Source of the DNA: a virus
Lineage: Duplodnaviria > Caudoviricetes
Length of the DNA stretch: 64,000 nt
Virus record (IMG/VR): IMGVR_UViG_3300001528_000699
Coordinates: 35,508 to 99,507 of that record
Direction: 5' to 3' (one strand)
Position 1 is the first letter of the stretch, and the number at the start of each line of letters is the position of its first letter. A program made the translations under genes and the position numbers. Shown one piece after another: positions 1 through 64,000 of the stretch. A model generated the notes under the pieces. It was not told the origin of the DNA, did not search any database, and saw only the letters and a list, made by a program, of their open reading frames with translations.

Positions 1-1
1 A

Positions 2-151
2 ATATTCATGGCGATCGCCTCATTTTTCACCTCCGCTCAATGTGTACGTCCCATGTTCTACGAGGAACCCAATTACGATCTATGGTGGATGGCGATAGTG
101 TTCTTTTTATTGGGGTTAGGGTTATGGGTGAACAGGAAAACCAAGTTATAA
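2..151 (+). CDS. Partial small membrane protein (5' end outside window)
   Basis: Open frame IFMAIASFF...LWWMAIVFFLLGLGLWVNRKTKL* ending TAA at 149-151; hydrophobic segments. Confidence 0.55.
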   Translation: MFMAIASFFTSAQCVRPMFYEEPNYDLWWMAIVFFLLGLGLWVNRKTKL

Positions 152-160
152 GATACAGGC

Positions 161-391
161 ATGGAAAAGAGAAATAACATCATGTTTATTCAGGTAGGAG
201 GGTTGAGAGTTAGAGTGTCCTCGATTCTCTCCTATCAGATGGAAGAGTATAAACACATGGAAGATCGCTCTTTGAGATTCGCCATAAAAGTGGTAACTTC
301 ACGGTCCTCTTTCACGGTGAAGGTTAGGAGCGAGGACGAGGGGTTGAAGATACTGGAAGAGTTAGATAACGTTTTGGTGTTAAACAGATAA
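161..391 (+). CDS. Hypothetical phage protein
   Basis: ORF in tight operon with neighbours. Confidence 0.7.
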   Translation: MEKRNNIMFIQVGGLRVRVSSILSYQMEEYKHMEDRSLRFAIKVVTSRSSFTVKVRSEDEGLKILEELDNVLVLNR

Positions 392-403
392 AAATTAGGA
401 ACG

Positions 404-991
404 ATGAAATTGAAAGAGTTCGTGGATAAGGGAGGGGTTGTCGCCCTCAACAACGCGGGAGAATTACAGGAGGTGGTACGGTATTCGGAGAAGGTGGGAT
501 ACCCTGTGGCGAAACAGTATACCTGTAGCGGTAATTACCCGTTCTTTTTCCGGGTACGGGACGGGGTGGTACTGACGAAGGAAGGGGTGAAGGATAACGG
601 GTTGATCATATCAACCAAGGAGTTCACCTCTAACGTGGAGATGGTCCTTCAGGAGGTAAAAGAGAATAAAGGGGAGACTGTGTACGTTAAATGCGGTAAT
701 GAGAAAGAGATGAATGAATGTTCTCTTTACTTCACCAGGATAACGGGATCGCCATCACCCAAACAATGCTATACGGGCGCCATGCCTTACTTTAACCTTC
801 AGAACGGGTACATCTACCCTTCTTATTGCCTGGAAAAAGAGAGCAAGGTGATATCATTCACCGATTTTCGGTGTACCTTCCAACAACCCTCTAACGGCAA
901 GAAGAATTTGGTTGCGGTACTGGACAAGATTGACAGCATCATGAAAGGGCTGTACGAGTTGAAGAAAATGATCGAGCAGGAGGCTCGATAG
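404..991 (+). CDS. Hypothetical protein with an apparent internal two-domain duplication and C-terminal coiled coil
   Basis: Two approx. 75-aa units ending IISTKEF and VISFTDF. Confidence 0.75.
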   Translation: MKLKEFVDKGGVVALNNAGELQEVVRYSEKVGYPVAKQYTCSGNYPFFFRVRDGVVLTKEGVKDNGLIISTKEFTSNVEMVLQEVKENKGETVYVKCGNEKEMNECSLYFTRITGSPSPKQCYTGAMPYFNLQNGYIYPSYCLEKESKVISFTDFRCTFQQPSNGKKNLVAVLDKIDSIMKGLYELKKMIEQEAR

Positions 992-1022
992 ATTAACATA
1001 AACCAATTTAAATTTTAAAAAC

Positions 1023-1304
1023 ATGAAAAGAGAAGAGCTAGAACGGTTAAAAGCGCACATCGAAGGTAACGCTAACTTCATCAGTTTAGGGTACGAGTTC
1101 GCGAAGAACATGATCATCGATCAGGTACTGGAGGAGAAGAGAAACCAGATGCAGAACCAGTACGATTTCTCCCGTTTCAAGGACGTGATCGTTAACAGCG
1201 TGTTGCAACAGGAACTGAAACGTAACCCGCTTGAAGAGGAAGTGAAAGAAGGTCCGTCTATCAAACCGGCTGACAAGGAAGTTAAAGAAGGACCCGCTAA
1301 ATAA
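1023..1304 (+). CDS. Hypothetical protein
   Basis: A-rich leader; duplicated EVKEGP tail. Confidence 0.75.
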   Translation: MKREELERLKAHIEGNANFISLGYEFAKNMIIDQVLEEKRNQMQNQYDFSRFKDVIVNSVLQQELKRNPLEEEVKEGPSIKPADKEVKEGPAK

Positions 1305-1323
1305 AGGAAAGGGAGGATAGATC

Positions 1324-1746
1324 ATGTATTACGAGGTTAAGGTCAAGTTCCCGGAAGTGAACGATGTGGGCGAGGTGAAGGAGGTTAACCGTTCCTTCCT
1401 CATTGACGCGATGAGCTTCACGGAAGCGGAAACGAGAATGATCGAGGTGGCACGCGATAGAGATTTCAACGATCTCACCATCAAGGCGATCACCTATTCC
1501 AGGATCAACAAGGTGATAAACGAGGTAGAAGGTGATGACAAGAAATTCTTCAACGTCACCGTCACTTACATCGAGGAAACGGATGAGGGTAAGAAGAAGA
1601 ATTACCACCTCTATTACCTGGTGAGAGCCGGGGTTCCGGAAGAAACCGTCCCCTTTATCGATCAGGATTGGGCAGGTTCAACCATCGAGTGGAAGGTAAC
1701 CCAGATCAAGGAATCACCTATCGTGGAGGTGATCGAGCACGAATGA
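1324..1746 (+). CDS. DUF4494-like Bacteroidota protein
   Basis: FLIDAMSFTEAETRMIE motif and two-repeat structure typical of DUF4494. Confidence 0.75.
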   Translation: MYYEVKVKFPEVNDVGEVKEVNRSFLIDAMSFTEAETRMIEVARDRDFNDLTIKAITYSRINKVINEVEGDDKKFFNVTVTYIEETDEGKKKNYHLYYLVRAGVPEETVPFIDQDWAGSTIEWKVTQIKESPIVEVIEHE

Positions 1747-1788
1747 TAAATTAAACCACTATTCTTTTTTAATTCATAATTACATTTG

Positions 1789-1822
1789 ATAGAGGGTTGG
1801 GGTGATCCCGCCCTCTATTTTT
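1789..1822 (+). terminator. Intrinsic terminator
   Basis: ATAGAGGG...CCCTCTAT stem followed by T-run. Confidence 0.75.
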
Positions 1823-1834
1823 ATTCCTTGATAT

Positions 1835-1865
1835 TTTGTGAATACATAAATAAAGTGTATATTTA
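1835..1865 (+). promoter_or_regulatory. Bacteroidota-type promoter (variant -7 box)
   Basis: TTTG-N19-TATATTTA. Confidence 0.65.
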
Positions 1866-1867
1866 CA

Positions 1868-1960
1868 TCGACAATGTTTGGTATTCATAAAATGTGTAGA
1901 TTTAGTGACCTGTCGAGATGATAGATAGCGAGAAAGGGAGATGGAAAATTCTCCCTTTTT
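1868..1960 (+). ncRNA. Candidate approx. 90-nt small RNA
   Basis: Bounded by promoter and terminator AAAGGGAGA...TCTCCCTTT-TT (1933-1960); no substantial ORF; internal hairpin CTGTC-GAGAT-GATAG. Confidence 0.45.
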
Positions 1961-1962
1961 AT

Positions 1963-1993
1963 TTTGAAAATAAACAATATGTCCTTATCTTTA
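1963..1993 (+). promoter_or_regulatory. Bacteroidota-type promoter (variant -7 box)
   Basis: TTTG-N19-TATCTTTA. Confidence 0.7.
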
Positions 1994-1996
1994 CAA

Positions 1997-2114
1997 TCAT
2001 GTAAAGAACAATTAACTCAGTCCCGGTGTCGCGGGTTCTGGTCCTTTTTTAATTCACACGCTAATAACACATCTCCGCGTTTTCAATTCTTCTCCCGCGA
2101 CACCATTCTTTTTC
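1997..2114 (+). ncRNA. Candidate approx. 115-nt small RNA
   Basis: Perfect 11-bp stem GGTGTCGCGGG (2025-2035) / CCCGCGACACC (2094-2104) around a 58-nt pyrimidine-rich loop, then T-run; promoter upstream. Confidence 0.5.
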
Positions 2115-2122
2115 ACCTTCAT

Positions 2123-2153
2123 TTTGATAATCGATCATTTTTCATTACCTTTC
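2123..2153 (+). promoter_or_regulatory. Promoter for lysin/head-fibre operon
   Basis: TTTG-N19-TACCTTTC. Confidence 0.55.
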
Positions 2154-2178
2154 CATCGAAAATGTAAAAAGAAACGTC

Positions 2179-2655
2179 ATGGAATCTAATGAATTAAGAA
2201 ACTTGATCGAGGAAGTACTGGGTAAACTCGCCACCCTTCCATCTTACCCTACCATAAATCGAAAAGAAGCGGTGGAGTTGTTGATGGGTACGTGCGCACA
2301 AGAAAGCCATCTCGGAAAGTATCGGAAACAGATAGGGGGCGGTCCGGCTCTAGGTATTTACCAGATGGAACCGGCAACTTTCGATGACATAGTGAAAAAT
2401 TACCTATCCTCGAAACCTGTTCTGAAAGAGAAAATAATGGAGGTGAGCGGGGTGACGGAACTTAACTCGAAAGACCTCGTTAACAATGATCGTTTATCCA
2501 CCTGCATGGCGAGGGTTCATTATTTAAGAGTGAGGGAGGGGATCCCCTCTAGCTTAGATGGACAGGCTCGTTATTACAAGAAATATTACAATACCTATTT
2601 AGGTGCCGCAACGGAAGAAGAATATAAGTCTAATTATAAAAAACTGGTGATATGA
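2179..2655 (+). CDS. Lysozyme-like/transglycosylase-fold protein, probable endolysin
   Basis: AQES catalytic-Glu motif, GIYQMEPAT motif, YYKKYYNT. Confidence 0.7.
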   Translation: MESNELRNLIEEVLGKLATLPSYPTINRKEAVELLMGTCAQESHLGKYRKQIGGGPALGIYQMEPATFDDIVKNYLSSKPVLKEKIMEVSGVTELNSKDLVNNDRLSTCMARVHYLRVREGIPSSLDGQARYYKKYYNTYLGAATEEEYKSNYKKLVI

Positions 2656-2864
2656 AATATTTAATCGATTTTCTTAAAAGTGAAGGTTTTCTCTGTTTAC
2701 TGATCACCTTCCTTGTTTGCGCTTTCCTGGGTGCCTGGACCGGCTTGGTCGCGACCCTTATCATGTGGATCTGTAACATGGGGTACACCGCCCGTTTCTC
2801 TCTCTATAACGCCATAGGGTTCGGTTGCGGGTACGCTTTATCCTTGTTTCAAAAATTAATCTAA
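2652..2864 (+). CDS. Small multi-TM membrane protein, possible holin
   Basis: 70 aa, 2-3 hydrophobic helices, ATGA overlap with the lysin-like gene. Confidence 0.55.
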   Translation: MKYLIDFLKSEGFLCLLITFLVCAFLGAWTGLVATLIMWICNMGYTARFSLYNAIGFGCGYALSLFQKLI

Positions 2865-2876
2865 AATTTAAACGAT

Positions 2877-3173
2877 ATGGCTAGATACGATATTTCAACC
2901 CCGCGTTCGGGGAACGTTTCGGGAATCGGCGGCATTCACTCTTTCGCCGTTTCATTCCTCGTTAAGAAAAGTGGAACGGTTAAGGCGAGCGATCTCGGTT
3001 TACCCTTCTTTTACATCGCGCCGCTTCAGGAAGGCGAGGTAACGATCATTCCTTTAAACGGTAATGATAAGATCACCCTACCCTCCGATTTCATGAAGAA
3101 TAACGTTGGAGGGTTCCTACCCATCCAGGTGAAAGAGGTGACGTCAGCTAACGATTTAATCCTTGGCTTATGA
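2877..3173 (+). CDS. Putative head-spike base protein (RcGTA Rcc01079-like)
   Basis: 98-aa beta-rich protein with C-terminal GGFLPIQVKEV; next gene starts IGIGFGIG. Confidence 0.45.
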   Translation: MARYDISTPRSGNVSGIGGIHSFAVSFLVKKSGTVKASDLGLPFFYIAPLQEGEVTIIPLNGNDKITLPSDFMKNNVGGFLPIQVKEVTSANDLILGL

Positions 3174-3325
3174 CATCGATTGGTATAGGGTTCGGTATAG
3201 GTCTTCAAGGTAGGGGTGCCGTTGGAGGGAAAGAACCGGACCAACAGGTTCTCCTCTTGGAGGATTCTTCAGATTTCCTCCTTGAAGATAATGAAGTTAT
3301 ATTACTTGAAATTCAAAACGAATAA
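3170..3325 (+). CDS. 51-aa adaptor peptide (not in ORF track)
   Basis: MTSIGIGFGIGLQGRG...VLLLEDSSDFLLEDNEVILLEIQNE*; ATGA overlap upstream, 5 nt before next ATG. Confidence 0.75.
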   Translation: MTSIGIGFGIGLQGRGAVGGKEPDQQVLLLEDSSDFLLEDNEVILLEIQNE

Positions 3326-3330
3326 GCAAA

Positions 3331-4599
3331 ATGGCAGGAAAGAAAATATCAGAGCTACAGGCTCTAACTGAAATAACGGGTCAGGAGATGATCCCGGTGG
3401 CGAGGGACGGTCAGAACTATTCCGTTCTCTCTTCCCTTCTCCAGGGCGGGGACGCCACCAAGTTGAACGATTACATGTATGACGTGTCGGAATTGATGGG
3501 AAAGATGGCGGTGAGGGGAACTCAAGGAAGAGCCCAAGTAGTTCCTGATGGAGATGGTTCGGGTGCATACAATGTTGATGGCACGATAGGAGAATCTAAT
3601 TTAGCCCATGCAACGAGATACGCCAAACCAAACCACGTTTATTATTTTGATATATCGTACTCACCCATTTCACCGAAACCAGAATCAGCACTTCTACTTT
3701 TGTTTGATAAAGATGATAAAATACTGAAAGCTATCCCGGCAACGGAAGCTCCGATTAAATCTTATCTCTGTTTCACATCCGAGGTTTATAAATACGGAGT
3801 TTCGTACTCGTTGTTTCCCGGTACATCATCCGATTTTACCAAAGAGTACGAAATCCAGGACATTAACGATATTATATCCAATATAAACACCAATATCGAA
3901 ACGAACACCACTTCCATCTCCTCTATCAAGAGTGACATCAATACCTCCCAAGGCAACCGTGCCTTGTACGTCGCCGCGGGAGCGGTCTACAACGAGCAAA
4001 CGGGCTTCTACGAGTTGAACGGGCTGACGGATATTACCGAAGAGCAGATGAGAGAGATTTACACGGATTGTTGCTCGAATGTTCAGGTAGCTTCGCTTCA
4101 AGAAAGGTATTCTTATTCTCAAATGCGAACGAATTTCAGATTCAAAGATAATTACGGGGGTTGGGTTGGTGGATTCAACGTTCAAAACATGTGCTACGGC
4201 TGCACCTCGTTGGAGGTATTCGCGGTATCTAGCAGTTCAAATTTTCTGTATGTGGTTAATTGTGCCCGGATGTTCTTAAATTGTTCAAGATTAAGGGCAA
4301 TACTGGGTGGTCTTAAATTTAATCCAACGATTACGAATTATACCTTAATGTTCGGTGGCTGCGCCTTGCTTGAAAAGGTTAAATGTAACGGTATTGTTGC
4401 AAGCATTTCGTTCTCCGATTCACCCCTTCTCAGCCTTGAATCCTTGCAATACCTGATCACTAACGCGGCTAACACCTCGGCCATCACGGTTACCGTTCAC
4501 GCTGACGTTTACGCGAAGATTCAGGATGAATCACAGGCAGACTGGCACGCGTTGATCGCGTCAGCACAAGAGAAACAGATAACATTCGCGACCGCTTAA
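3331..4599 (+). CDS. Fibre/receptor-binding protein with BspA/DUF285-like repeat C-terminus
   Basis: KKISEL fibre-type N-terminus, short coiled coil, MCYGCTSL / MFLNCSRL / MFGGCALL repeats. Confidence 0.7.
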   Translation: MAGKKISELQALTEITGQEMIPVARDGQNYSVLSSLLQGGDATKLNDYMYDVSELMGKMAVRGTQGRAQVVPDGDGSGAYNVDGTIGESNLAHATRYAKPNHVYYFDISYSPISPKPESALLLLFDKDDKILKAIPATEAPIKSYLCFTSEVYKYGVSYSLFPGTSSDFTKEYEIQDINDIISNINTNIETNTTSISSIKSDINTSQGNRALYVAAGAVYNEQTGFYELNGLTDITEEQMREIYTDCCSNVQVASLQERYSYSQMRTNFRFKDNYGGWVGGFNVQNMCYGCTSLEVFAVSSSSNFLYVVNCARMFLNCSRLRAILGGLKFNPTITNYTLMFGGCALLEKVKCNGIVASISFSDSPLLSLESLQYLITNAANTSAITVTVHADVYAKIQDESQADWHALIASAQEKQITFATA

Positions 4600-4611
4600 A
4601 ATAATGAAATT

Positions 4612-4935
4612 ATGATACAAGTTACAAGCAAAGAAGTTTACAGCGATTCCGACAAGTACGTGCATAGGCTTGGGACGGAATCTTATTTCAAGAGATCAAC
4701 CTTGCTACCGGGTGACACGGTGGATAAATTCGAGGAAGTTGACGCCGTTCCCGAACAGCCATCGTTTGATTACAACGAGGAAGTGAACAACATGATCCGT
4801 CAAAGATACTCGCTATCGGAAGAACTCGCGATTCTACGGCAAAGGGATACTAAACCGGAAGAGTTCGCCGCTTACAACGAGTACGCGGAGGAGTGCAAGG
4901 CGAAGGTGAAAGCGATGATGAGTGCCCAATCTTAA
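4612..4935 (+). CDS. Putative fibre assembly chaperone
   Basis: IRQRYSLSEELAILRQ...YNEYAEECKAK motif directly after a fibre gene. Confidence 0.55.
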   Translation: MIQVTSKEVYSDSDKYVHRLGTESYFKRSTLLPGDTVDKFEEVDAVPEQPSFDYNEEVNNMIRQRYSLSEELAILRQRDTKPEEFAAYNEYAEECKAKVKAMMSAQS

Positions 4936-4947
4936 AAACTAGGAACC

Positions 4948-5388
4948 ATGAAAATTTATTATAATTCCAAGCTGGCCAAAATATTGACTTTCCTTCCTCA
5001 TTTCTCTACCATGATGTTTTTCGGGTGCGTGATAACGGAAGGTAAATGGTTGAGCAAGAAAACGATAGCTCATGAAGGATGTCACGCTCTTCAATACAGG
5101 GACGTGACACGGATCGGACTACCCTTATCTGTTATCATCTTTTTCGTGACGCTCGCCTTCATGGAGATAGATTGGTGGATGTTATCGTACATCCTGGTAG
5201 GACCCCTTCTCTATTACATCATCTATTTGGTTGAATGGCTCGTCCTTCTATTCGTTATGGGACCGCATGGAGCTTACCGGAATATCGGTTTCGAGAGGCA
5301 GGCGAGATGGGTTGCCTCTACCTACAACAAACCGGAAAATGAGAAGAATAAATATAAATTCCTCGGTTGGTGGGGGAAGATGAAGTGA
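4948..5388 (+). CDS. Membrane protein with HExxH zincin-like motif
   Basis: AHEGCHALQY, two TM helices, FERQA. Confidence 0.65.
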   Translation: MKIYYNSKLAKILTFLPHFSTMMFFGCVITEGKWLSKKTIAHEGCHALQYRDVTRIGLPLSVIIFFVTLAFMEIDWWMLSYILVGPLLYYIIYLVEWLVLLFVMGPHGAYRNIGFERQARWVASTYNKPENEKNKYKFLGWWGKMK

Positions 5389-5415
5389 AACGGTTGCTTT
5401 TCGTTTTTCATTGTT

Positions 5416-5802
5416 TTAGTTGTTTGTTTTACCGGGATTTGACGGGTTCATTTCCCGGTTTTTCATCTTCAAATGCCAAGATAGAAGATCGTTATCGTTT
5501 ATCCATATGTTGAAGGTAGAGGTTCTCATCATCTTTCCTTCCTCGTCTATCACCTTGATGAAGAAAGAGCCGGAGAAGGAAACGGTTTCAACCTCGACGA
5601 ATTTGACGCATTTTAGAGTTCGATTACTCGCCGTTACATGGAAGGATGGATAAACGCTTTCGATTTCCCTTATTCTCGCGTTTAAACAAGTCTTTAACGC
5701 CTCTTTCACCTCTTCTGAAGGTCTGTAAAGGGATCCTCTTTTGGTGAAACGGCATAGAGTGGCGATCTCGCTCATCTTTTCTTGAAATTCTTTATCATTC
5801 AT
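5416..5802 (-). CDS. Hypothetical protein
   Basis: ORF; start placed at the ATG directly after the upstream stop. Confidence 0.65.
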   Translation of the reverse strand: MNDKEFQEKMSEIATLCRFTKRGSLYRPSEEVKEALKTCLNARIREIESVYPSFHVTASNRTLKCVKFVEVETVSFSGSFFIKVIDEEGKMMRTSTFNIWINDNDLLSWHLKMKNREMNPSNPGKTNN

Positions 5803-5803
5803 A

Positions 5804-6628
5804 CTAGTAAGTTTGCACGAGTTCATCTTTCAATTCAACGTTCAATAATTCATGGAGGAACTTCCTACCTTTCTCGGTCCAAACGGTTATGGTCTTGCTC
5901 CAAGTACCACCGCTATTGTTCTCCCCGGTAGATGTACGGGTCTTCGTGTACCCTTTATCGCAATAAGGGGCGGTTAGCATCCATGAACCGGATTGGGAGA
6001 ACATCACTTTCATATCTTTTAACCTCTGGTGAAGGGTAACGGCGGATCTCATCCCCAATTCTTTCGCGATCTGGGTGGTGGTGTAGGTGGTCGGAGCGTT
6101 CAGGGTTGATTTAACGTATTTCACGTCCGGTGCCTGCTCGATCAGCTTACCCATCATGTTATGATTTTCTCTCGTTTTCTCCTCTAGTAATTTCTGTTGT
6201 TTCTCGTTTTCTGCTTGTAACCTCTCCTTTTCCTCTTCCGCCTCTATCACCATCATCGCGAGTTCTTTTCTTGACAGGGTGTTGTTAACGGATTTGTGAA
6301 ATACCTGCCTGTACACCTCGAACACGGCTCTTACTTTTCTAGCTACAAGAAATTCAAGACAGGAAACAGATATATGATATTCGTTTGATGGTCTTCCTCC
6401 TAGAGGGTTTTCCCAGTTTTTGAGGAAAACTTGATAATCAACACCTTCCATAAACTTTTCAGATAAATCTCTAACAGCATGATCCTTTCTATTATAGGCT
6501 AGTGGCCATACATCATCAAGATTTACCGGGAACTCCTCGTTCATTTTTGATAACTTTAAAATTGAATTGAAATAATCTCTTATCTCATTCTCTCCACTTT
6601 CTTTTGATAAAATTAATTTCGTTGTCAT
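5804..6628 (-). CDS. Phage antirepressor (AntA/AntB-type N-terminus, KilAC C-terminus)
   Basis: FPVNLDDVW...FMEGVDYQ...GGRPSNEY; TTTQIAKELG...TVWTEKGRKFL. Confidence 0.85.
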   Translation of the reverse strand: MTTKLILSKESGENEIRDYFNSILKLSKMNEEFPVNLDDVWPLAYNRKDHAVRDLSEKFMEGVDYQVFLKNWENPLGGRPSNEYHISVSCLEFLVARKVRAVFEVYRQVFHKSVNNTLSRKELAMMVIEAEEEKERLQAENEKQQKLLEEKTRENHNMMGKLIEQAPDVKYVKSTLNAPTTYTTTQIAKELGMRSAVTLHQRLKDMKVMFSQSGSWMLTAPYCDKGYTKTRTSTGENNSGGTWSKTITVWTEKGRKFLHELLNVELKDELVQTY

Positions 6629-6661
6629 ATCTTCTTATTTTTAAATTTTCAGGCATAGGAA

Positions 6662-6789
6662 AAGCGACTGCCATATTGCGCTTGCTAACAGATCTAGAAT
6701 AGAGATCTTCGCAATAGGCGGTCGCTTGTATTTTAATGTTGGGATACTCAAACCACTATCTAAAACTCTATTCCATGTTATCTGTTAGC
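6662..6789 (-). promoter_or_regulatory. Structured 5' leader with interleaved complementary blocks (A-B-A'-B')
   Basis: A 6766-6789 pairs with A' 6684-6704 (approx. 20 bp); B 6710-6727 pairs with B' 6662-6680 (approx. 17 bp). Confidence 0.7.
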
Positions 6790-6793
6790 GATG

Positions 6794-6824
6794 TAAAGGT
6801 AAAAACAATTTTTGAATAAACAAA
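6794..6824 (-). promoter_or_regulatory. Promoter of antirepressor gene
   Basis: TTTG-N19-TACCTTTA on minus strand. Confidence 0.7.
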
Positions 6825-6846
6825 ATTTATCATCACTATTTTCAAA

Positions 6847-7002
6847 TTAAATTTTTACCGTTTTATTCTTTCCGCATCTCTCGCAATAATACACCTCGAT
6901 CGTGTAGCGTAATTTCCCGTTCACGAAACACTTTTGCACCTCACAAAGCCTGTAATCATGTTTACAGAATAATCTCTTGAGGAATAATCTTATTCTTCCC
7001 AT
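6847..7002 (-). CDS. 51-aa Zn-ribbon phage protein (DUF1660-like; not in ORF track)
   Basis: MGRIRLFLKRLFCKHDY...YCERCGKNKTVKI*. Confidence 0.7.
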   Translation of the reverse strand: MGRIRLFLKRLFCKHDYRLCEVQKCFVNGKLRYTIEVYYCERCGKNKTVKI

Positions 7003-7364
7003 TCTACCGGAACTGTGACGATGTAATTTTCCGGATCACCAATATTCCTTTTTGCTTCTTCTTCGGTTGCGTATGGGTTTAGACCTCCGAATGATCTAAC
7101 GTGACTACCAGAATACTCACTGTACACGTTTACCCACACCTTTCTTTTCTCGCCAATCATCATGAGATCCAAATCATGATTCCCTTCTCTTCCATCGAGA
7201 TTATAAAACAACGCCGCTTCCTGTTTCTCGCTCAGTTTAACCAACGCTATTATCGGGGTGTTTTCAAGCGAAATAAAATCATAACACAATATTCTAACCG
7301 GCCTACCATCCCTCGTGCAAACAGGTTTGCCTTGTTTCGCGAGTTCAATATCAAATTTCTTCAT
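6990..7364 (-). CDS. Conserved hypothetical phage protein
   Basis: FDIELAKQGKPVCTRDGRPVRILCYD motif common in Bacteroidota phages. Confidence 0.8.
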   Translation of the reverse strand: MKKFDIELAKQGKPVCTRDGRPVRILCYDFISLENTPIIALVKLSEKQEAALFYNLDGREGNHDLDLMMIGEKRKVWVNVYSEYSGSHVRSFGGLNPYATEEEAKRNIGDPENYIVTVPVEWEE

Positions 7365-7376
7365 CTTCCTTTATTT

Positions 7377-8153
7377 TTATTGTTTATAGTTATTATCTTG
7401 ATCAACCACGTCAAACACTCTCGCCAGGAAATCTAACCCTCTCTGGGTTACCAGAACTTTCAAAACGGTGAACCCGTCGTAGTAGGAGCGATCGATCCAT
7501 TTCTCCTTCATAACGAAGTAACCCCGATCCACGTATTCTTGCTTGGGTTCATTTCGACTGGCGAAGAAGATACCTCTATCTCTCAATTCCTGGAAAAGGG
7601 TGTTCCTACCGAAAGGTAATTGGAGCAGCTTGGCGGCTTGACCTATATCGACGAGCTCGTCAGAATCCATCACCTTCTCCATGAGTTGAGCTTTAGGTTT
7701 CAAAACCTTGTTTTCCTCTTCCAGCTTCATTCTCGCCTCCCTTTCCTCCTTTAATTTCTTAGCTAACCCTATAACCAGATCAGGGTTGAGAATGATCTCT
7801 TCTAGCTTTTCGGGTGTTGCTGTCATGCCGTATTTTAGTAATTCTTTCATCCTATCATTACACCAAATGGCGAAAGCGGGTGATAGCCATCTCGCGAACT
7901 CCATCGCTACATCTTCATGAAGCCACGTACCTGAATTATTACCACCTTTTGTAACTTGCACTAAATCAGCCAAAGGGATTTTTCTCCCTTTGCTTAAAAC
8001 ATTTAAAAACTCTTTTGTTTGATCTGTTTTAAGCCAATCTTTCGTAACTTTACCGAAAGGTTTCGCCATCTCGGTGGCGTTTACCATCAATCCGTTCTCA
8101 TCACTCGCGAAAGTGATATCAGTTCCGTTATAATTAAAAATTTTATTTTCCAT
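7377..8153 (-). CDS. KilA-N + KilAC antirepressor
   Basis: MVNATEMAKPFGK...GTWLHEDVAMEFARWLSP (KilA-N); GRNTLFQELR...VTQRG (KilAC); start moved to MENKIF. Confidence 0.9.
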   Translation of the reverse strand: MENKIFNYNGTDITFASDENGLMVNATEMAKPFGKVTKDWLKTDQTKEFLNVLSKGRKIPLADLVQVTKGGNNSGTWLHEDVAMEFARWLSPAFAIWCNDRMKELLKYGMTATPEKLEEIILNPDLVIGLAKKLKEEREARMKLEEENKVLKPKAQLMEKVMDSDELVDIGQAAKLLQLPFGRNTLFQELRDRGIFFASRNEPKQEYVDRGYFVMKEKWIDRSYYDGFTVLKVLVTQRGLDFLARVFDVVDQDNNYKQ

Positions 8154-8175
8154 GTTTATACCCGTTATAATCGAT

Positions 8176-8685
8176 TTATTTTTCTTTCTTGAGCAAATAT
8201 ATCGAGGTGTAGTTTTCTCTCGGTCCACTCTTTTCCATCGCTTTTAAAATCTTGCTTAGGGCCAGTTTTCCATCCTTGTCATCGATAACGAGAACGTCTT
8301 TCTTGGTCATGTAATAGTTACATGTATCAACTGACTGGCTGCCGTAGGTTTCGTTATTGAAGATGAACTTTCCTTTCCCGTTAAACACGCCGACCTCGAC
8401 CCATTTATCCCTGTTCCACTTGAAATCGGTGGTCAGAACCGCCTTCCATTCCCCTCTCGGGGTGGCGATAAGTTTGAGGGTGGCCGAGATAGCCGATTCC
8501 TTGTAGGTGAACGTGCTATCCCGATTGTTCACGTCATACGCTCCTATATAGAGATGCTGGTAGGAGCCTTCATCGACCTTGTACTTGCCCTTGCACTCGT
8601 ACCATTCATTATACATGCTCGAACCCATTGAAATGAAGGATGCGATTCCTAGCACGACAACTAATATCCAAATTAACGCTTTCAT
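8176..8685 (-). CDS. N-terminally anchored envelope protein, paralog of 8708-9193
   Basis: N-terminal hydrophobic helix; shares G.(F/L).GKG.FI, DTC.Y and Y..IY.LKK with neighbour. Confidence 0.75.
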   Translation of the reverse strand: MKALIWILVVVLGIASFISMGSSMYNEWYECKGKYKVDEGSYQHLYIGAYDVNNRDSTFTYKESAISATLKLIATPRGEWKAVLTTDFKWNRDKWVEVGVFNGKGKFIFNNETYGSQSVDTCNYYMTKKDVLVIDDKDGKLALSKILKAMEKSGPRENYTSIYLLKKEK

Positions 8686-8707
8686 GATCTTTGTTTTTAG
8701 AGATTCG

Positions 8708-9193
8708 TTATTTGATTCTTTTATTTTTCTTTAACCCGTAAATGGCAACGTATTCCTCGTCTTTTTCCGTTTTGGCGTTTATTCTCAACCATCTTGTCAA
8801 GGATAAAACACCTTTCTTGTCTTCTATTATCACGCTCCCGTTTCCAAGTATCTCGTAATAGCAAGTATCCGTTTGTGTCACCCACGTTTTAGGGTTCATG
8901 AACTCGCCTATGAAATGACCTTTCCCGTCAAGAATACCAGATTCAAGATAGGTGAGTCCGAAAACAGCCAGCTCGGTTGTTAAACTTGCTCTTTGCGTTC
9001 CGTTAGGAAGAGTGTTTACTCTTAAATACCCGGTCCAAACCCCTTCATCGAAAATAAAGGAATTATCACTATCTCCCGGTAGGCATTTACCCACCATCGT
9101 GATATCGTACCTACCTTCACTTAATTTTGAATTATCACATGCCGCGAATAACATCACGGCTAAGAACGCTAGTAAAATGTTAATTGTTTTCAT
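8708..9193 (-). CDS. Lipoprotein
   Basis: Signal peptide with lipobox LFAA-C. Confidence 0.8.
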   Translation of the reverse strand: MKTINILLAFLAVMLFAACDNSKLSEGRYDITMVGKCLPGDSDNSFIFDEGVWTGYLRVNTLPNGTQRASLTTELAVFGLTYLESGILDGKGHFIGEFMNPKTWVTQTDTCYYEILGNGSVIIEDKKGVLSLTRWLRINAKTEKDEEYVAIYGLKKNKRIK

Positions 9194-9242
9194 AATTCTC
9201 TTGTTTTTAAAATATTAATAATTTTGTTCTGTTTCAACGATG

Positions 9243-9274
9243 TAAAGATACACGTTGTTTATTTATCATCCAAA
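9243..9274 (-). promoter_or_regulatory. Promoter of lipoprotein/antirepressor operon
   Basis: TTTG-N20-TATCTTTA on minus strand. Confidence 0.75.
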
Positions 9275-9290
9275 TGTTTTCGGAGAAAAG

Positions 9291-9418
9291 TTTGATGGAT
9301 AAGATCTATCAAATCAAATTGGATGTAACGGTAAAACACCCTTCGCATTGATTACAAGGATGTTTTACCACATTGAGAGTTTATTCCCATTTTGGAATAA
9401 ACTCTCATAATCAATGTG
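9291..9418. repeat. Three tandem inverted repeats
   Basis: 9291-9313; 9330-9369; perfect 14-bp TGAGAGTTTATTCC/GGAATAAACTCTCA at 9374-9407. Confidence 0.8.
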
Positions 9419-9424
9419 TTCATA

Positions 9425-9736
9425 TTACTTTTCTTCACTCTCATCCTTTCTTCTTCTTTTCCTTTTAGGACACAGTACATCTTGGATCTCATCTATCTCT
9501 TTCTTGATCTTTTTGGCTTGGAGAGATAGGGTTCTTACCTGTTCATTTATCTCGTCTATCTCTTTTTTGCGCTTGTTGTATGCTTCTCTTAAAGTAATCG
9601 TTTCCTCGCATTGATCAAGAGCGGCGGATTCAAGGGCGGCATCACGAACCATTTCAGTTAAATTTTTGTATTGCCTGATTTTCCTTCCCAATTTTTCCTG
9701 TAATTTTAATTTCTCATCATCTTGTAAAGTGTTCAT
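9425..9736 (-). CDS. Coiled-coil protein
   Basis: Heptad K/E-rich sequence, basic tail. Confidence 0.7.
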   Translation of the reverse strand: MNTLQDDEKLKLQEKLGRKIRQYKNLTEMVRDAALESAALDQCEETITLREAYNKRKKEIDEINEQVRTLSLQAKKIKKEIDEIQDVLCPKRKRRRKDESEEK

Positions 9737-10304
9737 AATCTAATAATTTATCGGTTACATATAATATATTTGTTCTGTTTGTCGGCTTGATATTGATCAA
9801 ACCTTTATTGTATAATTTGTTGATATTTATTCTCATTGAATTTCTACTGACCATTCCTAACTTACCGGCTATAGTTTCATTCGCCCAATTAAATTCCTTT
9901 CTGTCATAAAAATAGGATACAACCAGCGCGATGACATATAGCTGTGTAAAATTTAATTTATGGACTTTGTTTAGCGAGAATAACCAAGTTGGGAATGATA
10001 AATAGGTTTCATTGTTTTCGGCGATAAGCGTTTTTCTTAGCAGCCATTTATCGTTTTCCATTTGAAATTTCCTCGATTCATTATCCCAGAAAAGAATGTC
10101 GTTATATTTTTTGATTAAAATATTTAATTGCGGATATGAATACACAGATAATTTAGAGTACTGAAGAAGAAAATCACGCCTACTTTTTACTTTTATCTCG
10201 GTTTGAAGGGTAAGGATTGATGATATAAAGAACTCGCCTTCCAGCGTTAGCCCTAACTTTGAATAGTCATAATTATAAATAAGAATATTTCTTCCTTTTT
10301 TCAT
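9717..10304 (-). CDS. Winged-helix DNA-binding protein, possible replication initiator
   Basis: C-terminal WANETIAGKLG..SRNSMRININKLYNKGLI (HTH_36-like); next to iteron array. Confidence 0.6.
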   Translation of the reverse strand: MKKGRNILIYNYDYSKLGLTLEGEFFISSILTLQTEIKVKSRRDFLLQYSKLSVYSYPQLNILIKKYNDILFWDNESRKFQMENDKWLLRKTLIAENNETYLSFPTWLFSLNKVHKLNFTQLYVIALVVSYFYDRKEFNWANETIAGKLGMVSRNSMRININKLYNKGLINIKPTNRTNILYVTDKLLDYEHFTR

Positions 10305-10309
10305 AAGAG

Positions 10310-10402
10310 TGTCAAGTTAAATCTAATCGAATTTTGGAAATGGCAACATCCAGCGATTAGAAGGCTGACAAAACCTATGAAACCAGAAATTGCCATTTCC
10401 AA
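10310..10402 (-). promoter_or_regulatory. Structured 5' leader (A-B-A'-B')
   Basis: Perfect 13-bp TTGGAAATGGCAA inverted repeat (10334-10346 / 10390-10402) interleaved with 10310-10329 / 10354-10370. Confidence 0.7.
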
Positions 10403-10405
10403 CTG

Positions 10406-10437
10406 TAAAAATACGATGAAATTTTTGGATAAACAAC
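10406..10437 (-). promoter_or_regulatory. Promoter of wHTH gene
   Basis: GTTG-N20-TATTTTTA on minus strand. Confidence 0.6.
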
Positions 10438-10439
10438 AA

Positions 10440-11100
10440 ATATACAAAGTTTATTTAGAAAATCGCTCCAAAATGACCGAGTAAAAAGGTTGTACATATA
10501 AATATTGGGTAAAAAAGTCACCACAGCAATCCCAAAAATGACCGAACAAAAACAAGAAATTTAAATGGTATAAAAATGATCCCACAAAAATTGTACATAT
10601 AAATATGGTATAAAAATGATCCCACAAACTATAGGAAAATGGTATAAAAATGATCCCACAAATGGTATAAAAATGATCCCCAATAAAGATAATATCGGTA
10701 TTTATAAAGATATTCGGATATTCAATAAATTGAATATCCTATTTAAAACGAAGTAAAGATATTCACGGATTCGACATGTTCGAACCCGGTTCCGGATGAA
10801 CCCGTTCCGGGTGATTTCATCACCCTAAAACGGATCCCCTCGGCATAGGGGTGGGGTGGTCACCCTTCAGGCGGACTCACCCGCACCCTGACGCCTCACG
10901 GTCTGGGAAAATTAGAGGGATAAGGAAGGGGAAGGAACAAAAATTAGAACCTCCTAATTAAAGGATGAAATAAGAGGATCTGTAATTAAAAATCAAAAAG
11001 GGTGGGGTGGTCACGAGTCTGAAAATTCTTTAAAAAGTCTTACGAAAATTTTTAACCATCAAAACCGGGTTTTCTGGTACTGATACAATCGGATCTCGAA
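10440..11100. other. Non-coding control locus, candidate replication origin
   Basis: Iterons, AT-rich TAAAGATA repeats, hairpins (GGATATTCAAT/ATTGAATATCC; GGGTGAT/ATCACCC), GGGTGGGGTGGTCAC x2; lies between divergent transcription units. Confidence 0.55.
10565..10680 (+). repeat. Four direct 19-bp iteron-like repeats
   Basis: ATGGTATAAAAATGATCCC at 10565, 10605, 10639, 10662; degenerate AAAATGACCGA copies and TTGTACATATAAATAT x2 nearby. Confidence 0.9.
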
Positions 11101-11102
11101 TT

Positions 11103-11133
11103 TTTGAGTTATAGAAAATAATCCGTATCTTTA
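11103..11133 (+). promoter_or_regulatory. Promoter of head module
   Basis: TTTG-N19-TATCTTTA. Confidence 0.7.
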
Positions 11134-11191
11134 TCACGATTATATCACCCTTCAAGAAAACGGGGTGTTGGTTAGAATAAAAAGAGAGAAT

Positions 11192-11749
11192 ATGATACTT
11201 TATAAATTTTTGAACGCTGATGAAACGGCGACCGCCAAGTACGTGACGGATTCCTTCTATGACGTGAACGAGAAAAAATCGTTAAAGCAATTTTACGTTA
11301 CGGAATTGAGAGAGGTATCTTCCGAGATCGTTAAAGCGGGTATCAATATCGAGATCGGGATGTATCATGAAGCACAGCTAATCGCCATGGCGAAAAAAGC
11401 TGGATTGACGCTGGAGAAATGGTCTGATAACACTTTCGTTGAAACGTTGGTGGTTATTCCCACTCAAAAGAACATGACTTTCACATCACCCACCGGGAAT
11501 ATCAAACAGGGAGCCGCTTTGAACTTCGCTTGGACGGCGGTTGCTAACGCTAAATTCTACGAGGTGTTCGTTTACCCGGATGGTTCAACTTACGATATAC
11601 TGAACCCTACTTTCACTGTAGAGGAAGGACCTATCGCTTCAACGAACACTTACCCGTTAGGAAAGATCAATTACGTGGTGCTGGTTCACCTGGAAAACGG
11701 GAACGTGGAGAAGAGTCAAGTCGCTTCATTCACTTCAACGGCAGCCTAA
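11192..11749 (+). CDS. Putative capsid decoration protein with C-terminal FN3/Ig-like domain
   Basis: LNFAWTAVANAKFYEVFVY FN3-like motif; N-domain similar to that of 22412 gene. Confidence 0.55.
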   Translation: MILYKFLNADETATAKYVTDSFYDVNEKKSLKQFYVTELREVSSEIVKAGINIEIGMYHEAQLIAMAKKAGLTLEKWSDNTFVETLVVIPTQKNMTFTSPTGNIKQGAALNFAWTAVANAKFYEVFVYPDGSTYDILNPTFTVEEGPIASTNTYPLGKINYVVLVHLENGNVEKSQVASFTSTAA

Positions 11750-11808
11750 TAAAATATATCGGACCCGGAATCAATCCGGGTTCATCTTTCATTAAACAAT
11801 AAAACGAG

Positions 11809-13542
11809 ATGAGTAGAAAGGTAAGAAATAACAATTCGGCGAGGGAACAATCCACGGGTTACGACAAGGTGATAAAGAGCATCGCCTCCATGTCATTCTC
11901 GGAGCTCAACTCGCTAGGCGAGGCTATCCCTACCATCTTGAACTCGAAATTACAGGCTTCACTCGCATCGGATGACGTGGAGAAGGCGATAGAGGCTGGG
12001 CTGTACGTGGAGAAACAACGTATCAGATCCACCGAGCAGAACAAATCCATTTTCTTCCTACCCGATAGCATCGCTTATTCGGGGCGTGGGTACAAGGAAA
12101 CTCTGAGCAGGATATCGTTTCAGACCCTTCAGAGGATGGGTAACCTCTATTGCGTGAAAAATGTCATATCAACCCGCATCGAGCAGATAACTCGTTTCCT
12201 GAAATTTTCTAACGATGAACAGAAGGAAGGGTTCACCATTCGAAAGAAGAAATCCTTGTTCGATTCGGGAGAGGATCGAGGGAAAATGACCAAAGGCGAG
12301 AGAAAAAGGGTAGAGAGAATAGTTAACTTCCTAGAGAACGGGGGAGAGACGGATAAGTGGGAGATGGCGGATTCCTTCGTTACCTTCGTGAGAAAGATCA
12401 TGCAGGATTCACTCTCCATCGATCAGCTCGCTTTCGAGATAACCAGAACGAGGGGTCAGGAGCTTCATCAATTCAAAGCGATAGACGGGAGCATGATACG
12501 GTTCCTCGATACCATCGACCCTAATTACGCTTCGCAATTCGAGAGGTACAGGTATAAAGGTTATCTCCCCAAATACTGTCAAGTTTTCGACCAGCAAATC
12601 GTTTTCAACAAGCAACTCGGTACTTACGTGATGTACTATCCGTGGGAGCTTGGGTTCGGGGTGAGAAACGTTGGAACGGATATTTGGCAGAACGGGTACG
12701 GGAGAAGCGAGCTTGAATCATTGATAGAGATAATTACCTATATCCTTAACGGGGTACAGTATAACGGTAACTTCTTCAAGAACGGGTCAAACCCGAAAGG
12801 GTTCGTTAATATAAAAAACATGAATACGAACTCGACGGCGTTAAACGATTTCAAACAGAAGTGGAGACAGATGCTTACGGGTACTGAAAACGCTTGGAAA
12901 TTGCCTGTTTTCTCAGGGTTGGACGTGGAGTGGATTCCGATTGGTGTCAATAACAAGGACATGGAGTTTGATAACTGGACCAAGTTCTTGATAGTTCTCC
13001 TATGCTCCGTTTACCGGATAGACCCGAGCGAGCTGGGATTCCAGTTCAAGGAAGCAGCTAACGTGTTCGGGCAGGACGGTCAGAAAGCTCGGTTGGATCA
13101 CAGCCGCCAGAAAGGTTTGTACCCACTCCTAATATTCCTTCAGGATATCATTAACAAGTTTATCGTGTCCGAGCTCGACGAGGAGATGGAGTTCGCGTTT
13201 ACTGGGATAGAGGTGGAGGACGAGGAGAAACAGGTTAAACTTGACGCTGATAAACTTTCAGCCGGTATGGTATCCATGCAAGACATGTTCAGAAAATACT
13301 CGGGGAGGGAGTTCGATGAGAACAAGGACATAATCCTCAACCAGGTGTACCAAACCCAGAAGCAAATGTCGATGTACGGTGGCGAGGGGATGAACCAGGT
13401 TGTTGACGAGCAAACGGGCGAACCTGAAGCGGGAGTTCCGAATCCCTTCGAGGAGATGGAGAGGAGCATGACCTCTAACCCTATTTTCGAGAAGGCTTGC
13501 GAGTTCATAGATAAAAGTTTCAACGATGACAACGAGGGATAG
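11809..13542 (+). CDS. Portal protein
   Basis: NGYGRSELE, YNGNFFKNGSNPKG, KDMEF..W, YRIDPSELGF; Herelleviridae-like portal. Confidence 0.93.
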   Translation: MSRKVRNNNSAREQSTGYDKVIKSIASMSFSELNSLGEAIPTILNSKLQASLASDDVEKAIEAGLYVEKQRIRSTEQNKSIFFLPDSIAYSGRGYKETLSRISFQTLQRMGNLYCVKNVISTRIEQITRFLKFSNDEQKEGFTIRKKKSLFDSGEDRGKMTKGERKRVERIVNFLENGGETDKWEMADSFVTFVRKIMQDSLSIDQLAFEITRTRGQELHQFKAIDGSMIRFLDTIDPNYASQFERYRYKGYLPKYCQVFDQQIVFNKQLGTYVMYYPWELGFGVRNVGTDIWQNGYGRSELESLIEIITYILNGVQYNGNFFKNGSNPKGFVNIKNMNTNSTALNDFKQKWRQMLTGTENAWKLPVFSGLDVEWIPIGVNNKDMEFDNWTKFLIVLLCSVYRIDPSELGFQFKEAANVFGQDGQKARLDHSRQKGLYPLLIFLQDIINKFIVSELDEEMEFAFTGIEVEDEEKQVKLDADKLSAGMVSMQDMFRKYSGREFDENKDIILNQVYQTQKQMSMYGGEGMNQVVDEQTGEPEAGVPNPFEEMERSMTSNPIFEKACEFIDKSFNDDNEG

Positions 13543-13864
13543 AAATTACAAGGGGTTGATCATCGTGCTGGCGTTCTTGTTAGCGGCGTTGTTCATATAC
13601 GTTAACAGACCGGAGGTTATCGAGGACAAGAAGGAGAGGGATGAAAGGGATAAGAAAGTCATCGATTCGCTTGGTAAGGTTAACGAGGAATTGTTGAAAC
13701 TTATCGAGGATCAAAGAAGGCGAGAGGATGAAGCCCATGAGAAGTTCAAGAAGGAAACCGAGAAAATGAAAAAGGAGTATGATAAGAAAATTCGTGATCT
13801 CAGCGATCTTAGCTCTGACGAGCACGTTCGCTTTCTCGCAAGAGAGTTATCCGAGAAAGATTAA
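13526..13864 (+). CDS. Spanin-like protein (N-terminal TM + coiled coil)
   Basis: TM helix then charged helix; overlaps next gene. Confidence 0.55.
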   Translation: MTTRDRNYKGLIIVLAFLLAALFIYVNRPEVIEDKKERDERDKKVIDSLGKVNEELLKLIEDQRRREDEAHEKFKKETEKMKKEYDKKIRDLSDLSSDEHVRFLARELSEKD

Positions 13865-14198
13865 GCTGGATGGTGATACTTGCGTGGTGATATCTGTTCC
13901 GCAGCTAAAAGCGATAAACTCACGGTTAGTTGAGAGACGGTATCTGAAAGCGGCGATCGATAGCTTGAGCGTTTACACCTCTAATCTGAATTCTTTTATC
14001 GAGGAGAAGAACAAGCAGATAGATAGTTTGGCCGTTTTGGCTTCGAATTATCGGTTTAGACTGCAAAACGAGATGGTTTTGAATTCTAAATACAGGGAAA
14101 AAAATATCGAGCTTAAAACAAATATAAAACGGAAAAAACGAAATTTTTGGATCGCGATCGGATTAGGGTTTTTTACCGGTTTTTTACTGGCGAGATAG
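13779..14198 (+). CDS. Secreted coiled-coil protein with C-terminal TM, spanin-like partner
   Basis: Signal peptide ending AFS-Q (Bacteroidota Q-rule); C-terminal FWIAIGLGFFTGFLLA. Confidence 0.55.
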   Translation: MIRKFVISAILALTSTFAFSQESYPRKIKLDGDTCVVISVPQLKAINSRLVERRYLKAAIDSLSVYTSNLNSFIEEKNKQIDSLAVLASNYRFRLQNEMVLNSKYREKNIELKTNIKRKKRNFWIAIGLGFFTGFLLAR

Positions 14199-14229
14199 TT
14201 GGAAAGAATAAACAAAGTTTATATTTTTA
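14198..14229 (+). promoter_or_regulatory. Promoter
   Basis: GTTG-N20-TATTTTTA. Confidence 0.55.
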
Positions 14230-14256
14230 GATCAGAAAAATAAAATAAAAATTGTT

Positions 14257-14736
14257 ATGGGATTTATAGAAGAACAAATACAGAAAAATATAGCGAATCG
14301 AGTTGCTATTGAGAAAGCGACGGGTAAAGAATTTACCGAATCCGATTGCTTGGATTTATTGGAGAAAGCTGGAAAAGCTGCTCAAATGGGTGAGGTTCGT
14401 ACATGGAACGGAAAAGAATACATCAAGACACCAAAGGGATGGAGACCGAAACCGAAAGGTTACAAGGAAGGTGAGAAGAAACAGGAAGTTACCGAAGCTG
14501 GAAACCCGGTTGGAAAACCTGAATCAGTGACATCTAAAAAAGTGACTGATGGATTTAAGGTTGGTGATCGAGTTATGTATCAAGGTAAGCTCATGGAATT
14601 GACTCGTATTAGCAAGGATGGTCGGTTCCAAAATGGTATCGAGATGAAATTCGTGAATGAAGGTGATTCAACACCAACCGGTAGTAAAACATTACAGGGT
14701 AATATGATGTACGCTAAACCTGTCAAGGAAAAATAA
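14257..14736 (+). CDS. Putative internal head protein with GExRxW module and SH3-like tail
   Basis: LEKA...GEVRTWNGKEYIKTPKGWRP; FKVGDRVMYQG. Confidence 0.65.
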   Translation: MGFIEEQIQKNIANRVAIEKATGKEFTESDCLDLLEKAGKAAQMGEVRTWNGKEYIKTPKGWRPKPKGYKEGEKKQEVTEAGNPVGKPESVTSKKVTDGFKVGDRVMYQGKLMELTRISKDGRFQNGIEMKFVNEGDSTPTGSKTLQGNMMYAKPVKEK

Positions 14737-14745
14737 TTATATATT

Positions 14746-14949
14746 ATGAATAAGAAAATATCCGGTATAGATATTAAGACTGTTAGACCGGTCGTTAAAA
14801 AGGAAAAGGCGGGGGTTAAAGACCCCGTCCGCTTTCCTGATGTCATAAACGGGTACGAGAACGAGAGCAAGAGGCTGTTCAACGAGGAGTTGAACCTTCT
14901 GTTCGCTGACGTGGTGAAAAAGATGGTTGGTATTATAAAGGATAAGTGA
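14746..14949 (+). CDS. Hypothetical protein
   Basis: ORF in operon. Confidence 0.6.
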   Translation: MNKKISGIDIKTVRPVVKKEKAGVKDPVRFPDVINGYENESKRLFNEELNLLFADVVKKMVGIIKDK

Positions 14950-15524
14950 TGGAAAATCTTGATATAAAAGCGTTGGATGTTATCGAGAAATCCGGTAAAC
15001 CGGCGCAGATAGGTGAAATCCGTGTTTGGAACGGAAAGCGGTATCACAAAACCCCTAAAGGCTGGCGACCGGTTCCAAAAGGTTATCGTGAAAACAAGCA
15101 AGATCCGGCGAAGATCAAATATCAAAACAAAGACGAAAGCTATAAACCGAAAGCCACCCATATCTGGGTCGATGGATTGAAGGATAATAGAGAGAAAGCC
15201 CTTCGCGTTATGCAAGCGATGAAGGATATTCAAGGTGGTTACGCTCAAGGAACTTTAACCAATCCATCTGAACTCGCTAGCTCTTATGTTAAGAAAAACG
15301 ATGGAGGAAGATGGATAAGTGATAATAACGGTGATAAAACGTTAATACAAGCTGTTCTCACTGGCGATGAGGTTGATTATAACGATGGATGGTATATCGT
15401 TGAAACGGACGGCGATGTTTTATACGTTGATGTGACCGGACAAGCTATGAATGAGAACCCGGATGATTACAAGAATATGGAATACGTTACCAGTGAGGGA
15501 TTGGAGTCCGGGAAAGAAGAATAA
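14946..15524 (+). CDS. Putative internal head protein with GExRxW module
   Basis: IEKS...GEIRVWNGKRYHKTPKGWRP followed by an unrelated domain. Confidence 0.65.
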   Translation: MMENLDIKALDVIEKSGKPAQIGEIRVWNGKRYHKTPKGWRPVPKGYRENKQDPAKIKYQNKDESYKPKATHIWVDGLKDNREKALRVMQAMKDIQGGYAQGTLTNPSELASSYVKKNDGGRWISDNNGDKTLIQAVLTGDEVDYNDGWYIVETDGDVLYVDVTGQAMNENPDDYKNMEYVTSEGLESGKEE

Positions 15525-15535
15525 AATAATTAATC

Positions 15536-17572
15536 ATGTTATTCAACAACGAGCAAATACAGGATATACTTGAATTGGTGGATTTCAGGTTCGCTGATCT
15601 GGTGTGGAAGATATTCGGACCATCTCATTTAACCTCGCAGGACAAGGAGAAGTTGAGAAAGTTCGGGGTGAACCCGTCATCGCTCGTTAAAAAAATACCG
15701 CCCTATTGGGCTAACTGGATGTTTGGCCTTCTATCAGGAAAATTGAATGATTACCAAACCAAGCAAATAACGTACAAGGATCTTCTCGAATATCTCGGAA
15801 GAAGGCAATACGAGACACCATCTAAAAGGGAGATAGAATCGTACGAGGTGGCCTGCAATCGCACGTACGGTTATTTGAAAGGGTTGGGTGATAAGATGAA
15901 GAAGGATATAACGAGTTACATATCTGATACCGAACTTCAAACTAGGATGGAGCAGGATCGTGTCATAAAGGAGGGGATAAAAAGAGGTATCTTGGAAAGG
16001 GATACGACAAAACTCATAGCTTCTAAAATAAGTAACCAGTTGGATGACTGGTCAAGGGATTGGAACAGGATAGTGGAGACGGAGTATCAGGGCGTTTTTA
16101 ACATGGGTAGGGTACAATCCTACATGAGAGAAGGAGACGGAGAGAATACGCTAATTTATTTCGACGTGTTTCCTGGCGCATGTTTTCCAACCTCTGATAC
16201 AGAATTTTTAACGGATGAGGGGTTTAAATTGTTAAAAGATATTAGGGGGGATGAAAAAGTTGCGTCATTTAATATTGAAACGAATACCTTGGAATATACT
16301 GAAATTGAAAGTAAAATTCAATATTGGTATGAGGGCGTGATGAATGAATATAAGCATCATTCCCTTGATATGATCTGCACCCCTAATCATAAACAATTAA
16401 TTGGGATAGATTACCACCCCAAAGAAGGTGTTTACACAAAAAATCAATTAATTGATAGTTCGGAAGTTCCTTCCTTAACAAAACGGGCATATATGTATTA
16501 TACCGTTGATAATTGGGTTGGGCATGATGATGAAAAAATTGAAATTGCAGGGAAAAGGTTTGATACAAAGCCTTTTGTGAAAATGATGGGTTGGTATTTA
16601 TCGGAAGGTTCAGTGGTTCCAAGAAAAAGTGACAAGAATGGTCATTATAATTCAACTCAGTTATGCATTTCGCAATCAAAAGTTAGTAATTTTGATGAAA
16701 TCAAGGATTGCCTAGATAAAACATTTTGCCAAAAAGTGTATTACAGTTCGTCTCGGAATAATATTGATGGTCATTTTGTCGTATTGTTGGATAAATCCTA
16801 TGATCCGTTCGTTAAGTGGTTAAAATCATTAGGTGATAGAGCGCATACGAAAACAATTCCAAAAGAAATAAAATTATTATCGAAAAAATATCTTTTTGAA
16901 TTTCTGCTATCTTATTGGAAAGGAGATGGTTTCGGTAGGGGTGGGACTTTTATGGATGGAAATCGTCATATTGTTACGTCATCAAAGCAAATGGCGGATG
17001 ATTTATCGGAGATAATTTTAAAGTGTGGTTACCGACCTTCATTAAAAATTATCGATAAGAGGGGTGTAACAACATTTTCAAAGAAAAGAAATAAGTCGTT
17101 TACCACCAGGCACCTGATTTATAAAGTGGGTATTTTGATAAGTAAACATTTTAATTCAATATATAAACATTTTAATGTGATTGATAATTGGAAAGGCGAG
17201 GTTGGTTGTTTGCAATTAAAAAAGAATTCGACATTATATATAAGGAGAAGTGGCCAATCAATTTGGAGCGGGAATTGTAGGCATTGTATAAGGTTATACT
17301 TAACCGGTGGAATAGGTAGCGAACCTAAATTGTTCACTATCAAGGAATTGATGGGAAACGGAACTAATATAGGTAGAAAGGTAAATGATTGGAAACCAAC
17401 GGTTATAACCAGTATTCACCCCTTCTGTAGGTGCTTGGCTCGCAGGTATATGAAAGGCGATGTCTGGGACAAGGAAACGAGATCATTCAAGCAACCTGAA
17501 CATTACGAGAGAAAGGTGGCACCTAAAGTGAAAGTCAGAATACAGGTAGGTGATAAAGTTTTCAACGTTTAA
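15536..17572 (+). CDS. MuF/SPP1 gp7-like head morphogenesis protein containing an intein
   Basis: WNRIVETE, CRHC and HPFCRC MuF motifs flank the insertion. Confidence 0.85.
   Translation: MLFNNEQIQDILELVDFRFADLVWKIFGPSHLTSQDKEKLRKFGVNPSSLVKKIPPYWANWMFGLLSGKLNDYQTKQITYKDLLEYLGRRQYETPSKREIESYEVACNRTYGYLKGLGDKMKKDITSYISDTELQTRMEQDRVIKEGIKRGILERDTTKLIASKISNQLDDWSRDWNRIVETEYQGVFNMGRVQSYMREGDGENTLIYFDVFPGACFPTSDTEFLTDEGFKLLKDIRGDEKVASFNIETNTLEYTEIESKIQYWYEGVMNEYKHHSLDMICTPNHKQLIGIDYHPKEGVYTKNQLIDSSEVPSLTKRAYMYYTVDNWVGHDDEKIEIAGKRFDTKPFVKMMGWYLSEGSVVPRKSDKNGHYNSTQLCISQSKVSNFDEIKDCLDKTFCQKVYYSSSRNNIDGHFVVLLDKSYDPFVKWLKSLGDRAHTKTIPKEIKLLSKKYLFEFLLSYWKGDGFGRGGTFMDGNRHIVTSSKQMADDLSEIILKCGYRPSLKIIDKRGVTTFSKKRNKSFTTRHLIYKVGILISKHFNSIYKHFNVIDNWKGEVGCLQLKKNSTLYIRRSGQSIWSGNCRHCIRLYLTGGIGSEPKLFTIKELMGNGTNIGRKVNDWKPTVITSIHPFCRCLARRYMKGDVWDKETRSFKQPEHYERKVAPKVKVRIQVGDKVFNV
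16181..17275 (+). mobile_element. Intein (365 aa) with LAGLIDADG-type homing endonuclease
   Basis: Starts CFPTSDTEFLT; block B CTPNH; GWYLSEG and SYWKGDG motifs; ends WSGN before +1 Cys; AT-rich. Confidence 0.9.
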
Positions 17573-17573
17573 A

Positions 17574-17605
17574 ATTGTTTAAACCGAAATAAAGACTTAT
17601 TTTTA
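17574..17605 (+). promoter_or_regulatory. Promoter
   Basis: ATTG-N20-TATTTTTA. Confidence 0.55.
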
Positions 17606-17634
17606 TCCGAAATTAGTGATAAAATAGAAATATA

Positions 17635-18270
17635 ATGGAAGAAACAAGTACTCTCGTGAAGTTGATAGCTGATAACGGTATAACGGTCGTGCTAAGTGCT
17701 GTCACGATAATCATATTCTTGAACGTTTTCCGGAAAGCTACTAGAAACTGGGAGAGGATGGAAAAGAAGAATGATCACCTCATCGACTTGATAGTGGCGA
17801 AAGGAACTGCCGGTGATTACATGGAGAAACAGATCGAGATAAATAACAACATGCTTTCCATATTGAAAGAGATAAGGGAGGGTGCGACGAAAGAATGCAC
17901 GATAGAGCAAGTCAAAACAACCACTAACGCTCTTTTCGATCTCGCCAAGTTCACCATGTTCGAGGAGGTGAAACGGATAAAAAAGGAGAATCATCTAAAT
18001 AACGAGGCGGCTATCGAAACGAAAGTGAAAACGATCGTTCATCAAAGAATAAATGACAGGAAAAGCAAACTGTACAATTACAACTGGAAGGGAAAGCCTT
18101 TAAGCGAGTTTAACTCCGTTTCGAAGGATGATATAGTCGATATAATGATAGGGGAGCTCTACGCGCCTGACGATTTCTCGGAAGAGAGGGTGAAAAGGAA
18201 TATGGAGCTTTTCTATGATAACATGAAACTTGATTTGTTCAATGAAATTGTGGCGTATAATAATTTATAG
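17635..18270 (+). CDS. Single-TM protein, holin-like
   Basis: IADNGITVVLSAVTIIIFL N-terminal TM then helical soluble domain. Confidence 0.5.
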   Translation: MEETSTLVKLIADNGITVVLSAVTIIIFLNVFRKATRNWERMEKKNDHLIDLIVAKGTAGDYMEKQIEINNNMLSILKEIREGATKECTIEQVKTTTNALFDLAKFTMFEEVKRIKKENHLNNEAAIETKVKTIVHQRINDRKSKLYNYNWKGKPLSEFNSVSKDDIVDIMIGELYAPDDFSEERVKRNMELFYDNMKLDLFNEIVAYNNL

Positions 18271-18271
18271 T

Positions 18272-19999
18272 ATGAACTGGTTGAAAAAGATACTTGGAAT
18301 GACGGCGTGTAGCAAGGAGGAGAAGGTAGCCCGCTACATGGAATTGTTGAAAAGCATGGATGTTATCGAATCGGAAGCTGACGAGCTGGCCGATTCTTTC
18401 CGTTTAAACAAATCGATGGTTGATAACGTGAAGGGTTGTGACATGGAAGAGATGGATAAGAGATTGGAAAGATTTGATGAGTTCATGCTGTGTCATAAGA
18501 AGGATGTTCACGAGCTACTGAAGGCGAAGATGGAAGTGGAGGATGAGATGAAGAAATTGAAGGAAGACCCCTCTATCTCTAAAGATATCAATGACATCGA
18601 TACTTATTTTAAAGCCAAGAAAGAATACAAGGCACGGAAATCAACGTTGAAAGAATTTAACGGTTCGATCAGGAAAGCGAAAGAAGGTCCTGTCAAGTAC
18701 TCGGATGCCTTGGTGTTCGATTGTAACGGGAAATTGTTGATCCTTCACAGGATACAGGATGGCAAGCATTGCGAGGGAGGTGAATGGTGCATCCCCGGTG
18801 GTCACGTTGATCCGGGTGAGAACCATCGTGAAGCGGTAGAGAGGGAATTGAAAGAAGAAACCGGGTTGAAATTGAGAATGGAACCTGATCCGGCTGGATT
18901 CTATAACGACGATGAAGCGGATATTCATTATTACCGTGCCTTCACTGAAGAGAGTGAACCCTCTATCCTGGTTGATAGCACGGAGCATGATGGCGTGGAA
19001 TGGATAGATTTGAGAGATATAGACAAGTACGATTTCATATTCAACATGAAAGATAACCTTAAAAAATTACTCGGCATGGAAGAGAAAGAAGAGAAAGGAC
19101 CGGATACCATAGAGATACTCGCTAAAGCGTTAAAATCCGGTCAGATAACACCGGCTGTTTTCAGGGAAGCGGTCGAGAAAGCTAAAAATAAAACTTATTT
19201 CTCGGAGAAGGAACGTGGAAAACTCGCTAAAGAAGGCGAAGCGATGCCTAACGGGAAATATCCAATAAGAAACGCTCAAGATTTGAAGGATGCCATTAAA
19301 CTGGTTGGGGCGTCATCCATGCCGGAAGGTGAGGTAAAATCGTGGATCAAGAAAAGAGCGAAAGAGTTGAACCTTGAAAACGAGCTACCAGAAGATTGGA
19401 GGGATGTCGAGAAAGCGGTGGGAACGGAACAGGCGGAAACTATCGCGAGAGAATCGCTAGACGGTGAAATGAAGGATGATCGGGTTGAGAAATCGTCCTT
19501 CTCTATTCGCGTTGATTTCGATGACTTGGAGAAAGCCGATCTTTTCAAATCCATGGTGGAGAAATATAAATCGGAGGGTGATCTCGGTATAACGAGTGTT
19601 GACGTGATCGATATTGATGAAAACGAGGATAAAGAAATTTTCCGGGATTACCTGAACTTCATCGAGGGTGCTAAAACGAGAATCAAGAACCTGCACTGGA
19701 CGGAAGAGGATAACGCCAAGCACGTTTACCTAGATGAATTATCTGAAGAGGTGTCAAAATTCGAGGATAAGATAGCGGAAGCGGGTCAAGCGAATTTCGG
19801 TCGGTTCAAGGATGGTGAGATAGTGGGTGATGATATCCAAACGAGCGATCCTATCATGATCGTTGACCTTTTACTTGATATGACGAGCTCTTTCCGGTCC
19901 AAGTTGAATGAAAGACTCGTTTATAACGGTGAGATTTCATGGGTGGATGATTTCCTCGCCACTTTAAAGCAGATCAAATATCGTTTGCAATTACATTAA
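18272..19999 (+). CDS. Multidomain protein: coiled coil + Nudix hydrolase + DUF6582-like + Dps/ferritin-like (DUF5856-like)
   Basis: Nudix box GHVDPGENHREAVERELKEETGL; PNGKYPIRNAQDLKDAI...LPEDW; KNLHW...HVYLDE...EDKIAE. Confidence 0.8.
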   Translation: MNWLKKILGMTACSKEEKVARYMELLKSMDVIESEADELADSFRLNKSMVDNVKGCDMEEMDKRLERFDEFMLCHKKDVHELLKAKMEVEDEMKKLKEDPSISKDINDIDTYFKAKKEYKARKSTLKEFNGSIRKAKEGPVKYSDALVFDCNGKLLILHRIQDGKHCEGGEWCIPGGHVDPGENHREAVERELKEETGLKLRMEPDPAGFYNDDEADIHYYRAFTEESEPSILVDSTEHDGVEWIDLRDIDKYDFIFNMKDNLKKLLGMEEKEEKGPDTIEILAKALKSGQITPAVFREAVEKAKNKTYFSEKERGKLAKEGEAMPNGKYPIRNAQDLKDAIKLVGASSMPEGEVKSWIKKRAKELNLENELPEDWRDVEKAVGTEQAETIARESLDGEMKDDRVEKSSFSIRVDFDDLEKADLFKSMVEKYKSEGDLGITSVDVIDIDENEDKEIFRDYLNFIEGAKTRIKNLHWTEEDNAKHVYLDELSEEVSKFEDKIAEAGQANFGRFKDGEIVGDDIQTSDPIMIVDLLLDMTSSFRSKLNERLVYNGEISWVDDFLATLKQIKYRLQLH

Positions 20000-20004
20000 A
20001 AATA

Positions 20005-20025
20005 ACGGGTCTTAACAGGACCCGT
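20005..20025 (+). terminator. Intergenic hairpin
   Basis: ACGGGTCTT-AAC-AGGACCCGT; weak T-tail. Confidence 0.4.
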
Positions 20026-20042
20026 CCTTATATTTCATAACC

Positions 20043-22193
20043 ATGTTGAGTGAATTATTTAACGATATAAAGAAATCGAAGAACGTCGCCTCTATCGGTG
20101 AGAAGCGGAAGTGGGGAGATAGGTGGTACATGAAGACCCCTCGCGGATGGGTGCTCACCAATGAAGAAGTGAATAAATTAACCGAGGAAGCTTTTCGTGC
20201 TAGAGAGGAGGAACTTGAAAGGAGAATAAATGAAGATCCCGAATTCCGTGCCCGCTATCAGAAAGAGCACGGTGAGGGATACACACCTTTCGTTCATTTA
20301 AAAGGAAATATCTCGGTAAAAGAAGTCGCTGGCATTCGGTTAAGAAATAGCGGTATTGACACGAAAGCTAAGAACTTGATGGCGCTTTTTCTACCGAAGG
20401 CCGGGCAATGGGTTATCCCGATGCTGGGAGTGAACATTCCTCTAACCGATAAGATGAGGGAAGTGATCAGGGAACGGGGAAGATGCGAGCTGTATTTCAG
20501 GAAAACGAAGAACGCGGCACCCGTTCGTGTGATGGTTGAAATGGATGAACGTGGTCGTTTTAAATTCACGGAAGCCACGAAAAGAGAAGGGAAAGTAGAT
20601 GAATGGAAACTGTCTGTTGGTTCGGCTCTTGATCATGGATTATCCGGTCCTCATTTTTACAGTATCGACCTTGTCATGCCTTTCAAAGATGATATAGAGA
20701 AAGCGAAAGGTGCCGCTATCGGAGAGGAAAGGGAGTGGGGTGGAAAGGTTTACGTTAAAACTGTAAAAGGGTGGAGACCTAAAGGAAAAGGCGCGAAATC
20801 ATCAGAGGATGATGAGGTCAAAACAGATCAATCTTCCAAAAATGAAATTCAGGGCGGCGATAAAAAAGCGATTCTTGAAGGGTACGCGTCTCAAGCGACT
20901 GACAAGCAACTTGAAACCGCCATGAATAAACCCGGTCAATCGGAAGAGGTGAGAAATATCGCCAAGCAAGAACTTGAAAATCGAGGGAAGGAAGTGAAGG
21001 AAGTTGAGGATGAAATTTCTTCGGCTTTAAATAAGCTGTTACAAAGCGATGAATTTGATGATGAATTTAAGAGGTTGCTTCAATCAAAACTCGATGAGAG
21101 AACAGCTAAAAAACAGGAAAAAGAGAGTGAATCGGGAGAGAAGAAAGAGTTTGAATCATTCAAGAAGGAAGTAACTGAAAGGTTGGATAAACTTGAACAA
21201 GAAAATTCAGGTCACAAGCAGATAAAGAAAACGGGAATCATCGTTGACGGAAAGAAAATTTTTATCACGATGGATGGCGATCGTTATCAAGCGAAGAAAG
21301 GTGGTGAGACCTTGAAATCAGAACCGAATGAATCTCTGTCTAGTTTCAAGGATAAGGTGAGGGAAAAGTGGGGTGAAAAACAGGGGGAAGAAAAGGGCGA
21401 GCTAGAAAGAGATAAATTACCTGAAACACCCGAAATTGATATTCCGTTAGAAAGGATTAAAAAGGCAATAAGTGAGGGTGATTATAAAAACAATTGGTTT
21501 TATAAAATGGTAATGGAAGATTCCGATGAAGCTCTCAGTTTCAGGAATGATAGAGAATTTCAACTTCTTTCAAACGCGGCGTTGCTTGAAAAAGGATTAC
21601 GCCCTGTAATGGCACCCTTTGCGTTCACGGAATATGGTGGTGTGCAGTATAAGAGTTATGATCAGTATTTCATGGATTCGAACGATTCATTGAATATTTA
21701 TAAGAAGAAATTCAGGCCTTCAAGATCGATTTACACCAAGGCGGAAAAGGATGCGATGGAGGATTATAGTGGTGCGTATTTTGAATCCGTTCGAAGTTTT
21801 AATATTGATGGAACAGTGCCGTCATATCATGAAAAAGAGAAGGATGCGATTCGCCATACATCCGAATTAATTAAATCTTTTATAGATAGGAATCGATTGA
21901 AAGAGAATGTTATTCTGAGTCGTCGCTTAAATTTTAAGGAGGGTGAAGAAAATCCATTTTTAAATCTTAAACCGGGTGATACATTTACCGACCCTTCATT
22001 CGGTTCATATTCACTCCGTCAATTATCAAGTTTTGGTCATTTTCAAATAACGTTACTCGCGAAGAAAGGTCAAGCTATATCAGCGATAAAATCAAATTGG
22101 CTGGGAGAACAAGAACTTCTTGCCCAAAAAGGATTGAAGTTTAAGGTTCTTGAAACCGGATATAAATCTATTGCGGTTGAGATAGTTGATTAA
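20043..22193 (+). CDS. Putative internal head protein with two GExRxW modules and C-terminal ADP-ribosyltransferase (VIP2/Alt-like)
   Basis: R-S-E signature: ILSRR, FGSYSL, GEQELL; GEKRKW and GEEREWGG modules. Confidence 0.85.
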   Translation: MLSELFNDIKKSKNVASIGEKRKWGDRWYMKTPRGWVLTNEEVNKLTEEAFRAREEELERRINEDPEFRARYQKEHGEGYTPFVHLKGNISVKEVAGIRLRNSGIDTKAKNLMALFLPKAGQWVIPMLGVNIPLTDKMREVIRERGRCELYFRKTKNAAPVRVMVEMDERGRFKFTEATKREGKVDEWKLSVGSALDHGLSGPHFYSIDLVMPFKDDIEKAKGAAIGEEREWGGKVYVKTVKGWRPKGKGAKSSEDDEVKTDQSSKNEIQGGDKKAILEGYASQATDKQLETAMNKPGQSEEVRNIAKQELENRGKEVKEVEDEISSALNKLLQSDEFDDEFKRLLQSKLDERTAKKQEKESESGEKKEFESFKKEVTERLDKLEQENSGHKQIKKTGIIVDGKKIFITMDGDRYQAKKGGETLKSEPNESLSSFKDKVREKWGEKQGEEKGELERDKLPETPEIDIPLERIKKAISEGDYKNNWFYKMVMEDSDEALSFRNDREFQLLSNAALLEKGLRPVMAPFAFTEYGGVQYKSYDQYFMDSNDSLNIYKKKFRPSRSIYTKAEKDAMEDYSGAYFESVRSFNIDGTVPSYHEKEKDAIRHTSELIKSFIDRNRLKENVILSRRLNFKEGEENPFLNLKPGDTFTDPSFGSYSLRQLSSFGHFQITLLAKKGQAISAIKSNWLGEQELLAQKGLKFKVLETGYKSIAVEIVD

Positions 22194-22217
22194 TAGCGGG
22201 ATTATTTATATTTTTAT

Positions 22218-22394
22218 ATGATGGAAGAGAATAACTTAATTAGAACGGTAAAAGAAGTGGATATCACCGGCATTAAATTTAATTATAACAGCGGTAAATC
22301 TAATCATGATAATTCTATCCTGATCAATGCTATTAAAAAGATCGGTGATGGTATTGAAGAATTGGAACGGGATAAAACCGGTAAAGAAAGTTAG
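22218..22394 (+). CDS. 58-aa hypothetical protein downstream of ART (not in ORF track)
   Basis: MMEENNLIRTVKEVDITGIKF...KTGKES*; fills the intergenic gap. Confidence 0.55.
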   Translation: MMEENNLIRTVKEVDITGIKFNYNSGKSNHDNSILINAIKKIGDGIEELERDKTGKES

Positions 22395-22411
22395 AATATA
22401 ACTATTTTTAC

Positions 22412-24238
22412 ATGCAGATTTTCACTTACAAGAAAAGAGATTTCAGTAATTTAAACATACACGCCACACGGATAGATAACCAGGGGTTATTCTTTTTGAG
22501 CGATATTCAAAGCCAAACCACGCAGCATTGGGTGCTGATGGGTTTTGATTGGACGCTCGGTTATAGGACATACCCCGAGATGATCGATCTGGCGAGAAAA
22601 CTTAAAGCCATTCTTTGCATATTCGAGAACGGGAAGCTGGTTGAATGTTTCGATTTCGAGGAGGATCTTGTTCTGACCTATGAACAAGAGATAGCGGTTA
22701 ATGATCCGCTTGAAAACGCACCTGTTTGGAATGAAGGTGTTGGTGGAGTTATCGAGGCACCGGAAGCCGTGGTGATAGACGAGGAAATCGTGTTACGATT
22801 CATCCCTTTACCCGGATTCACATTCAAAGGGTGGTACGACGAGAACAATGTATTGATATCAACTAATCAAGATCATAAATTCACGGTTAAGAAATCCGAG
22901 ACGATAACCGCTAGATCTCAGAAAAGATGGTACAACGTCTCTTGCGAGTTTGATAACGATATGGGTCTTGTTAACGGTCTTGGTAGGTATGTTTACGGGA
23001 CGGAGGTAACGTTGACGGCTATCGGAAAGATGGGTTACAAATTCAAAGTGTGGTCTGACGGTTACACGGAGGCGGTTAGAAAAGTAACGGTAACCGAAAA
23101 TATCAATTTGGAAGTCGAGTTCGAGGTGAATGACGTGGTGGTTAACGCGAAAGTTTACCCGGTTGGAGCGGGTTCGATCACTAACGTGAATAACATAACG
23201 CAGGAAGGTCAAACGGCTGACTTCCTGGCCACGCCAACCGATGATTACCTGTTTGACGAGTTCACCTACGCGACGGAGGAAGATCCAACAGGAGAGGAAG
23301 CGTTATCATCCAAGACGAACCCTGTCAAGATAAAACTTCTAGCTGGAAGAAATATAACGGCGAGATTCAAGTTACCGGTGGTTGACGTGAATATGATCGC
23401 TAAAACGGGGTATAATGAGGCTGATCCGCAAGTTGCGACAACCTTTTCTGAAGGAACAACCGGTGGAACGATCTCTAATCAAGGCGGTTTGCTAACACCC
23501 GGAACATCATTTCAAAGTACCGCCACGCCAGCCGAAGGGTACGAGTTCGTTGGTTGGTACAACCTTCTATCAGGTGGAACGCTATTATCAGCAAACGCCA
23601 CTTACACGAATAATGTCGGTAATTCTGACACGACGATATACGCTCGTTTCCAGAAGAAGTGGTACACTATAACGGCAACGAAAGGCGATTACATAGAATC
23701 AGTCGAGGTTGGACCTAGCTTGCCTCCAACGCAAGAAGGTAACGGTACCATGAGAATAGCTCACGGAGAAGGAGTGATTCTGTCTTGCACTTTATTACCC
23801 GATACAACCGATTACACGTACGATTTTGATGGATGGTACGATAACGGGGTTAAAGTACAGAATGAAGGAACCACGGCGGCGATAGATCCCGTAACCAAGA
23901 ATATAAACTGGACCGCCAAGGGAAAGAGAACGGCAACGCCAGATTATTCGCTGACCGCTAAGGCCGTTTTCAAGGCTATCGGTTCAGATACCTACGTTGA
24001 ATCAACAGAGGGTGGGACTGTTACCCCGACATCAGGTTCATACAAGAGCGGTGCGAGAGTGACGTTAACATCCGAGGTTGCGGCTGACACCGAAACGGCG
24101 GAATATCTGTTTGACGGTTATTTCACGGGGATGAATGACGGAAATAATTTATCGTACAGCAAAACGTACGGCGTAACGATAAGCGGTAACACGACCGTTT
24201 ACGCTAGATTCAGCGCGTCTGAGAAGAGCGGTAGTTAG
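22412..24238 (+). CDS. Putative capsid decoration protein with tandem divergent InlB B-repeat (Flg_new-like) domains
   Basis: Repeated GY.F.GW / Y.FDGW and 'ARF' ends; N-domain shared with 11192 gene. Confidence 0.75.
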   Translation: MQIFTYKKRDFSNLNIHATRIDNQGLFFLSDIQSQTTQHWVLMGFDWTLGYRTYPEMIDLARKLKAILCIFENGKLVECFDFEEDLVLTYEQEIAVNDPLENAPVWNEGVGGVIEAPEAVVIDEEIVLRFIPLPGFTFKGWYDENNVLISTNQDHKFTVKKSETITARSQKRWYNVSCEFDNDMGLVNGLGRYVYGTEVTLTAIGKMGYKFKVWSDGYTEAVRKVTVTENINLEVEFEVNDVVVNAKVYPVGAGSITNVNNITQEGQTADFLATPTDDYLFDEFTYATEEDPTGEEALSSKTNPVKIKLLAGRNITARFKLPVVDVNMIAKTGYNEADPQVATTFSEGTTGGTISNQGGLLTPGTSFQSTATPAEGYEFVGWYNLLSGGTLLSANATYTNNVGNSDTTIYARFQKKWYTITATKGDYIESVEVGPSLPPTQEGNGTMRIAHGEGVILSCTLLPDTTDYTYDFDGWYDNGVKVQNEGTTAAIDPVTKNINWTAKGKRTATPDYSLTAKAVFKAIGSDTYVESTEGGTVTPTSGSYKSGARVTLTSEVAADTETAEYLFDGYFTGMNDGNNLSYSKTYGVTISGNTTVYARFSASEKSGS

Positions 24239-24254
24239 ATGAAAATGAAAGAAA

Positions 24255-25043
24255 ATGATAGAGAATAGATTTAATTTTTGGGTCCCGATTGATATAGAGA
24301 AAGCGAGATCCGACAAGGAAAAAGAAGATGATTCCCGCTACGATAACATGGTGTTCGAGGGCGTGGCGAGTGATGATAGCGAGGATGATGAAGGGGAATC
24401 GATGAATCCAAGCGGGTTCGTGCTGGATAGATTCCTGAAAAGCGGTTTATTGAACCTTGACCACCTAACCTCGAGAGCGAAAGAGAATAAGTCTCGGTTT
24501 TGGATAGGTGAGCCGATTGACGCTTACGTGAAGGATAATAAATTCTTCGTGAAAGGAAAATTGTGGAAGAAATCGCCAGAAGCGAGGGCGTTCTGGGATA
24601 AGTGTATCCAGATGTCGGAGTCCGGTTCATCCCGTAAACCGGGAATGTCGATAGAAGGGAAAGTGATAGAGAGAGATAAAATGAACCCAAGAAAGGTAAA
24701 CAAGGCATTGATCACGAACGTGGCTTTAACCTTTCAACCGGTGAACACGAACTCTTTCTTCGATATCGTGAAAGGTCGTCAATCAAAAGATTTCATCGAT
24801 TACGAGTTTGAAAGCGACAAGGATTTTGATGAAAATGACAAGGTGATACTTGAATGGGAAGACGAGAGAGGCAACCTCCTGATGCTTGATTCAAAATTCA
24901 AGATCAAGGTGAAGAAAAAGCCAGAGTACAAGGTGGAAACGATCGAAAAGATGGCGAAAAGTTTCTCGGAAGGATCCGTTTCAGAGAGGGTTTATATCGA
25001 TTTCATCAAAAAGATAGAGAAAAATTTCCGTTTATCAAATTAA
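24255..25043 (+). CDS. Prohead maturation protease
   Basis: FEGVAS..SEDDEGE, NLDH, GMSIEG, NVALTFQPVN. Confidence 0.9.
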   Translation: MIENRFNFWVPIDIEKARSDKEKEDDSRYDNMVFEGVASDDSEDDEGESMNPSGFVLDRFLKSGLLNLDHLTSRAKENKSRFWIGEPIDAYVKDNKFFVKGKLWKKSPEARAFWDKCIQMSESGSSRKPGMSIEGKVIERDKMNPRKVNKALITNVALTFQPVNTNSFFDIVKGRQSKDFIDYEFESDKDFDENDKVILEWEDERGNLLMLDSKFKIKVKKKPEYKVETIEKMAKSFSEGSVSERVYIDFIKKIEKNFRLSN

Positions 25044-25095
25044 TTGATTATTTTTATCACAAAATGTATAAGTTAGAAACTAAATACTTTAAGAA

Positions 25096-25839
25096 ATGAA
25101 ACCTATTACGAGTGAAATAGTGCAGGAACTGCAAAAAAGGGGGATTTCTTTGGATCAATACTGTGGCGACGAGGTCGTGAAAGCGTTGTTGGACGCTGAG
25201 TTCGATCACGATTATATTTTGAAGAGTATCGATAACGGAGACATCACCACTTTCGCTAAATCAAAGTACACTGAGAAAGAAGAAATCGAGTACGATGAGA
25301 ATAAAGCGGGAGAGCACGAAAGACGTGATTTCGAGGAAGGAAAAGAAGAAGGCGAGAAAGAGGAAAAAGAAGAAATCGAAAAGAAGAAAAAAGATAAGAA
25401 GGATGTTGAGAAATCGGAAGAAGATAAAGGTGAAGAGATGAAGAAATCCATCGAGAGTGACCTTTATAAATCTCAACGTGAATTTTTCGAAGAGGTTAAC
25501 GCTTCCTTGAGCGAGATGAAGGATTTGATGAAATCCATGGGAGAGGAGCTTGAAACCTTGAGAAATCAACCGATGCCTTTCCGTTCTGTCGATAAAGGTG
25601 CCGTTTTGGAGAAATCTTTCGGTGTTAAAACAACCGACGAAGGAAAGAAAATTTTATCCAAATCCGCTCATCGTGAACCGTTAAAACGGGTTATGACCGA
25701 GTGCTTCGAGAAAGAGGAAGATAACGAGATGAAGAAATCTCTCGCTAATGATATCATGTCTTACTCTACCGGTACCATGTCACTTTCACAAGCGACCATC
25801 GATTACCTGAGTAAGAAAGGAATTGAAGTAGTTGAATAA
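25096..25839 (+). CDS. Capsid scaffolding protein
   Basis: Highly charged, between protease and capsid, ten hydrophobic-x-K-[S/A] sites. Confidence 0.75.
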   Translation: MKPITSEIVQELQKRGISLDQYCGDEVVKALLDAEFDHDYILKSIDNGDITTFAKSKYTEKEEIEYDENKAGEHERRDFEEGKEEGEKEEKEEIEKKKKDKKDVEKSEEDKGEEMKKSIESDLYKSQREFFEEVNASLSEMKDLMKSMGEELETLRNQPMPFRSVDKGAVLEKSFGVKTTDEGKKILSKSAHREPLKRVMTECFEKEEDNEMKKSLANDIMSYSTGTMSLSQATIDYLSKKGIEVVE

Positions 25840-25870
25840 TTTAATTGAATCAGAATAAAATATAGCAAAT

Positions 25871-27394
25871 ATGGTTGGAGAACAATTTGATTTTAATGGA
25901 GTAACTCCGGGAATCGACCGGGGAGAGTTCTTATCCGCCGATATTCTGAAGGCCATGGAAGCCGGGTTACAAACCGGTATGCAATACGCTAACACCTTGA
26001 ATAACGGTGGCGGCTTGAAAGTGGAGTCTTTGGATGGCGTCATCAAGGTGTTGGAATACACTGAGAAACAATTGGTGTTGTGGAAAAACATCGGTAAAAA
26101 GAAAATTTACAACACCGTTCATCAATACAACCAGTTAGTGAAATACGGTAACAATATCGGGATCGCTAACTTGGAAGGTGAAACACCTCAATTCACCGAT
26201 TCTCAATACAGACGGAAACCGATCATCACCAAGTTCTTGGGAGTTAGCGGTCAGGTAACGCATCCCGCAACCTTGGTTCGTATCGCCGCTGAAGGGGATT
26301 CAATGTACGAATTAGAGGTTCGTAATAAAACCTTGTTATTGTTACAAAACCTGAACGTTGCCCTGTCTAACTTCGATAGTAGCTGTATCGACGAGGAGTT
26401 TTCCGGTATCTGGCAGCAACACGTTGAGGGTATCCTCGATATTTACGGAGGTATGTCAGGAAAAACTTCCGAGGCGATCCTTGACACCTATTATAACGAT
26501 CCGGCTGTTGTTAACGCTGATGGTAATATCTTGAGCGACTTCAGCTTGCAAGAAGCAACGAACACCATCGTTAACTTGCGTTACGGTTTCGCTGACAAGA
26601 TCATCGCCAATCCGATCGTTTTCACTGACTACGTGAACGCTCATACAGCTAACAAGGTGTTGAATGTGAACGGTGTATCTGGAAGTATGATGAATGCTCG
26701 TGCCGGGTTACAAGTAACCAGCGTTGCAACTCAGTTCGGTGACATCGATTTCATGGCCGACCCGTTCTTCGATAGCAAACCGGCTCGTTTGGCAACTTCA
26801 CCAGCTACTAACGACAAAGCCCCGGCCGCCCCGGTTAAAGATAACACAGCCGCAGTTGCGGTGGTAAACAACGATACGAAGACCAATTTCACGAACCACG
26901 AAGGATCTTACCTGTACGCTGTTGCCGCCAAGAATCGCTATGGAGAAAGTGCGTTGACTAAATTGAACGACGTTGCTCAAGCAGTGACAAAAACTCAATC
27001 CGTTGATTTGAAATTCACCGCGGCCGTTGATTCAGTTTACCCGACTCAAGCATTCGTGATCTACCGTACGGAAGTTAACCCGGCAAACGCCGCAACCGCT
27101 AATTACTACCCGATTTTCCAAATCCCGGTATCTCAGTTAGCTTCAGGTTACGACGGTGCTGCCGCTAACGCTGTTCGTGATAGAAACCGTTCTATCGCAG
27201 GAACTCACTCGGCTTTGGTATTCAAGATGGATGATTCCTTGATCCAATACTTGCAATTGGCTGACACGATGAAGATGGAGTACGCTATCACTTCACCGAG
27301 TAGACGCTTCTCTATCTTGAATTACGGTACGCCGGTACTGTACGCTCCTGGTAAGTTTGTGAGAATTTGCAACATTGGACGTAAAGCGGAATAA
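25871..27394 (+). CDS. Major capsid protein
   Basis: LKAMEAG, GGGLKVESLD, TVHQYNQ, YAVAAKNRYGESA; Herelleviridae-like; strong terminator downstream. Confidence 0.92.
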   Translation: MVGEQFDFNGVTPGIDRGEFLSADILKAMEAGLQTGMQYANTLNNGGGLKVESLDGVIKVLEYTEKQLVLWKNIGKKKIYNTVHQYNQLVKYGNNIGIANLEGETPQFTDSQYRRKPIITKFLGVSGQVTHPATLVRIAAEGDSMYELEVRNKTLLLLQNLNVALSNFDSSCIDEEFSGIWQQHVEGILDIYGGMSGKTSEAILDTYYNDPAVVNADGNILSDFSLQEATNTIVNLRYGFADKIIANPIVFTDYVNAHTANKVLNVNGVSGSMMNARAGLQVTSVATQFGDIDFMADPFFDSKPARLATSPATNDKAPAAPVKDNTAAVAVVNNDTKTNFTNHEGSYLYAVAAKNRYGESALTKLNDVAQAVTKTQSVDLKFTAAVDSVYPTQAFVIYRTEVNPANAATANYYPIFQIPVSQLASGYDGAAANAVRDRNRSIAGTHSALVFKMDDSLIQYLQLADTMKMEYAITSPSRRFSILNYGTPVLYAPGKFVRICNIGRKAE

Positions 27395-27426
27395 TCTCGT
27401 GTTTTAATATATTGATGATTTATCCG

Positions 27427-27461
27427 TGAAAGGGAACCTTCAAAAAGTTCCCTTTCATTTT
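27427..27461 (+). terminator. Intrinsic terminator
   Basis: TGAAAGGGAAC/GTTCCCTTTCA + TTTT. Confidence 0.85.
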
Positions 27462-27466
27462 ATCAT

Positions 27467-27498
27467 CTTGATAAATAGAAAAATTATCAGTATTTTTA
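27467..27498 (+). promoter_or_regulatory. Promoter of neck genes
   Basis: CTTG-N20-TATTTTTA. Confidence 0.55.
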
Positions 27499-27522
27499 TG
27501 GTGAAACTTTAAAACTAAAAAC

Positions 27523-28068
27523 ATGAAAATAGAATCACAGGCCTATAAGGGTCAATCAATTAGAATTTTCGACGAGGTGATCACGTTCGGTCTTGATGGA
27601 ATCGTTGAGGTAAACGATGAACTGGGTGAAAGAATTATCAATTCAGGTCTTCGTATTTACAGGGAAGGTGAGGTTCCGTCCAAGAAATCGAAAGCGGAAA
27701 TGGAACTTGAAAAGGAATTGGAGAAGCGCGTTCAAGCGTACAAGGTGGAAAACGACTCTTTGAGAATCCAAATAAACGGCTTGAACGCTAAAATTCAACG
27801 CTTGAATGATGAATTGAAGTTATGGAAAGACGCTTGCGAGTCGTTGAAGAAAGACCCGGCCTCCGATCTTCCTCAAGCGGAATCCATCGAAGAGAAGGAA
27901 GTTGTGAAAAGCGAGGATGATGAGATCCGTGAGCAATTAGAAGGTAAGAAAAAGGATGAACTCGTTGAAATGGCGAAACAGCTCGGAATCACCGAAGATC
28001 AATTAATGATTGATGGCCGGTACAAGAAAAAAGACGAGATCATAGATTTGCTTTTATCCGTGAAATAA
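27523..28068 (+). CDS. Coiled-coil protein with C-terminal HeH/Rho-N-like motif
   Basis: LEGKKKDELVEMAKQLGI...KKKDEIIDLL. Confidence 0.7.
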   Translation: MKIESQAYKGQSIRIFDEVITFGLDGIVEVNDELGERIINSGLRIYREGEVPSKKSKAEMELEKELEKRVQAYKVENDSLRIQINGLNAKIQRLNDELKLWKDACESLKKDPASDLPQAESIEEKEVVKSEDDEIREQLEGKKKDELVEMAKQLGITEDQLMIDGRYKKKDEIIDLLLSVK

Positions 28069-28069
28069 A

Positions 28070-28864
28070 ATGAAACTGACACTATCCATAAAGTACAAGA
28101 AGAACACGGGGTTACTGTTCTCGCCTGCCGAGATCAACACCCTCTATCTTTACGGGATCTCGATAAGCGCGACCAACGGGACCAAGTTCTCGGACGAGGC
28201 TTACGAGTATTACGTGAGAGAAGCGCAGAAAACGGTGGAGAACTGGTTCTCGGTGAAGATCGTGAAGCAATTGATAACGGAATCCTCTTCTTATTACTGG
28301 GATAGTTACAGCCAGCAATTCCCGATAATAAACACGAAGTACATCGTTCAGAAACCTCTAGCGTTGGTTGGTTTACTGAAAACGGTGGAGCAGGTTAGAT
28401 ACCCTGTCGAATGGTTATCCTACGCCAAAGACCCTGACCAGATAGGTGGTAGAAGGATCAGTATAGTCCCCACCGGTTCAGGCTCGATGGCTAACGAGGA
28501 CGTGATTTTAACCGGCATAGTGACACAACTGGGCATACAGAGATTAAGAAACATACCTGATTACTGGAATTACCAGTACATATCCGGGTTCGATCTCGAT
28601 AACCTTCCGTGGGATTTGATAGGTATTATCGGCAAGCTGGCTACTTTCGGACCTCTTAACATAGCGGGTGACATGATTCTCGGTTCGGCGGGTATAGCCA
28701 GCCAATCGCTATCGATAGACGGGCTGAGCCAATCGATATCAACGACGGCTTCAGCCACCTCGGCGGGTTATTCCGCCCGTTTGATCAATTACGGTAAGGA
28801 GATACAGGAAACAGTGAAGAGAATAGAGGGTATTTACAGAGGGTTACAATTCGAGGTACTATGA
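28070..28864 (+). CDS. Head-tail adaptor (neck) protein
   Basis: GIASQSLSIDGLSQS motif; position after capsid. Confidence 0.7.
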   Translation: MKLTLSIKYKKNTGLLFSPAEINTLYLYGISISATNGTKFSDEAYEYYVREAQKTVENWFSVKIVKQLITESSSYYWDSYSQQFPIINTKYIVQKPLALVGLLKTVEQVRYPVEWLSYAKDPDQIGGRRISIVPTGSGSMANEDVILTGIVTQLGIQRLRNIPDYWNYQYISGFDLDNLPWDLIGIIGKLATFGPLNIAGDMILGSAGIASQSLSIDGLSQSISTTASATSAGYSARLINYGKEIQETVKRIEGIYRGLQFEVL

Positions 28865-29616
28865 GCAAGAACTACGTTTTACAGCAATCACCGAACACGA
28901 TCGGCTACCCTTCACCGGAGTTTGATAAAGGTGCTTTCGATGCCGCCATCACCCAGAAAGGGTACAAGATCTATCAAGAGAGGGCGATAGCTTGCCCTTG
29001 CGGGATGGATGCGGGTCATCCTAACCCTTCCTGCCCTCATTGCGGTGGAACTGGTTATTATTACATCGATCCAACCGAGGTGATATGTCTCATAACGGGA
29101 GTTAACGTGAACACGAAGTACCGGGAATGGACGATGGATAATGCCGGAACCATAGCGGTAACCACCTACGACGAGGGGTTGAACTTCAGTTTCTTCGACA
29201 AGTTAACGTTCAAAGAGAAGTTCGGTATATTCTCCGAGAATCGCGTGGTGCGCTCGTTTAACGGCAAGTTTTTCGCCTGGTTGACCTTCCAACCCTTCGA
29301 GATATTTCAGATCGTTATAATCGATTTAAACGGGGATTTGAAGGTGTTATCGAAGGGTGATTACTTCCAGGACAAGGAGAACAACGAGTACGCCCTGTTC
29401 TTCAACGCCGGGTCTGGCGTGATGGATGGAACGGTGGTTTCCGTTTACTACAAGCATTACGTCCAGTACAACGTCATAGACCTACCTCACGAGATACGAG
29501 CCAGTAACGTCACCGATAAGAACGGGAATCTTCAGAAGATAGATCTCCCGGTTCAAGCGATAGCGAGAAGGGCTAATTTCGTGGTTAACGAGGGTAATCA
29601 AACCGTTAAAGAGTGA
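28861..29616 (+). CDS. Head closure/neck protein
   Basis: CPC...CPHCGGTG as in Herelleviridae neck proteins. Confidence 0.7.
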   Translation: MSKNYVLQQSPNTIGYPSPEFDKGAFDAAITQKGYKIYQERAIACPCGMDAGHPNPSCPHCGGTGYYYIDPTEVICLITGVNVNTKYREWTMDNAGTIAVTTYDEGLNFSFFDKLTFKEKFGIFSENRVVRSFNGKFFAWLTFQPFEIFQIVIIDLNGDLKVLSKGDYFQDKENNEYALFFNAGSGVMDGTVVSVYYKHYVQYNVIDLPHEIRASNVTDKNGNLQKIDLPVQAIARRANFVVNEGNQTVKE

Positions 29617-29622
29617 TGAAGT

Positions 29623-30396
29623 ATGGAACCTCTACCGATATACGTTGATCTGAGTGGCGTGGCAGAAGAGCTGTCACTTTCGGCCGAGAGAATGGACGCT
29701 CTATCTTCGTTCGTTCTGGACCGGCTAGTCCAGCGTTACTCGGAAGAGTGGACGAATCTCGTTAACAGGGAGCTGAGGTCAACGAGAAGGGATTACCTTC
29801 AGGCGATGTCTTTCGACAGGGTGTCATCGACTGAAGCGATTTTCACACTTAATTATTCCAAGGGTAACCCGGTCCCGATCATGTTGGAGGTTGGTCACGA
29901 GCCGTTTGACGAGAAGGTGGGGTTTAGTCAATCACCTAAAAGAAAGATGAAGAAAGGCGGTGGTTGGTACATCACGGTTCCTTTCCGTTTCGCCACTAGC
30001 GAGGCGTTAGCCGAATCGGGTGCTTTCTCTGGGATATTACCCAAGATAATACAGAACATGGCGAGAAAATCGGGTTCTCCTTTGAGTCAATCCGATTTAC
30101 CGTCACCCTACTCTTCAACCGGCCAGCGTGCCATCATTAATCGAATGAACAAGAAGGTGGACGAGTACAAGCACAAGGTATCCATCTACGCGGGGTTGGT
30201 CAGAAAGGATATTTCCTCCACCAACCAGGAAAAACGGGGTGGTTATTTCACGTTTAGAAGGGTAAGTGACAAGAGCGACCCTCTATCATGGTGGAATAAA
30301 GGATTCGAGAAGCATGATTTTATGGGGAGGGCGATAACTAGTATGAACATTCAAGCGACCGTCAACATGGCGATCGATAACTTTTTTGAATCATGA
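29623..30396 (+). CDS. Neck/tail completion protein
   Basis: GGWYITVPFR, TFRRVSDKSDP.SW. Confidence 0.65.
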   Translation: MEPLPIYVDLSGVAEELSLSAERMDALSSFVLDRLVQRYSEEWTNLVNRELRSTRRDYLQAMSFDRVSSTEAIFTLNYSKGNPVPIMLEVGHEPFDEKVGFSQSPKRKMKKGGGWYITVPFRFATSEALAESGAFSGILPKIIQNMARKSGSPLSQSDLPSPYSSTGQRAIINRMNKKVDEYKHKVSIYAGLVRKDISSTNQEKRGGYFTFRRVSDKSDPLSWWNKGFEKHDFMGRAITSMNIQATVNMAIDNFFES

Positions 30397-31070
30397 TAAG
30401 TCCGATTTATAACTTAAAAGGAATAGTGGAATCGCTCCTTCAATGGGTGAAGGATGATTTCGCCTCTTTCGATGACGAGAAGGATACGTGGTTGTACCAG
30501 ATGGTGCATCTAGGTGAGAGGGAGGGTGACGTTGACGAGTACTACGAGATAGCGAAGGAAATTTTCTTGAGGAAGAAAACGTCACGCAAGATGTTATCCG
30601 TCGAGCTGGAATTTCCGAAGGATACATCACTGTTACCCGTTATAGTTCTACGTGAGCCTTCGAGAGTGGATGGTGATACGAACGTTATAGGTGCCACCGA
30701 TAGCGAGATCATATCCTACGATGGAGGAACGCAAATGCAGGTTTTCCGGGATTCAAAGCGATTCTCCTACGATTTGATGTGCGTGGGGTTGAATTACAAG
30801 GAGACCCTAACTATCTCTGACGTGATGTACGGGTTGGTGGTAGGCGCTTACAACACGTTCGCGAGGGATTACGAGAAGGTCGGGTTCAATTTGAGGGAAT
30901 TGATGGTGAACTCGGAGCTGAACCCGTACCCCACGTTTATTCGATCGGTTGGAATAGATCTCCAGAGATCCAATTTCATACCGTCGATAGAGAGAAGAAC
31001 TTTCCTGGATAGCATGAAATTTCAGGTTAAGATAGAAACTAAAATACCTTCTAAAAACGAAGGAAATTGA
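30393..31070 (+). CDS. Putative tail terminator
   Basis: Position immediately before sheath. Confidence 0.55.
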   Translation: MISPIYNLKGIVESLLQWVKDDFASFDDEKDTWLYQMVHLGEREGDVDEYYEIAKEIFLRKKTSRKMLSVELEFPKDTSLLPVIVLREPSRVDGDTNVIGATDSEIISYDGGTQMQVFRDSKRFSYDLMCVGLNYKETLTISDVMYGLVVGAYNTFARDYEKVGFNLRELMVNSELNPYPTFIRSVGIDLQRSNFIPSIERRTFLDSMKFQVKIETKIPSKNEGN

Positions 31071-31184
31071 TAATAAGGGCGGTGAAGGAGGTAATTTTCA
31101 CCAAAATGAGCTTTTAATTTTCATCATTGACGAAAATTCCTTATCTTTATAACGCATAAGATTAGATTTTTAAAACGATATACA

Positions 31185-32879
31185 ATGGCAATATCTGTAT
31201 ATTTTAACAATAAAAAAATCACTTTACCGGGAGCTTACGCGACCGTCGCTGCCGGTGAGCAGAACGATCCACGAGCGTTGGATTACGGTAAATGCCTGAT
31301 CATAGATACCGGCTCGTTTTATAAGGATAAAAAATTTCCTGGAACGGAAAAATCATTACCAAATTGGGGTGGTGGTTCCGGTATTCAAACAAGTGGAACG
31401 ACCCCTATCAATAACGGGGTGAACGCTATTTATCGATTCGATAATATCGATGATTTTCGATCATTCATTAAAGGCGGGATGTATTGGCAGCTCGCTAACG
31501 CTTTATTTTTCCCGGACGCCAGCAACCCGGCGGCTGTTGGCGTTTCGGAGATCATGTTCGTGAGAGCGGCTCAAACCACTCCGGCAACGATGACTTTTAA
31601 TGGAAAAAATAACGGTGTGTTTAAGATCATAACGCTTGACGAAGGGGATTGCGCTAATGGTTTAGGGAAAAATGGTGAAGCGGCCACGGATGATCTTGCA
31701 ACCGGATACGCTTTTAAGATCATAGCGGGTGTTCTTGATCCTGCTAAATATATTTTCCAAATATGGAGAGGAACCTACACCGGCGTTGCAGATGATGGAG
31801 TTTCGTTTAATGAAGTTTCTCTTGATGATGCGGCAAAATCACCTAGATTAATAATAGAATCGCCTGAAGTTACCAAGATGCAAGACTTGATTGATTGGGC
31901 AAATGGAAGCTCGGAGTTTAACCGATTATTCAAGGTTGATTTAACTAATTCGATCGGTGATGGTAATTTGGATGCAACCGACATCAAGTCCACATTTACC
32001 CCGGCAAGTAATGGAACTCAAACTTACAATGCAACTTATTTTGAGCAGGTTCTTGCATCAATAACAAATTTGGATAACAGCTTTGTGTTTACCGATATTC
32101 ATGGAACGAATGCGTACAATGATGATAAAATAACCAAACTAATCGCACACATCAATAATACAGCCAAGTTCAAAAAGCAATTATTCATAGGCGCTGGTGA
32201 AGATGAAGGGGAGTTCCCAGATTCGTTAACAGCGGCTCAAGAATTAGATTCATCGCGCGTTTGCGTTGTTCATGGTGGTGTTGGAATGCCTTCTAACGCT
32301 CTAGGTGTTGGGTATCGTTGGTGGGGCGTTATGTATAATCTGTGTAGCATTCTTGGTCGTACTGCCGGTAAAGCACCTCAGGTTCCTGTAACGAATAAGA
32401 GTATCGGGGTATCGAAATTGAAACATCAATTAAATGATACCGATAAGAAAAAGGCGTTAAACGCTGGCGTTCTTGTTACCGTTTATAACGAGAGCCTTCA
32501 AAAATTCGTTGTTTTGCAGGGTATTAACACGCTTCAAAACAATCAGGTTCTGTTTACGGGAGAGGGCGAGTCATTTTCTATACAATTTATGAGAATCGTT
32601 GATCAGATTAACAAAGAATTGATTGTTAATAGCGAGATCGATTTGCTTGGCGCAGAGAACGGGGTTAACTCAAACACCTTGAGTGCCGGTATCTTGAAGA
32701 ACTGGACCGAGAATTACCTTCTAACGAGAACCGCCACGGCAACGTCAGATAATCTCTTGCTTTCTTATCGTAACGTGACGGTAACCAAGAAAGATGATTA
32801 TTACCTCGTTACTTACGGTATCGTGATTAACAACGAGATCAATAAGATTTTCTTCACCGGGTTCGTTTTTAAAAATTAA
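31185..32879 (+). CDS. Tail sheath protein
   Basis: ITLPGAY N-terminus, VVLQGINT, size and position; TATCTTTA box at 31142-31149. Confidence 0.9.
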   Translation: MAISVYFNNKKITLPGAYATVAAGEQNDPRALDYGKCLIIDTGSFYKDKKFPGTEKSLPNWGGGSGIQTSGTTPINNGVNAIYRFDNIDDFRSFIKGGMYWQLANALFFPDASNPAAVGVSEIMFVRAAQTTPATMTFNGKNNGVFKIITLDEGDCANGLGKNGEAATDDLATGYAFKIIAGVLDPAKYIFQIWRGTYTGVADDGVSFNEVSLDDAAKSPRLIIESPEVTKMQDLIDWANGSSEFNRLFKVDLTNSIGDGNLDATDIKSTFTPASNGTQTYNATYFEQVLASITNLDNSFVFTDIHGTNAYNDDKITKLIAHINNTAKFKKQLFIGAGEDEGEFPDSLTAAQELDSSRVCVVHGGVGMPSNALGVGYRWWGVMYNLCSILGRTAGKAPQVPVTNKSIGVSKLKHQLNDTDKKKALNAGVLVTVYNESLQKFVVLQGINTLQNNQVLFTGEGESFSIQFMRIVDQINKELIVNSEIDLLGAENGVNSNTLSAGILKNWTENYLLTRTATATSDNLLLSYRNVTVTKKDDYYLVTYGIVINNEINKIFFTGFVFKN

Positions 32880-32885
32880 TGAAAA

Positions 32886-33371
32886 ATGGATAAGATAAAA
32901 TCTTTCGGGGCGCCAATGGCGGCCGTTTACATAGATAACGAACTTGTTGGTCAGATGCAGCAAGTTCAATTCACCGAGCAAACCACTCTAACCCCGGTTA
33001 GAGGGCTCGGGGATTTACTGGTAGGTGAGTTCGTGCCAACCGCTATCGATTGTAGTTTCAGTTCTAACTATTTCTTCATCGGCTTTGACACGCCGTGGTT
33101 CAAGAAAATGTTGAACAGGTTCGGGTCAGTCGAGGAAGTGGTGAACACGATTTCCTTGATGCAATTATCTTTCTCCCTAGTTGTTTATCGGAAAGACGTT
33201 ACCGGGGTGGATGAAACCAATCGCTTGGTCACGGATACCAATACCACCGGTCAAACCATCATGAAAGCGAGAGATTGCGTGATGGAGACGATGTCCTGGA
33301 ATATCACGGTTGGAGGTATAGCCACCACCGACGTTTCAGGTCGTTACAAGACTCCCATGGTGATGGGCTAA
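32886..33371 (+). CDS. Tail tube protein
   Basis: 161 aa after sheath; VRGLG...EFVPT. Confidence 0.85.
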   Translation: MDKIKSFGAPMAAVYIDNELVGQMQQVQFTEQTTLTPVRGLGDLLVGEFVPTAIDCSFSSNYFFIGFDTPWFKKMLNRFGSVEEVVNTISLMQLSFSLVVYRKDVTGVDETNRLVTDTNTTGQTIMKARDCVMETMSWNITVGGIATTDVSGRYKTPMVMG

Positions 33372-33389
33372 AAATCAAAAACATGAGAT

Positions 33390-33734
33390 ATGATGGAGAA
33401 AATTCTATTTAAAGTTAAGACTTCAACAGTTCAGAACGAGTACGAGGTCAGTTTTCCAACGGTTGGTCAGTACCGGGATATAGAGGTTTACAAGCAGATG
33501 CTTTCTAACGGGATGTATTCAAGCCTGGTTACTTCCGCCACTTCCGGTGCCATGAACGCTCTTGATATCATCGATATCGAGGCCACTTTACGGGTTCTAT
33601 GCCCCAAGTTCATGGAGGATTTGAAGTGCGAGATCCGGGATTTAAGCATCAAGGATTTCGCGATCATCAAGGAATCGTATAACCGTGACGTGAAACCGCT
33701 CGTGGATGAGATAGAGAAGTTGATGAAAATTTAA
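33390..33734 (+). CDS. Tail assembly chaperone
   Basis: Position between tube and tape measure. Confidence 0.65.
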   Translation: MMEKILFKVKTSTVQNEYEVSFPTVGQYRDIEVYKQMLSNGMYSSLVTSATSGAMNALDIIDIEATLRVLCPKFMEDLKCEIRDLSIKDFAIIKESYNRDVKPLVDEIEKLMKI

Positions 33735-33739
33735 ACGCC

Positions 33740-34039
33740 ATGTCGAACGAGTACAGGGAGTTCATGGTTAAATGGAACCTCAAGTTCCCTATCGATCGGT
33801 GGTATAGAGAAAAGCACAAGATTCCCTTCATGTCTAAACAACACAGGGAATCTTCTTTTTTAAACATGAGATTGGAATGGGAGGAGGATCGACTCTTCAA
33901 GGAGATTGACGAGGATGTTTACGAACCGGGTAAGGGTGATTTCCTTAAAGGGAGAAAGTCGAGCTTAACCATGGATGATCGTGCGGCTCAAGCACGGGAT
34001 TTCTTACAAAAGATGCAGGAGGCAAACGATGGACAATAA
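33740..34039 (+). CDS. Second tail assembly chaperone-like protein
   Basis: Position; W(Y)REKHKIP motif. Confidence 0.55.
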   Translation: MSNEYREFMVKWNLKFPIDRWYREKHKIPFMSKQHRESSFLNMRLEWEEDRLFKEIDEDVYEPGKGDFLKGRKSSLTMDDRAAQARDFLQKMQEANDGQ

Positions 34040-36011
34040 CGCTAGAGTAAGGATACAGGTCGATGATTCGAAGATACGCGCCCTCAAGCAGAGCGCGTCC
34101 GAGCTGTACAACAAGCTATCCGAGCAAGCTAAAGCACAGGCGAGGGATTTACGTGACGCTAACCGGCAGATAGAGGAGCAGATCCGGTTGATCGAGAGGA
34201 GAAACGATACGGCGACTCGCTCCCGCCGCGCCGAGATAGAGCACGATAAGAGAACGGGGAGATTGACGGGTCGCTCGTACGAGGCGGCCGTGAGGGGAAT
34301 CGATCAAAGGGCTTTCGCTGACCAGGAGAGGGTTCGTGCCCTTCGTGGCTTGATGGATATAGAGTTCGGCCCGAGAGCGAGGGCGATGGAGCAATTCGGC
34401 GATATATCGAGAACTGCCGTTCTGGGAGGTGGAAGCGTTTCCGGTGGTATAGAGGAGGGGATCAGGAGAAGGGAGATCGCCGGCCGAAGGGCGTTCGCCT
34501 TGCAGGAAAACCAGCTTCGTTCCCGCTACGAGCAAGGGTATTTGAGCCGGGATCAATACGGTCGTGGATTACGTGATTTAAGGGCCGAACAGAGACAGGA
34601 TGCACTTCTAGTCAAGCTACTGAGAGAAATAGCGGATAACACGAAGAATGACGCCAGAAAATCAGCGGAAGAGCTCGTTAAACGTCTCGGTGTTCGTTCG
34701 AGGGAGGACGCGGCTAAATGGATCACCGATCTTGAAGGAAAAAGAACGGGAACCGCTGCCGATATAATGAGAAGGCAGGAAGCCGCGTCAATATTAAGGG
34801 AGAAGTATAATATAGGTGCCTCCACTAGAGGAGATGGTGGTCTATTATCTATGCTATCAGGGGGAGGCATTAGAGGTGCTATTTCAACGTTCGCACCATC
34901 AATGCTAGCTTTAGCGGCTGCTAAGTTGGTGTGGAATGGAGTTCAACGCGTCGGAGAAATTCAGTCATCAGGTCGAGATATTGCCGCCATGAATCCCGGC
35001 CTCGATCTTAATGACGTATGGTCAATGTCTCTTGATAGAGGGAGGAGAGGTGTCGCCCTAGGTTTATCAGGAATTGATTTTTTAAGATACAGGGCTGGAT
35101 ATCAAAGGGCATCAGGACGATTAATTTCGGCTGATGAAGCGATAGGAAATTTCGCGCAACAAAGGGCGTTGGGTTTAAGTGACGAGCAATATAACCAGAT
35201 GCTCGCTCTCGGTAGATTTAACAGGGGGAGGTCAGCTCAAGGAGCTATATCGGCACTTGAGGGCGTAACGATGAGGAGATTTGGAAACTTATCGCTATTA
35301 CCTGAAATAATTGAAACATACCAACGAGCTGCTCAAAACATTTTAAACGTTCGTGGTGATTTTAATCAAAACGCTGTTGCTGGAGTCATACAAGGATTGA
35401 GCGTTGGAACTGGAGCTCAGGGTGCTCAATTAAATAGGATAGTCGGTGGGTTGCAAAATATAGGTAATAACGGGAATCCATTGGCTATGGCTATGGCTTA
35501 CCGTGCCGCTAGGTTAACGAACCCGAATATAGATGTTTGGGGTGCGAGTAAATTGATAGAGGACCCTTTAAGCAACACTGATTTTTTAAGAACATATCTT
35601 CAGCAGATACAACAAGGTGCGGGTGGTGGTTCCTCCGCTAAGTTTTTAGCGAAAGCTATTCTTCCGGGCGTATCCTTTGATGACATAGATAAATTATTCG
35701 GGGCAAGAGGTGATCGTGATTTTGATAAAATTATAGGTGAGATACGAACAGGTGGAAGGAAGGATTACGAGCCAAGGGCGAAAGATTTAACAACAACGTA
35801 CGAGAAAATTGTCTCTGATCTTGAACTTGTAAAAGATGAAGCGATTGATACTGCTAAAAAAATGGCTGAGGGTGCTAGAACTGAAGCCGAGGCGAGACAA
35901 CGTATGGCCAAGAAATTTGAAGATTTACTTGATAGGGCTGATAATACCATCGATAAGATAAATTATAGCCTTAATTTATATAACATGATGAATCCGTATG
36001 GGGCGAATTAA
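34029..36011 (+). CDS. Tape measure protein
   Basis: Long helical A/G/R-rich protein after chaperones; start moved to MDNNARV. Confidence 0.75.
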   Translation: MDNNARVRIQVDDSKIRALKQSASELYNKLSEQAKAQARDLRDANRQIEEQIRLIERRNDTATRSRRAEIEHDKRTGRLTGRSYEAAVRGIDQRAFADQERVRALRGLMDIEFGPRARAMEQFGDISRTAVLGGGSVSGGIEEGIRRREIAGRRAFALQENQLRSRYEQGYLSRDQYGRGLRDLRAEQRQDALLVKLLREIADNTKNDARKSAEELVKRLGVRSREDAAKWITDLEGKRTGTAADIMRRQEAASILREKYNIGASTRGDGGLLSMLSGGGIRGAISTFAPSMLALAAAKLVWNGVQRVGEIQSSGRDIAAMNPGLDLNDVWSMSLDRGRRGVALGLSGIDFLRYRAGYQRASGRLISADEAIGNFAQQRALGLSDEQYNQMLALGRFNRGRSAQGAISALEGVTMRRFGNLSLLPEIIETYQRAAQNILNVRGDFNQNAVAGVIQGLSVGTGAQGAQLNRIVGGLQNIGNNGNPLAMAMAYRAARLTNPNIDVWGASKLIEDPLSNTDFLRTYLQQIQQGAGGGSSAKFLAKAILPGVSFDDIDKLFGARGDRDFDKIIGEIRTGGRKDYEPRAKDLTTTYEKIVSDLELVKDEAIDTAKKMAEGARTEAEARQRMAKKFEDLLDRADNTIDKINYSLNLYNMMNPYGAN

Positions 36012-36013
36012 TT

Positions 36014-38260
36014 ATGAAAGGTTTATTAGTATCCATAGATAGGAATATAACGGTTGATGATTTCGTTAAAAATTTTAACGAGAAAAATAATCTATCAGGA
36101 CAAGATAAGTTAACGCTAGATGATTTTTTTAATTTTTCAGGAGATTCAAATATATCGAATGAAAAAAGAATATTGTCATCTTACACACCCGAGGAGAAAA
36201 AAGAATGGGTCGTTGGGTCATCTCCTTCTATGATTAAAAAGGGGTCAACAATCACAACTCCTTTAAATAAATTTATAACCGAAAGACAATTAATTTACGG
36301 GAAGAATCAAATTCTTATTCAAAAAGATTTTAATGCTTATTTTTCGGAATATCAAAGGATATTGAAAGATAATGATGGTTATCAAAAATCGAGTGTTTTG
36401 GTTTCTCAAATAAATAGAGGGCTTATTGATGTGCAAATTATCAATATAAACGTTCGTGTATGGATTTATAGCAAGGTTCTCGGTGAATTAATAGATGTAT
36501 CTCCTCTTGTTTTATCATGCTCGACGTCCAAAAGAGTCGATATGGGTAATTTCGCCATCACTCTATCGCCATCAAGAAAAATGACATTTGATGTTGAATA
36601 TCAATCGTCTTCAAACGAGAAAGGTGTTGTGAATATATTTAATATATTTTCGAATCGGGGTGATTTAACGTCTGATTATTTTGAAAAATACATTCAATAC
36701 AATGATCTTGTTTTTATTCGCTTCGAATCTCTTGAAATGGAAAAAGACGAGATCGGGTACGAAAGTGGTCAGGTTTTGCGTCTAAGCTCTTTGGCGAATC
36801 CCACGAAAGAACCCGGCGATAATCCTGCTTGGTACAGAGTTTGGGATATGATAGGTTTTGTTGATACAGTATCGTCATCTACCAATTTTGGTTACACGGA
36901 TAAAAATGTAACGATTTCAGGTAGGGATTTTATGAAACTGTTAATAGAGGATGGTGCCTATTTTTATCCATACAAGTATATGTCCGGTGGGGAAAATAAA
37001 TCTGTTTGGATGGGTAACGAGGATTCGGGTGTTTTTAAGAGAAACGTGTTAACAGGAGCTTACGATGAGTATTTTTTTAATTACGAGTTAAAAGATATAA
37101 GGGGGTACTTGGGGTTCGTTATAAACCACCTATCAAATTTGGGTATTATACCGGATGATGTTTTTAGTAGTTACGGGGAAAGAAGGTCGAAATTAAATAA
37201 GGTGCCGGGGTTAAGAGAGCAGGATAGAAAATTGAAAGGTGTTTGGTCGATAGTTAAATTGTTTGTTGATGATAATTTAGAAGATAGGGCCTTTTCGGGG
37301 GATCTTGGGAATCCGGATGGGACACTTCTTGAATTTTTTAATAGAGCTTGTCAGCGACCGTTCGTGGAAGTGATAGGTGATACATGGATTGATACTTTTA
37401 ATTTCACAGTTCGGCAACCCCCTTTTACAGGATCAGCTATAAGAAGTGTTATAAACGATCATAATAATTATATCACGATAGAAAACAAGGATCTTTTGGA
37501 TATAAATTTAAGCTATGATACAACGTATTATAGCTGGTATCAGGTAACGCCGTCGGATACAGTTATCGGAGAGGTTGGTAAGGTAACGGCAGCCTTTATC
37601 CCTATTATATTCTTACCTCAAATCGCAGCGGTTTTCGGCAATAAAAAATTGCAGATTTCCGATATTTATATTTATGTTGGATCTTTGAAGGGTCAAGAAC
37701 AGGTCGGGGATATAGGCGTGTTGACGTATGCTGTTTTAAGCGATTTATTATTTTTAATTGAATCAACCGCTTATCTTCCGTTTACAAGGAGAGGCACAGT
37801 GAAAGTGAACGGTGATAGAAGAATAAAAGTTGGGTCCTTTGTGAGAATTGATTCAACGGATGAATTATATTACGTTACGGGCGTTAGCAATAATCTTTCA
37901 ATAAGTTCTTCTATTGAAAGGACAACAACGATAACTATTGAGAGAGGGATGAAATGGGATCTTATAAAAGGCGTCGATGTTTACAATCAATACGTTGCGA
38001 AAGATCCATCTTTTAATAAAGTTGATTTGGGATTTGAGAAGCCGAACACATCGATCGAGACAAAAAGAAAACCTTCCGTTATAAATGAAAAATATTCGTA
38101 TTTTAATATAATTAATACGACAGAAATAAAAAATTCGATTATTTCAAATTGGGGTAAAGGCGATTATTCATACACAAACACGGTTAAATCGGATTTTGGT
38201 GTAAACTCCGATGTTTTTGATTACATGATGAAACGCAAGTATATTGACGAAAATTCTTAA
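36014..38260 (+). CDS. Baseplate hub protein
   Basis: TISGRDFMKLL; GTVKVNGDRRIKVG...YYVTGVSN. Confidence 0.7.
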   Translation: MKGLLVSIDRNITVDDFVKNFNEKNNLSGQDKLTLDDFFNFSGDSNISNEKRILSSYTPEEKKEWVVGSSPSMIKKGSTITTPLNKFITERQLIYGKNQILIQKDFNAYFSEYQRILKDNDGYQKSSVLVSQINRGLIDVQIININVRVWIYSKVLGELIDVSPLVLSCSTSKRVDMGNFAITLSPSRKMTFDVEYQSSSNEKGVVNIFNIFSNRGDLTSDYFEKYIQYNDLVFIRFESLEMEKDEIGYESGQVLRLSSLANPTKEPGDNPAWYRVWDMIGFVDTVSSSTNFGYTDKNVTISGRDFMKLLIEDGAYFYPYKYMSGGENKSVWMGNEDSGVFKRNVLTGAYDEYFFNYELKDIRGYLGFVINHLSNLGIIPDDVFSSYGERRSKLNKVPGLREQDRKLKGVWSIVKLFVDDNLEDRAFSGDLGNPDGTLLEFFNRACQRPFVEVIGDTWIDTFNFTVRQPPFTGSAIRSVINDHNNYITIENKDLLDINLSYDTTYYSWYQVTPSDTVIGEVGKVTAAFIPIIFLPQIAAVFGNKKLQISDIYIYVGSLKGQEQVGDIGVLTYAVLSDLLFLIESTAYLPFTRRGTVKVNGDRRIKVGSFVRIDSTDELYYVTGVSNNLSISSSIERTTTITIERGMKWDLIKGVDVYNQYVAKDPSFNKVDLGFEKPNTSIETKRKPSVINEKYSYFNIINTTEIKNSIISNWGKGDYSYTNTVKSDFGVNSDVFDYMMKRKYIDENS

Positions 38261-38262
38261 TT

Positions 38263-39147
38263 ATGAAAATTAGAGGAGTTACAGGCATACCGGTTCCTAA
38301 CGGGGATCACACGGTTGAAGTTGGTTATGTTATTTTACCTGAGAAAGTTGATAGAGCTTCTTTTATCGATACATGCAACGCAACTTCAAGAGTATCAGTT
38401 GTTATTGATAGAAGCGGTTCCGTTATACATAACTGCTTGGTTATTGATCAGGTTTATCAAGATTTAAAAATACCAGAAACAACAGCGGAGGTTGGAACCC
38501 CTATTCTTTTGTTGAAGACGTTATATAATGAGAAACCTATCGTTATAGGTACACTTCAACCAACAAATTCGGATAGAATTTATGAAGAAAAAGTAACAGA
38601 AAAAATTTTTAAGGATTCAAACGGAGTTATTCTCGCGAGAGCATCCCTGAATGACGGGTCGCTTCTGGTTAACGTGAATGGGTTGGGTTCGAGAAAGCTG
38701 AATATCGTGGTTAACGGGGAAGAAGATTCAGGTATCGAGGTGAACACGAACGGGGATATAGTGGAGATCGCTAACGGGAAAGTATCGGTTAAATCATTTA
38801 ACCAAGTTGAGGCGACGGTCATCGACGCGGATAATGACACTTCAACCACCATAACAATCGATAAGGATAACATCACGCTTGACCCGTCCAAGAAGATGAA
38901 CGTGAAAGGTGGAAAGGAACCGATACCTCTAGGTGACACGCTGAAGGGGATACTTCAATCCATCAATGATAACATAGCAACGCTGAAAGATGCTTGGAAT
39001 ACGGGTAATAACGCGGTTTCCCCGGCTTCACAAGGAAGCCCTTCAGGAGGTGGAGGTACGGCATTCGCGGCGGCGTTAGCGGCCGTGTCCGGTATTACCC
39101 CGCCAGATCTCAGTAAATTAAATTCAGAGATATCCTTTACCGATTGA
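38263..39147 (+). CDS. Baseplate central spike (gpV/gp45-like)
   Basis: OB-fold-like N-terminus, beta-repeat region, EPIPLGDTL. Confidence 0.6.
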   Translation: MKIRGVTGIPVPNGDHTVEVGYVILPEKVDRASFIDTCNATSRVSVVIDRSGSVIHNCLVIDQVYQDLKIPETTAEVGTPILLLKTLYNEKPIVIGTLQPTNSDRIYEEKVTEKIFKDSNGVILARASLNDGSLLVNVNGLGSRKLNIVVNGEEDSGIEVNTNGDIVEIANGKVSVKSFNQVEATVIDADNDTSTTITIDKDNITLDPSKKMNVKGGKEPIPLGDTLKGILQSINDNIATLKDAWNTGNNAVSPASQGSPSGGGGTAFAAALAAVSGITPPDLSKLNSEISFTD

Positions 39148-39185
39148 AATATTTTGTGTAATTTTATCTATAAATAGAAGAAATC

Positions 39186-39977
39186 ATGTCGCTAGATTCA
39201 GTAAATAGAAGATACGTGAACCTCGTTCAATCGATGGGACAAGCCGCCCTGGCGGGACTGTCACCCCATGATTTCGAGTATTACATGCTGGCGTTGGAGT
39301 TAACGGATGGATCGGGGAGAACGATTGATTACTTCTCTTTCCCCGTTTTACCTTCATCCATACAGAAAACGGAACCTAAAAGAACGAACGTGAAACAATC
39401 GAGCACCGGTATAACCGTTCTCAGTAGCACGGCTTTCGTTCCCCAAGAGATAACCATAAAAGGAAATTTCGGTAAGTTCTTCAAGCTGATACTTTCAACG
39501 AAGACACCGATCGGAAGTGCCGTCGCTTACTCCACCTCTCGTGGCGTGTACGACCTCTACCAAGCCAAGTCGAAGAGCTTGATAGTTGATTTTCCGAATT
39601 TCGATGTCGGGGTGAAAAGTGGCTACGGTGCCATGAACCTGTTAAGGGCGATAATCGCCAAGTCAAACGGGGTGGATGATCAGGGTTTACCGTTTCGGCT
39701 TTATTTTTATAACATGGCTCTCGGAGAGAGTTATCTCGTTACCGTGCCTTCCGGTGGTTTAACGTTAAACACGGATAGCGAGGGTTCGAACACGATATGG
39801 AACTACAACCTCACTTTAACGGCGCTCGCCCCTTTAAGTTTGGTTCTAGACCAGGAATCGAGTAAAGGTTCGTTGAAACGATCGCTCAAGACTAGCGTCA
39901 TACAGAAAGGGGTTAACCTCATGTTAAACCAGCTTTCCGCTTTGGAACAGAAATGGGCGACTGATATCATACCGTGA
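39186..39977 (+). CDS. Baseplate/tail tube initiator protein
   Basis: FPVLPSSI...ITIKGNFG...WNYNLTL. Confidence 0.6.
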   Translation: MSLDSVNRRYVNLVQSMGQAALAGLSPHDFEYYMLALELTDGSGRTIDYFSFPVLPSSIQKTEPKRTNVKQSSTGITVLSSTAFVPQEITIKGNFGKFFKLILSTKTPIGSAVAYSTSRGVYDLYQAKSKSLIVDFPNFDVGVKSGYGAMNLLRAIIAKSNGVDDQGLPFRLYFYNMALGESYLVTVPSGGLTLNTDSEGSNTIWNYNLTLTALAPLSLVLDQESSKGSLKRSLKTSVIQKGVNLMLNQLSALEQKWATDIIP

Positions 39978-40888
39978 TGGAAACAACTAGTGCGGAAAAA
40001 TTTTACAACGCGACGAAAATCGATATAGCGGGTTTCTTCCATGACGTTATCGATTTCTTGAATGACGATTACCCGCCTATTCTCTCTTATTACGAGGGAG
40101 GTGATTTACCGGCATCGAGTTTCAAAACGCTGGATGATTTGCTCGCCAGATCTGAAAGGATTGATGCCGCTTTCTATAATTTCTCGGACGCCATGAAAAC
40201 AACCGATATGTGGGATTTACTTGACACGTTCGAGGATACCTGGGGTCAACTTCTAACCGTGAATAACACGAGCAAGTGGATGAGAAGCTCGAGGGTTGGA
40301 AGGTATGACAGTAAATTTTACCTCGAGAGAGTTCTCGGTGATTTCGATAACTTCGAGAAAGTGGCGGAAAGCGTGGGTAGTAACGACCCCCAGAATGACT
40401 GGGAGGATATAGCGGTTAGTAACTTCATAGAAGAGGAGAAATACTCACCTAGAAACGGAGGACCGATATTCAAGATCAGTTTGAGTTCAACCGCTAACTT
40501 CGGCATTGACACGGTGGTGGATAGCTTGGTTGGTGAGAGGATACTCGGAAAAGACGTGGATAAACGCTTTCATTTCAAGGATAATGACGTGGCGGTGGTA
40601 GAATACAAGGACGCGATAAATCAAGCGATAGATACGATAATGAATACCTTGAAGGGTGATATCCCGGAGTTCCCGGAAGACGGGGTTTCGAACGAGTTCG
40701 TTGGAACGAACGTTGCCGCTATCCAGTACCCGACACTGTTTAGGAATCTATCGACCATGTTCGCCAAGGATGACCGGTTCATAGAGGTGAATCTTCTATC
40801 ATTGACGAGACAGGATGATTACATCATCATGAAGATAAACGTGAAAACGGTAAGTAATGATAACTTTATAACGAATATAAACGTATGA
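39974..40888 (+). CDS. Baseplate wedge protein with gp25/GPW-like C-terminus
   Basis: LGKD...INQAI...TLKGDIPEFPEDG...DDRF. Confidence 0.65.
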   Translation: MMETTSAEKFYNATKIDIAGFFHDVIDFLNDDYPPILSYYEGGDLPASSFKTLDDLLARSERIDAAFYNFSDAMKTTDMWDLLDTFEDTWGQLLTVNNTSKWMRSSRVGRYDSKFYLERVLGDFDNFEKVAESVGSNDPQNDWEDIAVSNFIEEEKYSPRNGGPIFKISLSSTANFGIDTVVDSLVGERILGKDVDKRFHFKDNDVAVVEYKDAINQAIDTIMNTLKGDIPEFPEDGVSNEFVGTNVAAIQYPTLFRNLSTMFAKDDRFIEVNLLSLTRQDDYIIMKINVKTVSNDNFITNINV

Positions 40889-42081
40889 TAATAGGGGTTA
40901 AACACACGATTTCCTTGCTCAAGAGCTTGTTCATAGAGATATTCCTGAACAAGACAGACAAGGTGTCCGATATCAGCGATAACTCGGTGGTCAATGCCAC
41001 CGCTTTCGGTGTCGCGAAGGTCGGGCAGAAATGTTTGAAAGATATATCGATAGTGGCGGCTCGAATCTTTCCTGACACGGCTTCGGGAACGGATCTTGAC
41101 GTGGCAGCCCAGCTATTCGGGGTTAGCCCGAGAAAAGGGGCGTTAGGGTCATCGACCTACGTTAAAGTGGTGGCGGATCAGGGAACGGTGTACGAGGCCG
41201 CTAAATCCTCCTTCGTTAGCCAGAACGGTATCCGGTTCATGATAGAGAAGGATGTGACAGTTGGCATTAACGGGTACGATTACGTGAAGGTGAGAAGCGT
41301 GGGAACGGGTTCTCAAACCAACGTTCAACCTAACACGATAAACAGCATAACGGGAGCGCCAGCGGGTCATAAATCATGCACGAACGAGTATTACGCGATA
41401 GGTGGAAGGGATTCGGAGGATGATGAAACTTTCCGGGTGAGAATACAGAATAACCTGAACATCCTCTCTATCGGAACGAGAGAGTATTTCACTCAAGTTT
41501 TCCAATCGATAGATGACAGGGTGTTGATGTTCTTTAATTTCGGCGTTAACGAGGAAGGGAAGTTACAGCTCGCGCTCTCAACTCAGAACGGGGTGGAGTT
41601 CACCGACGAGGAATTATCGAACATGCTAGAACAAGCCGCGCCTTACTTCCCTCTAAGTGACAGGAACAAACTGGGGGACACGGTTGGAATAGAACTTTCA
41701 AACGTGGATTGGTACATAGTCGGTGGCCAGAGAGGGGTTGATTTCATGGTTGACATAGCTTCTAACTACGATGCCAGTGACGTGCGATTGAAGATCCAGG
41801 TCGCGATGACGAAATACCTTGATTTCAGAACGTGGCAACCTGGTCAGAAAGTGGAATGGGATGATCTTCTATCGATAGTGAAGAACACGGAGGGTGTGAA
41901 ATACGTTCAAGACACGACCTTCTACCCGAGAGTTGACGAGGTTGTTCCGGTTAACGCCTTGCCGCGAATAAAAAGATTTTGCATGAGAAACCTGAAAGGA
42001 GAGGTGATATTCGATACAGGCGATCAGGATTTCGTGCCACTTTCACCCGTTTATTATCCAAGTGACTATGCCGGAAATTAA
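40885..42081 (+). CDS. Baseplate J-like wedge protein
   Basis: TASGTDLD, GGRDSEDDETFRVRI. Confidence 0.9.
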   Translation: MIIGVKHTISLLKSLFIEIFLNKTDKVSDISDNSVVNATAFGVAKVGQKCLKDISIVAARIFPDTASGTDLDVAAQLFGVSPRKGALGSSTYVKVVADQGTVYEAAKSSFVSQNGIRFMIEKDVTVGINGYDYVKVRSVGTGSQTNVQPNTINSITGAPAGHKSCTNEYYAIGGRDSEDDETFRVRIQNNLNILSIGTREYFTQVFQSIDDRVLMFFNFGVNEEGKLQLALSTQNGVEFTDEELSNMLEQAAPYFPLSDRNKLGDTVGIELSNVDWYIVGGQRGVDFMVDIASNYDASDVRLKIQVAMTKYLDFRTWQPGQKVEWDDLLSIVKNTEGVKYVQDTTFYPRVDEVVPVNALPRIKRFCMRNLKGEVIFDTGDQDFVPLSPVYYPSDYAGN

Positions 42082-42370
42082 GAAACTGAAAACAACCACG
42101 GTTTTCAATATAGCGAGACCGTACATCGAGATCCTCACCTATTACCAGAAGGGAGGGGAGGAAGAGGAATCCATTCAATTCTTCATTTCAACGACGGAAC
42201 AAATACTGGAAGGGGTGACGGTTCACGTTGGTGATCTCGTGATGAAAACCACCGGTAACGTGGTTGACGTGTTTCACGTTGACGAGGACGGGTACCTGAT
42301 CGTGGATTCTAACAAGCCCGATCAATATTACATAAGCAAGTTAGACGGAACTTTAATAAGAGATATATGA
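42068..42370 (+). CDS. Small structural/adaptor protein
   Basis: FHVDEDGYLIV motif; precedes fibre. Confidence 0.55.
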   Translation: MPEIKKLKTTTVFNIARPYIEILTYYQKGGEEEESIQFFISTTEQILEGVTVHVGDLVMKTTGNVVDVFHVDEDGYLIVDSNKPDQYYISKLDGTLIRDI

Positions 42371-45300
42371 TTAAAAATTTAGGTCAAGTATCGGCGATAT
42401 ACGTGGGAAAGACGGCTCCCCGTAACGCCAACATGATATGGCTCGATAACACCGTCGTGCCCTACGTTTTCAAGGCCTATAACGGCATCGAGTGGGCGGA
42501 GATACCCACTGGCGCATGGATAGAGGCTTACGTGAACGGGTGGTTGGTGTCGTTGCAGCAAGGAACGGTAACGGCTGACGATGATTACATGTTGATCAAC
42601 TCTGGCGGCGTGAATTACAAGATGACGGTGAAGGACTTCGTCAAGAGCTCCGTCGGTAACCCGCTAGATTTCAAGGGAGTTATAAGAACGGACGCTGATT
42701 TCCCCAACCCTTCAACGCTCGAGAGCGGTGATATGTACGTTATCATAACAGACCCGGCTGGCGGGACGGTAACCGACCCTTACAGCAAGAAAACGTTCTC
42801 GGACTCCGAGAAGATAGTGTGGGATTCGGTAGTCAATAGCTGGGAATCACTCGGTAAGATAGACGTGTCGGTTGATTTATCGACCACTTATTCTGCAACG
42901 GAGGTGACGATTCATTCATCAGCCGGGAAGGAAACCACGGTGATTGGCGTGACGGACGATAACGCGGGAGTGATGGTACCTGTTCAGAAAAAGTGGCTGG
43001 ATGCCCTTTCTAACGGCTCAACGCTCACGTCTCAAGGACCTTCAACAGACCCGTATCACAAACACCGTTACATTGATATCGTGGATCGAATCATTAGCCA
43101 GCAATCAACCGGTGAATCGACCACTAACCCCATGTCACAGAAAGCAACCACCGACGCCCTTGAATTAAAACTCGATAAAGACGCTGTTGTTCAAGTGTCG
43201 GGAGTCGCTACTGATAAGATCATGTCGCAGAAAGCGGTGACGGACGCTATCTCCACGGCTATCGGTAACGTTGATTTATCAGATTACCTACCTCTTGCTG
43301 GAGGGACCATGACTGGTAATCTTAATATCGCCAACAACAAGAATATATCTTCTTACAAGAAGGACGGGTCATTAATGAACGTGGCTTATATAAACGAAAG
43401 CGATATTCTCGTTCTAGGAAACGTTGGTTTGGATGTAACCATATCATCAAGTTATTCCGATCTAATTCATAAAAAATCAACTGGTGAGTATAAGATATGG
43501 GACGCTTCAAATCTTTCCAACCCGGCAACTCAAAACTGGGTGGAGGGAAAGGGTTATCTCACGAGCACTTCGCTAGATGGCTACGCGACTCAATCATGGG
43601 TAACAGATCAGGGATATATTACCGGTGAGGATATACCCCCGATAGTGGTGGTTAATTCCGGTGAGGGAAACGCTGTTACATCTATAAAAGCAACGGGCCA
43701 CGCGTTGAGTGTTACTAAAGGAGCTACTTATTTGACCTCTGATGATTTAACAGACTATGCTACCGAAGCATGGGTAGAAGGTAAAAATTATTTAACATCC
43801 GCTGATTTATCCACGTACGCCACTCAAAGGTGGGTCCAGGATCAAGGATACATCACGTCTTCTTCTTTAACAGGATACGCAACTGAAACTTGGGTGGAAG
43901 AGAAAAACTATCTCGTTTCTTCTGATCTAAATGGTTACGCGACAGAATCCTGGGTTAATGGCAAGAATTACATCACATCGGCGGCTCTAACGGGCTATGC
44001 AACCGAAGAGTGGGTGGAAGCGAAGAATTATATCACCGCGGCTGATATACCTTCCGTTACCATAACGAATAGTGGTAACGGCAACGCGGTTACAGCGATA
44101 ACGGCTAACGGTCATGTTTTGACCGTGACGAAAGGTGCCACTTACTTGACATCAGCTTCCCTTAGTGGTTATGCCACGGAAAAATGGGTAACTGATCAAA
44201 GTTACCTCACGGAAGATAGTTTGCGGGGTTACGCTACTGAAGAATGGGCAAATAGTCGATTCCCTTCTAAGGGTGGAACAGGAGCTACGGGTACGTGGAC
44301 TATCAGTATCACGGGGAATGCTGATACCGCGACTGACTCAACCCAGCTAGGGGGTGTGGCTGCCGCGTCGTACGCGACACAGCAATGGGTTATTGATAAC
44401 TTCTCCGCTGGAGGTGAGGCGTCAAAACTTCTTCTATCAGATAACGCGTGGTCAGGAACGAACACCTACAAGAAGAACGTGGTACTGGATAATAACATAA
44501 AACTTGTATCCAGTAAAACGGATGGTACTTCAGTGAACTTGATACAGGAAGATTCCTCGGATAACCTGATTATCGGTAACGGATCAGCGGTTAGAATTTA
44601 CGGGGAAGGTGACCTGAAACATTATAAAGGTAGCTCCTCTTACACTATTTACGATACGGCTAACTTGATTGATCCTGCTACAAAACAGTGGGTTGACGAA
44701 CAAGGATATATAACAACGGATGCTTTAAGTGGTTACGCCACGGAAAGCTGGGTTGAGAATAAAGGTTACCTTACATCAACCGATCTCACCTCGTACGCCA
44801 CGCAAGATTGGGTTAAACAACAAAATTATTTAACAAGCGCCGGGTTAGATGATTACGCCAAGAAAGCGGATCTAAGTTCGTACTTGCCTTTATCTGGCGG
44901 CACGACAACCGGTGATATTGTTATCGGTAACGGGTTCGCGTTGAAAGGAAATTACACGACCGGAACTGCTGCTATAAACTTAATAAGTTCTACCGTTGGT
45001 CTGAATCCTAAGATTAACGTTGGATCTACTTCAACGAGAATGATCTTGCAAACCAACGCGAACGCGATATCTCATTTAAGGGGTACAACTTCGTATGATG
45101 TATGGGATGCTTATAATTTACCGAACCCGGTACAGACTTCTGATTTGGAATCTTACGCTACTCAAAAATGGGTGGAAGATAAAGGGTATTTGACATCAGC
45201 TAGTTTGAATGGGTACGCTACTGAATCCTGGGTTGAAGCGAAAAATTACTTAACTTCTTCTAGTTTAACCGATTATGCAACTCAAGCATGGGTTCAGCAA

Positions 45301-47754
45301 CAAAATTATTTAACGAGTGCCTCGCTATCAGGGTATGCCACTGAAGCGTGGGTTGAAGATAAGAACTACTTAACCTCCGCGTCGTTGGATGGATATGCCA
45401 AAACGACTGATTTAGCTTCCTATTTACCGTTAGCGGGAGGCAGCGTGACAGGATCGATATTACTTGCCAATTCGAATGTCGCTCTAAGAGCTACTCTCGG
45501 TTCCAGCAACCTCCATTTGGTAAGTATCACTTCTGCCGGCGTGACATTATTTGGTAACAATTCTTACGGGATGTCACTAACAACATCCAACACGGATCTG
45601 GTACACGTTAAGGGTGGGTCTTCGTATAAGATATACGATGCCTCGAATTTGATTGACCCTGCGACGATGCAATGGGTGGACGAGCAGGGGTATATAACAA
45701 CGAACGAGTTGAGTGGTTATGCAACCCAATCTTGGGTTGAGGGTAAGAATTATCTTACTTCTTCTTCATTAGATGGATATGCTAAAACTACTGATTTAGA
45801 TGCTTATTTGAAGAGAAGTGGTAATGATGTCGCAAGTCCTGTAACAGGAAATATTTTCTTCTCTAATAATGTTGCTTTAAAGTGGATGATTCCTGGGGAG
45901 TCGCCATCTGAGGTATTGAAAGTTGATTCTTCCAATGTACTTAGAATCGGTGAAGGTGCTGATATTTCTAGGATTAAAATATTTGGCAGCTCAGATCTTA
46001 TTCATACTAAAGGAAGTACTGATTATAAGTTGTGGGATGCTTCCAATATTTCAAAACCTGTAAGTTATAATGAAGGTACGGCGAATGCTGTTACAACCAT
46101 CTATAACAGAAATTTGGGGGTAAATGGAAATCAATGGACTTTTTTAAGTGCCACTAACGCTTCTACGACCAATATTTACGCTCCTACTACTGCTGGTACT
46201 TCAGGGCAAGTACTTCAATCGCAAGGAGCTGGTAAAGCACCTACCTGGGTTGATTTTAGTGGAGGTGGAGTTCAACTAAGTGATGATAATGTATGGACTG
46301 GATTAAATACATTCCAAGGAGGTTTAAAAACTTCAGATGGCACAACTTCTTATGATGTTTGGGCTAATGATATCCTAACCAATCCTGTTAAATACGATCA
46401 CTCTGGCTCCAAATATCCTTTAAATTATTATGATAAAACTAATGGCTGGAGCGAGATAACAAGTTTAGCTTTAACTTATATCACCCCTAATTCTAAAATA
46501 TCATTGGCTAGTGGGGGAACAGGTTCGATTGGAAGCGGTATAGACGAAGCTTATAGCAGTATTTATGTATTTGAGACAAATACTAGCGAGATTTACTTTG
46601 ATGGTTCTGGTTCAAAGGTATTGAAAACGAACAGTGCTGGTGCCTTGGAGTACGCCTCCACATCCAATTATGCTGGATTTAATAGTGGGAATATAAGAAC
46701 AGCTTTCGCAAGAACCTCTTCTGGAGGTGGGGGTGGGGGTGGTTCAACTCCTGAAGGAGGTTTAACCATAGGATATTATCCTGCTAATCAAAAAGGTAAT
46801 GTGACAGAAAGAGCCAAGATTTATTGTACGACAGATAACCTTTATTTGAAAGATATCGCCAAGAACACACAACTTGATTTTGATACTGATGGTCTTTATG
46901 TAACTACAGGTTCAACTTCCAAGGTTAGGTTAGCAACATTGAACGATGTGAGTGGTGGAGGTGGAAGCAGTGTTTCTCTTGATTCAGATAATACATGGAC
47001 AGGTACTAATACCTTCAAGAGCACTGTTCAGATGCAGTCAGAAGATTTAACTGATGCTGAAGGAACTCAAACTTGTGGGTATGATATTCAAATGGCTGAT
47101 TTGGCTAGAACTGTTAATTTTAAATTAGAAGGACATCTTGATAGAGATCCTATATTTAGAGTCGGTACTTATAATTTCCAGCCTGTTTCACCTTACGCCA
47201 CACTAACAGTTGATAGTGGATTATTTACATTCCAAAGTGGAGGTTCTTTAACCACCAAAATTAGTGGTACTAAGTACGAGTTCTGGAATAAGAATAATTT
47301 AACAAATGCTGTTAAAGCAGTTCAGGATTCTATTGGATATAACCTAAGTTTTTATAATGGAACGAAGTGGATTGAACTTGATACACTTGCTATAAATGAA
47401 TTGAATCCGAGAGGTTCTAATACCATCGCTGATGGCGGTTCTGGATATGTTGGCTTGTATGATAGTGCTTACGCTTCAGCCGAGATCGCTAGTATCACTA
47501 CAAAAGAAATTATTCCATTTGATGGAAAGAGCATGTCAAGTGCCTCAACTGGAACTTCCACATTAGGAAGTAGTGGCAATTTCTTTAAAGCCGCTTATGT
47601 AGGTGAAGTGTACACAAACACATTGAGATCAACCAAGATTTCCACTAAAATAGGTCCTGATCCAGGAGTTACTGTAGAAATTACAGATTCAGGTGTTTAT
47701 TTCACAAATACTTCTGGTACAAGATATAAGCTAACGATGGAGGTTGTTTCATAA
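42367..47754 (+). CDS. Long tail fibre
   Basis: About 19 (Y/P)ATxxWVxxxxY(L/I)T repeats, MSQKA x2, YLPLxGG x3, Gly linkers. Confidence 0.85.
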   Translation: MIKNLGQVSAIYVGKTAPRNANMIWLDNTVVPYVFKAYNGIEWAEIPTGAWIEAYVNGWLVSLQQGTVTADDDYMLINSGGVNYKMTVKDFVKSSVGNPLDFKGVIRTDADFPNPSTLESGDMYVIITDPAGGTVTDPYSKKTFSDSEKIVWDSVVNSWESLGKIDVSVDLSTTYSATEVTIHSSAGKETTVIGVTDDNAGVMVPVQKKWLDALSNGSTLTSQGPSTDPYHKHRYIDIVDRIISQQSTGESTTNPMSQKATTDALELKLDKDAVVQVSGVATDKIMSQKAVTDAISTAIGNVDLSDYLPLAGGTMTGNLNIANNKNISSYKKDGSLMNVAYINESDILVLGNVGLDVTISSSYSDLIHKKSTGEYKIWDASNLSNPATQNWVEGKGYLTSTSLDGYATQSWVTDQGYITGEDIPPIVVVNSGEGNAVTSIKATGHALSVTKGATYLTSDDLTDYATEAWVEGKNYLTSADLSTYATQRWVQDQGYITSSSLTGYATETWVEEKNYLVSSDLNGYATESWVNGKNYITSAALTGYATEEWVEAKNYITAADIPSVTITNSGNGNAVTAITANGHVLTVTKGATYLTSASLSGYATEKWVTDQSYLTEDSLRGYATEEWANSRFPSKGGTGATGTWTISITGNADTATDSTQLGGVAAASYATQQWVIDNFSAGGEASKLLLSDNAWSGTNTYKKNVVLDNNIKLVSSKTDGTSVNLIQEDSSDNLIIGNGSAVRIYGEGDLKHYKGSSSYTIYDTANLIDPATKQWVDEQGYITTDALSGYATESWVENKGYLTSTDLTSYATQDWVKQQNYLTSAGLDDYAKKADLSSYLPLSGGTTTGDIVIGNGFALKGNYTTGTAAINLISSTVGLNPKINVGSTSTRMILQTNANAISHLRGTTSYDVWDAYNLPNPVQTSDLESYATQKWVEDKGYLTSASLNGYATESWVEAKNYLTSSSLTDYATQAWVQQQNYLTSASLSGYATEAWVEDKNYLTSASLDGYAKTTDLASYLPLAGGSVTGSILLANSNVALRATLGSSNLHLVSITSAGVTLFGNNSYGMSLTTSNTDLVHVKGGSSYKIYDASNLIDPATMQWVDEQGYITTNELSGYATQSWVEGKNYLTSSSLDGYAKTTDLDAYLKRSGNDVASPVTGNIFFSNNVALKWMIPGESPSEVLKVDSSNVLRIGEGADISRIKIFGSSDLIHTKGSTDYKLWDASNISKPVSYNEGTANAVTTIYNRNLGVNGNQWTFLSATNASTTNIYAPTTAGTSGQVLQSQGAGKAPTWVDFSGGGVQLSDDNVWTGLNTFQGGLKTSDGTTSYDVWANDILTNPVKYDHSGSKYPLNYYDKTNGWSEITSLALTYITPNSKISLASGGTGSIGSGIDEAYSSIYVFETNTSEIYFDGSGSKVLKTNSAGALEYASTSNYAGFNSGNIRTAFARTSSGGGGGGGSTPEGGLTIGYYPANQKGNVTERAKIYCTTDNLYLKDIAKNTQLDFDTDGLYVTTGSTSKVRLATLNDVSGGGGSSVSLDSDNTWTGTNTFKSTVQMQSEDLTDAEGTQTCGYDIQMADLARTVNFKLEGHLDRDPIFRVGTYNFQPVSPYATLTVDSGLFTFQSGGSLTTKISGTKYEFWNKNNLTNAVKAVQDSIGYNLSFYNGTKWIELDTLAINELNPRGSNTIADGGSGYVGLYDSAYASAEIASITTKEIIPFDGKSMSSASTGTSTLGSSGNFFKAAYVGEVYTNTLRSTKISTKIGPDPGVTVEITDSGVYFTNTSGTRYKLTMEVVS

Positions 47755-47792
47755 TTGACTTTTTGTATCAATATCATGAAGGGAAATAATCT

Positions 47793-47823
47793 TTTGAGAT
47801 GATTGATTATTTCCCTATCTTTA
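47793..47823 (+). promoter_or_regulatory. Promoter
   Basis: TTTG-N19-TATCTTTA. Confidence 0.7.
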
Positions 47824-47851
47824 CAAAAAAGAATAAAACTAGATCAAGAAC

Positions 47852-50800
47852 ATGATTATAGAGAATAAAACGACTGAAAACGGTGACGTGCTACGGATAA
47901 GCACGGACGTACCCGTTCTCGGGCTCGTTCTTCTATCCGGGTTCATGGATGACACGGATGGTGAAACGGGAGACGTGTACTTCATCAAGAAGTTCAGGTA
48001 CTCGAAGGATATCGGGGTAACGTGGAGCGAGTGGCAGGACCTTAATCAAGGTAACATACAGGCCGTTCCCATCAACGAGAAGGAATCGTTTCTTTTCGAG
48101 TACGCTTATCAACAAGAAGGGGAAAACGGTGAACTTTACTTTAACTGGGTTCAGCTAGAAGGGGAGGTTAATCAAGGTGATGATATCATCTACTCGAAAA
48201 CTGATTTCAAGCAATTTTTTGACGTGAACGATATAAACGTTCTCGGTTGGGCGTTTAACGTGCTGGAGAAATTGTACGAGAGAGGGATACTCCCTAAATA
48301 CGTTCAAAGGGATTACACGGAAAATAGCAAGGACTTTATCGATTACTGGTTATCCATAACTCATTTCTTCGCCATTATCGTTTACATGGCTCGTCAATTC
48401 CAAGATATACCGAAGAACAAGATTCTTTTTGATCTTTTCCTTGAAAGTAAGGGTCTGGCTCTATCAGGAGAGGAAACGCAGGTTCAAAGAGAATACCTTT
48501 TCGCCAATTACATAGACGAGTTCAGGAAAAGGGGAACGAAGAATATAACATCAACAGGCGGAACCGTGAACGGTGAGTTCATGAGGTTGATAAATTACAA
48601 GAATGTTGACGAGTTCCTTTTCTTTAATCTCGTTTTCCAGGATCTGGGCTGGTGTTGTGACTTATCATCACCGGCATGGACCGGAACGGAACAGATCGTT
48701 AACGCAATGAAAGCGTACGAGTACGGTGAAGGGGTGAAAGATAAATCAGTTTACCCTCTATCCGGTGATGTTGAAAACATGGATATAATAGAGGAGGATG
48801 GAATAACTTATTTATCCCTTCCCGCAACAGCTGGATTTAACGGTATAGAGGCACCGGCAGAGAAGGAAAAATTGTTAAAAATATCGCCATCACTCTCCTA
48901 CGAGATTTATTTCAAGGTGAAAGCGTCAGGTAACGATTCCGCACCGGACCACATAGTATTCGGGGTTAAGGGGTATAACGAGAGTATCGAGGAGGTTGAT
49001 TTCTATAACGGTCAAACGGGAGAGGTTCTAAATTCCTTCTTTGACAAGGATACCACTCTATCGTTAAAGAAAGTGGGGACGGAATACTGGCTTAGAGGCG
49101 TTATAACGCGAGCTGACACGGTAACCAAGCCAAACATTCACCTTAACTTCGAAAATGGCGTTCCACTAATCTCTGACAGGTCAATCAAGTATTTCACCCC
49201 GGTTATCGGGCAGAGATACTCTGACGGGGATAAAACTATCATGATACGAGATATCAAGGTGAAGCCACTCGACCTACCCATCGAGAGAGGTTATTTCGGC
49301 TCTATCCTTCCCATCGTATCCTACTTCTATAATAACTCGGGGAAAGAAAAAGATTACATCAAGAATTTCACGGAGAAATATCTCTTAGGGTACAAGAACA
49401 ATATAATATTACCGACTTACTTAACAGGCATAGATCTCACGACTTACACCCTAACTGTTGAATGGGTTCCGACTTCAGGTGGTATCGTTACCGGTGGAGG
49501 TACCTACAGGGAAGGGGATATAGCGGTGGTGAGAATAACACCATCGGTTGGTTATCAAATCGGATCAGTTATAATTGACGGGGAACAAAGAACCGTTTCC
49601 AACCAGTACCTTCTATCGATGGACGCGAACAAGGAAGTAAGTGTTGTTTTCACTCAATCCTTGATGAATTTCGTTTCATCAGCTAGAAATGTTTCTTTTA
49701 AAGGTACCGAGTACGAGGGGGATTTATTAATAGATTGGGGTGATGGCGTGACAACGAAGAATCAACTCACGTACTCCTACTCTGATAACCTTCCAACTCA
49801 CGTTATAACTATAAACGAGGGCAACGTGACAGTGTTAAAGGGAGAGGGAAACAAGATATCGGTGGTTAACATCTTTAACATGCCGGGTATAACGAACGTT
49901 GATTTAAGCGATAACGATTTAACATCGATCGATCTTTCCACGTTGACGGGGTTAACGACTTTGAACATGGAGAAAAACAAGCTGGCAACGATTTCATTAA
50001 CGGCAACACCTCTTCTCACCTTCCTTAACGTGGAAGACAATAACCTGGTTTCACTTTCAACCGCCAACCTTCTATCTCTTGAAACGCTGAGAGCGGGGAA
50101 AAACAAGTTAACGTCCCTTAACTTATCATCGAACGTGAATCTCGTTTCGTTAACGGCAGGGAAAAATAACATATCAACGTTGAATCTTGGAACGGCACCT
50201 AAACTGGCGTATGTTGATGTTAACACCAACAAGCTAACCAATTTCATCATACCAACAGCCAACGTATTGTCATTCCTGAACGTTAGCTCGAACAATATGG
50301 TTGATCCTGTTTTTAATGGAAGTAATTACCCGGAATTGACAACATTGTACGTAGACTCGATGCCGGTGATGAAAACCTTGGAAGTAACGAACATGCCTAA
50401 TTTGTTGGCATTTCATTCTAACGAGAATCCGGTTGTAACCGATGCTACAATAACAGGTAACTCGTTCATCATGGCGATAAACATGCAGGATTGCCCGAAT
50501 CTCGTTAACGCTGATTATAGCTACAATCAGAGAACCTCGTCAGTGAACGTGAAAAATGATGTTTCGTTGAGAACACTGAAAACGGATAACACATCTCTAT
50601 CCAGCATAGATCTAACGACGAACGGTTCCTTGACGGTTCTATCTATGAATAACAACAAGTTCACGGAGTTCTCCGCACCGTATTGCACGAGGTTGGAAAA
50701 ATTGAGCATGACGGGTAACGAGTTGACAACGTTAACGTTAACCAACAACACCTTGTTAACAGACATAACAGTGAACGACAATAAACTAGCAACCCTCGAT

Positions 50801-53116
50801 TTATCGGTTCAAAAATCGTTGAGAAACCTGAATTGTTCGAATAACTTGCTGGGCGATGCTTCAAGTTCAACGTTCACGACGAGCGATTACATAACCACGA
50901 TCCTAGCTAGCGATAACAAGTTCACAGAGTTCACCGCTACAGGAAAGAATCTTTTGAAAACGGTTGATCTGTCATCATGCGTCGTCTTGAAAACGGTAAC
51001 GATAACAAGCAACCCTGTTTTTGAAACTCTCGATGTTTCTAATGATGTTTCACTTATCACGCTGGACGGGTACGATAACGCGTTGAAAACGGTTGATATA
51101 TCCTCTAACGTTAAATTAAGATACGTTCGTCTTCAAAATAACCAGATCTCGTCTATTAATTACGATGGTTGCGAGTCGATAGCGAACATGAACCTGTCGA
51201 AGAACCTGTTAACGGCATTTAACCCAAACATCATAGGTGAGTCACTGAAAGGTCTTTACATAAGTGAAAACCAGCTAACAACGCTCGATTTCACATCGAC
51301 AACAAGTCTTCAAATACTGAATTGTGATAATAACTCCTTAACGTCATTGACGTTTAACCCTTCAACCGACACGCCAACGAGCATTGATAACGTGGTGAAC
51401 CGGTTGAGTGAAGCCCCACAGCTAGCTTACGCTCTTAACGGGAACACGACGAAGATGACAAGGTCAACCTTGGCTTTCGATTCTTTCGTGGCGTTGGAGA
51501 ATTACGAGGACGGGTTCATAAAAGGAACTAAAGCGTTAAAGATGACTGATTCTTACGCCACTTTCCCTTCTGAAATGATAGGTGAAGGGGTGGCAGCGGT
51601 TTCCGGTAGTTTCATGATATACCCGCTTGATAACACTTCCTATAACGGTCTTTGCGGTGGCGTTATGTTCGGATCAAATACAGGCGAGTTCGGTTGGGCT
51701 CTCGGTTGGGGTGGTAACGCTTTCGAGAATAAACTGAACATGGATATTTACACGGCCGGTGGTCGTTTAGCATGTCAAGCGATCCAATTATCAACGAATA
51801 AATGGCAACACGTTATGTTCCGCTTGCATTATGTTGCCGATACATCATGGCATGTTGAACTGTACGTGGACGGGGTTAAATACGAGACAACCGGTACCCC
51901 TATCGGAGGTACGGGAGCTCAAACATCCTTATCATTTGCCGGTTTAAGCAAGAATCCTCATAATGGTAATTTCCATTTCGGAAGGGCTTATCAAACAGGT
52001 TGGAAACAGTTTAACGGGTACGCTCAAGACGTGGTTATAACCGATTCTTATTTCTCTGACGATGACGTGAACCTGTTCGATACCTTCTACAAGAACGCGG
52101 GGGTGTCAAGGTTTGGTAGCTTAACGACGGTCGATTGTTCCTATAACCAGTTAACAATGCTTGATGTATCGAAAGCCGATTATATCACCGATTTAAATTG
52201 TTCTCATAACAATATAGGTGTAAATTCGGAATACGATCAATCATCGTTGATATTCGGTAACACGCTACCATCTAACAAGATTCAAAATCTTGACGTAAGT
52301 TTTAACAAGTTGAAGTATCTTGATTTCACGAAAAACACGAATCTGGTTAACGTTACTATAAACGATAACACCTCGTTGAACAAGATAGAATCGATAACGA
52401 CGACTTCAGGCATGAGCTCGGTGAAAAACATGATAGCGTTCAACACGGGGTTGATAAACTTTAAAATATCAACGTATACCGGTTTGAAAAAGCTTGACTT
52501 GCACGATTGCCCATCTTTCACCTCGTTTGTTTCGTTCACTTACACGAACACGCTCGAGTACCTTGATCTGTCGAATTGCGTTTCTTTCACCTCTTCCTCT
52601 GAGTTCATTGATTTGAACAATAACGTGATCGATAATGTTAAGGAATTGTATTTAAAAGGATTGACTCGATTAAACGTGGAATTAAACGTTAGCAAGTTAT
52701 CACTTCTTCAAAGACTTGACACTTCGAATTCAGCTTTCAATTCAATAAAAACGAGAGATACTGATTTGAGCGTGTCCGCGATCAATCTTGAATGGTGGTC
52801 GTCCAAGAACTGCGCTAACTTGAAATCGGCACAACTCATAGACGTGGATAAGCTGAAATACTTGAATTTCGCTAGTTCGGGTATCACCTCTATCGGTGTT
52901 GCATCCAGTAAATCGAAAATATACGAGGAAATTCACGTGGAACACACCCCTATCGTTAAAAATTCTCTCGCTATCTCGTACGTCACTTTCTTCGGTTCGT
53001 TGAACCAAACCACGTCCGGAAAATATTACACTTCTAACGATGATTATTACCTGAAGCAAGAAACGTACAAGAACCAGGTGGAGGAGAAGGGTTGGACTAT
53101 CATATTCGTTGATTAA
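47852..53116 (+). CDS. Baseplate wedge-like protein fused to InlB B-repeat, PKD-like, long LRR and inserted LamG domain
   Basis: FRKRGT wedge-like motif, IDWGDG, many LxxLxxxxNxL repeats, NKWQHV...LYVDG...FNGY. Confidence 0.8.
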   Translation: MIIENKTTENGDVLRISTDVPVLGLVLLSGFMDDTDGETGDVYFIKKFRYSKDIGVTWSEWQDLNQGNIQAVPINEKESFLFEYAYQQEGENGELYFNWVQLEGEVNQGDDIIYSKTDFKQFFDVNDINVLGWAFNVLEKLYERGILPKYVQRDYTENSKDFIDYWLSITHFFAIIVYMARQFQDIPKNKILFDLFLESKGLALSGEETQVQREYLFANYIDEFRKRGTKNITSTGGTVNGEFMRLINYKNVDEFLFFNLVFQDLGWCCDLSSPAWTGTEQIVNAMKAYEYGEGVKDKSVYPLSGDVENMDIIEEDGITYLSLPATAGFNGIEAPAEKEKLLKISPSLSYEIYFKVKASGNDSAPDHIVFGVKGYNESIEEVDFYNGQTGEVLNSFFDKDTTLSLKKVGTEYWLRGVITRADTVTKPNIHLNFENGVPLISDRSIKYFTPVIGQRYSDGDKTIMIRDIKVKPLDLPIERGYFGSILPIVSYFYNNSGKEKDYIKNFTEKYLLGYKNNIILPTYLTGIDLTTYTLTVEWVPTSGGIVTGGGTYREGDIAVVRITPSVGYQIGSVIIDGEQRTVSNQYLLSMDANKEVSVVFTQSLMNFVSSARNVSFKGTEYEGDLLIDWGDGVTTKNQLTYSYSDNLPTHVITINEGNVTVLKGEGNKISVVNIFNMPGITNVDLSDNDLTSIDLSTLTGLTTLNMEKNKLATISLTATPLLTFLNVEDNNLVSLSTANLLSLETLRAGKNKLTSLNLSSNVNLVSLTAGKNNISTLNLGTAPKLAYVDVNTNKLTNFIIPTANVLSFLNVSSNNMVDPVFNGSNYPELTTLYVDSMPVMKTLEVTNMPNLLAFHSNENPVVTDATITGNSFIMAINMQDCPNLVNADYSYNQRTSSVNVKNDVSLRTLKTDNTSLSSIDLTTNGSLTVLSMNNNKFTEFSAPYCTRLEKLSMTGNELTTLTLTNNTLLTDITVNDNKLATLDLSVQKSLRNLNCSNNLLGDASSSTFTTSDYITTILASDNKFTEFTATGKNLLKTVDLSSCVVLKTVTITSNPVFETLDVSNDVSLITLDGYDNALKTVDISSNVKLRYVRLQNNQISSINYDGCESIANMNLSKNLLTAFNPNIIGESLKGLYISENQLTTLDFTSTTSLQILNCDNNSLTSLTFNPSTDTPTSIDNVVNRLSEAPQLAYALNGNTTKMTRSTLAFDSFVALENYEDGFIKGTKALKMTDSYATFPSEMIGEGVAAVSGSFMIYPLDNTSYNGLCGGVMFGSNTGEFGWALGWGGNAFENKLNMDIYTAGGRLACQAIQLSTNKWQHVMFRLHYVADTSWHVELYVDGVKYETTGTPIGGTGAQTSLSFAGLSKNPHNGNFHFGRAYQTGWKQFNGYAQDVVITDSYFSDDDVNLFDTFYKNAGVSRFGSLTTVDCSYNQLTMLDVSKADYITDLNCSHNNIGVNSEYDQSSLIFGNTLPSNKIQNLDVSFNKLKYLDFTKNTNLVNVTINDNTSLNKIESITTTSGMSSVKNMIAFNTGLINFKISTYTGLKKLDLHDCPSFTSFVSFTYTNTLEYLDLSNCVSFTSSSEFIDLNNNVIDNVKELYLKGLTRLNVELNVSKLSLLQRLDTSNSAFNSIKTRDTDLSVSAINLEWWSSKNCANLKSAQLIDVDKLKYLNFASSGITSIGVASSKSKIYEEIHVEHTPIVKNSLAISYVTFFGSLNQTTSGKYYTSNDDYYLKQETYKNQVEEKGWTIIFVD

Positions 53117-53130
53117 AAATTTAAGTAGAT

Positions 53131-53919
53131 ATGAACAAGATAAATTACAATAGGAAAACGTTCCTCTCGAAAGAGGAGCTACAGAGAAGCCAGGATTTTC
53201 TATCTGACCTGGCTTTCTCAAAAACCCTTTTGATGGGTATAACGAAATCGTGGGGTATCGTGTCCGGTAAAAGGGACGCGGCCTCGCAAGAATTAAGGGT
53301 AACGGTTGACACGAATCCCGGTTCCATTAAAATAGCACCCGGTTATCTCGTGGATAGCAACCATAACCTCATCACCGTGCCGGGGATAAACCAGTTACCC
53401 GTACCCGAAACGGGAGAGGCGTACTATGTCATTCTATCCTACAACACGGTGAACTGGGAGGTGGGAACGGTATCAGTTGATGCTAGCGGTAATTTGAATG
53501 GCGTGAATACGGAGTTTCTAGCTGTTTTAAGGGGCCAAGGCACGCAAGCCCCGGTAAATATACGATTCGTCAAAGAAGATGGCTCAGAAACGCTAAATAA
53601 CGGTGTTTACGAGGTGGTGGAAGTTATCAACGACACTTCCGCCGTGATAAACTCTTACAACAGCATAGCGGCAGAGCAAAACTTGAAGATGATCGTGGTG
53701 GGTACGCTACCGATAGGTGTTAACTTCACCCCCGAGCAACTGAACGGGTTGTACACGTACGATAGCTATGATAGAACCAAGTTATTGACCGTTTCCGTTA
53801 GTGGTGGTTTACCCTCCTACACGGAAGATATCGATTTCCCTATCGCCAAGGTGGTGAACAATAACGGGGTTATATCGATAAGCGATCAAGATACTTTAAG
53901 AAAATACTGGACTATTTAA
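53131..53919 (+). CDS. Baseplate/tail structural protein
   Basis: FLSKEEL..SQ; WGIVSG; IKIAPG. Confidence 0.6.
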   Translation: MNKINYNRKTFLSKEELQRSQDFLSDLAFSKTLLMGITKSWGIVSGKRDAASQELRVTVDTNPGSIKIAPGYLVDSNHNLITVPGINQLPVPETGEAYYVILSYNTVNWEVGTVSVDASGNLNGVNTEFLAVLRGQGTQAPVNIRFVKEDGSETLNNGVYEVVEVINDTSAVINSYNSIAAEQNLKMIVVGTLPIGVNFTPEQLNGLYTYDSYDRTKLLTVSVSGGLPSYTEDIDFPIAKVVNNNGVISISDQDTLRKYWTI

Positions 53920-53931
53920 TCTAATATTGGA

Positions 53932-54495
53932 ATGAAACTTTGTTACACGACAAGTTTAAATTCGGGTCAAGGACCTGACAAGCCTAGCGAATCGATAGGC
54001 GGTTACATCTCGAACTTAACCGTTAGAAATGACGAGTTCGATAATCTTTTCGGCGAGATATCCGTTTACGGCGCGTCCAAGGGAAAAACTGAATACAGGG
54101 CGTTGGTTCTCGTTAACGATTCGGGAGAAGACGCTAGCGATGTTTCTCTTTACATGTCAGCTACCGGGGGGATGAATCAAGGGGAGATCCTGATCGCTCC
54201 CGTGGCGATGGGTACTGACAAGGATGGAAGACCGGTAATGGAAAGGGTGGGCGATATCTACTCGAAGCCTTTCGTTGGAGATTTCCAGGTAACTAGCGAG
54301 GATGATAAATTAGATATAGGAATGATTCCCGCTAACGGGTCAGTCGGTTTATGGGTGTGCAGGAAGATAAACAAGGATGCGATCGAAAAAGATTACAGGG
54401 ATGTCGCCCGACCTATACCCACTAAATTATACTGGTTCGAACACGTTCCTAAAGAAAAGGAAGAAACGTGGTCGTTGAACGTTGAATGGAACTAG
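53932..54495 (+). CDS. Tail structural protein
   Basis: SIGGYIS...NLFGEIS...EYRAL. Confidence 0.6.
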   Translation: MKLCYTTSLNSGQGPDKPSESIGGYISNLTVRNDEFDNLFGEISVYGASKGKTEYRALVLVNDSGEDASDVSLYMSATGGMNQGEILIAPVAMGTDKDGRPVMERVGDIYSKPFVGDFQVTSEDDKLDIGMIPANGSVGLWVCRKINKDAIEKDYRDVARPIPTKLYWFEHVPKEKEETWSLNVEWN

Positions 54496-54509
54496 GAAAA
54501 TAACGGGGT

Positions 54510-54758
54510 TCATTTTCTTGATGGACCCCATCTATCTATACATTCAAATAGTTTATCGAAAAAGAAATCAGGTATGAACACCGTGTCTTTCCACTCGAAA
54601 TCTTTTACCATGTAACCCTGTTGATTGTCCGGGTATTCGCTAGAAGTGATACTTTTTCTTTCCTTGTATTCCCAGAATTGAAGTTTTAGGGCTTCCACCT
54701 CGATTTGATCTTCTTCTGTCACGTACGCTTTCCAGCCGTTTATTTTCTCTTCTTTCAT
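54510..54758 (-). CDS. Hypothetical protein (start shortened to MKEEKING)
   Basis: A-rich leader and TATATTTA box at 54784-54791 on minus strand. Confidence 0.6.
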   Translation of the reverse strand: MKEEKINGWKAYVTEEDQIEVEALKLQFWEYKERKSITSSEYPDNQQGYMVKDFEWKDTVFIPDFFFDKLFECIDRWGPSRK

Positions 54759-54809
54759 CGTTTTATCTGATTGATTTATACCGTAAATATACGAAAAATT
54801 ATCGGAATA

Positions 54810-54841
54810 TTTGCTTATTTGATAAATATAGTGTATCTTTA
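54810..54841 (+). promoter_or_regulatory. Promoter of candidate ncRNA
   Basis: TTTG-N20-TATCTTTA. Confidence 0.7.
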
Positions 54842-54845
54842 TCTC

Positions 54846-55209
54846 GTTCTTTATCATGTTGAAGGGTGTACTCGACCCCACACATCCAGGATTGATGATC
54901 CGAAACAACTTGGGGAGACAGTAAGATGACGTGGACATTAAACAAAGACCTGCTCTGACCCACCCCGTGTCAACAGGCAACGCACACTCATATACTTGGG
55001 CTGAGACCTGTCCATTGCTTTGCGGAGGAGTTTTCATCTATATTGTCTGAATCGTATATTGTATTCATCCTCTATTAAAGATGTAATCAATATAGAATAT
55101 GATCTTATTAATATCCTATATAATACAATATATTGATTATCTGTATATTAGGTTGAAGATGGACCTCAACCGTAATGTGCGGAGAAATCGGGGTATACTC
55201 AGAAAGGAA
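54846..55209 (+). ncRNA. Candidate approx. 350-nt multi-stem structured RNA of unknown class
   Basis: Terminal stem 54864-54875 / 55188-55200 plus at least seven nested stems with G-U pairs on the + strand; no ORF on +. Confidence 0.6.
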
Positions 55210-55247
55210 ATATTTAAGGAAATTTCAGAAAAATAATCAGGAAAATA

Positions 55248-55279
55248 TTTGGGTAATAAATAAACAACGTGTATCTTTA
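55248..55279 (+). promoter_or_regulatory. Promoter of DNA-metabolism operon
   Basis: TTTG-N20-TATCTTTA. Confidence 0.75.
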
Positions 55280-55318
55280 TCGTATTGATAATAATTGTTT
55301 TTATTTAATAAACGACTA

Positions 55319-55831
55319 ATGGTTCCGGTATATAAGATAATACAAGTTTATGAGTACATGTACCAGAGAACGTATATGCAACCTGATTACACCGTGGCGA
55401 GAACGGGCAGGAACCTGAAACTTTTATCCAGGTTTCAAAAGATGATACCGATTGATGCGGGAAATGATTTTATCTGGAATTATACTGTTCACGCCTTCTG
55501 GTGTTATGACGGGAAACTTCTGAGAAGGAATATCGAGTTGAATTGGATTTACTGTCAAAGAATGGTGGAGCGGTATCGAAATCGAACGGAAGATCAAATA
55601 TATCGATTGCAGCAATACAAGGAGTCTAAGACAATAAAAAATCCGTTAAAAGAAGGATATGAGTTGAAGCTATCAGAAGAATATCGAAACAAGCAAAGGA
55701 GAAAGTATTGGAACACTCCCCGAGGTTATTTAAATTGTCTTGATTTCGGGGGAATCCTCTATGACAAGGAGAACGCGTTGTGTAAAAATTGTAGGTATAA
55801 AAAACATTGCAATGGTATTGAAAACAAGTAA
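55319..55831 (+). CDS. Hypothetical protein with C-terminal Cys cluster
   Basis: C...CKNCRYKKHC. Confidence 0.7.
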   Translation: MVPVYKIIQVYEYMYQRTYMQPDYTVARTGRNLKLLSRFQKMIPIDAGNDFIWNYTVHAFWCYDGKLLRRNIELNWIYCQRMVERYRNRTEDQIYRLQQYKESKTIKNPLKEGYELKLSEEYRNKQRRKYWNTPRGYLNCLDFGGILYDKENALCKNCRYKKHCNGIENK

Positions 55832-56216
55832 AGGATTCTGTCAAAAATGCGGAAATTATCGGTTTATAGCGAATAAAAAACACGGACTGTGTAATTCATG
55901 CAATAAAGAGAGATTATTCGTTAAAACAGATATAAAACAGCTAAAACGAAGTTCAATCTGTCAGAGAAAAAGAAAATCCACGGGAGAACGCGAATTATTC
56001 TTGGAAATATGGGGTGAGAGACCGCACTACTGCGAGCACTGCGGGTCGTATCTTGGCGATGAACCCAGGGTTCATTTTTTCGCTCACGAAAAAGGAAAAG
56101 GGGCGCATCCCGAAGAGAGATTGAACAAGGATAATGTTCATCTTTGGTGTTTGGAGTGTCATAACGCTCATGATTTTAAATCGAGAGAAGAATTTTTGAA
56201 AAGAAAATTGAAATAA
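55812..56216 (+). CDS. HNH/NinG-like endonuclease
   Basis: CQKC/CNSC Zn finger; CEHC...FAH...NVHLWCLECH. Confidence 0.75.
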   Translation: MVLKTSKGFCQKCGNYRFIANKKHGLCNSCNKERLFVKTDIKQLKRSSICQRKRKSTGERELFLEIWGERPHYCEHCGSYLGDEPRVHFFAHEKGKGAHPEERLNKDNVHLWCLECHNAHDFKSREEFLKRKLK

Positions 56217-56218
56217 AC

Positions 56219-56250
56219 TTTGTTTATTAAGTCAAAAAGGAGTATTTTTA
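56219..56250 (+). promoter_or_regulatory. Promoter (probably leaderless mRNA)
   Basis: TTTG-N20-TATTTTTA, ATG only 4 nt downstream. Confidence 0.6.
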
Positions 56251-56254
56251 CGTC

Positions 56255-56743
56255 ATGAATGAGAAAGCGATTAATGATATGGTGAAGCTTCATGAAGAAG
56301 CGTTCGGAGAGAGGTTCATACAACCCGTTTCGAGAGAGGATGTGAAAACGATCAACCTTCTCGTCGAGGTTATCGGTAAACTCGGTCGGTTTGATTTGGT
56401 TCGAGTTATTGATAGGTATAAAATGATCTCTGACAAGGATTTTCATATCCAATTGGAAAAACTTCTCGCTAGTATGAGAAATGAAGGTCGGGTTGGGTTC
56501 AAGGCGGGCGGAAAGCAAAAAGTGATGACTTTCAACGATTTTGATTCAACGAGAATTATTCTGAGGGAGATTTATTCATGGAATAAAATCGAGGATGAGA
56601 GTGGAAATCCGGCTATATTATTAAACGAAGGAGATTTAGACAGCACTAAGAAACCGGTAATTTTTAATAAGATGTTATCGTACGGTGACGAGGTTTCGCG
56701 TGATGATGATTTTGATTTGATAACCGCTATTAAAAATGGCTAG
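56255..56743 (+). CDS. Hypothetical protein
   Basis: ORF in operon. Confidence 0.7.
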   Translation: MNEKAINDMVKLHEEAFGERFIQPVSREDVKTINLLVEVIGKLGRFDLVRVIDRYKMISDKDFHIQLEKLLASMRNEGRVGFKAGGKQKVMTFNDFDSTRIILREIYSWNKIEDESGNPAILLNEGDLDSTKKPVIFNKMLSYGDEVSRDDDFDLITAIKNG

Positions 56744-56972
56744 TAAAATTATTCTGGGAGGGGTGACGCTCTCCACTTTGAGAGATTGGTTAAACGAAAA
56801 CAAAAAGAAAAACACGGAATCGGGGAAGGATTTCACGATTCACGATGCGAAGGCGTACTGTGCTCGAGGTCGGTTACCCAAGCATATGGGAGGGAATCGG
56901 ATTCAGAGAGTACCTCAAAAAGACGCCCGAATTAAAGTTTATAATTTATTAAAAGAAGATGGCGAAGAGTAG
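56736..56972 (+). CDS. Small basic putative DNA-binding protein
   Basis: FTIHDAKAYCARGRLP helix-turn-helix-like segment. Confidence 0.55.
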   Translation: MASKIILGGVTLSTLRDWLNENKKKNTESGKDFTIHDAKAYCARGRLPKHMGGNRIQRVPQKDARIKVYNLLKEDGEE

Positions 56973-57621
56973 TGTTAAGTACGTTATCGTACAGGATTAT
57001 GAAACTGGGGGTTTACCCAGTAAGGAGAAAAGACCGTTCCTCGACATAGCGTTATGCGAGGTGGCATGCGTTGTCGTGGACATGGAGAAGTTAGAAATTA
57101 TCGATGAGTACCAGGCGTTATTCAAACCCGGTTACAAGGAAGATCTCATTTACGCGCCCGAAGCGTTAGCGGTGAACGGGTTGACGATGGAGATGATGAA
57201 AGAGCAAGGAAAAGACGCGAAAACGATTTACAAGGATTTGAAAGACCTCTACACCAAGTACAAGAATCCGCGTCAGGGAGCGATCGTTTGCGGCCATAAC
57301 TTCACGGGGTTCGATCATCCGTTCACGATCGAACTATTCAATTATTACGGAGATGATGTTTGGAAGTACGTGAAATGGGTCGAGGATACACAGAAACTCG
57401 CCTATTACTCGAACCTTGAGCAACCTGATTATAAGCTGGCGACGTGTTGTTCATTGAACGATATTTCATTGGTTGGTGCTCACCGTGCGATTCATGATAC
57501 GAGATCCAACGCTCAACTTTTTATCTCATACATAAAAAGATTGAGAGGAGAAGGGTGTTCGTCGATGGCGAAAGAGGAAAATAGATTCCGTGAACATTTT
57601 AAATTTCAGATACCGTCATGA
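56959..57621 (+). CDS. DEDDh 3'-5' exonuclease (DnaQ-like)
   Basis: DYETGG, HNFTGFD, HRAIHD. Confidence 0.9.
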   Translation: MAKSSVKYVIVQDYETGGLPSKEKRPFLDIALCEVACVVVDMEKLEIIDEYQALFKPGYKEDLIYAPEALAVNGLTMEMMKEQGKDAKTIYKDLKDLYTKYKNPRQGAIVCGHNFTGFDHPFTIELFNYYGDDVWKYVKWVEDTQKLAYYSNLEQPDYKLATCCSLNDISLVGAHRAIHDTRSNAQLFISYIKRLRGEGCSSMAKEENRFREHFKFQIPS

Positions 57622-59276
57622 ATTTAACTCCCGTACAAGAGAATTACGTAGATAATTATGTGAAAGAGATCATCTCCAACTTACCCCCTAAGGCGATCCA
57701 GGAGTTGATGTCCGGGTACGGGAATGACTTGGATAAACTTCTGGGTGAGATGCGGAGGCAGACTGCTATCGTAACTCACATGGACCGAACCTTGGATATA
57801 GAGAAGTTGGAGTATCTTTCGGCGGTGGAAAAGAGCATGGATCTTTCTCTCCGAAAACAGAGTTATAATTATTTCAAGACGGTTTGCCTTCCTACCTTCA
57901 GACAAGGATGGAGAAACTTGGAGTGGGGTAATATCGTTCAGCTTTATCCGTATAATGGTATACTCGCAAGTAGGGGGTCGGGCAAGAGCTTCGAAGGGTG
58001 TTTTGCGTTCATTTTATGGAGGTTATATTCTTATGATAGACCTTCAACTTTTCTAAGAGAGAGCGTTGATAATCGGAATCGGAAAGAGACTTGCATGATC
58101 ACAAATAACGAAACTCTCGGTAAGAAACATATCGCGATGATCATTTCTGAGATAAATCAAAACGATATACTGAGAGAGAAATTGAACGCGAATATGAAAG
58201 CGAAGTTGGCAGCAACATCAATCACGACGGAAACTGATTCGATCCTCCATCTAAGATCGAAGGATTCCATGATTCGTGGTCTTCACGTTGGGGCTGTTGT
58301 TTGCGATGACTTGCCGGATGAATCAGCTCTTTATTCACAAGAGCAGAGAGAGAAATTGCACGAAGTTTTTTACGGTTCAATCACCCCTATCGTGGAACCT
58401 TTTGGGTATTTATGCGTTTTTGGTACCCCCTATAACGGAGGTGATATATACGGGGATTTAAAGAATGATGCTCGTTTCAAGGTATTCGAGTATCCGGCTA
58501 TATTTCCGGATGGGCAACTTCTCGCTCCTGACCGTTTGACTTTTTCAAGGTTAACGGAGGAGAGGCAATCGCTTGGAACGCTGGTATTTAACCGCGAGTA
58601 CCTGGTTGTCCCTGTTGCTGATACGTCAACCATTTTCCCGTACGAGTTCCTGAAAAGATCAATTCATGGGATGGAGCATATCAGTTTCACGAATGATATA
58701 GAGAGTTATCCCATAAAGTTAGTGAGAGTGGTTGTGGGGTGCGATTTCGCCATATCGGGAAACGTCGGTGCCGATTACACGGTTTACACGGTTTGGGGTA
58801 TTGATTCGAATAACCTGATTTACCTTATCAACCTGTACAGGGAACAGGGCGCGAGTCACGACCTTCAAGTTAACCGGTTGATAGAGTTTAATGCTAGGTA
58901 CAAGCCGAACAAGTTGGTATGTGAATCGAACGGCTTTCAGAGAATACTAGCTGGGATGGCGAAGGAGAGGGGTCTGATTAATATAGAGGAGTTTATAACT
59001 ACTGAAGGAAATAAAAAAGATTTGAAACTAGGTTTACCGTCGTTATCCGCATTGTTCGAGAGCGGGCGGTTAAGGGTTCCTTACGGAGATGAGAACACGC
59101 GAAAGTTGGTTGATATCATGTTCGGTGAGTTTAATTCAATCGCGTTCAACTCGAAGAAAGGAACTTTGGAATCTGTTTGCGGTCACGATGATACCTGTAT
59201 GTCATCATTTATGGCGATACAGGATCTGAGGGAGAACAAGATGGTTGCGACGATAGATTACATAGACATGGATTAG
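57618..59276 (+). CDS. terL: Terminase large subunit
   Basis: Walker A SRGSGKS, Walker B VVCDD, GTP coupling motif, FNREY, nuclease GCDFA...HDD. Confidence 0.92.
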   Translation: MNLTPVQENYVDNYVKEIISNLPPKAIQELMSGYGNDLDKLLGEMRRQTAIVTHMDRTLDIEKLEYLSAVEKSMDLSLRKQSYNYFKTVCLPTFRQGWRNLEWGNIVQLYPYNGILASRGSGKSFEGCFAFILWRLYSYDRPSTFLRESVDNRNRKETCMITNNETLGKKHIAMIISEINQNDILREKLNANMKAKLAATSITTETDSILHLRSKDSMIRGLHVGAVVCDDLPDESALYSQEQREKLHEVFYGSITPIVEPFGYLCVFGTPYNGGDIYGDLKNDARFKVFEYPAIFPDGQLLAPDRLTFSRLTEERQSLGTLVFNREYLVVPVADTSTIFPYEFLKRSIHGMEHISFTNDIESYPIKLVRVVVGCDFAISGNVGADYTVYTVWGIDSNNLIYLINLYREQGASHDLQVNRLIEFNARYKPNKLVCESNGFQRILAGMAKERGLINIEEFITTEGNKKDLKLGLPSLSALFESGRLRVPYGDENTRKLVDIMFGEFNSIAFNSKKGTLESVCGHDDTCMSSFMAIQDLRENKMVATIDYIDMD

Positions 59277-59277
59277 A

Positions 59278-60687
59278 ATGGAAAAGATAAACGCGAATTT
59301 TTTAGGTGAACTTTTTCGTAAGATGTTTTTGAACAAGGATATGATGTCAATTGTTGACAGATACCTTGATTTTAAATTCATACCGAAAGAGGAGGTCGGG
59401 TATAAATTTGTACTGAAAGAAGCGAAGGATCAGTTTCACAAGTACGATAAAGTACCTTCTCTCGGTGTGATAGCTCAGAAATATAATGATAATGAGTCTA
59501 TTCAGATAGCCGTTCAACAAATAAAGGGGTCAGAAATCGTGGATGATGAGGTCCTTCTAAACCAGTTGGAGAGCTACATAAAGGATAGTGAGTTTCTTCT
59601 TTTAAATAAAGAAATAGTTGATCTTTACGGTGAAGGAAAGAAAGAAGAGGCGATGAGGGTTAGCAGGGAGGAGAGCGCGAGAATAACTGAGTTTTCATTG
59701 AGAGCTCAATCGGGGATGTTTTTGGGTGTGTTCTCGGATTTTGATCGTTGCAGGGCTGACTGGGTGGAGAAGAAGGAGAAAGATCCACCGGTTGAGTTCG
59801 GGATAGATGCGTTGGATGATAAATACGGTGGGATAGATGTAGGCGACACGGAATTGTGGATTGCGAGAAGTGGCGTTGGAAAGAGTTCTGTGTTGAGGTG
59901 GAGAGGTATGTCGACCGCTCTTTTGGGTCATGACGTGCTTCACATCCAGTGCGAGGAAGCGAAGGAGAAGGTCCACATGAAGTATGCTCAAATGTGGACT
60001 TATAAAACTTATTCTGATTTAAAAGAAGGTGATTTCACGAAGGAGGAGTTGGCTGGATTTCATGAAGTGATCGATCAAGTCAAGCACTTTGGGGCTGATA
60101 TCAAGGTGTACAGTTTTAAGAAATTCGGTGATGCCACGATAGGTGACGTCAGATCCATCTGTATTGAATACAAGAAGCTGGTTGGTAAGTTTCCGAGATT
60201 ACTTATAATTGACTCGTTTAACTTGATAAGAACAGGTATACCGAGTTTTGACAACGATCCTAAACCGAAGTACAGGTTTCAGGAATGCGGGAAGAGGTTG
60301 AAAAATATGTGCGAAGAGTTTGGGATGTCATGCGCAACCGCCATTCAAACGGGGGATGTTCCTTTTGAAGTTTGGAATGATGAAGAGAAAGTGATAGATC
60401 GTAGTTATGCCGAAGGTGATAGAACGGTGGTTCAACCTTTTAGCTGGGTGTTCTCCATCAATCAAACGCTGGAAGAGGTGAAGAACAAAACATGTCGGAT
60501 TTTTAAGGATAAAGTCAGGGATTATGAGAACGTTGACCCGGTCTTTAAAATAGCAACGAATTATAACGCGGGACGGTTCTATGATAGAAAGAGGACCATG
60601 AATGAGTTCTATGAATTGAAGATAACGCATGTTCAAGGTGGCGGGCGGAAGAAGAGATCGGGAGAACAGAAAGGGAGGGTGTTATGA
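59278..60687 (+). CDS. DnaB-like replicative helicase
   Basis: ARSGVGKS, QCEE, LLIIDS, TAIQ. Confidence 0.88.
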   Translation: MEKINANFLGELFRKMFLNKDMMSIVDRYLDFKFIPKEEVGYKFVLKEAKDQFHKYDKVPSLGVIAQKYNDNESIQIAVQQIKGSEIVDDEVLLNQLESYIKDSEFLLLNKEIVDLYGEGKKEEAMRVSREESARITEFSLRAQSGMFLGVFSDFDRCRADWVEKKEKDPPVEFGIDALDDKYGGIDVGDTELWIARSGVGKSSVLRWRGMSTALLGHDVLHIQCEEAKEKVHMKYAQMWTYKTYSDLKEGDFTKEELAGFHEVIDQVKHFGADIKVYSFKKFGDATIGDVRSICIEYKKLVGKFPRLLIIDSFNLIRTGIPSFDNDPKPKYRFQECGKRLKNMCEEFGMSCATAIQTGDVPFEVWNDEEKVIDRSYAEGDRTVVQPFSWVFSINQTLEEVKNKTCRIFKDKVRDYENVDPVFKIATNYNAGRFYDRKRTMNEFYELKITHVQGGGRKKRSGEQKGRVL

Positions 60688-61700
60688 GGGTGATTGATAA
60701 AGATGAGCTGATGGCGGAATTGAACCTTCGACCGTTCGGTCAGAAAGGGTGGATGACATCGAAGGAGGATTGTCCTTATTGCGGAAAAGGTGGGAAAAAC
60801 GCGTTAATTTTCACTGAGGACGGTCATTCCGCTATCTATCATTGCTTTAAATGCGGAACGGTGAAGGGTGTACGGGATTATCTTGTTAAAATTGATCGGA
60901 AAGATTTGATCAGCAAGGAGTATCGGATGTCAAAAAAAAGCGTTAACTTAACGCCTTTAATCAAGGAAGAGGAAGAAGTTGAAGAGGAAGATTTGAAAGA
61001 AGCTCGTTTACCGATAGGGTTGAAGCCGCTGGTGAACGACCCCTACCTTGATAGAAGACATTTTTTGAGAGAACATTACGAGGAATTTGAACCGTCAAGA
61101 ACGACATCTATTTTGGAAGAGAAATTATCAAAACATGATTATATCGTCTTCAAGATAAAGGAGAAAGACAAAGTGGTCGCGTGGCTCGCCAGATCGAGAT
61201 ATGACAAAAAATGGCATGATGATAACCGGGAAAGGTACAAGGAAGGGAAATGCGATCTCGTTCTTCGCTACATGAATAGTCAGGATGGGTTCTCTCACAT
61301 TCTCGGAGGGTATAATTTTATAGGTGATAAAACGGAAACGGTTATACTTGTTGAAGGGCTGTTTGATAAAGTGAATGTTGATTACCTCATGAATTTGACC
61401 TTTAATGACGAGGTGGCTTGTTGTTTCACTTTCGGGAAGAAGATAAGTCCCGGTCAGTTAAAACAACTCAGGGAAACCTCTATCAAAACAGTTATCTTGA
61501 TGTACGACGAGGATGCTTTGAGGGAGAGCAAGGAAAATTCAATCAGATTGAGTAAGTTTTTTGACGTGAAAGTATGCAGGATAAAAGACAAGAATATTGA
61601 TCCCGGAAACATGACCTTCGATTACCTTCAGAAGACGTTAGAGGGAATGGAAGATCCGCTTAATTTTTATCTGAATAATTTAGACAAAATGGTTATATAA
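60684..61700 (+). CDS. DNA primase (Zn finger + TOPRIM)
   Basis: CPYC...HCFKC; ILVEGLFD; MYDED; DPG. Confidence 0.88.
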   Translation: MRVIDKDELMAELNLRPFGQKGWMTSKEDCPYCGKGGKNALIFTEDGHSAIYHCFKCGTVKGVRDYLVKIDRKDLISKEYRMSKKSVNLTPLIKEEEEVEEEDLKEARLPIGLKPLVNDPYLDRRHFLREHYEEFEPSRTTSILEEKLSKHDYIVFKIKEKDKVVAWLARSRYDKKWHDDNRERYKEGKCDLVLRYMNSQDGFSHILGGYNFIGDKTETVILVEGLFDKVNVDYLMNLTFNDEVACCFTFGKKISPGQLKQLRETSIKTVILMYDEDALRESKENSIRLSKFFDVKVCRIKDKNIDPGNMTFDYLQKTLEGMEDPLNFYLNNLDKMVI

Positions 61701-62171
61701 ATGGCAGCTCAAAAAGAAAAGTTAACGGTGAGAGAATATTTCGAGCAACTTGAACTCGAATATTTTTCCTATTTGTTCAGAGCCTTGGTTTATGAAGAAC
61801 CTTATTTCATCAAGATGTGCTCTGATATCTGTGAGAAAAAGAAAGTGAAAATATTGAAAGTGGCACATCAATATCAATTGGTAAGCATTTTCAAGGATAG
61901 CGGGGAGTATCAGAGAATGTTGAAGGATGTTTTTCTTCAACCTTACGGCATGCCGGCTATGAAATATGATCCTTCAAAAAGAAGTCCCGTTGTTCATGAT
62001 CGGCATTACGCTTTCAAGAAAGGTCGTCAAGTTAAGTATAAAGGGGAAGTGTGCACGGTGAAAGAGAATAATCCTAACTGGGAAAGAATAATTGTGGTTG
62101 ACGAGAAAGGAAGTGAGATACCTTTGCGGTATATTGACGTGGAATTGTTGGTCGAAAATTTGTTTATCTGA
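61701..62171 (+). CDS. Hypothetical protein with C-terminal SH3-like barrel
   Basis: FKKGRQVKYKGEVCTV. Confidence 0.65.
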   Translation: MAAQKEKLTVREYFEQLELEYFSYLFRALVYEEPYFIKMCSDICEKKKVKILKVAHQYQLVSIFKDSGEYQRMLKDVFLQPYGMPAMKYDPSKRSPVVHDRHYAFKKGRQVKYKGEVCTVKENNPNWERIIVVDEKGSEIPLRYIDVELLVENLFI

Positions 62172-62190
62172 TAAACTTTGTGTATCTTTA
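62159..62190 (+). promoter_or_regulatory. Promoter
   Basis: TTTG-N20-TATCTTTA. Confidence 0.7.
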
Positions 62191-62219
62191 TGGTGTTGAT
62201 TAAAAATATTTAGAATGTT

Positions 62220-62858
62220 ATGCCATTAGCTGATTTTAATAAAGGAACGAAAATTTGCCCGAGATGTTTACGGGAATTGAGCTTGGATAGATTTTGCGTT
62301 AAAAATCAAGCGAAAGATAAGCTCAATTCTTATTGCAGGGAATGTGAACAAGAAAAGAAAGTTCTGACAAGAAAAAATAATCCTGAAATAGCTGAAAGAA
62401 AAGCCTTGTATGATAAAAGTTATCGATCAAAAAAGGAGCGGAGAGAGGTAAGGAGTGTTTCTGATAAAAATCATCGAATTTCTAATAGTCATTTTCGGAA
62501 AGTTGAAACTATTAGGTCGTACATGAATCAAGGCTTGTCCGGCAAATTAAAAAGATCAAAAGTGTTTATTGGATTTTTGAATTGTACGATTGATGATTTT
62601 AAGCAATATATTGAATCAAAATTTTTGCCTGGAATGGATTGGTCGAGTAGGGGTAAAACAATTGATTGTTGGAGTATAGATCATATTGTCCCGTTTAGCT
62701 ATTTTAATCTCGACAACGAGGAAGAATTAAGGATTGCTTCAAATTATTTAAATTGTAGACCTGTATGGAATAAAGAAAATTTATCAAAGGGAGCGAATTT
62801 ACCTGAAAATTATAAGGATATTATCGATGTAATTAAAAACAATTTGTATGGAAATTAG
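62220..62858 (+). CDS. HNH homing endonuclease
   Basis: CPRC/CREC N-terminus; WSIDHIVP...NYLNCRPVW...NLSKG; AT-rich. Confidence 0.85.
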   Translation: MPLADFNKGTKICPRCLRELSLDRFCVKNQAKDKLNSYCRECEQEKKVLTRKNNPEIAERKALYDKSYRSKKERREVRSVSDKNHRISNSHFRKVETIRSYMNQGLSGKLKRSKVFIGFLNCTIDDFKQYIESKFLPGMDWSSRGKTIDCWSIDHIVPFSYFNLDNEEELRIASNYLNCRPVWNKENLSKGANLPENYKDIIDVIKNNLYGN

Positions 62859-63438
62859 AAAGTTATTTAGAATTGAAGCGGCTCAGCATGTGGTAAGAAA
62901 CGCAACATCTTTTAGATGTTCACATTCAGTTCATAATCATGGTGTTCAAGTTGAGTTGTTTTTTAAATCCGAGCATTTGGATAACGCTCAGATGGTTTGT
63001 GATTTTGGTATATTAAAAAATATTGTGGGAAAATTCATTGATTCTTTTGATCATTGTATGGCGTTTTGGTGCAAAGATGACCCTGAATATATTCGCGATA
63101 TGCAGAAGTGGAATGATAGGTGGATCATTTTACCGGTAAATCCAACAGCAGAGGCACTGTCTATTTATCTTTGTGCGACAGTAAATTATCTTTTATCGAA
63201 AATAAAATTCGCTAACGGTGAAGGTGATGTATATTGTTCAAAGGTAATTTATCATGAAACATCAACGGGATACGCTGAAGCGTTGAAAGATGATGTTGAT
63301 ATGCTTTCCGATGTGCTTGGTGTAACTGAATTTTCTGATGGCGTGATCGTGGATTGGCCGAAAGAATTGGTTGACATAATGCTTGGAAATAAAAGTTTTA
63401 TTAAAAACAAGGCACCCGAATTACAGGTAAAATTATGA
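62848..63438 (+). CDS. queD: 6-carboxy-5,6,7,8-tetrahydropterin synthase (QueD2-like)
   Basis: HVVRN...CSHSVHNH, DFG, FDH, NPTAE, HET. Confidence 0.88.
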   Translation: MEIRKLFRIEAAQHVVRNATSFRCSHSVHNHGVQVELFFKSEHLDNAQMVCDFGILKNIVGKFIDSFDHCMAFWCKDDPEYIRDMQKWNDRWIILPVNPTAEALSIYLCATVNYLLSKIKFANGEGDVYCSKVIYHETSTGYAEALKDDVDMLSDVLGVTEFSDGVIVDWPKELVDIMLGNKSFIKNKAPELQVKL

Positions 63439-63668
63439 TAACAAAAGAGGAAGTTGAATCATTGATTGATCGATACGGGTTTGATGAGAGTTTGGCTTTC
63501 GAGCTTTCCTTGCCGGTGATCGATTTGAGAGTTGGAGGGTTCGATGAAGAGGCGGATGAATTAAAGGAAAAGCAAATCAAACTTGTAAAAGAAATCGTGA
63601 AGGAAAGAGAGATATCTGATATGGAATTTGAAGAGTTTAACGAGATGTATAACAGTTATTTATATTAG
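63435..63668 (+). CDS. Small acidic hypothetical protein
   Basis: ORF coupled between queD and queE. Confidence 0.6.
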   Translation: MITKEEVESLIDRYGFDESLAFELSLPVIDLRVGGFDEEADELKEKQIKLVKEIVKEREISDMEFEEFNEMYNSYLY

Positions 63669-63671
63669 AAA

Positions 63672-64000
63672 ATGGATTATAAAGAAATTCAACCGATTAT
63701 TGATTTGTTTCCTTGCTTGCAAGGAGAGGGAATGTATGTAGGTGTCCCGCATATTTTGATAAGACTTTCAGGGTGTAATTTAAGGTGCGCTTTCAAGGGG
63801 AGTTTATGTGATACGGCGTACAGTTCATGGAACCCCGAGCAAGGAAAATATTCGTTACAAGATGTTGTCAATGTTATCAGTCAGAATCCTCAGATAGCGA
63901 ATATTCTTATTACGGGAGGTGAACCGACCTTGCACCCCGTTTTGTTGAGGGATTTAATCAATATAGCGAGAAAGGCGAAGAAAAAGGTAACGATTGAGAC
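63672..64000 (+). CDS. queE: 7-carboxy-7-deazaguanine synthase (radical SAM), partial, runs off window
   Basis: LQGEG...RLSGCNLRCAFKGSLCDT...ITGGEP...VTIET. Confidence 0.92.
   Translation, partial: MDYKEIQPIIDLFPCLQGEGMYVGVPHILIRLSGCNLRCAFKGSLCDTAYSSWNPEQGKYSLQDVVNVISQNPQIANILITGGEPTLHPVLLRDLINIARKAKKKVTIE

What the first reader, a model, noticed from the sequence alone, without database searches (positions are those of the whole stretch)
14257..22193. Candidate modular capsid-cargo system: a shared GExRxW module plus protease site on unrelated effectors
Seen: four copies of an approx. 30-aa module, each directly after a hydrophobic-x-K-[A/S] site. LEKA..GEVRTWNGKEYIKTPKGWRP (approx. 14356), IEKS..GEIRVWNGKRYHKTPKGWRP (approx. 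14979), IKKS..GEKRKWGDRWYMKTPRGW (approx. 20067), IEKA..GEEREWGGKVYVKTVKGWRP (approx. 20694). Each is followed by a different domain: SH3-like, acidic unknown, unknown, and a long linker leading to an ADP-ribosyltransferase. All lie between portal and prohead protease, beside MuF. Established: T4 packages IP and Alt proteins via short targeting leaders processed by the prohead protease, and injects them. Inference: the module is a portable tag for prohead loading or ejection, letting this lineage plug interchangeable effectors into the virion.
Basis: partly seen in the sequence, partly recalled or inferred. Interest (0 to 1): 0.88.

Follow-up and report, generated by a model that had tools for sequence, protein, structure and literature searches.

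The report
Shared handle on phage head cargo
A 40-residue mini-domain, preceded by a probable head-protease cutting site, starts every "cargo" unit encoded among this phage's head genes and recurs in over 1,500 protein clusters of related uncultured phages; it is probably an undescribed handle for cutting and loading proteins carried in the capsid, but no experiment shows this yet.

Summary
The window (part of a complete 99.5-kb phage) has exactly four copies of a roughly 40-aa module, in three genes between portal and prohead protease.

- **Module:** it consists of [LI]-E-K-[GAS], a short loop, and a confidently predicted three-stranded beta mini-sheet (GExRxW / xYxKT / GWxP).
- **Databases:** no Pfam, NCBIfam or PDB entry matches it.
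- **Spread:** a profile search found it in 1,507 protein clusters, with 1-4 copies per protein. It usually sits at the N-terminus and then in front of each further unit.
- **Cargo:** the attached domains are the classic "polyvalent protein" set (ART, PBECR1, NUDIX, InPase, kinase, topoisomerase, ddrB-ParB, Zeta toxin).
- **Context:** wherever flanks were available, the clear copies lie in the head-gene block, nearly all between portal and capsid genes. Cargo is shuffled among near-identical phages.
- **Cutting site:** the upstream phi-x-K-[GAS] motif matches an inferred maturation-protease site. It is 7-fold enriched in scaffolds and conserved at the capsid protein's N-terminus.

The loading function is inferred, not shown, and a DNA-tethering or processing-only role remains open. 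This is a new variant of known themes (the T4 capsid-targeting sequence, polyvalent proteins). The scan has noted analogous tags with different sequences in other phage lineages. One cultured carrier, Chryseobacterium phage MA9V-3, makes the idea testable.

The parts
11809..13542 (+). Portal protein; upstream boundary of the cargo region
   Evidence: PF04860 E 2.8e-18; phrog_12 E 6.7e-35
14257..14736 (+). Cargo gene 1 (159 aa): helical leader, LEKA site (nt 14359-14370), module sheet (nt 14389-14448), P/K/G-rich linker, small beta-rich C-terminal domain
   Evidence: AF2 model: helices 3-21 and 28-38, strands 47-50/53-58/61-64. C-terminal domain shuffled among relatives
14946..15524 (+). Cargo gene 2 (192 aa): IEKS site (nt 14982-14993), module sheet (nt 15012-15071), acidic C-terminal domain of unknown function
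   Evidence: Module-only AF2 model has pLDDT 90-92 over the sheet. The only homologue of the cargo part is in L012
15536..17572 (+). MuF-like minor head protein, interrupted by a 365-aa intein (nt 16181-17275)
   Evidence: The intein-less homologue hits phrog_115/758/4728 at E about 2e-4 to 6e-4. Invariant CxxC...HxxCRC motif. Intein borders. No Pfam Phage_Mu_F hit
18272..19999 (+). NUDIX + DUF5856-like multi-domain head protein without the module but rich in phi-x-K-[GAS] sites
   Evidence: PF00293 E 3.9e-20. 11 sites against 3.3 expected, p 0.0005
20043..20693 (+). Cargo gene 3, unit A: IKKS site (nt 20067-20078), module sheet (nt 20097-20150), conserved domain of about 170 aa with no family match
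   Evidence: Unit A is conserved in 11 relatives
20694..22193 (+). Cargo gene 3, unit B: IEKA site (nt 20694-20705), module sheet (nt 20721-20780), long charged linker, C-terminal R-S-E ADP-ribosyltransferase (about nt 21708-22154)
   Evidence: PF03496 E 5e-6. Motif positions. The ART is replaced or absent in relatives L010-L016
24255..25043 (+). Prohead maturation protease (Herelleviridae type), candidate enzyme for the phi-x-K|[GAS] cuts
   Evidence: phrog_1028 E 4.4e-39. 760 phage records with homologues. Present in all module-bearing records that are large enough
25096..25839 (+). Scaffold protein; 11 phi-x-K-[GAS] sites
   Evidence: 11 observed against 1.6 expected from shuffles, p<0.0005. 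The same bias occurs in scaffolds of 9 other phages
25871..27394 (+). Major capsid protein; its single phi-x-K-[GAS] site (ILKA, aa 25-28) is conserved
   Evidence: phrog_752 E 2.7e-57. L-K-A-[MI]-x-A-G is conserved in five MCPs at 31-52% identity

Best explanation
The module is an undescribed small protein domain that marks the start of each 'cargo unit' of head-encoded effector (polyvalent-type) proteins. It occurs in a large lineage of mostly uncultured myophages whose head genes resemble those of Herelleviridae. One unit reads: [acidic]-[LI]-E-K|[G/A/S], a short loop, a basic three-stranded beta mini-sheet (GE[IV]RxW / xYxKT / GWxP), a flexible P/K/G/E-rich linker, then a variable cargo domain. 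Proposed mechanism: the proteins are built into the prohead. The prohead protease, which also trims the capsid protein and shreds the scaffold at phi-x-K|small sites, cuts at the site in front of every module. That removes leaders and separates multi-unit polyproteins into single units. Each freed unit keeps the module at its new N-terminus. The module serves as the common handle that holds the cargo inside the head, by binding a conserved head component or the DNA, until it leaves with the genome. Shown here: the domain, its predicted fold, its spread, its position in proteins and genomes, cargo diversity and shuffling, and the statistics of the site. Inferred: cleavage, packaging, and the handle function.
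For: (1) There are four copies in the window and none elsewhere in the genome. Conservation is at the protein level, not the DNA level.
(2) The profile search found 1,507 clusters at E<=1e-3 and 315 at E<=1e-10. Proteins are 74-2224 aa long with 1-4 copies. In 127 of the best 150 the first copy starts within 60 residues of the N-terminus. Further copies follow at a median spacing of 288 aa, giving a [module-cargo]n layout.
(3) Cargo domains found include Gln_amidase, ddrB-ParB, NUDIX, Zeta_toxin, PBECR1, InPase, ART-PolyVal, Kinase-PolyVal, Topoisom_I, RadC, SAM lyase, UvrD and LPD1. This is the repertoire that Iyer et al. predicted to be virion-packaged (PMC5512222).
(4) In L005-L029, L031, L036 and L037 the module genes lie in the head-gene block, nearly all between portal and protease/MCP, next to MuF-like and NUDIX genes.
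(5) The system is accessory and modular. The 60 units fall into 19 unrelated cargo clusters. One to three genes with swapped domains occupy the same slot in phages with 86-98% identical portals. A relative with the same head genes has no module gene in the head region examined (L032).
(6) For the site: 222 of 226 modules have x-x-K-[GAS] upstream, with P3 L/I in 197 and P2 E in 172. The motif is not enriched elsewhere in the cargo proteins (412 against 400 expected) and rarely follows the module (18 of 223). The same motif is about 7-fold enriched in the scaffold (11 against 1.6), and is enriched in the protease and the NUDIX protein. It occurs once in the MCP, at a conserved N-terminal L-K-A. 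In ten phages roughly 60-80% of scaffold phi-x-K are followed by G/A/S.
(7) AF2 gives a confident sheet (pLDDT 90-92) with a less ordered segment carrying the site. In the full protein the site ends a helix just before the sheet.
(8) A strict back-translated pattern found no convincing copy in 185,579 prokaryote genomes. This fits a virion function in lytic phages.
Against: There is no virion proteome, N-terminal sequence or packaging experiment for any carrier; the MA9V-3 paper has none. The predicted cut lies upstream of the module, so unlike the T4 CTS the tag would not be removed, and its binding partner is unknown. P1' is mostly G in modules (150 G, 48 A, 24 S) but mostly S in scaffolds. 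The [LI]-E-K-G segment could therefore be a structural helix cap rather than a cleavage site, or as well as one. All carriers share one head-gene lineage, so co-occurrence with head genes and with the protease is partly phylogenetic. A few further hits lie outside the portal-MCP interval: a clear one (E 2.9e-13) about 3 kb upstream of the portal in G005, and weaker ones in G006 and G008. The experimental cleavage specificity of this protease family could not be retrieved from the literature. I cannot exclude that the module equals one of the Iyer et al. 'LPD' domains that never entered Pfam; the supplement is not held.
Confidence: 0.5

Rival explanations
1. DNA tether. The basic mini-sheet binds nucleic acid. 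It would keep cargo associated with the packaged genome so that it co-ejects with the DNA, or place effectors on the incoming phage DNA in the host. Loading into the prohead would rely on something else, such as the leader helices.
For: Net charge of the module is +4.1 +/- 2.0 across 226 copies. The module is more conserved (typically 40-60% identity between distant phages) than the portal, MCP, MuF or protease of the same phages (25-56%), as expected for an invariant ligand. Many cargo domains act on DNA: topoisomerase I, UvrD, ParB-like, RadC, primase-like. T4 internal proteins are embedded in the DNA (PMC3012670).
Against: There is no match to any DNA-binding family and no significant structural match. 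DNA binding cannot explain entry into a prohead, which is filled with DNA only afterwards. Many cargoes act on proteins or nucleotides (ART, kinase, NUDIX, InPase). In so small a domain the conserved residues (W, W, Y, G, P) may simply be its core.
Confidence: 0.2
2. Processing cassette only. The module is a folded element on the P' side that presents the [LI]-E-K|[GAS] bond to the protease and caps the new N-terminus. Its job would be to delimit and separate domains of polyproteins, not to target them.
For: The site and the sheet are inseparable: 222 of 226 copies carry both. Sites are not enriched anywhere else in the cargo. Modules sit exactly at unit boundaries. Iyer et al. argue that polyvalent proteins need processing into units, usually by an embedded zincin peptidase. 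No such peptidase appears among the top 25 families in 65 carriers, so another processing device is needed.
Against: Scaffold, MCP and NUDIX sites are apparently used without any module, so the protease does not need it. Many carriers have a single unit with a very short leader (5-15 aa), where little needs separating.
Confidence: 0.15
3. Host-directed or generic interaction domain. The WW-like mini-sheet would bind a host peptide or envelope component after injection, or act merely as a structural spacer, and the head-module location would reflect only late co-expression.
For: The W-x-G-x2-Y-x-K-T-x2-G-W-x-P pattern and the three-stranded sheet superficially recall WW domains.
Against: The Trp-Trp spacing is 12, against about 20-22 in WW domains (my recollection, not checked here). 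There is no Pfam WW hit even at E<=10. A host-binding domain shared by enzymes with very different targets is hard to explain. The strict N-terminal, unit-initial position and the coupled site are left unexplained.
Confidence: 0.08
4. Not virion cargo at all. The genes would be accessory intracellular effectors that merely reside in a recombination-tolerant slot of the head operon, and the module would be a family-specific N-terminal domain of unknown cytoplasmic role.
For: No proteomic evidence exists. The slot between portal and MuF is clearly a hotspot of gene exchange.
Against: The coupling to the motif shared with scaffold, MCP and protease is unexplained. So are the fixed location across phages with only 25-35% identical portal and MCP, and the domain repertoire typical of MuF-fused or virion-associated polyvalent proteins.
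Confidence: 0.07

Closest known systems
T4 capsid-targeting sequence (CTS) of internal proteins IPI-III and Alt (reviewed in PMC3012670)
   Same: A shared N-terminal element sits on otherwise unrelated, diverse anti-host proteins. It is coupled to a prohead-protease site, and the proteins are packaged in the head and injected. The tag is portable to foreign proteins in T4.
   Different: The T4 CTS is a short unstructured leader that is cut off and targets the scaffolding core. Here the element is a folded domain of about 40 aa. It also occurs internally, up to four times per protein, and the predicted cut is upstream, so it stays on the cargo. There is no sequence similarity, the protease family differs, and the site is phi-x-K|small (I recall T4's as L/I-x-E, not checked here).
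Phage-type polyvalent proteins (Iyer, Burroughs, Anand, de Souza, Aravind 2017, PMC5512222)
   Same: The cargo domain repertoire is the same (ART-PolyVal, PBECR1, InPase, Kinase-PolyVal, ddrB-ParB, LPD1, NUDIX, Zeta toxin, RadC). The location among late or virion genes is the same, as is the predicted delivery with the DNA and the need to process multi-domain proteins into units.
   Different: That work proposes MuF fusion as the link to the virion and an embedded zincin-like metallopeptidase for processing. Here MuF is a separate gene and no metallopeptidase was seen. A repeated small module plus a head-protease site precedes each unit. The module matches none of the LPD families held in Pfam.
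Propeptide-bearing inner-body or ejection proteins of phiKZ and SPN3US, processed by gp175/gp245 (PMC11297242, PMC10052503)
   Same: Many head-internal proteins are cut by the prohead protease at a simple motif. In phiKZ, N-terminal parts of gp93 and gp162 bind the inner capsid face while other parts form ejected material. The best structural match of the module, though not significant, is a 34-residue beta fragment in the phiKZ capsid structure (8y6v chain I; which protein it belongs to and which face it sits on were not checked).
   Different: The phage lineage, protease specificity (I recall S/A/G-x-E, not checked here) and sequences differ. No common repeated folded tag is described there. 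The structural match is weak (Foldseek E 0.33; Z 2.2).
MuF-fused polymorphic toxins of temperate phages
   Same: Variable toxin or effector domains are attached to a constant virion-incorporation domain encoded next to the portal.
   Different: There the constant part is the MuF domain of about 300 aa. Here it is a 40-aa module, MuF is separate, and the carriers are absent from prokaryote genomes in the one strict scan made.

Membership tests
Any curated protein family (Pfam-A, NCBIfam, PHROGs with a named function, PDB sequences) | Significant profile match of the module | tested here: not met
   Module-only hmmscan at E<=10 gave no hit except Vault at E 0.028, below its cutoff. NCBIfam gave none. 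PHROGs gave only phrog_4272, 'unknown function', E 1e-4. The PDB profile search gave nothing below E 0.7.
Phage-type polyvalent proteins (Iyer et al. 2017) | Two or more domains of disparate activity in one polypeptide, drawn from the polyvalent repertoire | tested here: met
   Relatives carry ART-PolyVal + RadC + DUF5661 (P0008), SAM lyase, Topoisom_I, PBECR1, InPase, Kinase-PolyVal, ddrB-ParB and LPD1. In the window itself only the 716-aa protein (unknown domain + PF03496 ART) qualifies weakly.
Phage-type polyvalent proteins (Iyer et al. 2017) | Encoded beside late/virion genes or fused to MuF | tested here: met
   The genes lie in the head-gene block, nearly all between portal and protease/MCP, in all loci with flanks. 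MuF-like is adjacent but not fused; one of 65 proteins carries MuF_C.
Phage-type polyvalent proteins (Iyer et al. 2017) | Embedded zincin-like metallopeptidase for self-processing (a common theme, not obligatory) | tested here: not met
   No peptidase family appears among the 25 most frequent Pfam families in 65 large carriers.
T4-type CTS system | Short N-terminal leader removed by the prohead protease | tested here: not met
   The element is a folded domain of about 40 aa. It also occurs internally. The predicted cut is upstream of it, and only 18 of 223 copies have a site just after it.
T4-type CTS system | Tagged proteins are present in virions and injected | not testable with these tools
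   No proteomics exist for any carrier.
WW domain | Two Trp about 20-22 residues apart, Pro three residues after the second Trp, match to the Pfam WW profile | tested here: not met
   The Trp-Trp spacing is 12 and Pro is at +2. There is no Pfam hit. Only the three-stranded topology is shared.
MuF / SPP1 gp7 minor head protein (for gene 15536-17572) | Profile match and the conserved H-x-x-C-R-C zinc motif | tested here: inconclusive
   There is no PF04233 hit. PHROG hits to minor head or head morphogenesis families are weak, E about 2e-4 to 6e-4. CxxC...HPxCRC is invariant in 8 homologues; that this motif marks MuF is from my own knowledge.
ADP-ribosyltransferase, R-S-E clade (C3/VIP2-like, PF03496) | Profile match above the gathering threshold and the R / S-x-S / E-x-E motifs in order | tested here: met
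   PF03496 scores 26.4 bits against a 23.4-bit cutoff, E 5e-6. LSRR is at aa 625, GSYS at 654 and GEQE at 688.

The most novel reading that the evidence does not exclude
The module is a self-sufficient, transplantable capsid-loading handle. Any protein placed behind [leader]-[LI]EK|G-module would be built into the prohead of these phages, released from its neighbours by the head protease, and delivered into the host with the DNA. If so, the full injected effector arsenal of a large clade of (probably Bacteroidota-infecting) phages could be read directly from sequence. Together with the different tags this scan has noted in other lineages, it would point to a general 'one lineage, one tag' rule for phage cargo.
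Probability: 0.35. Interest if true: 0.8.

Novelty: new variant of a known kind. Interest (0 to 1): 0.62.

Why it matters
Proteins that phages inject with their DNA act in the first seconds of infection, as anti-restriction and anti-defence factors or in host takeover. They are hard to recognise from sequence. Outside T4 and a few jumbo phages there is no rule for which proteins get packaged.

If this module is confirmed as a sequence-defined handle, it would label injected effectors in one step. It marks over 1,500 protein clusters carrying ARTs, RNases, kinases, SAM lyase, nucleases and many unknown domains. That would give a catalogue of candidate counter-defence enzymes.

It would also define the cleavage code of a widespread head protease. 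And it would offer a natural fusion tag for loading foreign proteins into phage capsids. A cultured carrier, Chryseobacterium phage MA9V-3, makes these tests practical.

Tried and rejected
- **Atlas searches:** the first protein-atlas call failed, a stored homologue gave no usable hit, and the atlas fold library was not installed.
- **Structure searches with the module model:** Foldseek against PDB found nothing at E<=0.001. The best hit was 8y6v_I at E 0.33. VIA-align against 48,161 chains gave a best Z of 2.2. For a 55-residue query neither result is informative.
- **Foldseek against BFVD:** it returned only true sequence homologues from human-virome phages (38-64% identity). These are named after their cargo or left uncharacterised.
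- **tblastn against 50,697 GenBank phages:** the 192-aa protein, the 716-aa protein and P0073 gave no match. Only MA9V-3 was recovered, by way of the protease hit.
- **Prokaryote genomes:** The strict DNA pattern gave one hit in an Omnitrophota MAG that lacks the GW strand and scores 16.6 bits, so I judged it not a module.
- **Cluster look-up:** it gave no source names.
- **Literature:** searches for an experimentally determined cleavage site of Herelleviridae-type proteases, or for a prior description of the module, found nothing usable. The Iyer et al. supplement that lists LPD alignments is not held.
- **Rejected, recent duplication or a DNA-level repeat:** the copies differ at many synonymous positions.
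- **Rejected, a site after the module that would excise it as a free peptide:** only 18 of 223 copies have one.
- **Rejected, p211 or the small membrane proteins as a dedicated adaptor:** they are absent from several module-bearing loci.

Full report
**What is there**

The window is the last 64 kb of a complete 99.5-kb IMG/VR phage genome with direct terminal repeats. The head module reads as follows:
- portal (11809-13542)
- two small overlapping membrane-protein genes
- a 159-aa and a 192-aa gene
- a MuF-like gene interrupted by an intein
- a 211-aa gene of unknown function
- a NUDIX multi-domain protein
- a 716-aa gene
- a 58-aa ORF
- a protein made of Listeria-Bacteroides repeats
- prohead protease (24255-25043), scaffold, and major capsid protein

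A six-frame scan finds the GExRxW...KTxxGW pattern four times and nowhere else. The copies lie in the 159-aa protein, the 192-aa protein, and twice in the 716-aa protein (aa 19 and 227). Each is preceded by LEKA, IEKS, IKKS or IEKA. The four copies share 11 invariant positions. They differ at many synonymous DNA positions, so selection acts on the protein. So is the C-terminal ADP-ribosyltransferase (PF03496 above threshold, with R/SxS/ExE in order).

**The module is a widespread, unnamed domain**

No Pfam, NCBIfam or PDB entry matches it. A scan of IMG/VR gave 25 loci. I built a 29-sequence alignment of diverse copies from them (A2). An exhaustive profile search over 1.84 billion cluster representatives found 1,507 proteins at E<=1e-3 and 315 at E<=1e-10. 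They are 74-2224 aa long and carry one to four copies.

The consensus is [acidic]-x-[LI]-E-K-[GAS]-x-K-x-A-x-[IM]-G-E-[IV]-R-x-W-x-G-x-x-[YF]-x-K-x-x-x-G-W-x-P. AlphaFold2 on the module alignment gives a confident three-stranded antiparallel sheet (pLDDT 90-92) after a less ordered segment that carries the E-K-[GAS]. In the full 159-aa protein that segment is the end of a helix. The module is basic, with a mean net charge of +4.

**Where it sits in proteins**

In 127 of the best 150 proteins the first copy starts within 60 residues of the N-terminus. Further copies follow at a median spacing of 288 residues. One 2,224-aa protein, for example, has copies at residues 4, 651, 1231 and 1892. The proteins are therefore concatenated [module-linker-cargo] units.

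The cargo is highly diverse. It includes glutamine deamidase, ddrB-ParB, NUDIX, Zeta toxin, PBECR1 RNase, InPase, ART-PolyVal, Kinase-PolyVal, topoisomerase I, RadC, SAM lyase, UvrD helicase, LPD1 and LRRs. This is the repertoire of the phage-type 'polyvalent proteins' of Iyer et al. (PMC5512222). Those authors predicted, from location and MuF fusions, that such proteins are packaged in the capsid and delivered with the DNA.

**Where it sits in genomes**

In every locus with enough flank the clear copies lie in the head-gene block, nearly all between the portal and the protease/capsid genes. They usually sit beside MuF-like and NUDIX genes. This holds from close relatives (portal 86-98% identical) down to phages whose portal and capsid proteins are only 25-35% identical. 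There are exceptions. In L020 the module gene lies about 4 kb downstream of the capsid gene. G005 has one clear copy about 3 kb upstream of the portal, and weaker hits lie further away in G006 and G008.

A homologue of the window's protease is present in all module-bearing records large enough to judge, including all four that are at least 90% complete. The protease is of the type found in Herelleviridae (760 records).

A distant contig carries nine copies in three consecutive genes right after the portal. Their cargo includes SAM lyase, ART-PolyVal and RadC, and a Tad2-like gene lies nearby.

One cultured phage has the system: Chryseobacterium phage MA9V-3, a lytic myovirus. It has three module proteins between portal and MuF, all annotated as hypothetical. 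A faecal phage with the same head genes has no module gene in the head region examined, so the system is accessory (L032). A strict back-translated pattern found no convincing copy in 185,579 prokaryote species genomes.

**Interchangeable cargo**

Sixty units from the loci fall into 19 unrelated cargo clusters. In the slot just after the portal, phages with nearly identical head genes carry one to three module genes. Their C-terminal domains are recombined in different orders. The second unit of the 716-aa protein ends in the ART only in the window and three relatives (L005, L006, L008). It ends in something else, or is short, in the others.

**The upstream motif as a protease site**

Of 226 modules, 222 have x-x-K-[GAS] at a fixed distance upstream. 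P3 is L or I in 197 and P2 is E in 172. The motif is not enriched elsewhere in the cargo proteins (412 observed, 400 expected) and rarely follows the module.

In the window the same phi-x-K-[GAS] motif occurs:
- 11 times in the scaffold (1.6 expected, p<0.0005)
- 11 times in the NUDIX protein (3.3 expected, p 0.0005)
- 6 times in the protease (1.7 expected, p 0.0075)
- once in the capsid protein, at residue 25-28, within an L-K-A-[MI]-x-A-G block conserved in five capsid proteins of 31-52% identity

In ten phages of the lineage, roughly 60-80% of scaffold phi-x-K are followed by G, A or S.

Scaffold destruction and N-terminal trimming of the capsid protein are the standard jobs of prohead proteases; this is established general knowledge. 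The simplest reading is therefore that the protease cuts phi-x-K|small and that every module begins just after such a bond. This is inference. I could not retrieve an experimental cleavage site for this protease family. The preference for Gly at P1' in modules, against Ser in scaffolds, leaves room for a structural role for the segment.

**Mechanism and rivals**

My best reading (confidence about 0.5 for the whole chain) has four steps. Cargo precursors enter the prohead. The protease cuts in front of every module. Each unit keeps the module as its N-terminal domain. The module is the common handle that retains the cargo in the head until ejection.

The system works like the T4 CTS (PMC3012670) and like phiKZ inner proteins, whose N-terminal parts bind the inner capsid face (PMC11297242). 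It is not a member of either. The tag is folded, repeated, internal as well as N-terminal, and apparently not removed.

The rivals are:
- a DNA tether (0.2), favoured by the charge and by the module being better conserved than any head protein
- a pure processing cassette (0.15)
- a host-directed or generic interaction domain (0.08)
- not virion cargo at all (0.07)

The only structural lead is that both structure searches rank a 34-residue beta fragment in the phiKZ capsid structure first. The scores are not significant.

**Novelty and score**

The concepts are known: injected head proteins, capsid-targeting tags and polyvalent proteins. What appears new is this particular domain, its coupling to a head-protease site, and its use as the repeated unit header of polyvalent proteins, in place of MuF fusion plus an embedded metallopeptidase. 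One caveat is that it might correspond to one of the LPD domains of Iyer et al. that never entered Pfam.

Earlier notes of this scan describe analogous but sequence-unrelated tags in other phage lineages. A sequence look-up found this module only in this genome.

I rate it a new variant of a known kind, interest 0.62. It is a solid, widespread and testable domain discovery whose key functional claim remains unproven.

Noticed in passing
window 16181-17275 (within 15536-17572): The MuF-like gene carries a 365-aa intein (starts with Cys, ends SGN, followed by Cys; weak LAGLIDADG_3 hit). It is inserted exactly in the CxxC of the conserved zinc motif. Close relatives L005, L006 and L007 have intein-less genes of 313-315 aa. 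Others have MuF ORFs of 667-1031 aa, suggesting other or additional inteins.
   Followed up: partly
L010, L012, L014, L016 portal ORFs (e.g. L010:4083-7211): The portal ORFs are about 1043 aa, against 577 aa in the window, and only about 362 residues align in one piece. They probably carry an intein as well.
   Followed up: no
window 22218-22394 and 22412-24238: A 58-aa ORF and a 608-aa protein of InlB B-repeat (Flg_new) domains follow the ART gene. Both are present in ART-bearing relatives (L005, L006) and absent from relatives whose second cargo unit lacks the ART (L010, L012, L014). The three may travel as one cassette, and the small ORF could be an ART partner or immunity protein.
   Followed up: partly
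window 18272-19999: The NUDIX + DUF5856-like protein lacks the module but has 11 phi-x-K-[GAS] sites against 3.3 expected (p 0.0005). It looks like a head-protease-processed polyprotein. In distant phages (L022, L024, L037) the NUDIX protein does carry modules.
   Followed up: partly
window 13526-13864 and 13779-14198: Two overlapping small genes encode membrane-anchored proteins and sit between the portal and the first cargo gene. One has a weak Rz-like spanin PHROG hit. The second is conserved down to L017/L018. Their role in a head module is unexplained.
   Followed up: no
L036 (contig of P0008), 4700-16672 and 18070-18324: A distant phage has nine module copies in three consecutive genes after the portal, in a variant form ([AS]-K-x-[YF]-P-[IV]-G-T-x-R-x-W). 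The cargo includes SAM lyase, ART-PolyVal and RadC. A Tad2-like (anti-Thoeris) gene lies just downstream. This points to an anti-defence cargo set.
   Followed up: partly
window 24255-24310 (protease N-terminus): The protease itself begins with ...P-I-D-I-E-K-A..., the same D-I-E-K-A string that precedes the fourth module. Homologues in L019, L022, L024 and L031 also have a phi-x-K-[GAS] at residue 15-24, suggesting N-terminal self-processing.
   Followed up: partly
L032 (MT835500.1, human faecal phage): This phage has the same portal, MuF, NUDIX, protease, scaffold and MCP set (45-53% identity for portal, protease and MCP) but no module-bearing gene in the 37 kb examined. It is a natural module-less comparator.
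   Followed up: partly

Follow-up and report, generated by a model that had tools for sequence, protein, structure and literature searches.

A conserved structured RNA linked to the gene for a small acidic protein in phages of the human gut

The locus and its promoters

The window analyzed here, a stretch of 64,000 nt, was taken from a phage record of 99.5 kb (bases 35508-99507), which is complete and carries direct terminal repeats of 75 bp. The large terminase of this phage has its closest match overall in uncultured human-faecal phage DNA (57%), and among isolates its closest counterparts are those of the Bacteroides thetaiotaomicron phages DAC16-DAC23 and SJC03 (36%). Those related contigs that bear a source label come from human-gut metagenomes. 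The RNA locus is a gap of ~560 bp, bordered on the left by a minus-strand gene that extends up to position 54758 and on the right by a plus-strand gene, which probably starts at the ATG at 55319. The large terminase gene is found ~2.4 kb downstream of the RNA. The following features are referred to throughout (window positions).

54510 to 54758, minus strand: p82 gene, encoding an acidic orphan protein of 82 aa (homologues of 79-85 aa, all starting at this ATG)
54783 to 54800, minus strand: block GTAAATATACGAAAAATT, invariant in alignment A1 and reading TATATTTA on the minus strand
54810 to 54841, plus strand: promoter P1 of the RNA, TTTG-N20-TATCTTTA, Bacteroidetes type, predicted from its motif
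54861 to 55200, plus strand: conserved core of the RNA, ~340 nt, a five-way junction closed by helix P1, plus a pseudoknot
55248 to 55279, plus strand: promoter P2, a repeat of promoter P1 that serves the downstream operon and forms the right border of the cassette

An ORF of 175 aa on the minus strand (54510-55037) partly overlaps the RNA. As judged by comparison with its homologues, the real gene is the last 82 codons only, since all homologous proteins are of this size and begin at the ATG at 54758, and since differences at the third codon position dominate within it (e.g., 17/16/36 for the three positions relative to contig L005).

According to the original prediction, the RNA directly follows a consensus promoter. 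A promoter motif is present there, and it is of the TTTG/TAnnTTTG kind, which we take to be the Bacteroidetes -33/-7 promoter type; it does not contain a sigma-70 consensus, and a sigma-70 scan gave nothing convincing ahead of the RNA. The motif TTTG-N18-21-TAnnTTTR occurs 10 times in the window, compared to 2.8 +/- 1.5 expected, a count that was reached in none of 100 shuffles. The nine other motifs are each positioned upstream of a gene and oriented towards it, while promoter P1 faces the RNA. Both the enrichment and the orientation support the prediction that P1 is functional as a promoter of the class used by this phage, from which transcription of the RNA would likely start near 54846-54850. 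Promoters P1 and P2 are part of a 38-nt direct repeat (79% identical) that flanks the RNA, and the first bases beyond each copy are also similar. On the opposite strand, TATATTTA in the invariant block is a candidate -7 box for the p82 gene, for which a motif scan of the minus strand identified no matching -33 TTTG.

At the other end of the RNA, a search for an intrinsic terminator 3' of the element revealed no hairpin with a U-run. Hence, the 3' end would require processing, or the RNA would constitute the head of a read-through transcript, two possibilities that become important when the mode of action is considered (see below).

Fold of the RNA and selection on its pairing

Homologues of the RNA were collected by several routes. 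Using the protein encoded by a neighbouring gene, 13 related phage contigs were identified, of which four carry the element (76-92% identity) and nine lack it. In addition, homologues of the small protein p82 were traced to their contigs, which gave more diverged copies of the RNA, and one metagenome pattern scan added further contigs. A profile search with p82 among 1.84 billion representatives returned one true relative only; this distant protein is encoded on contig L085, the RNA of which shows ~58% identity in the 5' domain. Some two dozen contigs were thus collected; they fall into six lineages, and the alignments contain 13 distinct RNA sequences. Two other candidates, L154 from a looser viral scan (a GC-rich match over a tRNA gene) and L092 from the metagenome scan, were discarded as chance matches.

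The fold supported by these homologues consists of the elements listed below, all on the plus strand.

54864 to 54870, plus strand: helix P1, 5' strand, GGGUGUA (pairs with 55194-55200)
54876 to 54915, plus strand: hairpin A, with outer stem CCCCA/UGGGG (54876-80 with 54911-15) and inner stem GGAU/AUCC
54916 to 55048, plus strand: domain B, with a long stem (54916-29 with 55034-48) and an inner stem (54931-37 with 55009-15)
54947 to 54978, plus strand: hairpin C, CCUG-CUC-UGAC ... GUCA-A-CAGG, its frame invariant in all lineages
54963 to 54967, plus strand: pseudoknot, 5' strand, CCCCG in the loop of hairpin C (pairs with 55189-55193)
55050 to 55138, plus strand: domain D, an AT-rich helix of 16-17 bp (55050-65 with 55122-38) under a three-way junction
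55140 to 55183, plus strand: hairpin E, which includes GGUUGA/UCAACC and is followed by conserved single-stranded AGAAAU
55189 to 55193, plus strand: pseudoknot, 3' strand, CGGGG in the 3' tail
55194 to 55200, plus strand: helix P1, 3' strand, UAUACUC

The main test for selection on pairing was done on a sequence-only MAFFT alignment of nine homologues, i.e., with no fitting to structure. From this alignment RNAalifold recovers the stems that were first proposed. The 89 pairs are 98.8% paired over the nine sequences, a value that drops to 31-47% if the 3' partners are displaced by one to three columns. Double changes occur in 16 pairs, and none of 500 shuffles reached the observed covariation score, which rests on few independent events because the family is narrow. 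Moreover, a covariance model of the 5' domain aligns the L085 copy (75 bits, E = 2e-15), and with this copy included 18 of the 38 pairs in the 5' domain show compensatory changes, in an alignment that leans towards the structure because it was fitted to the model. The L085 RNA, which represents the sixth lineage, adopts this architecture also when folded on its own (z = -2.9). For the window itself, the minimum free energy fold of 54846-55209 is better than that of shuffled sequences only modestly (z = -1.95 on the plus strand, where three of 100 shuffles were as good, and -1.54 on the minus strand). The folding energy alone is thus weak evidence, and it is the covariation among the relatives that is decisive.

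The strand on which selection acts is given by the imperfect pairs. Over the whole structure, 89 cells of the alignment are G-U and four are A-C; the plus strand is 98.8% paired while its complement is 87.6% paired. This excess of G-U over A-C, which the original prediction had read in the same way, shows that selection acts on the plus-strand RNA and not on a DNA cruciform or a minus-strand transcript. Pairing among the homologues and the motif count hence agree with the view that a highly structured non-coding RNA lies on the plus strand behind the promoter motif, with its transcription predicted. In the window, a short reading frame begins with an ATG at 54857, which is lost in L003, L082, and L085 (alignment and L085 sequence). 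The 22-codon ORF that starts there was noted by eye and dropped, as it is not conserved across the lineages.

All stems proposed at the outset are present and are kept in the homologues, with one correction at the base of the structure. The closing stem was drawn longer than it is here. Seven base pairs of it stand (helix P1, 54864-70 with 55194-200); these are 100% paired, with an invariant 5' strand and a 3' strand in which only transitions that keep G-U or U-G are seen. The inner three pairs do not stand, as they compete with the covariation-supported pseudoknot (54963-67 with 55189-93), and one of the three is broken in L082. The pseudoknot connects the hairpin C loop with the 3' tail. It is CCCCG:CGGGG in most homologues, CCUAG:CUAGG in L082 and L087, and CCCGC:GCGGG in L085; all five pairs are 100% paired, two of them are compensatory, and the element covaries twice, independently. 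Stacked beside helix P1, the pseudoknot locks the fold. Neither the pseudoknot nor the tightly linked p82 gene had been noticed in the earlier reading.

Within the frame set by helix P1, the outer stem and the inner hairpin of hairpin A are confirmed. Hairpin A has a conserved internal loop (CACAUCC / CGAAACAAC) and a conserved UGAUG loop, and it is almost invariant inside the lineage of the window. In L085, CCCCA/UGGGG is replaced by CUCCA/UGGAG and the inner stem by GGUAG/CUGCC. In domain B, the two stems first proposed as AGACAGUA/UAUUGUCU and AGAUGA/UCAUCU together make up the long stem, and GUGGACA/UGUCCAU forms the inner one; compensatory changes are found in 13 of the 20 pairs. Domain B encloses the conserved unpaired stretches GCAACGCAC, GAGACC, and UGCGGAG as well as hairpin C, the pairing of which (CCUG..UGAC/GUCA..CAGG, 54949-77) had also been predicted correctly. 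The inner stem of hairpin C, UGAC/GUCA, is changed to UGGU/ACCA in L085. The RNA has two GYGGAG sites.

Domain D is the variable and expandable part of the RNA. Its AT-rich helix, again as first drawn, shows compensatory changes at five pairs; the three-way junction contains conserved unpaired GUAAUCAA, and in L073 and L076 the domain is enlarged by inserts of up to ~85 nt. Hairpin E likewise holds the GGUUGA/UCAACC stem originally seen, with two compensatory pairs and many G-U/G-C switches. In L085, the helices of D and E are equal in length and unrelated in sequence. Two motifs were considered by eye and dropped, since the features are not conserved across the lineages: a box C/D or K-turn reading of UGAUGA...CUGA and a sarcin-ricin mimic in the hairpin E loop.

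Linkage with p82 and movement of the cassette

In every contig that extends far enough, in six lineages and with no exception, the RNA and the p82 gene occur together; they are always divergent and 100-125 nt apart. Nine close relatives (L006-L014), in which the neighbouring 187-aa gene is 74% identical, are without the whole ~750-bp cassette. In these phages P2, the sole promoter there, comes immediately after the terminator of the 187-aa gene. In the L085 phage, the cassette is instead located upstream of homologues of the window genes at 17635-19999 (the head-cargo region), and its other neighbours are without counterpart in the window phage. The co-occurrence and the two contexts together indicate that the unit of inheritance consists of the RNA and p82, with downstream genes that are not constant. 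On this comparison of contigs, the RNA and p82 are an accessory two-gene cassette, which is dispensable for related phages and can be relocated as a unit.

These data bear on the suggestion, part of the original prediction, that the element is an R-loop primer or a replication origin with an AT-rich unwinding region. Its position between gene modules and an AT-rich stretch (GC 19% at 55050-55149) would fit an element that works at the DNA level or through an R-loop. However, this AT-rich part is a covarying RNA helix that tolerates the large variable inserts described above, and the G-U asymmetry points to pairing in RNA, not in DNA. Moreover, the element is absent from L006-L014, is found at another position in L085, and coincides with no turn in the cumulative GC skew, which is still rising through the site. 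This is not the behaviour of an essential replication element, and an origin or primer function is extremely improbable.

A second possibility is that the fold acts in cis, as a 5' leader. Transcripts from promoter P1 would then run through the fold into the downstream operon, and the fold would act on its own transcript, e.g., as a processive antiterminator (as HK022 put or EAR RNA), as a 5' cap structure that stabilizes the mRNA, or as a riboswitch-like leader that senses a ligand. This model is consistent with the lack of a terminator-like hairpin with a U-run after the RNA and with the next genes, which in both genome contexts are on the same strand and within ~75-120 nt. However, these downstream genes are wholly different in the two contexts, and the next gene is preceded by a promoter motif of its own (P2 in the window and a TATTTTTA box in L085). 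In addition, relatives have the same operon behind P2 alone, no terminator-like element of the kind looked for in riboswitches and leaders was found, and the sole constant neighbour of the RNA is the divergent p82 gene. Given these data, we regard a cis-acting leader as unlikely.

What, then, is p82? The protein is acidic (~13 K/R and 18 D/E) and not hydrophobic, and its family is tiny, with five clusters at 90% identity. No match was obtained in Pfam, PHROGs, PADLOC, PDB sequences, or the ESM Atlas. The AlphaFold model, of moderate confidence (pLDDT 67), has five strands and two helices. With this model Foldseek returned nothing at E<=0.001, and in VIA-align the best rows (a PUR repeat, a PC4/Sub1-like fold, and unrelated folds) reached a Z of 3.7 or lower, which is under the noise level of the tool.

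Strict linkage of two genes, patchy distribution, and movement between genome sites would fit a selfish mobile cassette. The RNA might then neutralize p82, or the reverse, as in a toxin-antitoxin or exclusion module made of RNA and protein. However, the tandem repeats of type III (ToxIN-like) systems and the antisense overlap of type I systems are both absent, and the protein gene is divergent. Neither the acidic, non-hydrophobic character of p82 nor its lack of a PADLOC or Pfam match favours a toxin, and known RNA antitoxins are much smaller and simpler than this RNA. A toxin-antitoxin function is highly improbable.

Relation to known RNAs and proposed mode of action

A search of Rfam 15 gave nothing at gathering thresholds. 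When the window and two diverged homologues were searched at E<=10, only noise was returned, plus a weak match to the freshwater-1 hairpin. ARAGORN reported no tRNA or tmRNA genes in the window, and no match to RNase P, SRP, or 6S RNA was obtained in Rfam at the gathering score or at E<=10. These searches, which covered all of Rfam 15, bear out the original statement that the RNA resembles none of these classes. Inspection by eye of the RNA locus sequence for GGAAAGUCC and ACAGAA, the strands of P4 in RNase P RNA, likewise gave none. Rfam also revealed no group I or group II intron and no known self-cleaving ribozyme in the locus.

The gap matched none of 50,697 phage records in a blastn search. 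Exact-pattern scans with two conserved patterns gave no matches in 185,579 prokaryote species genomes, so that bacterial or prophage copies are not indicated at this stringency. When viral sequences were scanned with single 15-18-mers, most matches were due to chance; nhmmer found the element in the four known relatives only, and model R1 detected no second copy of the RNA in the phage genome. To this can be added that no antisense targets of the conserved unpaired stretches were found beyond chance in the 99.5-kb genome, where seven complements to the 7-mer CACAUCC and one to the 9-mer GGAGAAAUC correspond to chance level. This complement search suggests that the RNA is not an antisense regulator of phage genes. 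In the literature we found no description of this RNA, nor of the function of freshwater-1. Collectively, positions 54861-55200 on the plus strand very probably represent a non-coding RNA gene of ~340 nt that belongs to an uncatalogued family, has a promoter of the Bacteroidetes host type (P1), takes the form of a pseudoknot-locked five-way junction, and constitutes with p82 a two-gene accessory cassette that has moved as a unit. New, then, is a family of RNAs not yet catalogued that is strongly supported by comparison of relatives, includes a pseudoknot, has a dedicated protein gene as its neighbour, and is naturally present in some phages and absent from others.

The one similarity of substance is with freshwater-1 (RF02979), which is reportedly one of the motifs described by Weinberg et al. 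2017. The frame of hairpin C, CCUG-CUC-UG..stem-loop..CA-A-CAGG, corresponds to the most conserved letters of the freshwater-1 model, and this frame (CCUGCUCUG...CAACAGG) is identical in all six lineages. The L073 and L085 RNAs score 13.7 and 12.5 bits, respectively, and the window gives no match at E<=10; relative to the gathering score of 72 for this 62-position model, these values indicate that the RNA is not a member of freshwater-1. True copies of freshwater-1 score 81-85 bits and are located within tRNA gene arrays of aquatic phages. The loop of the freshwater-1 hairpin is almost always a covarying 6-nt palindrome, which suggests loop-loop dimers, whereas the equivalent loop in the gut RNA forms an intramolecular pseudoknot. 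Their surroundings also differ: tRNA arrays without p82 in freshwater as opposed to a p82 cassette in the human gut. The covariance model of the 5' domain gave no match on freshwater-1 loci, and beyond hairpin C nothing aligns, in keeping with a shared module and not with overall homology. The two families may have inherited the module from a common ancestor, converged on the same structural motif, or share a ligand. A tblastn match of p82 in the freshwater-1 contigs L112 and L122 (34 bits, 3 kb from the RNA) was judged to be due to chance. By eye, the freshwater-1 copies look like part of an RNA of ~190-200 nt.

Among larger RNAs, ROOL, GOLLD, OLE, and raiA are "ornate" bacterial and phage RNAs that have been studied by cryo-EM (bioRxiv 10.1101/2024.12.08.627333). 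The gut RNA resembles them as a long, multi-helix, pseudoknotted non-coding RNA that is carried by phages and was recognized through covariation; it differs in being smaller (~340 nt), in its very narrow distribution, and in matching none of them in sequence or structure model. The constant genomic linkage that would be looked for in a generic, dedicated RNA-protein particle (OLE/OapB-like) is found here in two genome contexts. OLE works together with small dedicated proteins, OapA, OapB, and OapC, which are encoded beside it. ROOL and GOLLD form multimers. The pRNA of phi29 is, like the gut RNA, a structured RNA encoded by a phage and driven by a promoter. However, pRNA is essential, while close relatives that share the packaging genes of the window phage do without the gut RNA, which has no match in Rfam. 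The P4 CI RNA, c4 of P1/P7, lambda nut/N, and HK022 put are hairpin elements of 60-100 nt that act on specific neighbouring operons. They share with the gut RNA the position of a phage RNA right behind a promoter and possibly the involvement of a small phage protein; they differ from it in size and in architecture (~340 nt and a five-way junction in the gut RNA), and the gut RNA has no constant downstream gene.

The size of the RNA and its pseudoknot-locked, multi-helix junction resemble those of catalytic RNAs, as do the invariant unpaired blocks CGAAACAAC, GCAACGCAC, GAGACC, GUAAUCAA, and AGAAA. Furthermore, in the absence of a terminator, processing would be needed if the RNA is discrete. 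This raises the question whether the element is a new ribozyme or self-processing RNA, e.g., one that sets its own ends by self-cleavage with p82 as a cofactor. However, no similarity to any Rfam ribozyme family was detected, even at E up to 10, and nothing indicates a substrate. The RNA is intergenic, directly behind a promoter, and inside neither a gene nor a tRNA, and thus not an intron. A catalytic function is, in our view, quite improbable.

We consider instead that the RNA is probably a stand-alone molecule that acts together with p82; as an explanation of the locus as a whole, an RNA gene in a p82 cassette that works in trans with p82 is the one we favour, with fair but not high confidence. 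Some points sit uneasily with it. The acidic composition of p82 would be unusual for an RNA-binding protein; without a terminator the RNA could stay joined to the downstream mRNA; and gene linkage by itself does not establish binding between p82 and the RNA.

A mechanism in which a stable trans-acting RNA and p82 work on a host or phage factor that is relevant only in some hosts can be proposed tentatively, as a plausible model short of a probable one. The RNA would be made as a separate, stable molecule. Its closed helix P1/pseudoknot fold would lead to its release from a read-through transcript or protect it at the 5' end of such a transcript. The RNA would then act in trans with p82, the two forming a ribonucleoprotein or representing two parts of one pathway. 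As an example of how this might work, a host RNA-binding or defence protein could be sequestered, or its ligand mimicked, and a role for the RNA as a decoy or scaffold, as originally put forward, is possible. To work on a host-dependent factor is typical of accessory, host-interaction cassettes. A more speculative extension, which we consider rather doubtful, is that the RNA and p82 constitute a new phage ribonucleoprotein that is swapped between phages as a cassette and counters or exploits a host factor, with hairpin C as a widespread "handle" to one conserved bacterial protein or RNA. If so, many phage RNAs, including freshwater-1 of unrelated aquatic phages, would use hairpin C.

To our knowledge, well-supported large structured RNAs without a known function are rare, and each has proved informative (RNase P, riboswitches, OLE, and ROOL/GOLLD). 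The present RNA is unusually tractable, with a strictly linked small protein, natural relatives with and without the cassette as ready controls, and a hairpin module in common with freshwater-1, an orphan Rfam family of unrelated phages. Should the RNA and p82 prove to serve Bacteroidota phages of the human gut in host manipulation or anti-defence, they would bring an RNA-based mechanism into an almost wholly protein-centred field; should the RNA be merely a stable by-product, it would still be a new RNA family for Rfam. The RNA also provides a correction to automated gene prediction, in which spurious ORFs are called antisense to it; one of these, called elsewhere, has 120 aa.

Promoter copies and variable cassettes

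Ten copies of a TTTG-N18-21-TAnnTTTA promoter family are present in the window, against 2.8 expected; all of them carry the TTTA end, and each is oriented toward its downstream gene.

1835, 1963, 6794-, 9243-, 11103, 47793, 54810, 55248, 56219 and 62159 (span 1835-62190; minus sign as listed at 6794 and 9243): promoter family sites

The family provides a ready map of the transcription units of the phage that are served by the host RNA polymerase. Two of its members are the repeats P1, which precedes the predicted structured RNA, and P2, which precedes the downstream operon. A second variable slot lies directly after P2 (window 55280-55320; L002:4363-4919; L006:3646-4273). This slot is empty in the window, holds approximately 555 bp of extra sequence in the related RNA-bearing contigs L002-L004, and houses a 201-aa gene in L006-L014, relatives that carry neither the RNA nor p82 (the divergent 82-aa gene). 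The slot, together with the P1/P2 repeat, suggests that cassettes are exchanged via recombination at the promoter repeats.

In the distant RNA-bearing phage L085, the RNA and p79, the counterpart of p82, form a cassette within an island of small orphan genes.

L085:4266-6453 (same region covered by L086 and L094): island, approximately 5.5 kb, with orphan genes of 67, 194, 190, 85 and 170 aa and the RNA/p79 cassette

The island is flanked by homologues of the window genes 15536-17572 and 17635-18270, which in the window are separated by just 62 nt.

Motifs and reading frames at the RNA locus

The motif G[C/U]GGAG appears twice per RNA in nearly all lineages, L085 included; the variant in L078, another RNA-bearing contig, is ACAGAG.

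55020-55026: copy 1, internal loop of domain B
55178-55185: copy 2, base of hairpin E

The two copies could serve as a pair of protein-binding sites. Automatic gene callers also report reading frames antisense to the RNA, and neither is conserved across lineages; both are probably gene-caller artefacts.

54759-55037 (-): ORF extending the 82-aa gene to 175 aa
L078:147-509: ORF called as a 120-aa "gene" in L078-L080

A separate, weak HNH-endonuclease-like ORF (PHROG 144, E = 4e-4) lies at 55740-56216 (+), approximately 550 bp downstream of the RNA, and shares sequence with the end of the gene before it; no link between this ORF and the RNA was found.

Freshwater-1 RNAs in aquatic phages

In aquatic phages, true freshwater-1 (RF02979) RNAs, members of the Rfam family that shares the hairpin-C frame, are housed within arrays of tRNA genes (L097-L153; e.g., L099:3900-4150, minus strand). 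In nearly every copy, the 6-nt loop of the hairpin reads as a covarying palindrome (GUGCAC, UGGCCA, GUCGAC, GUGCGCAC), which suggests that these RNAs form kissing-loop homodimers. Judged by eye, the freshwater-1 copies seem to belong to a longer RNA, approximately 190-200 nt in length, that extends well past the 62-nt Rfam model and is closed by a terminal stem of its own.
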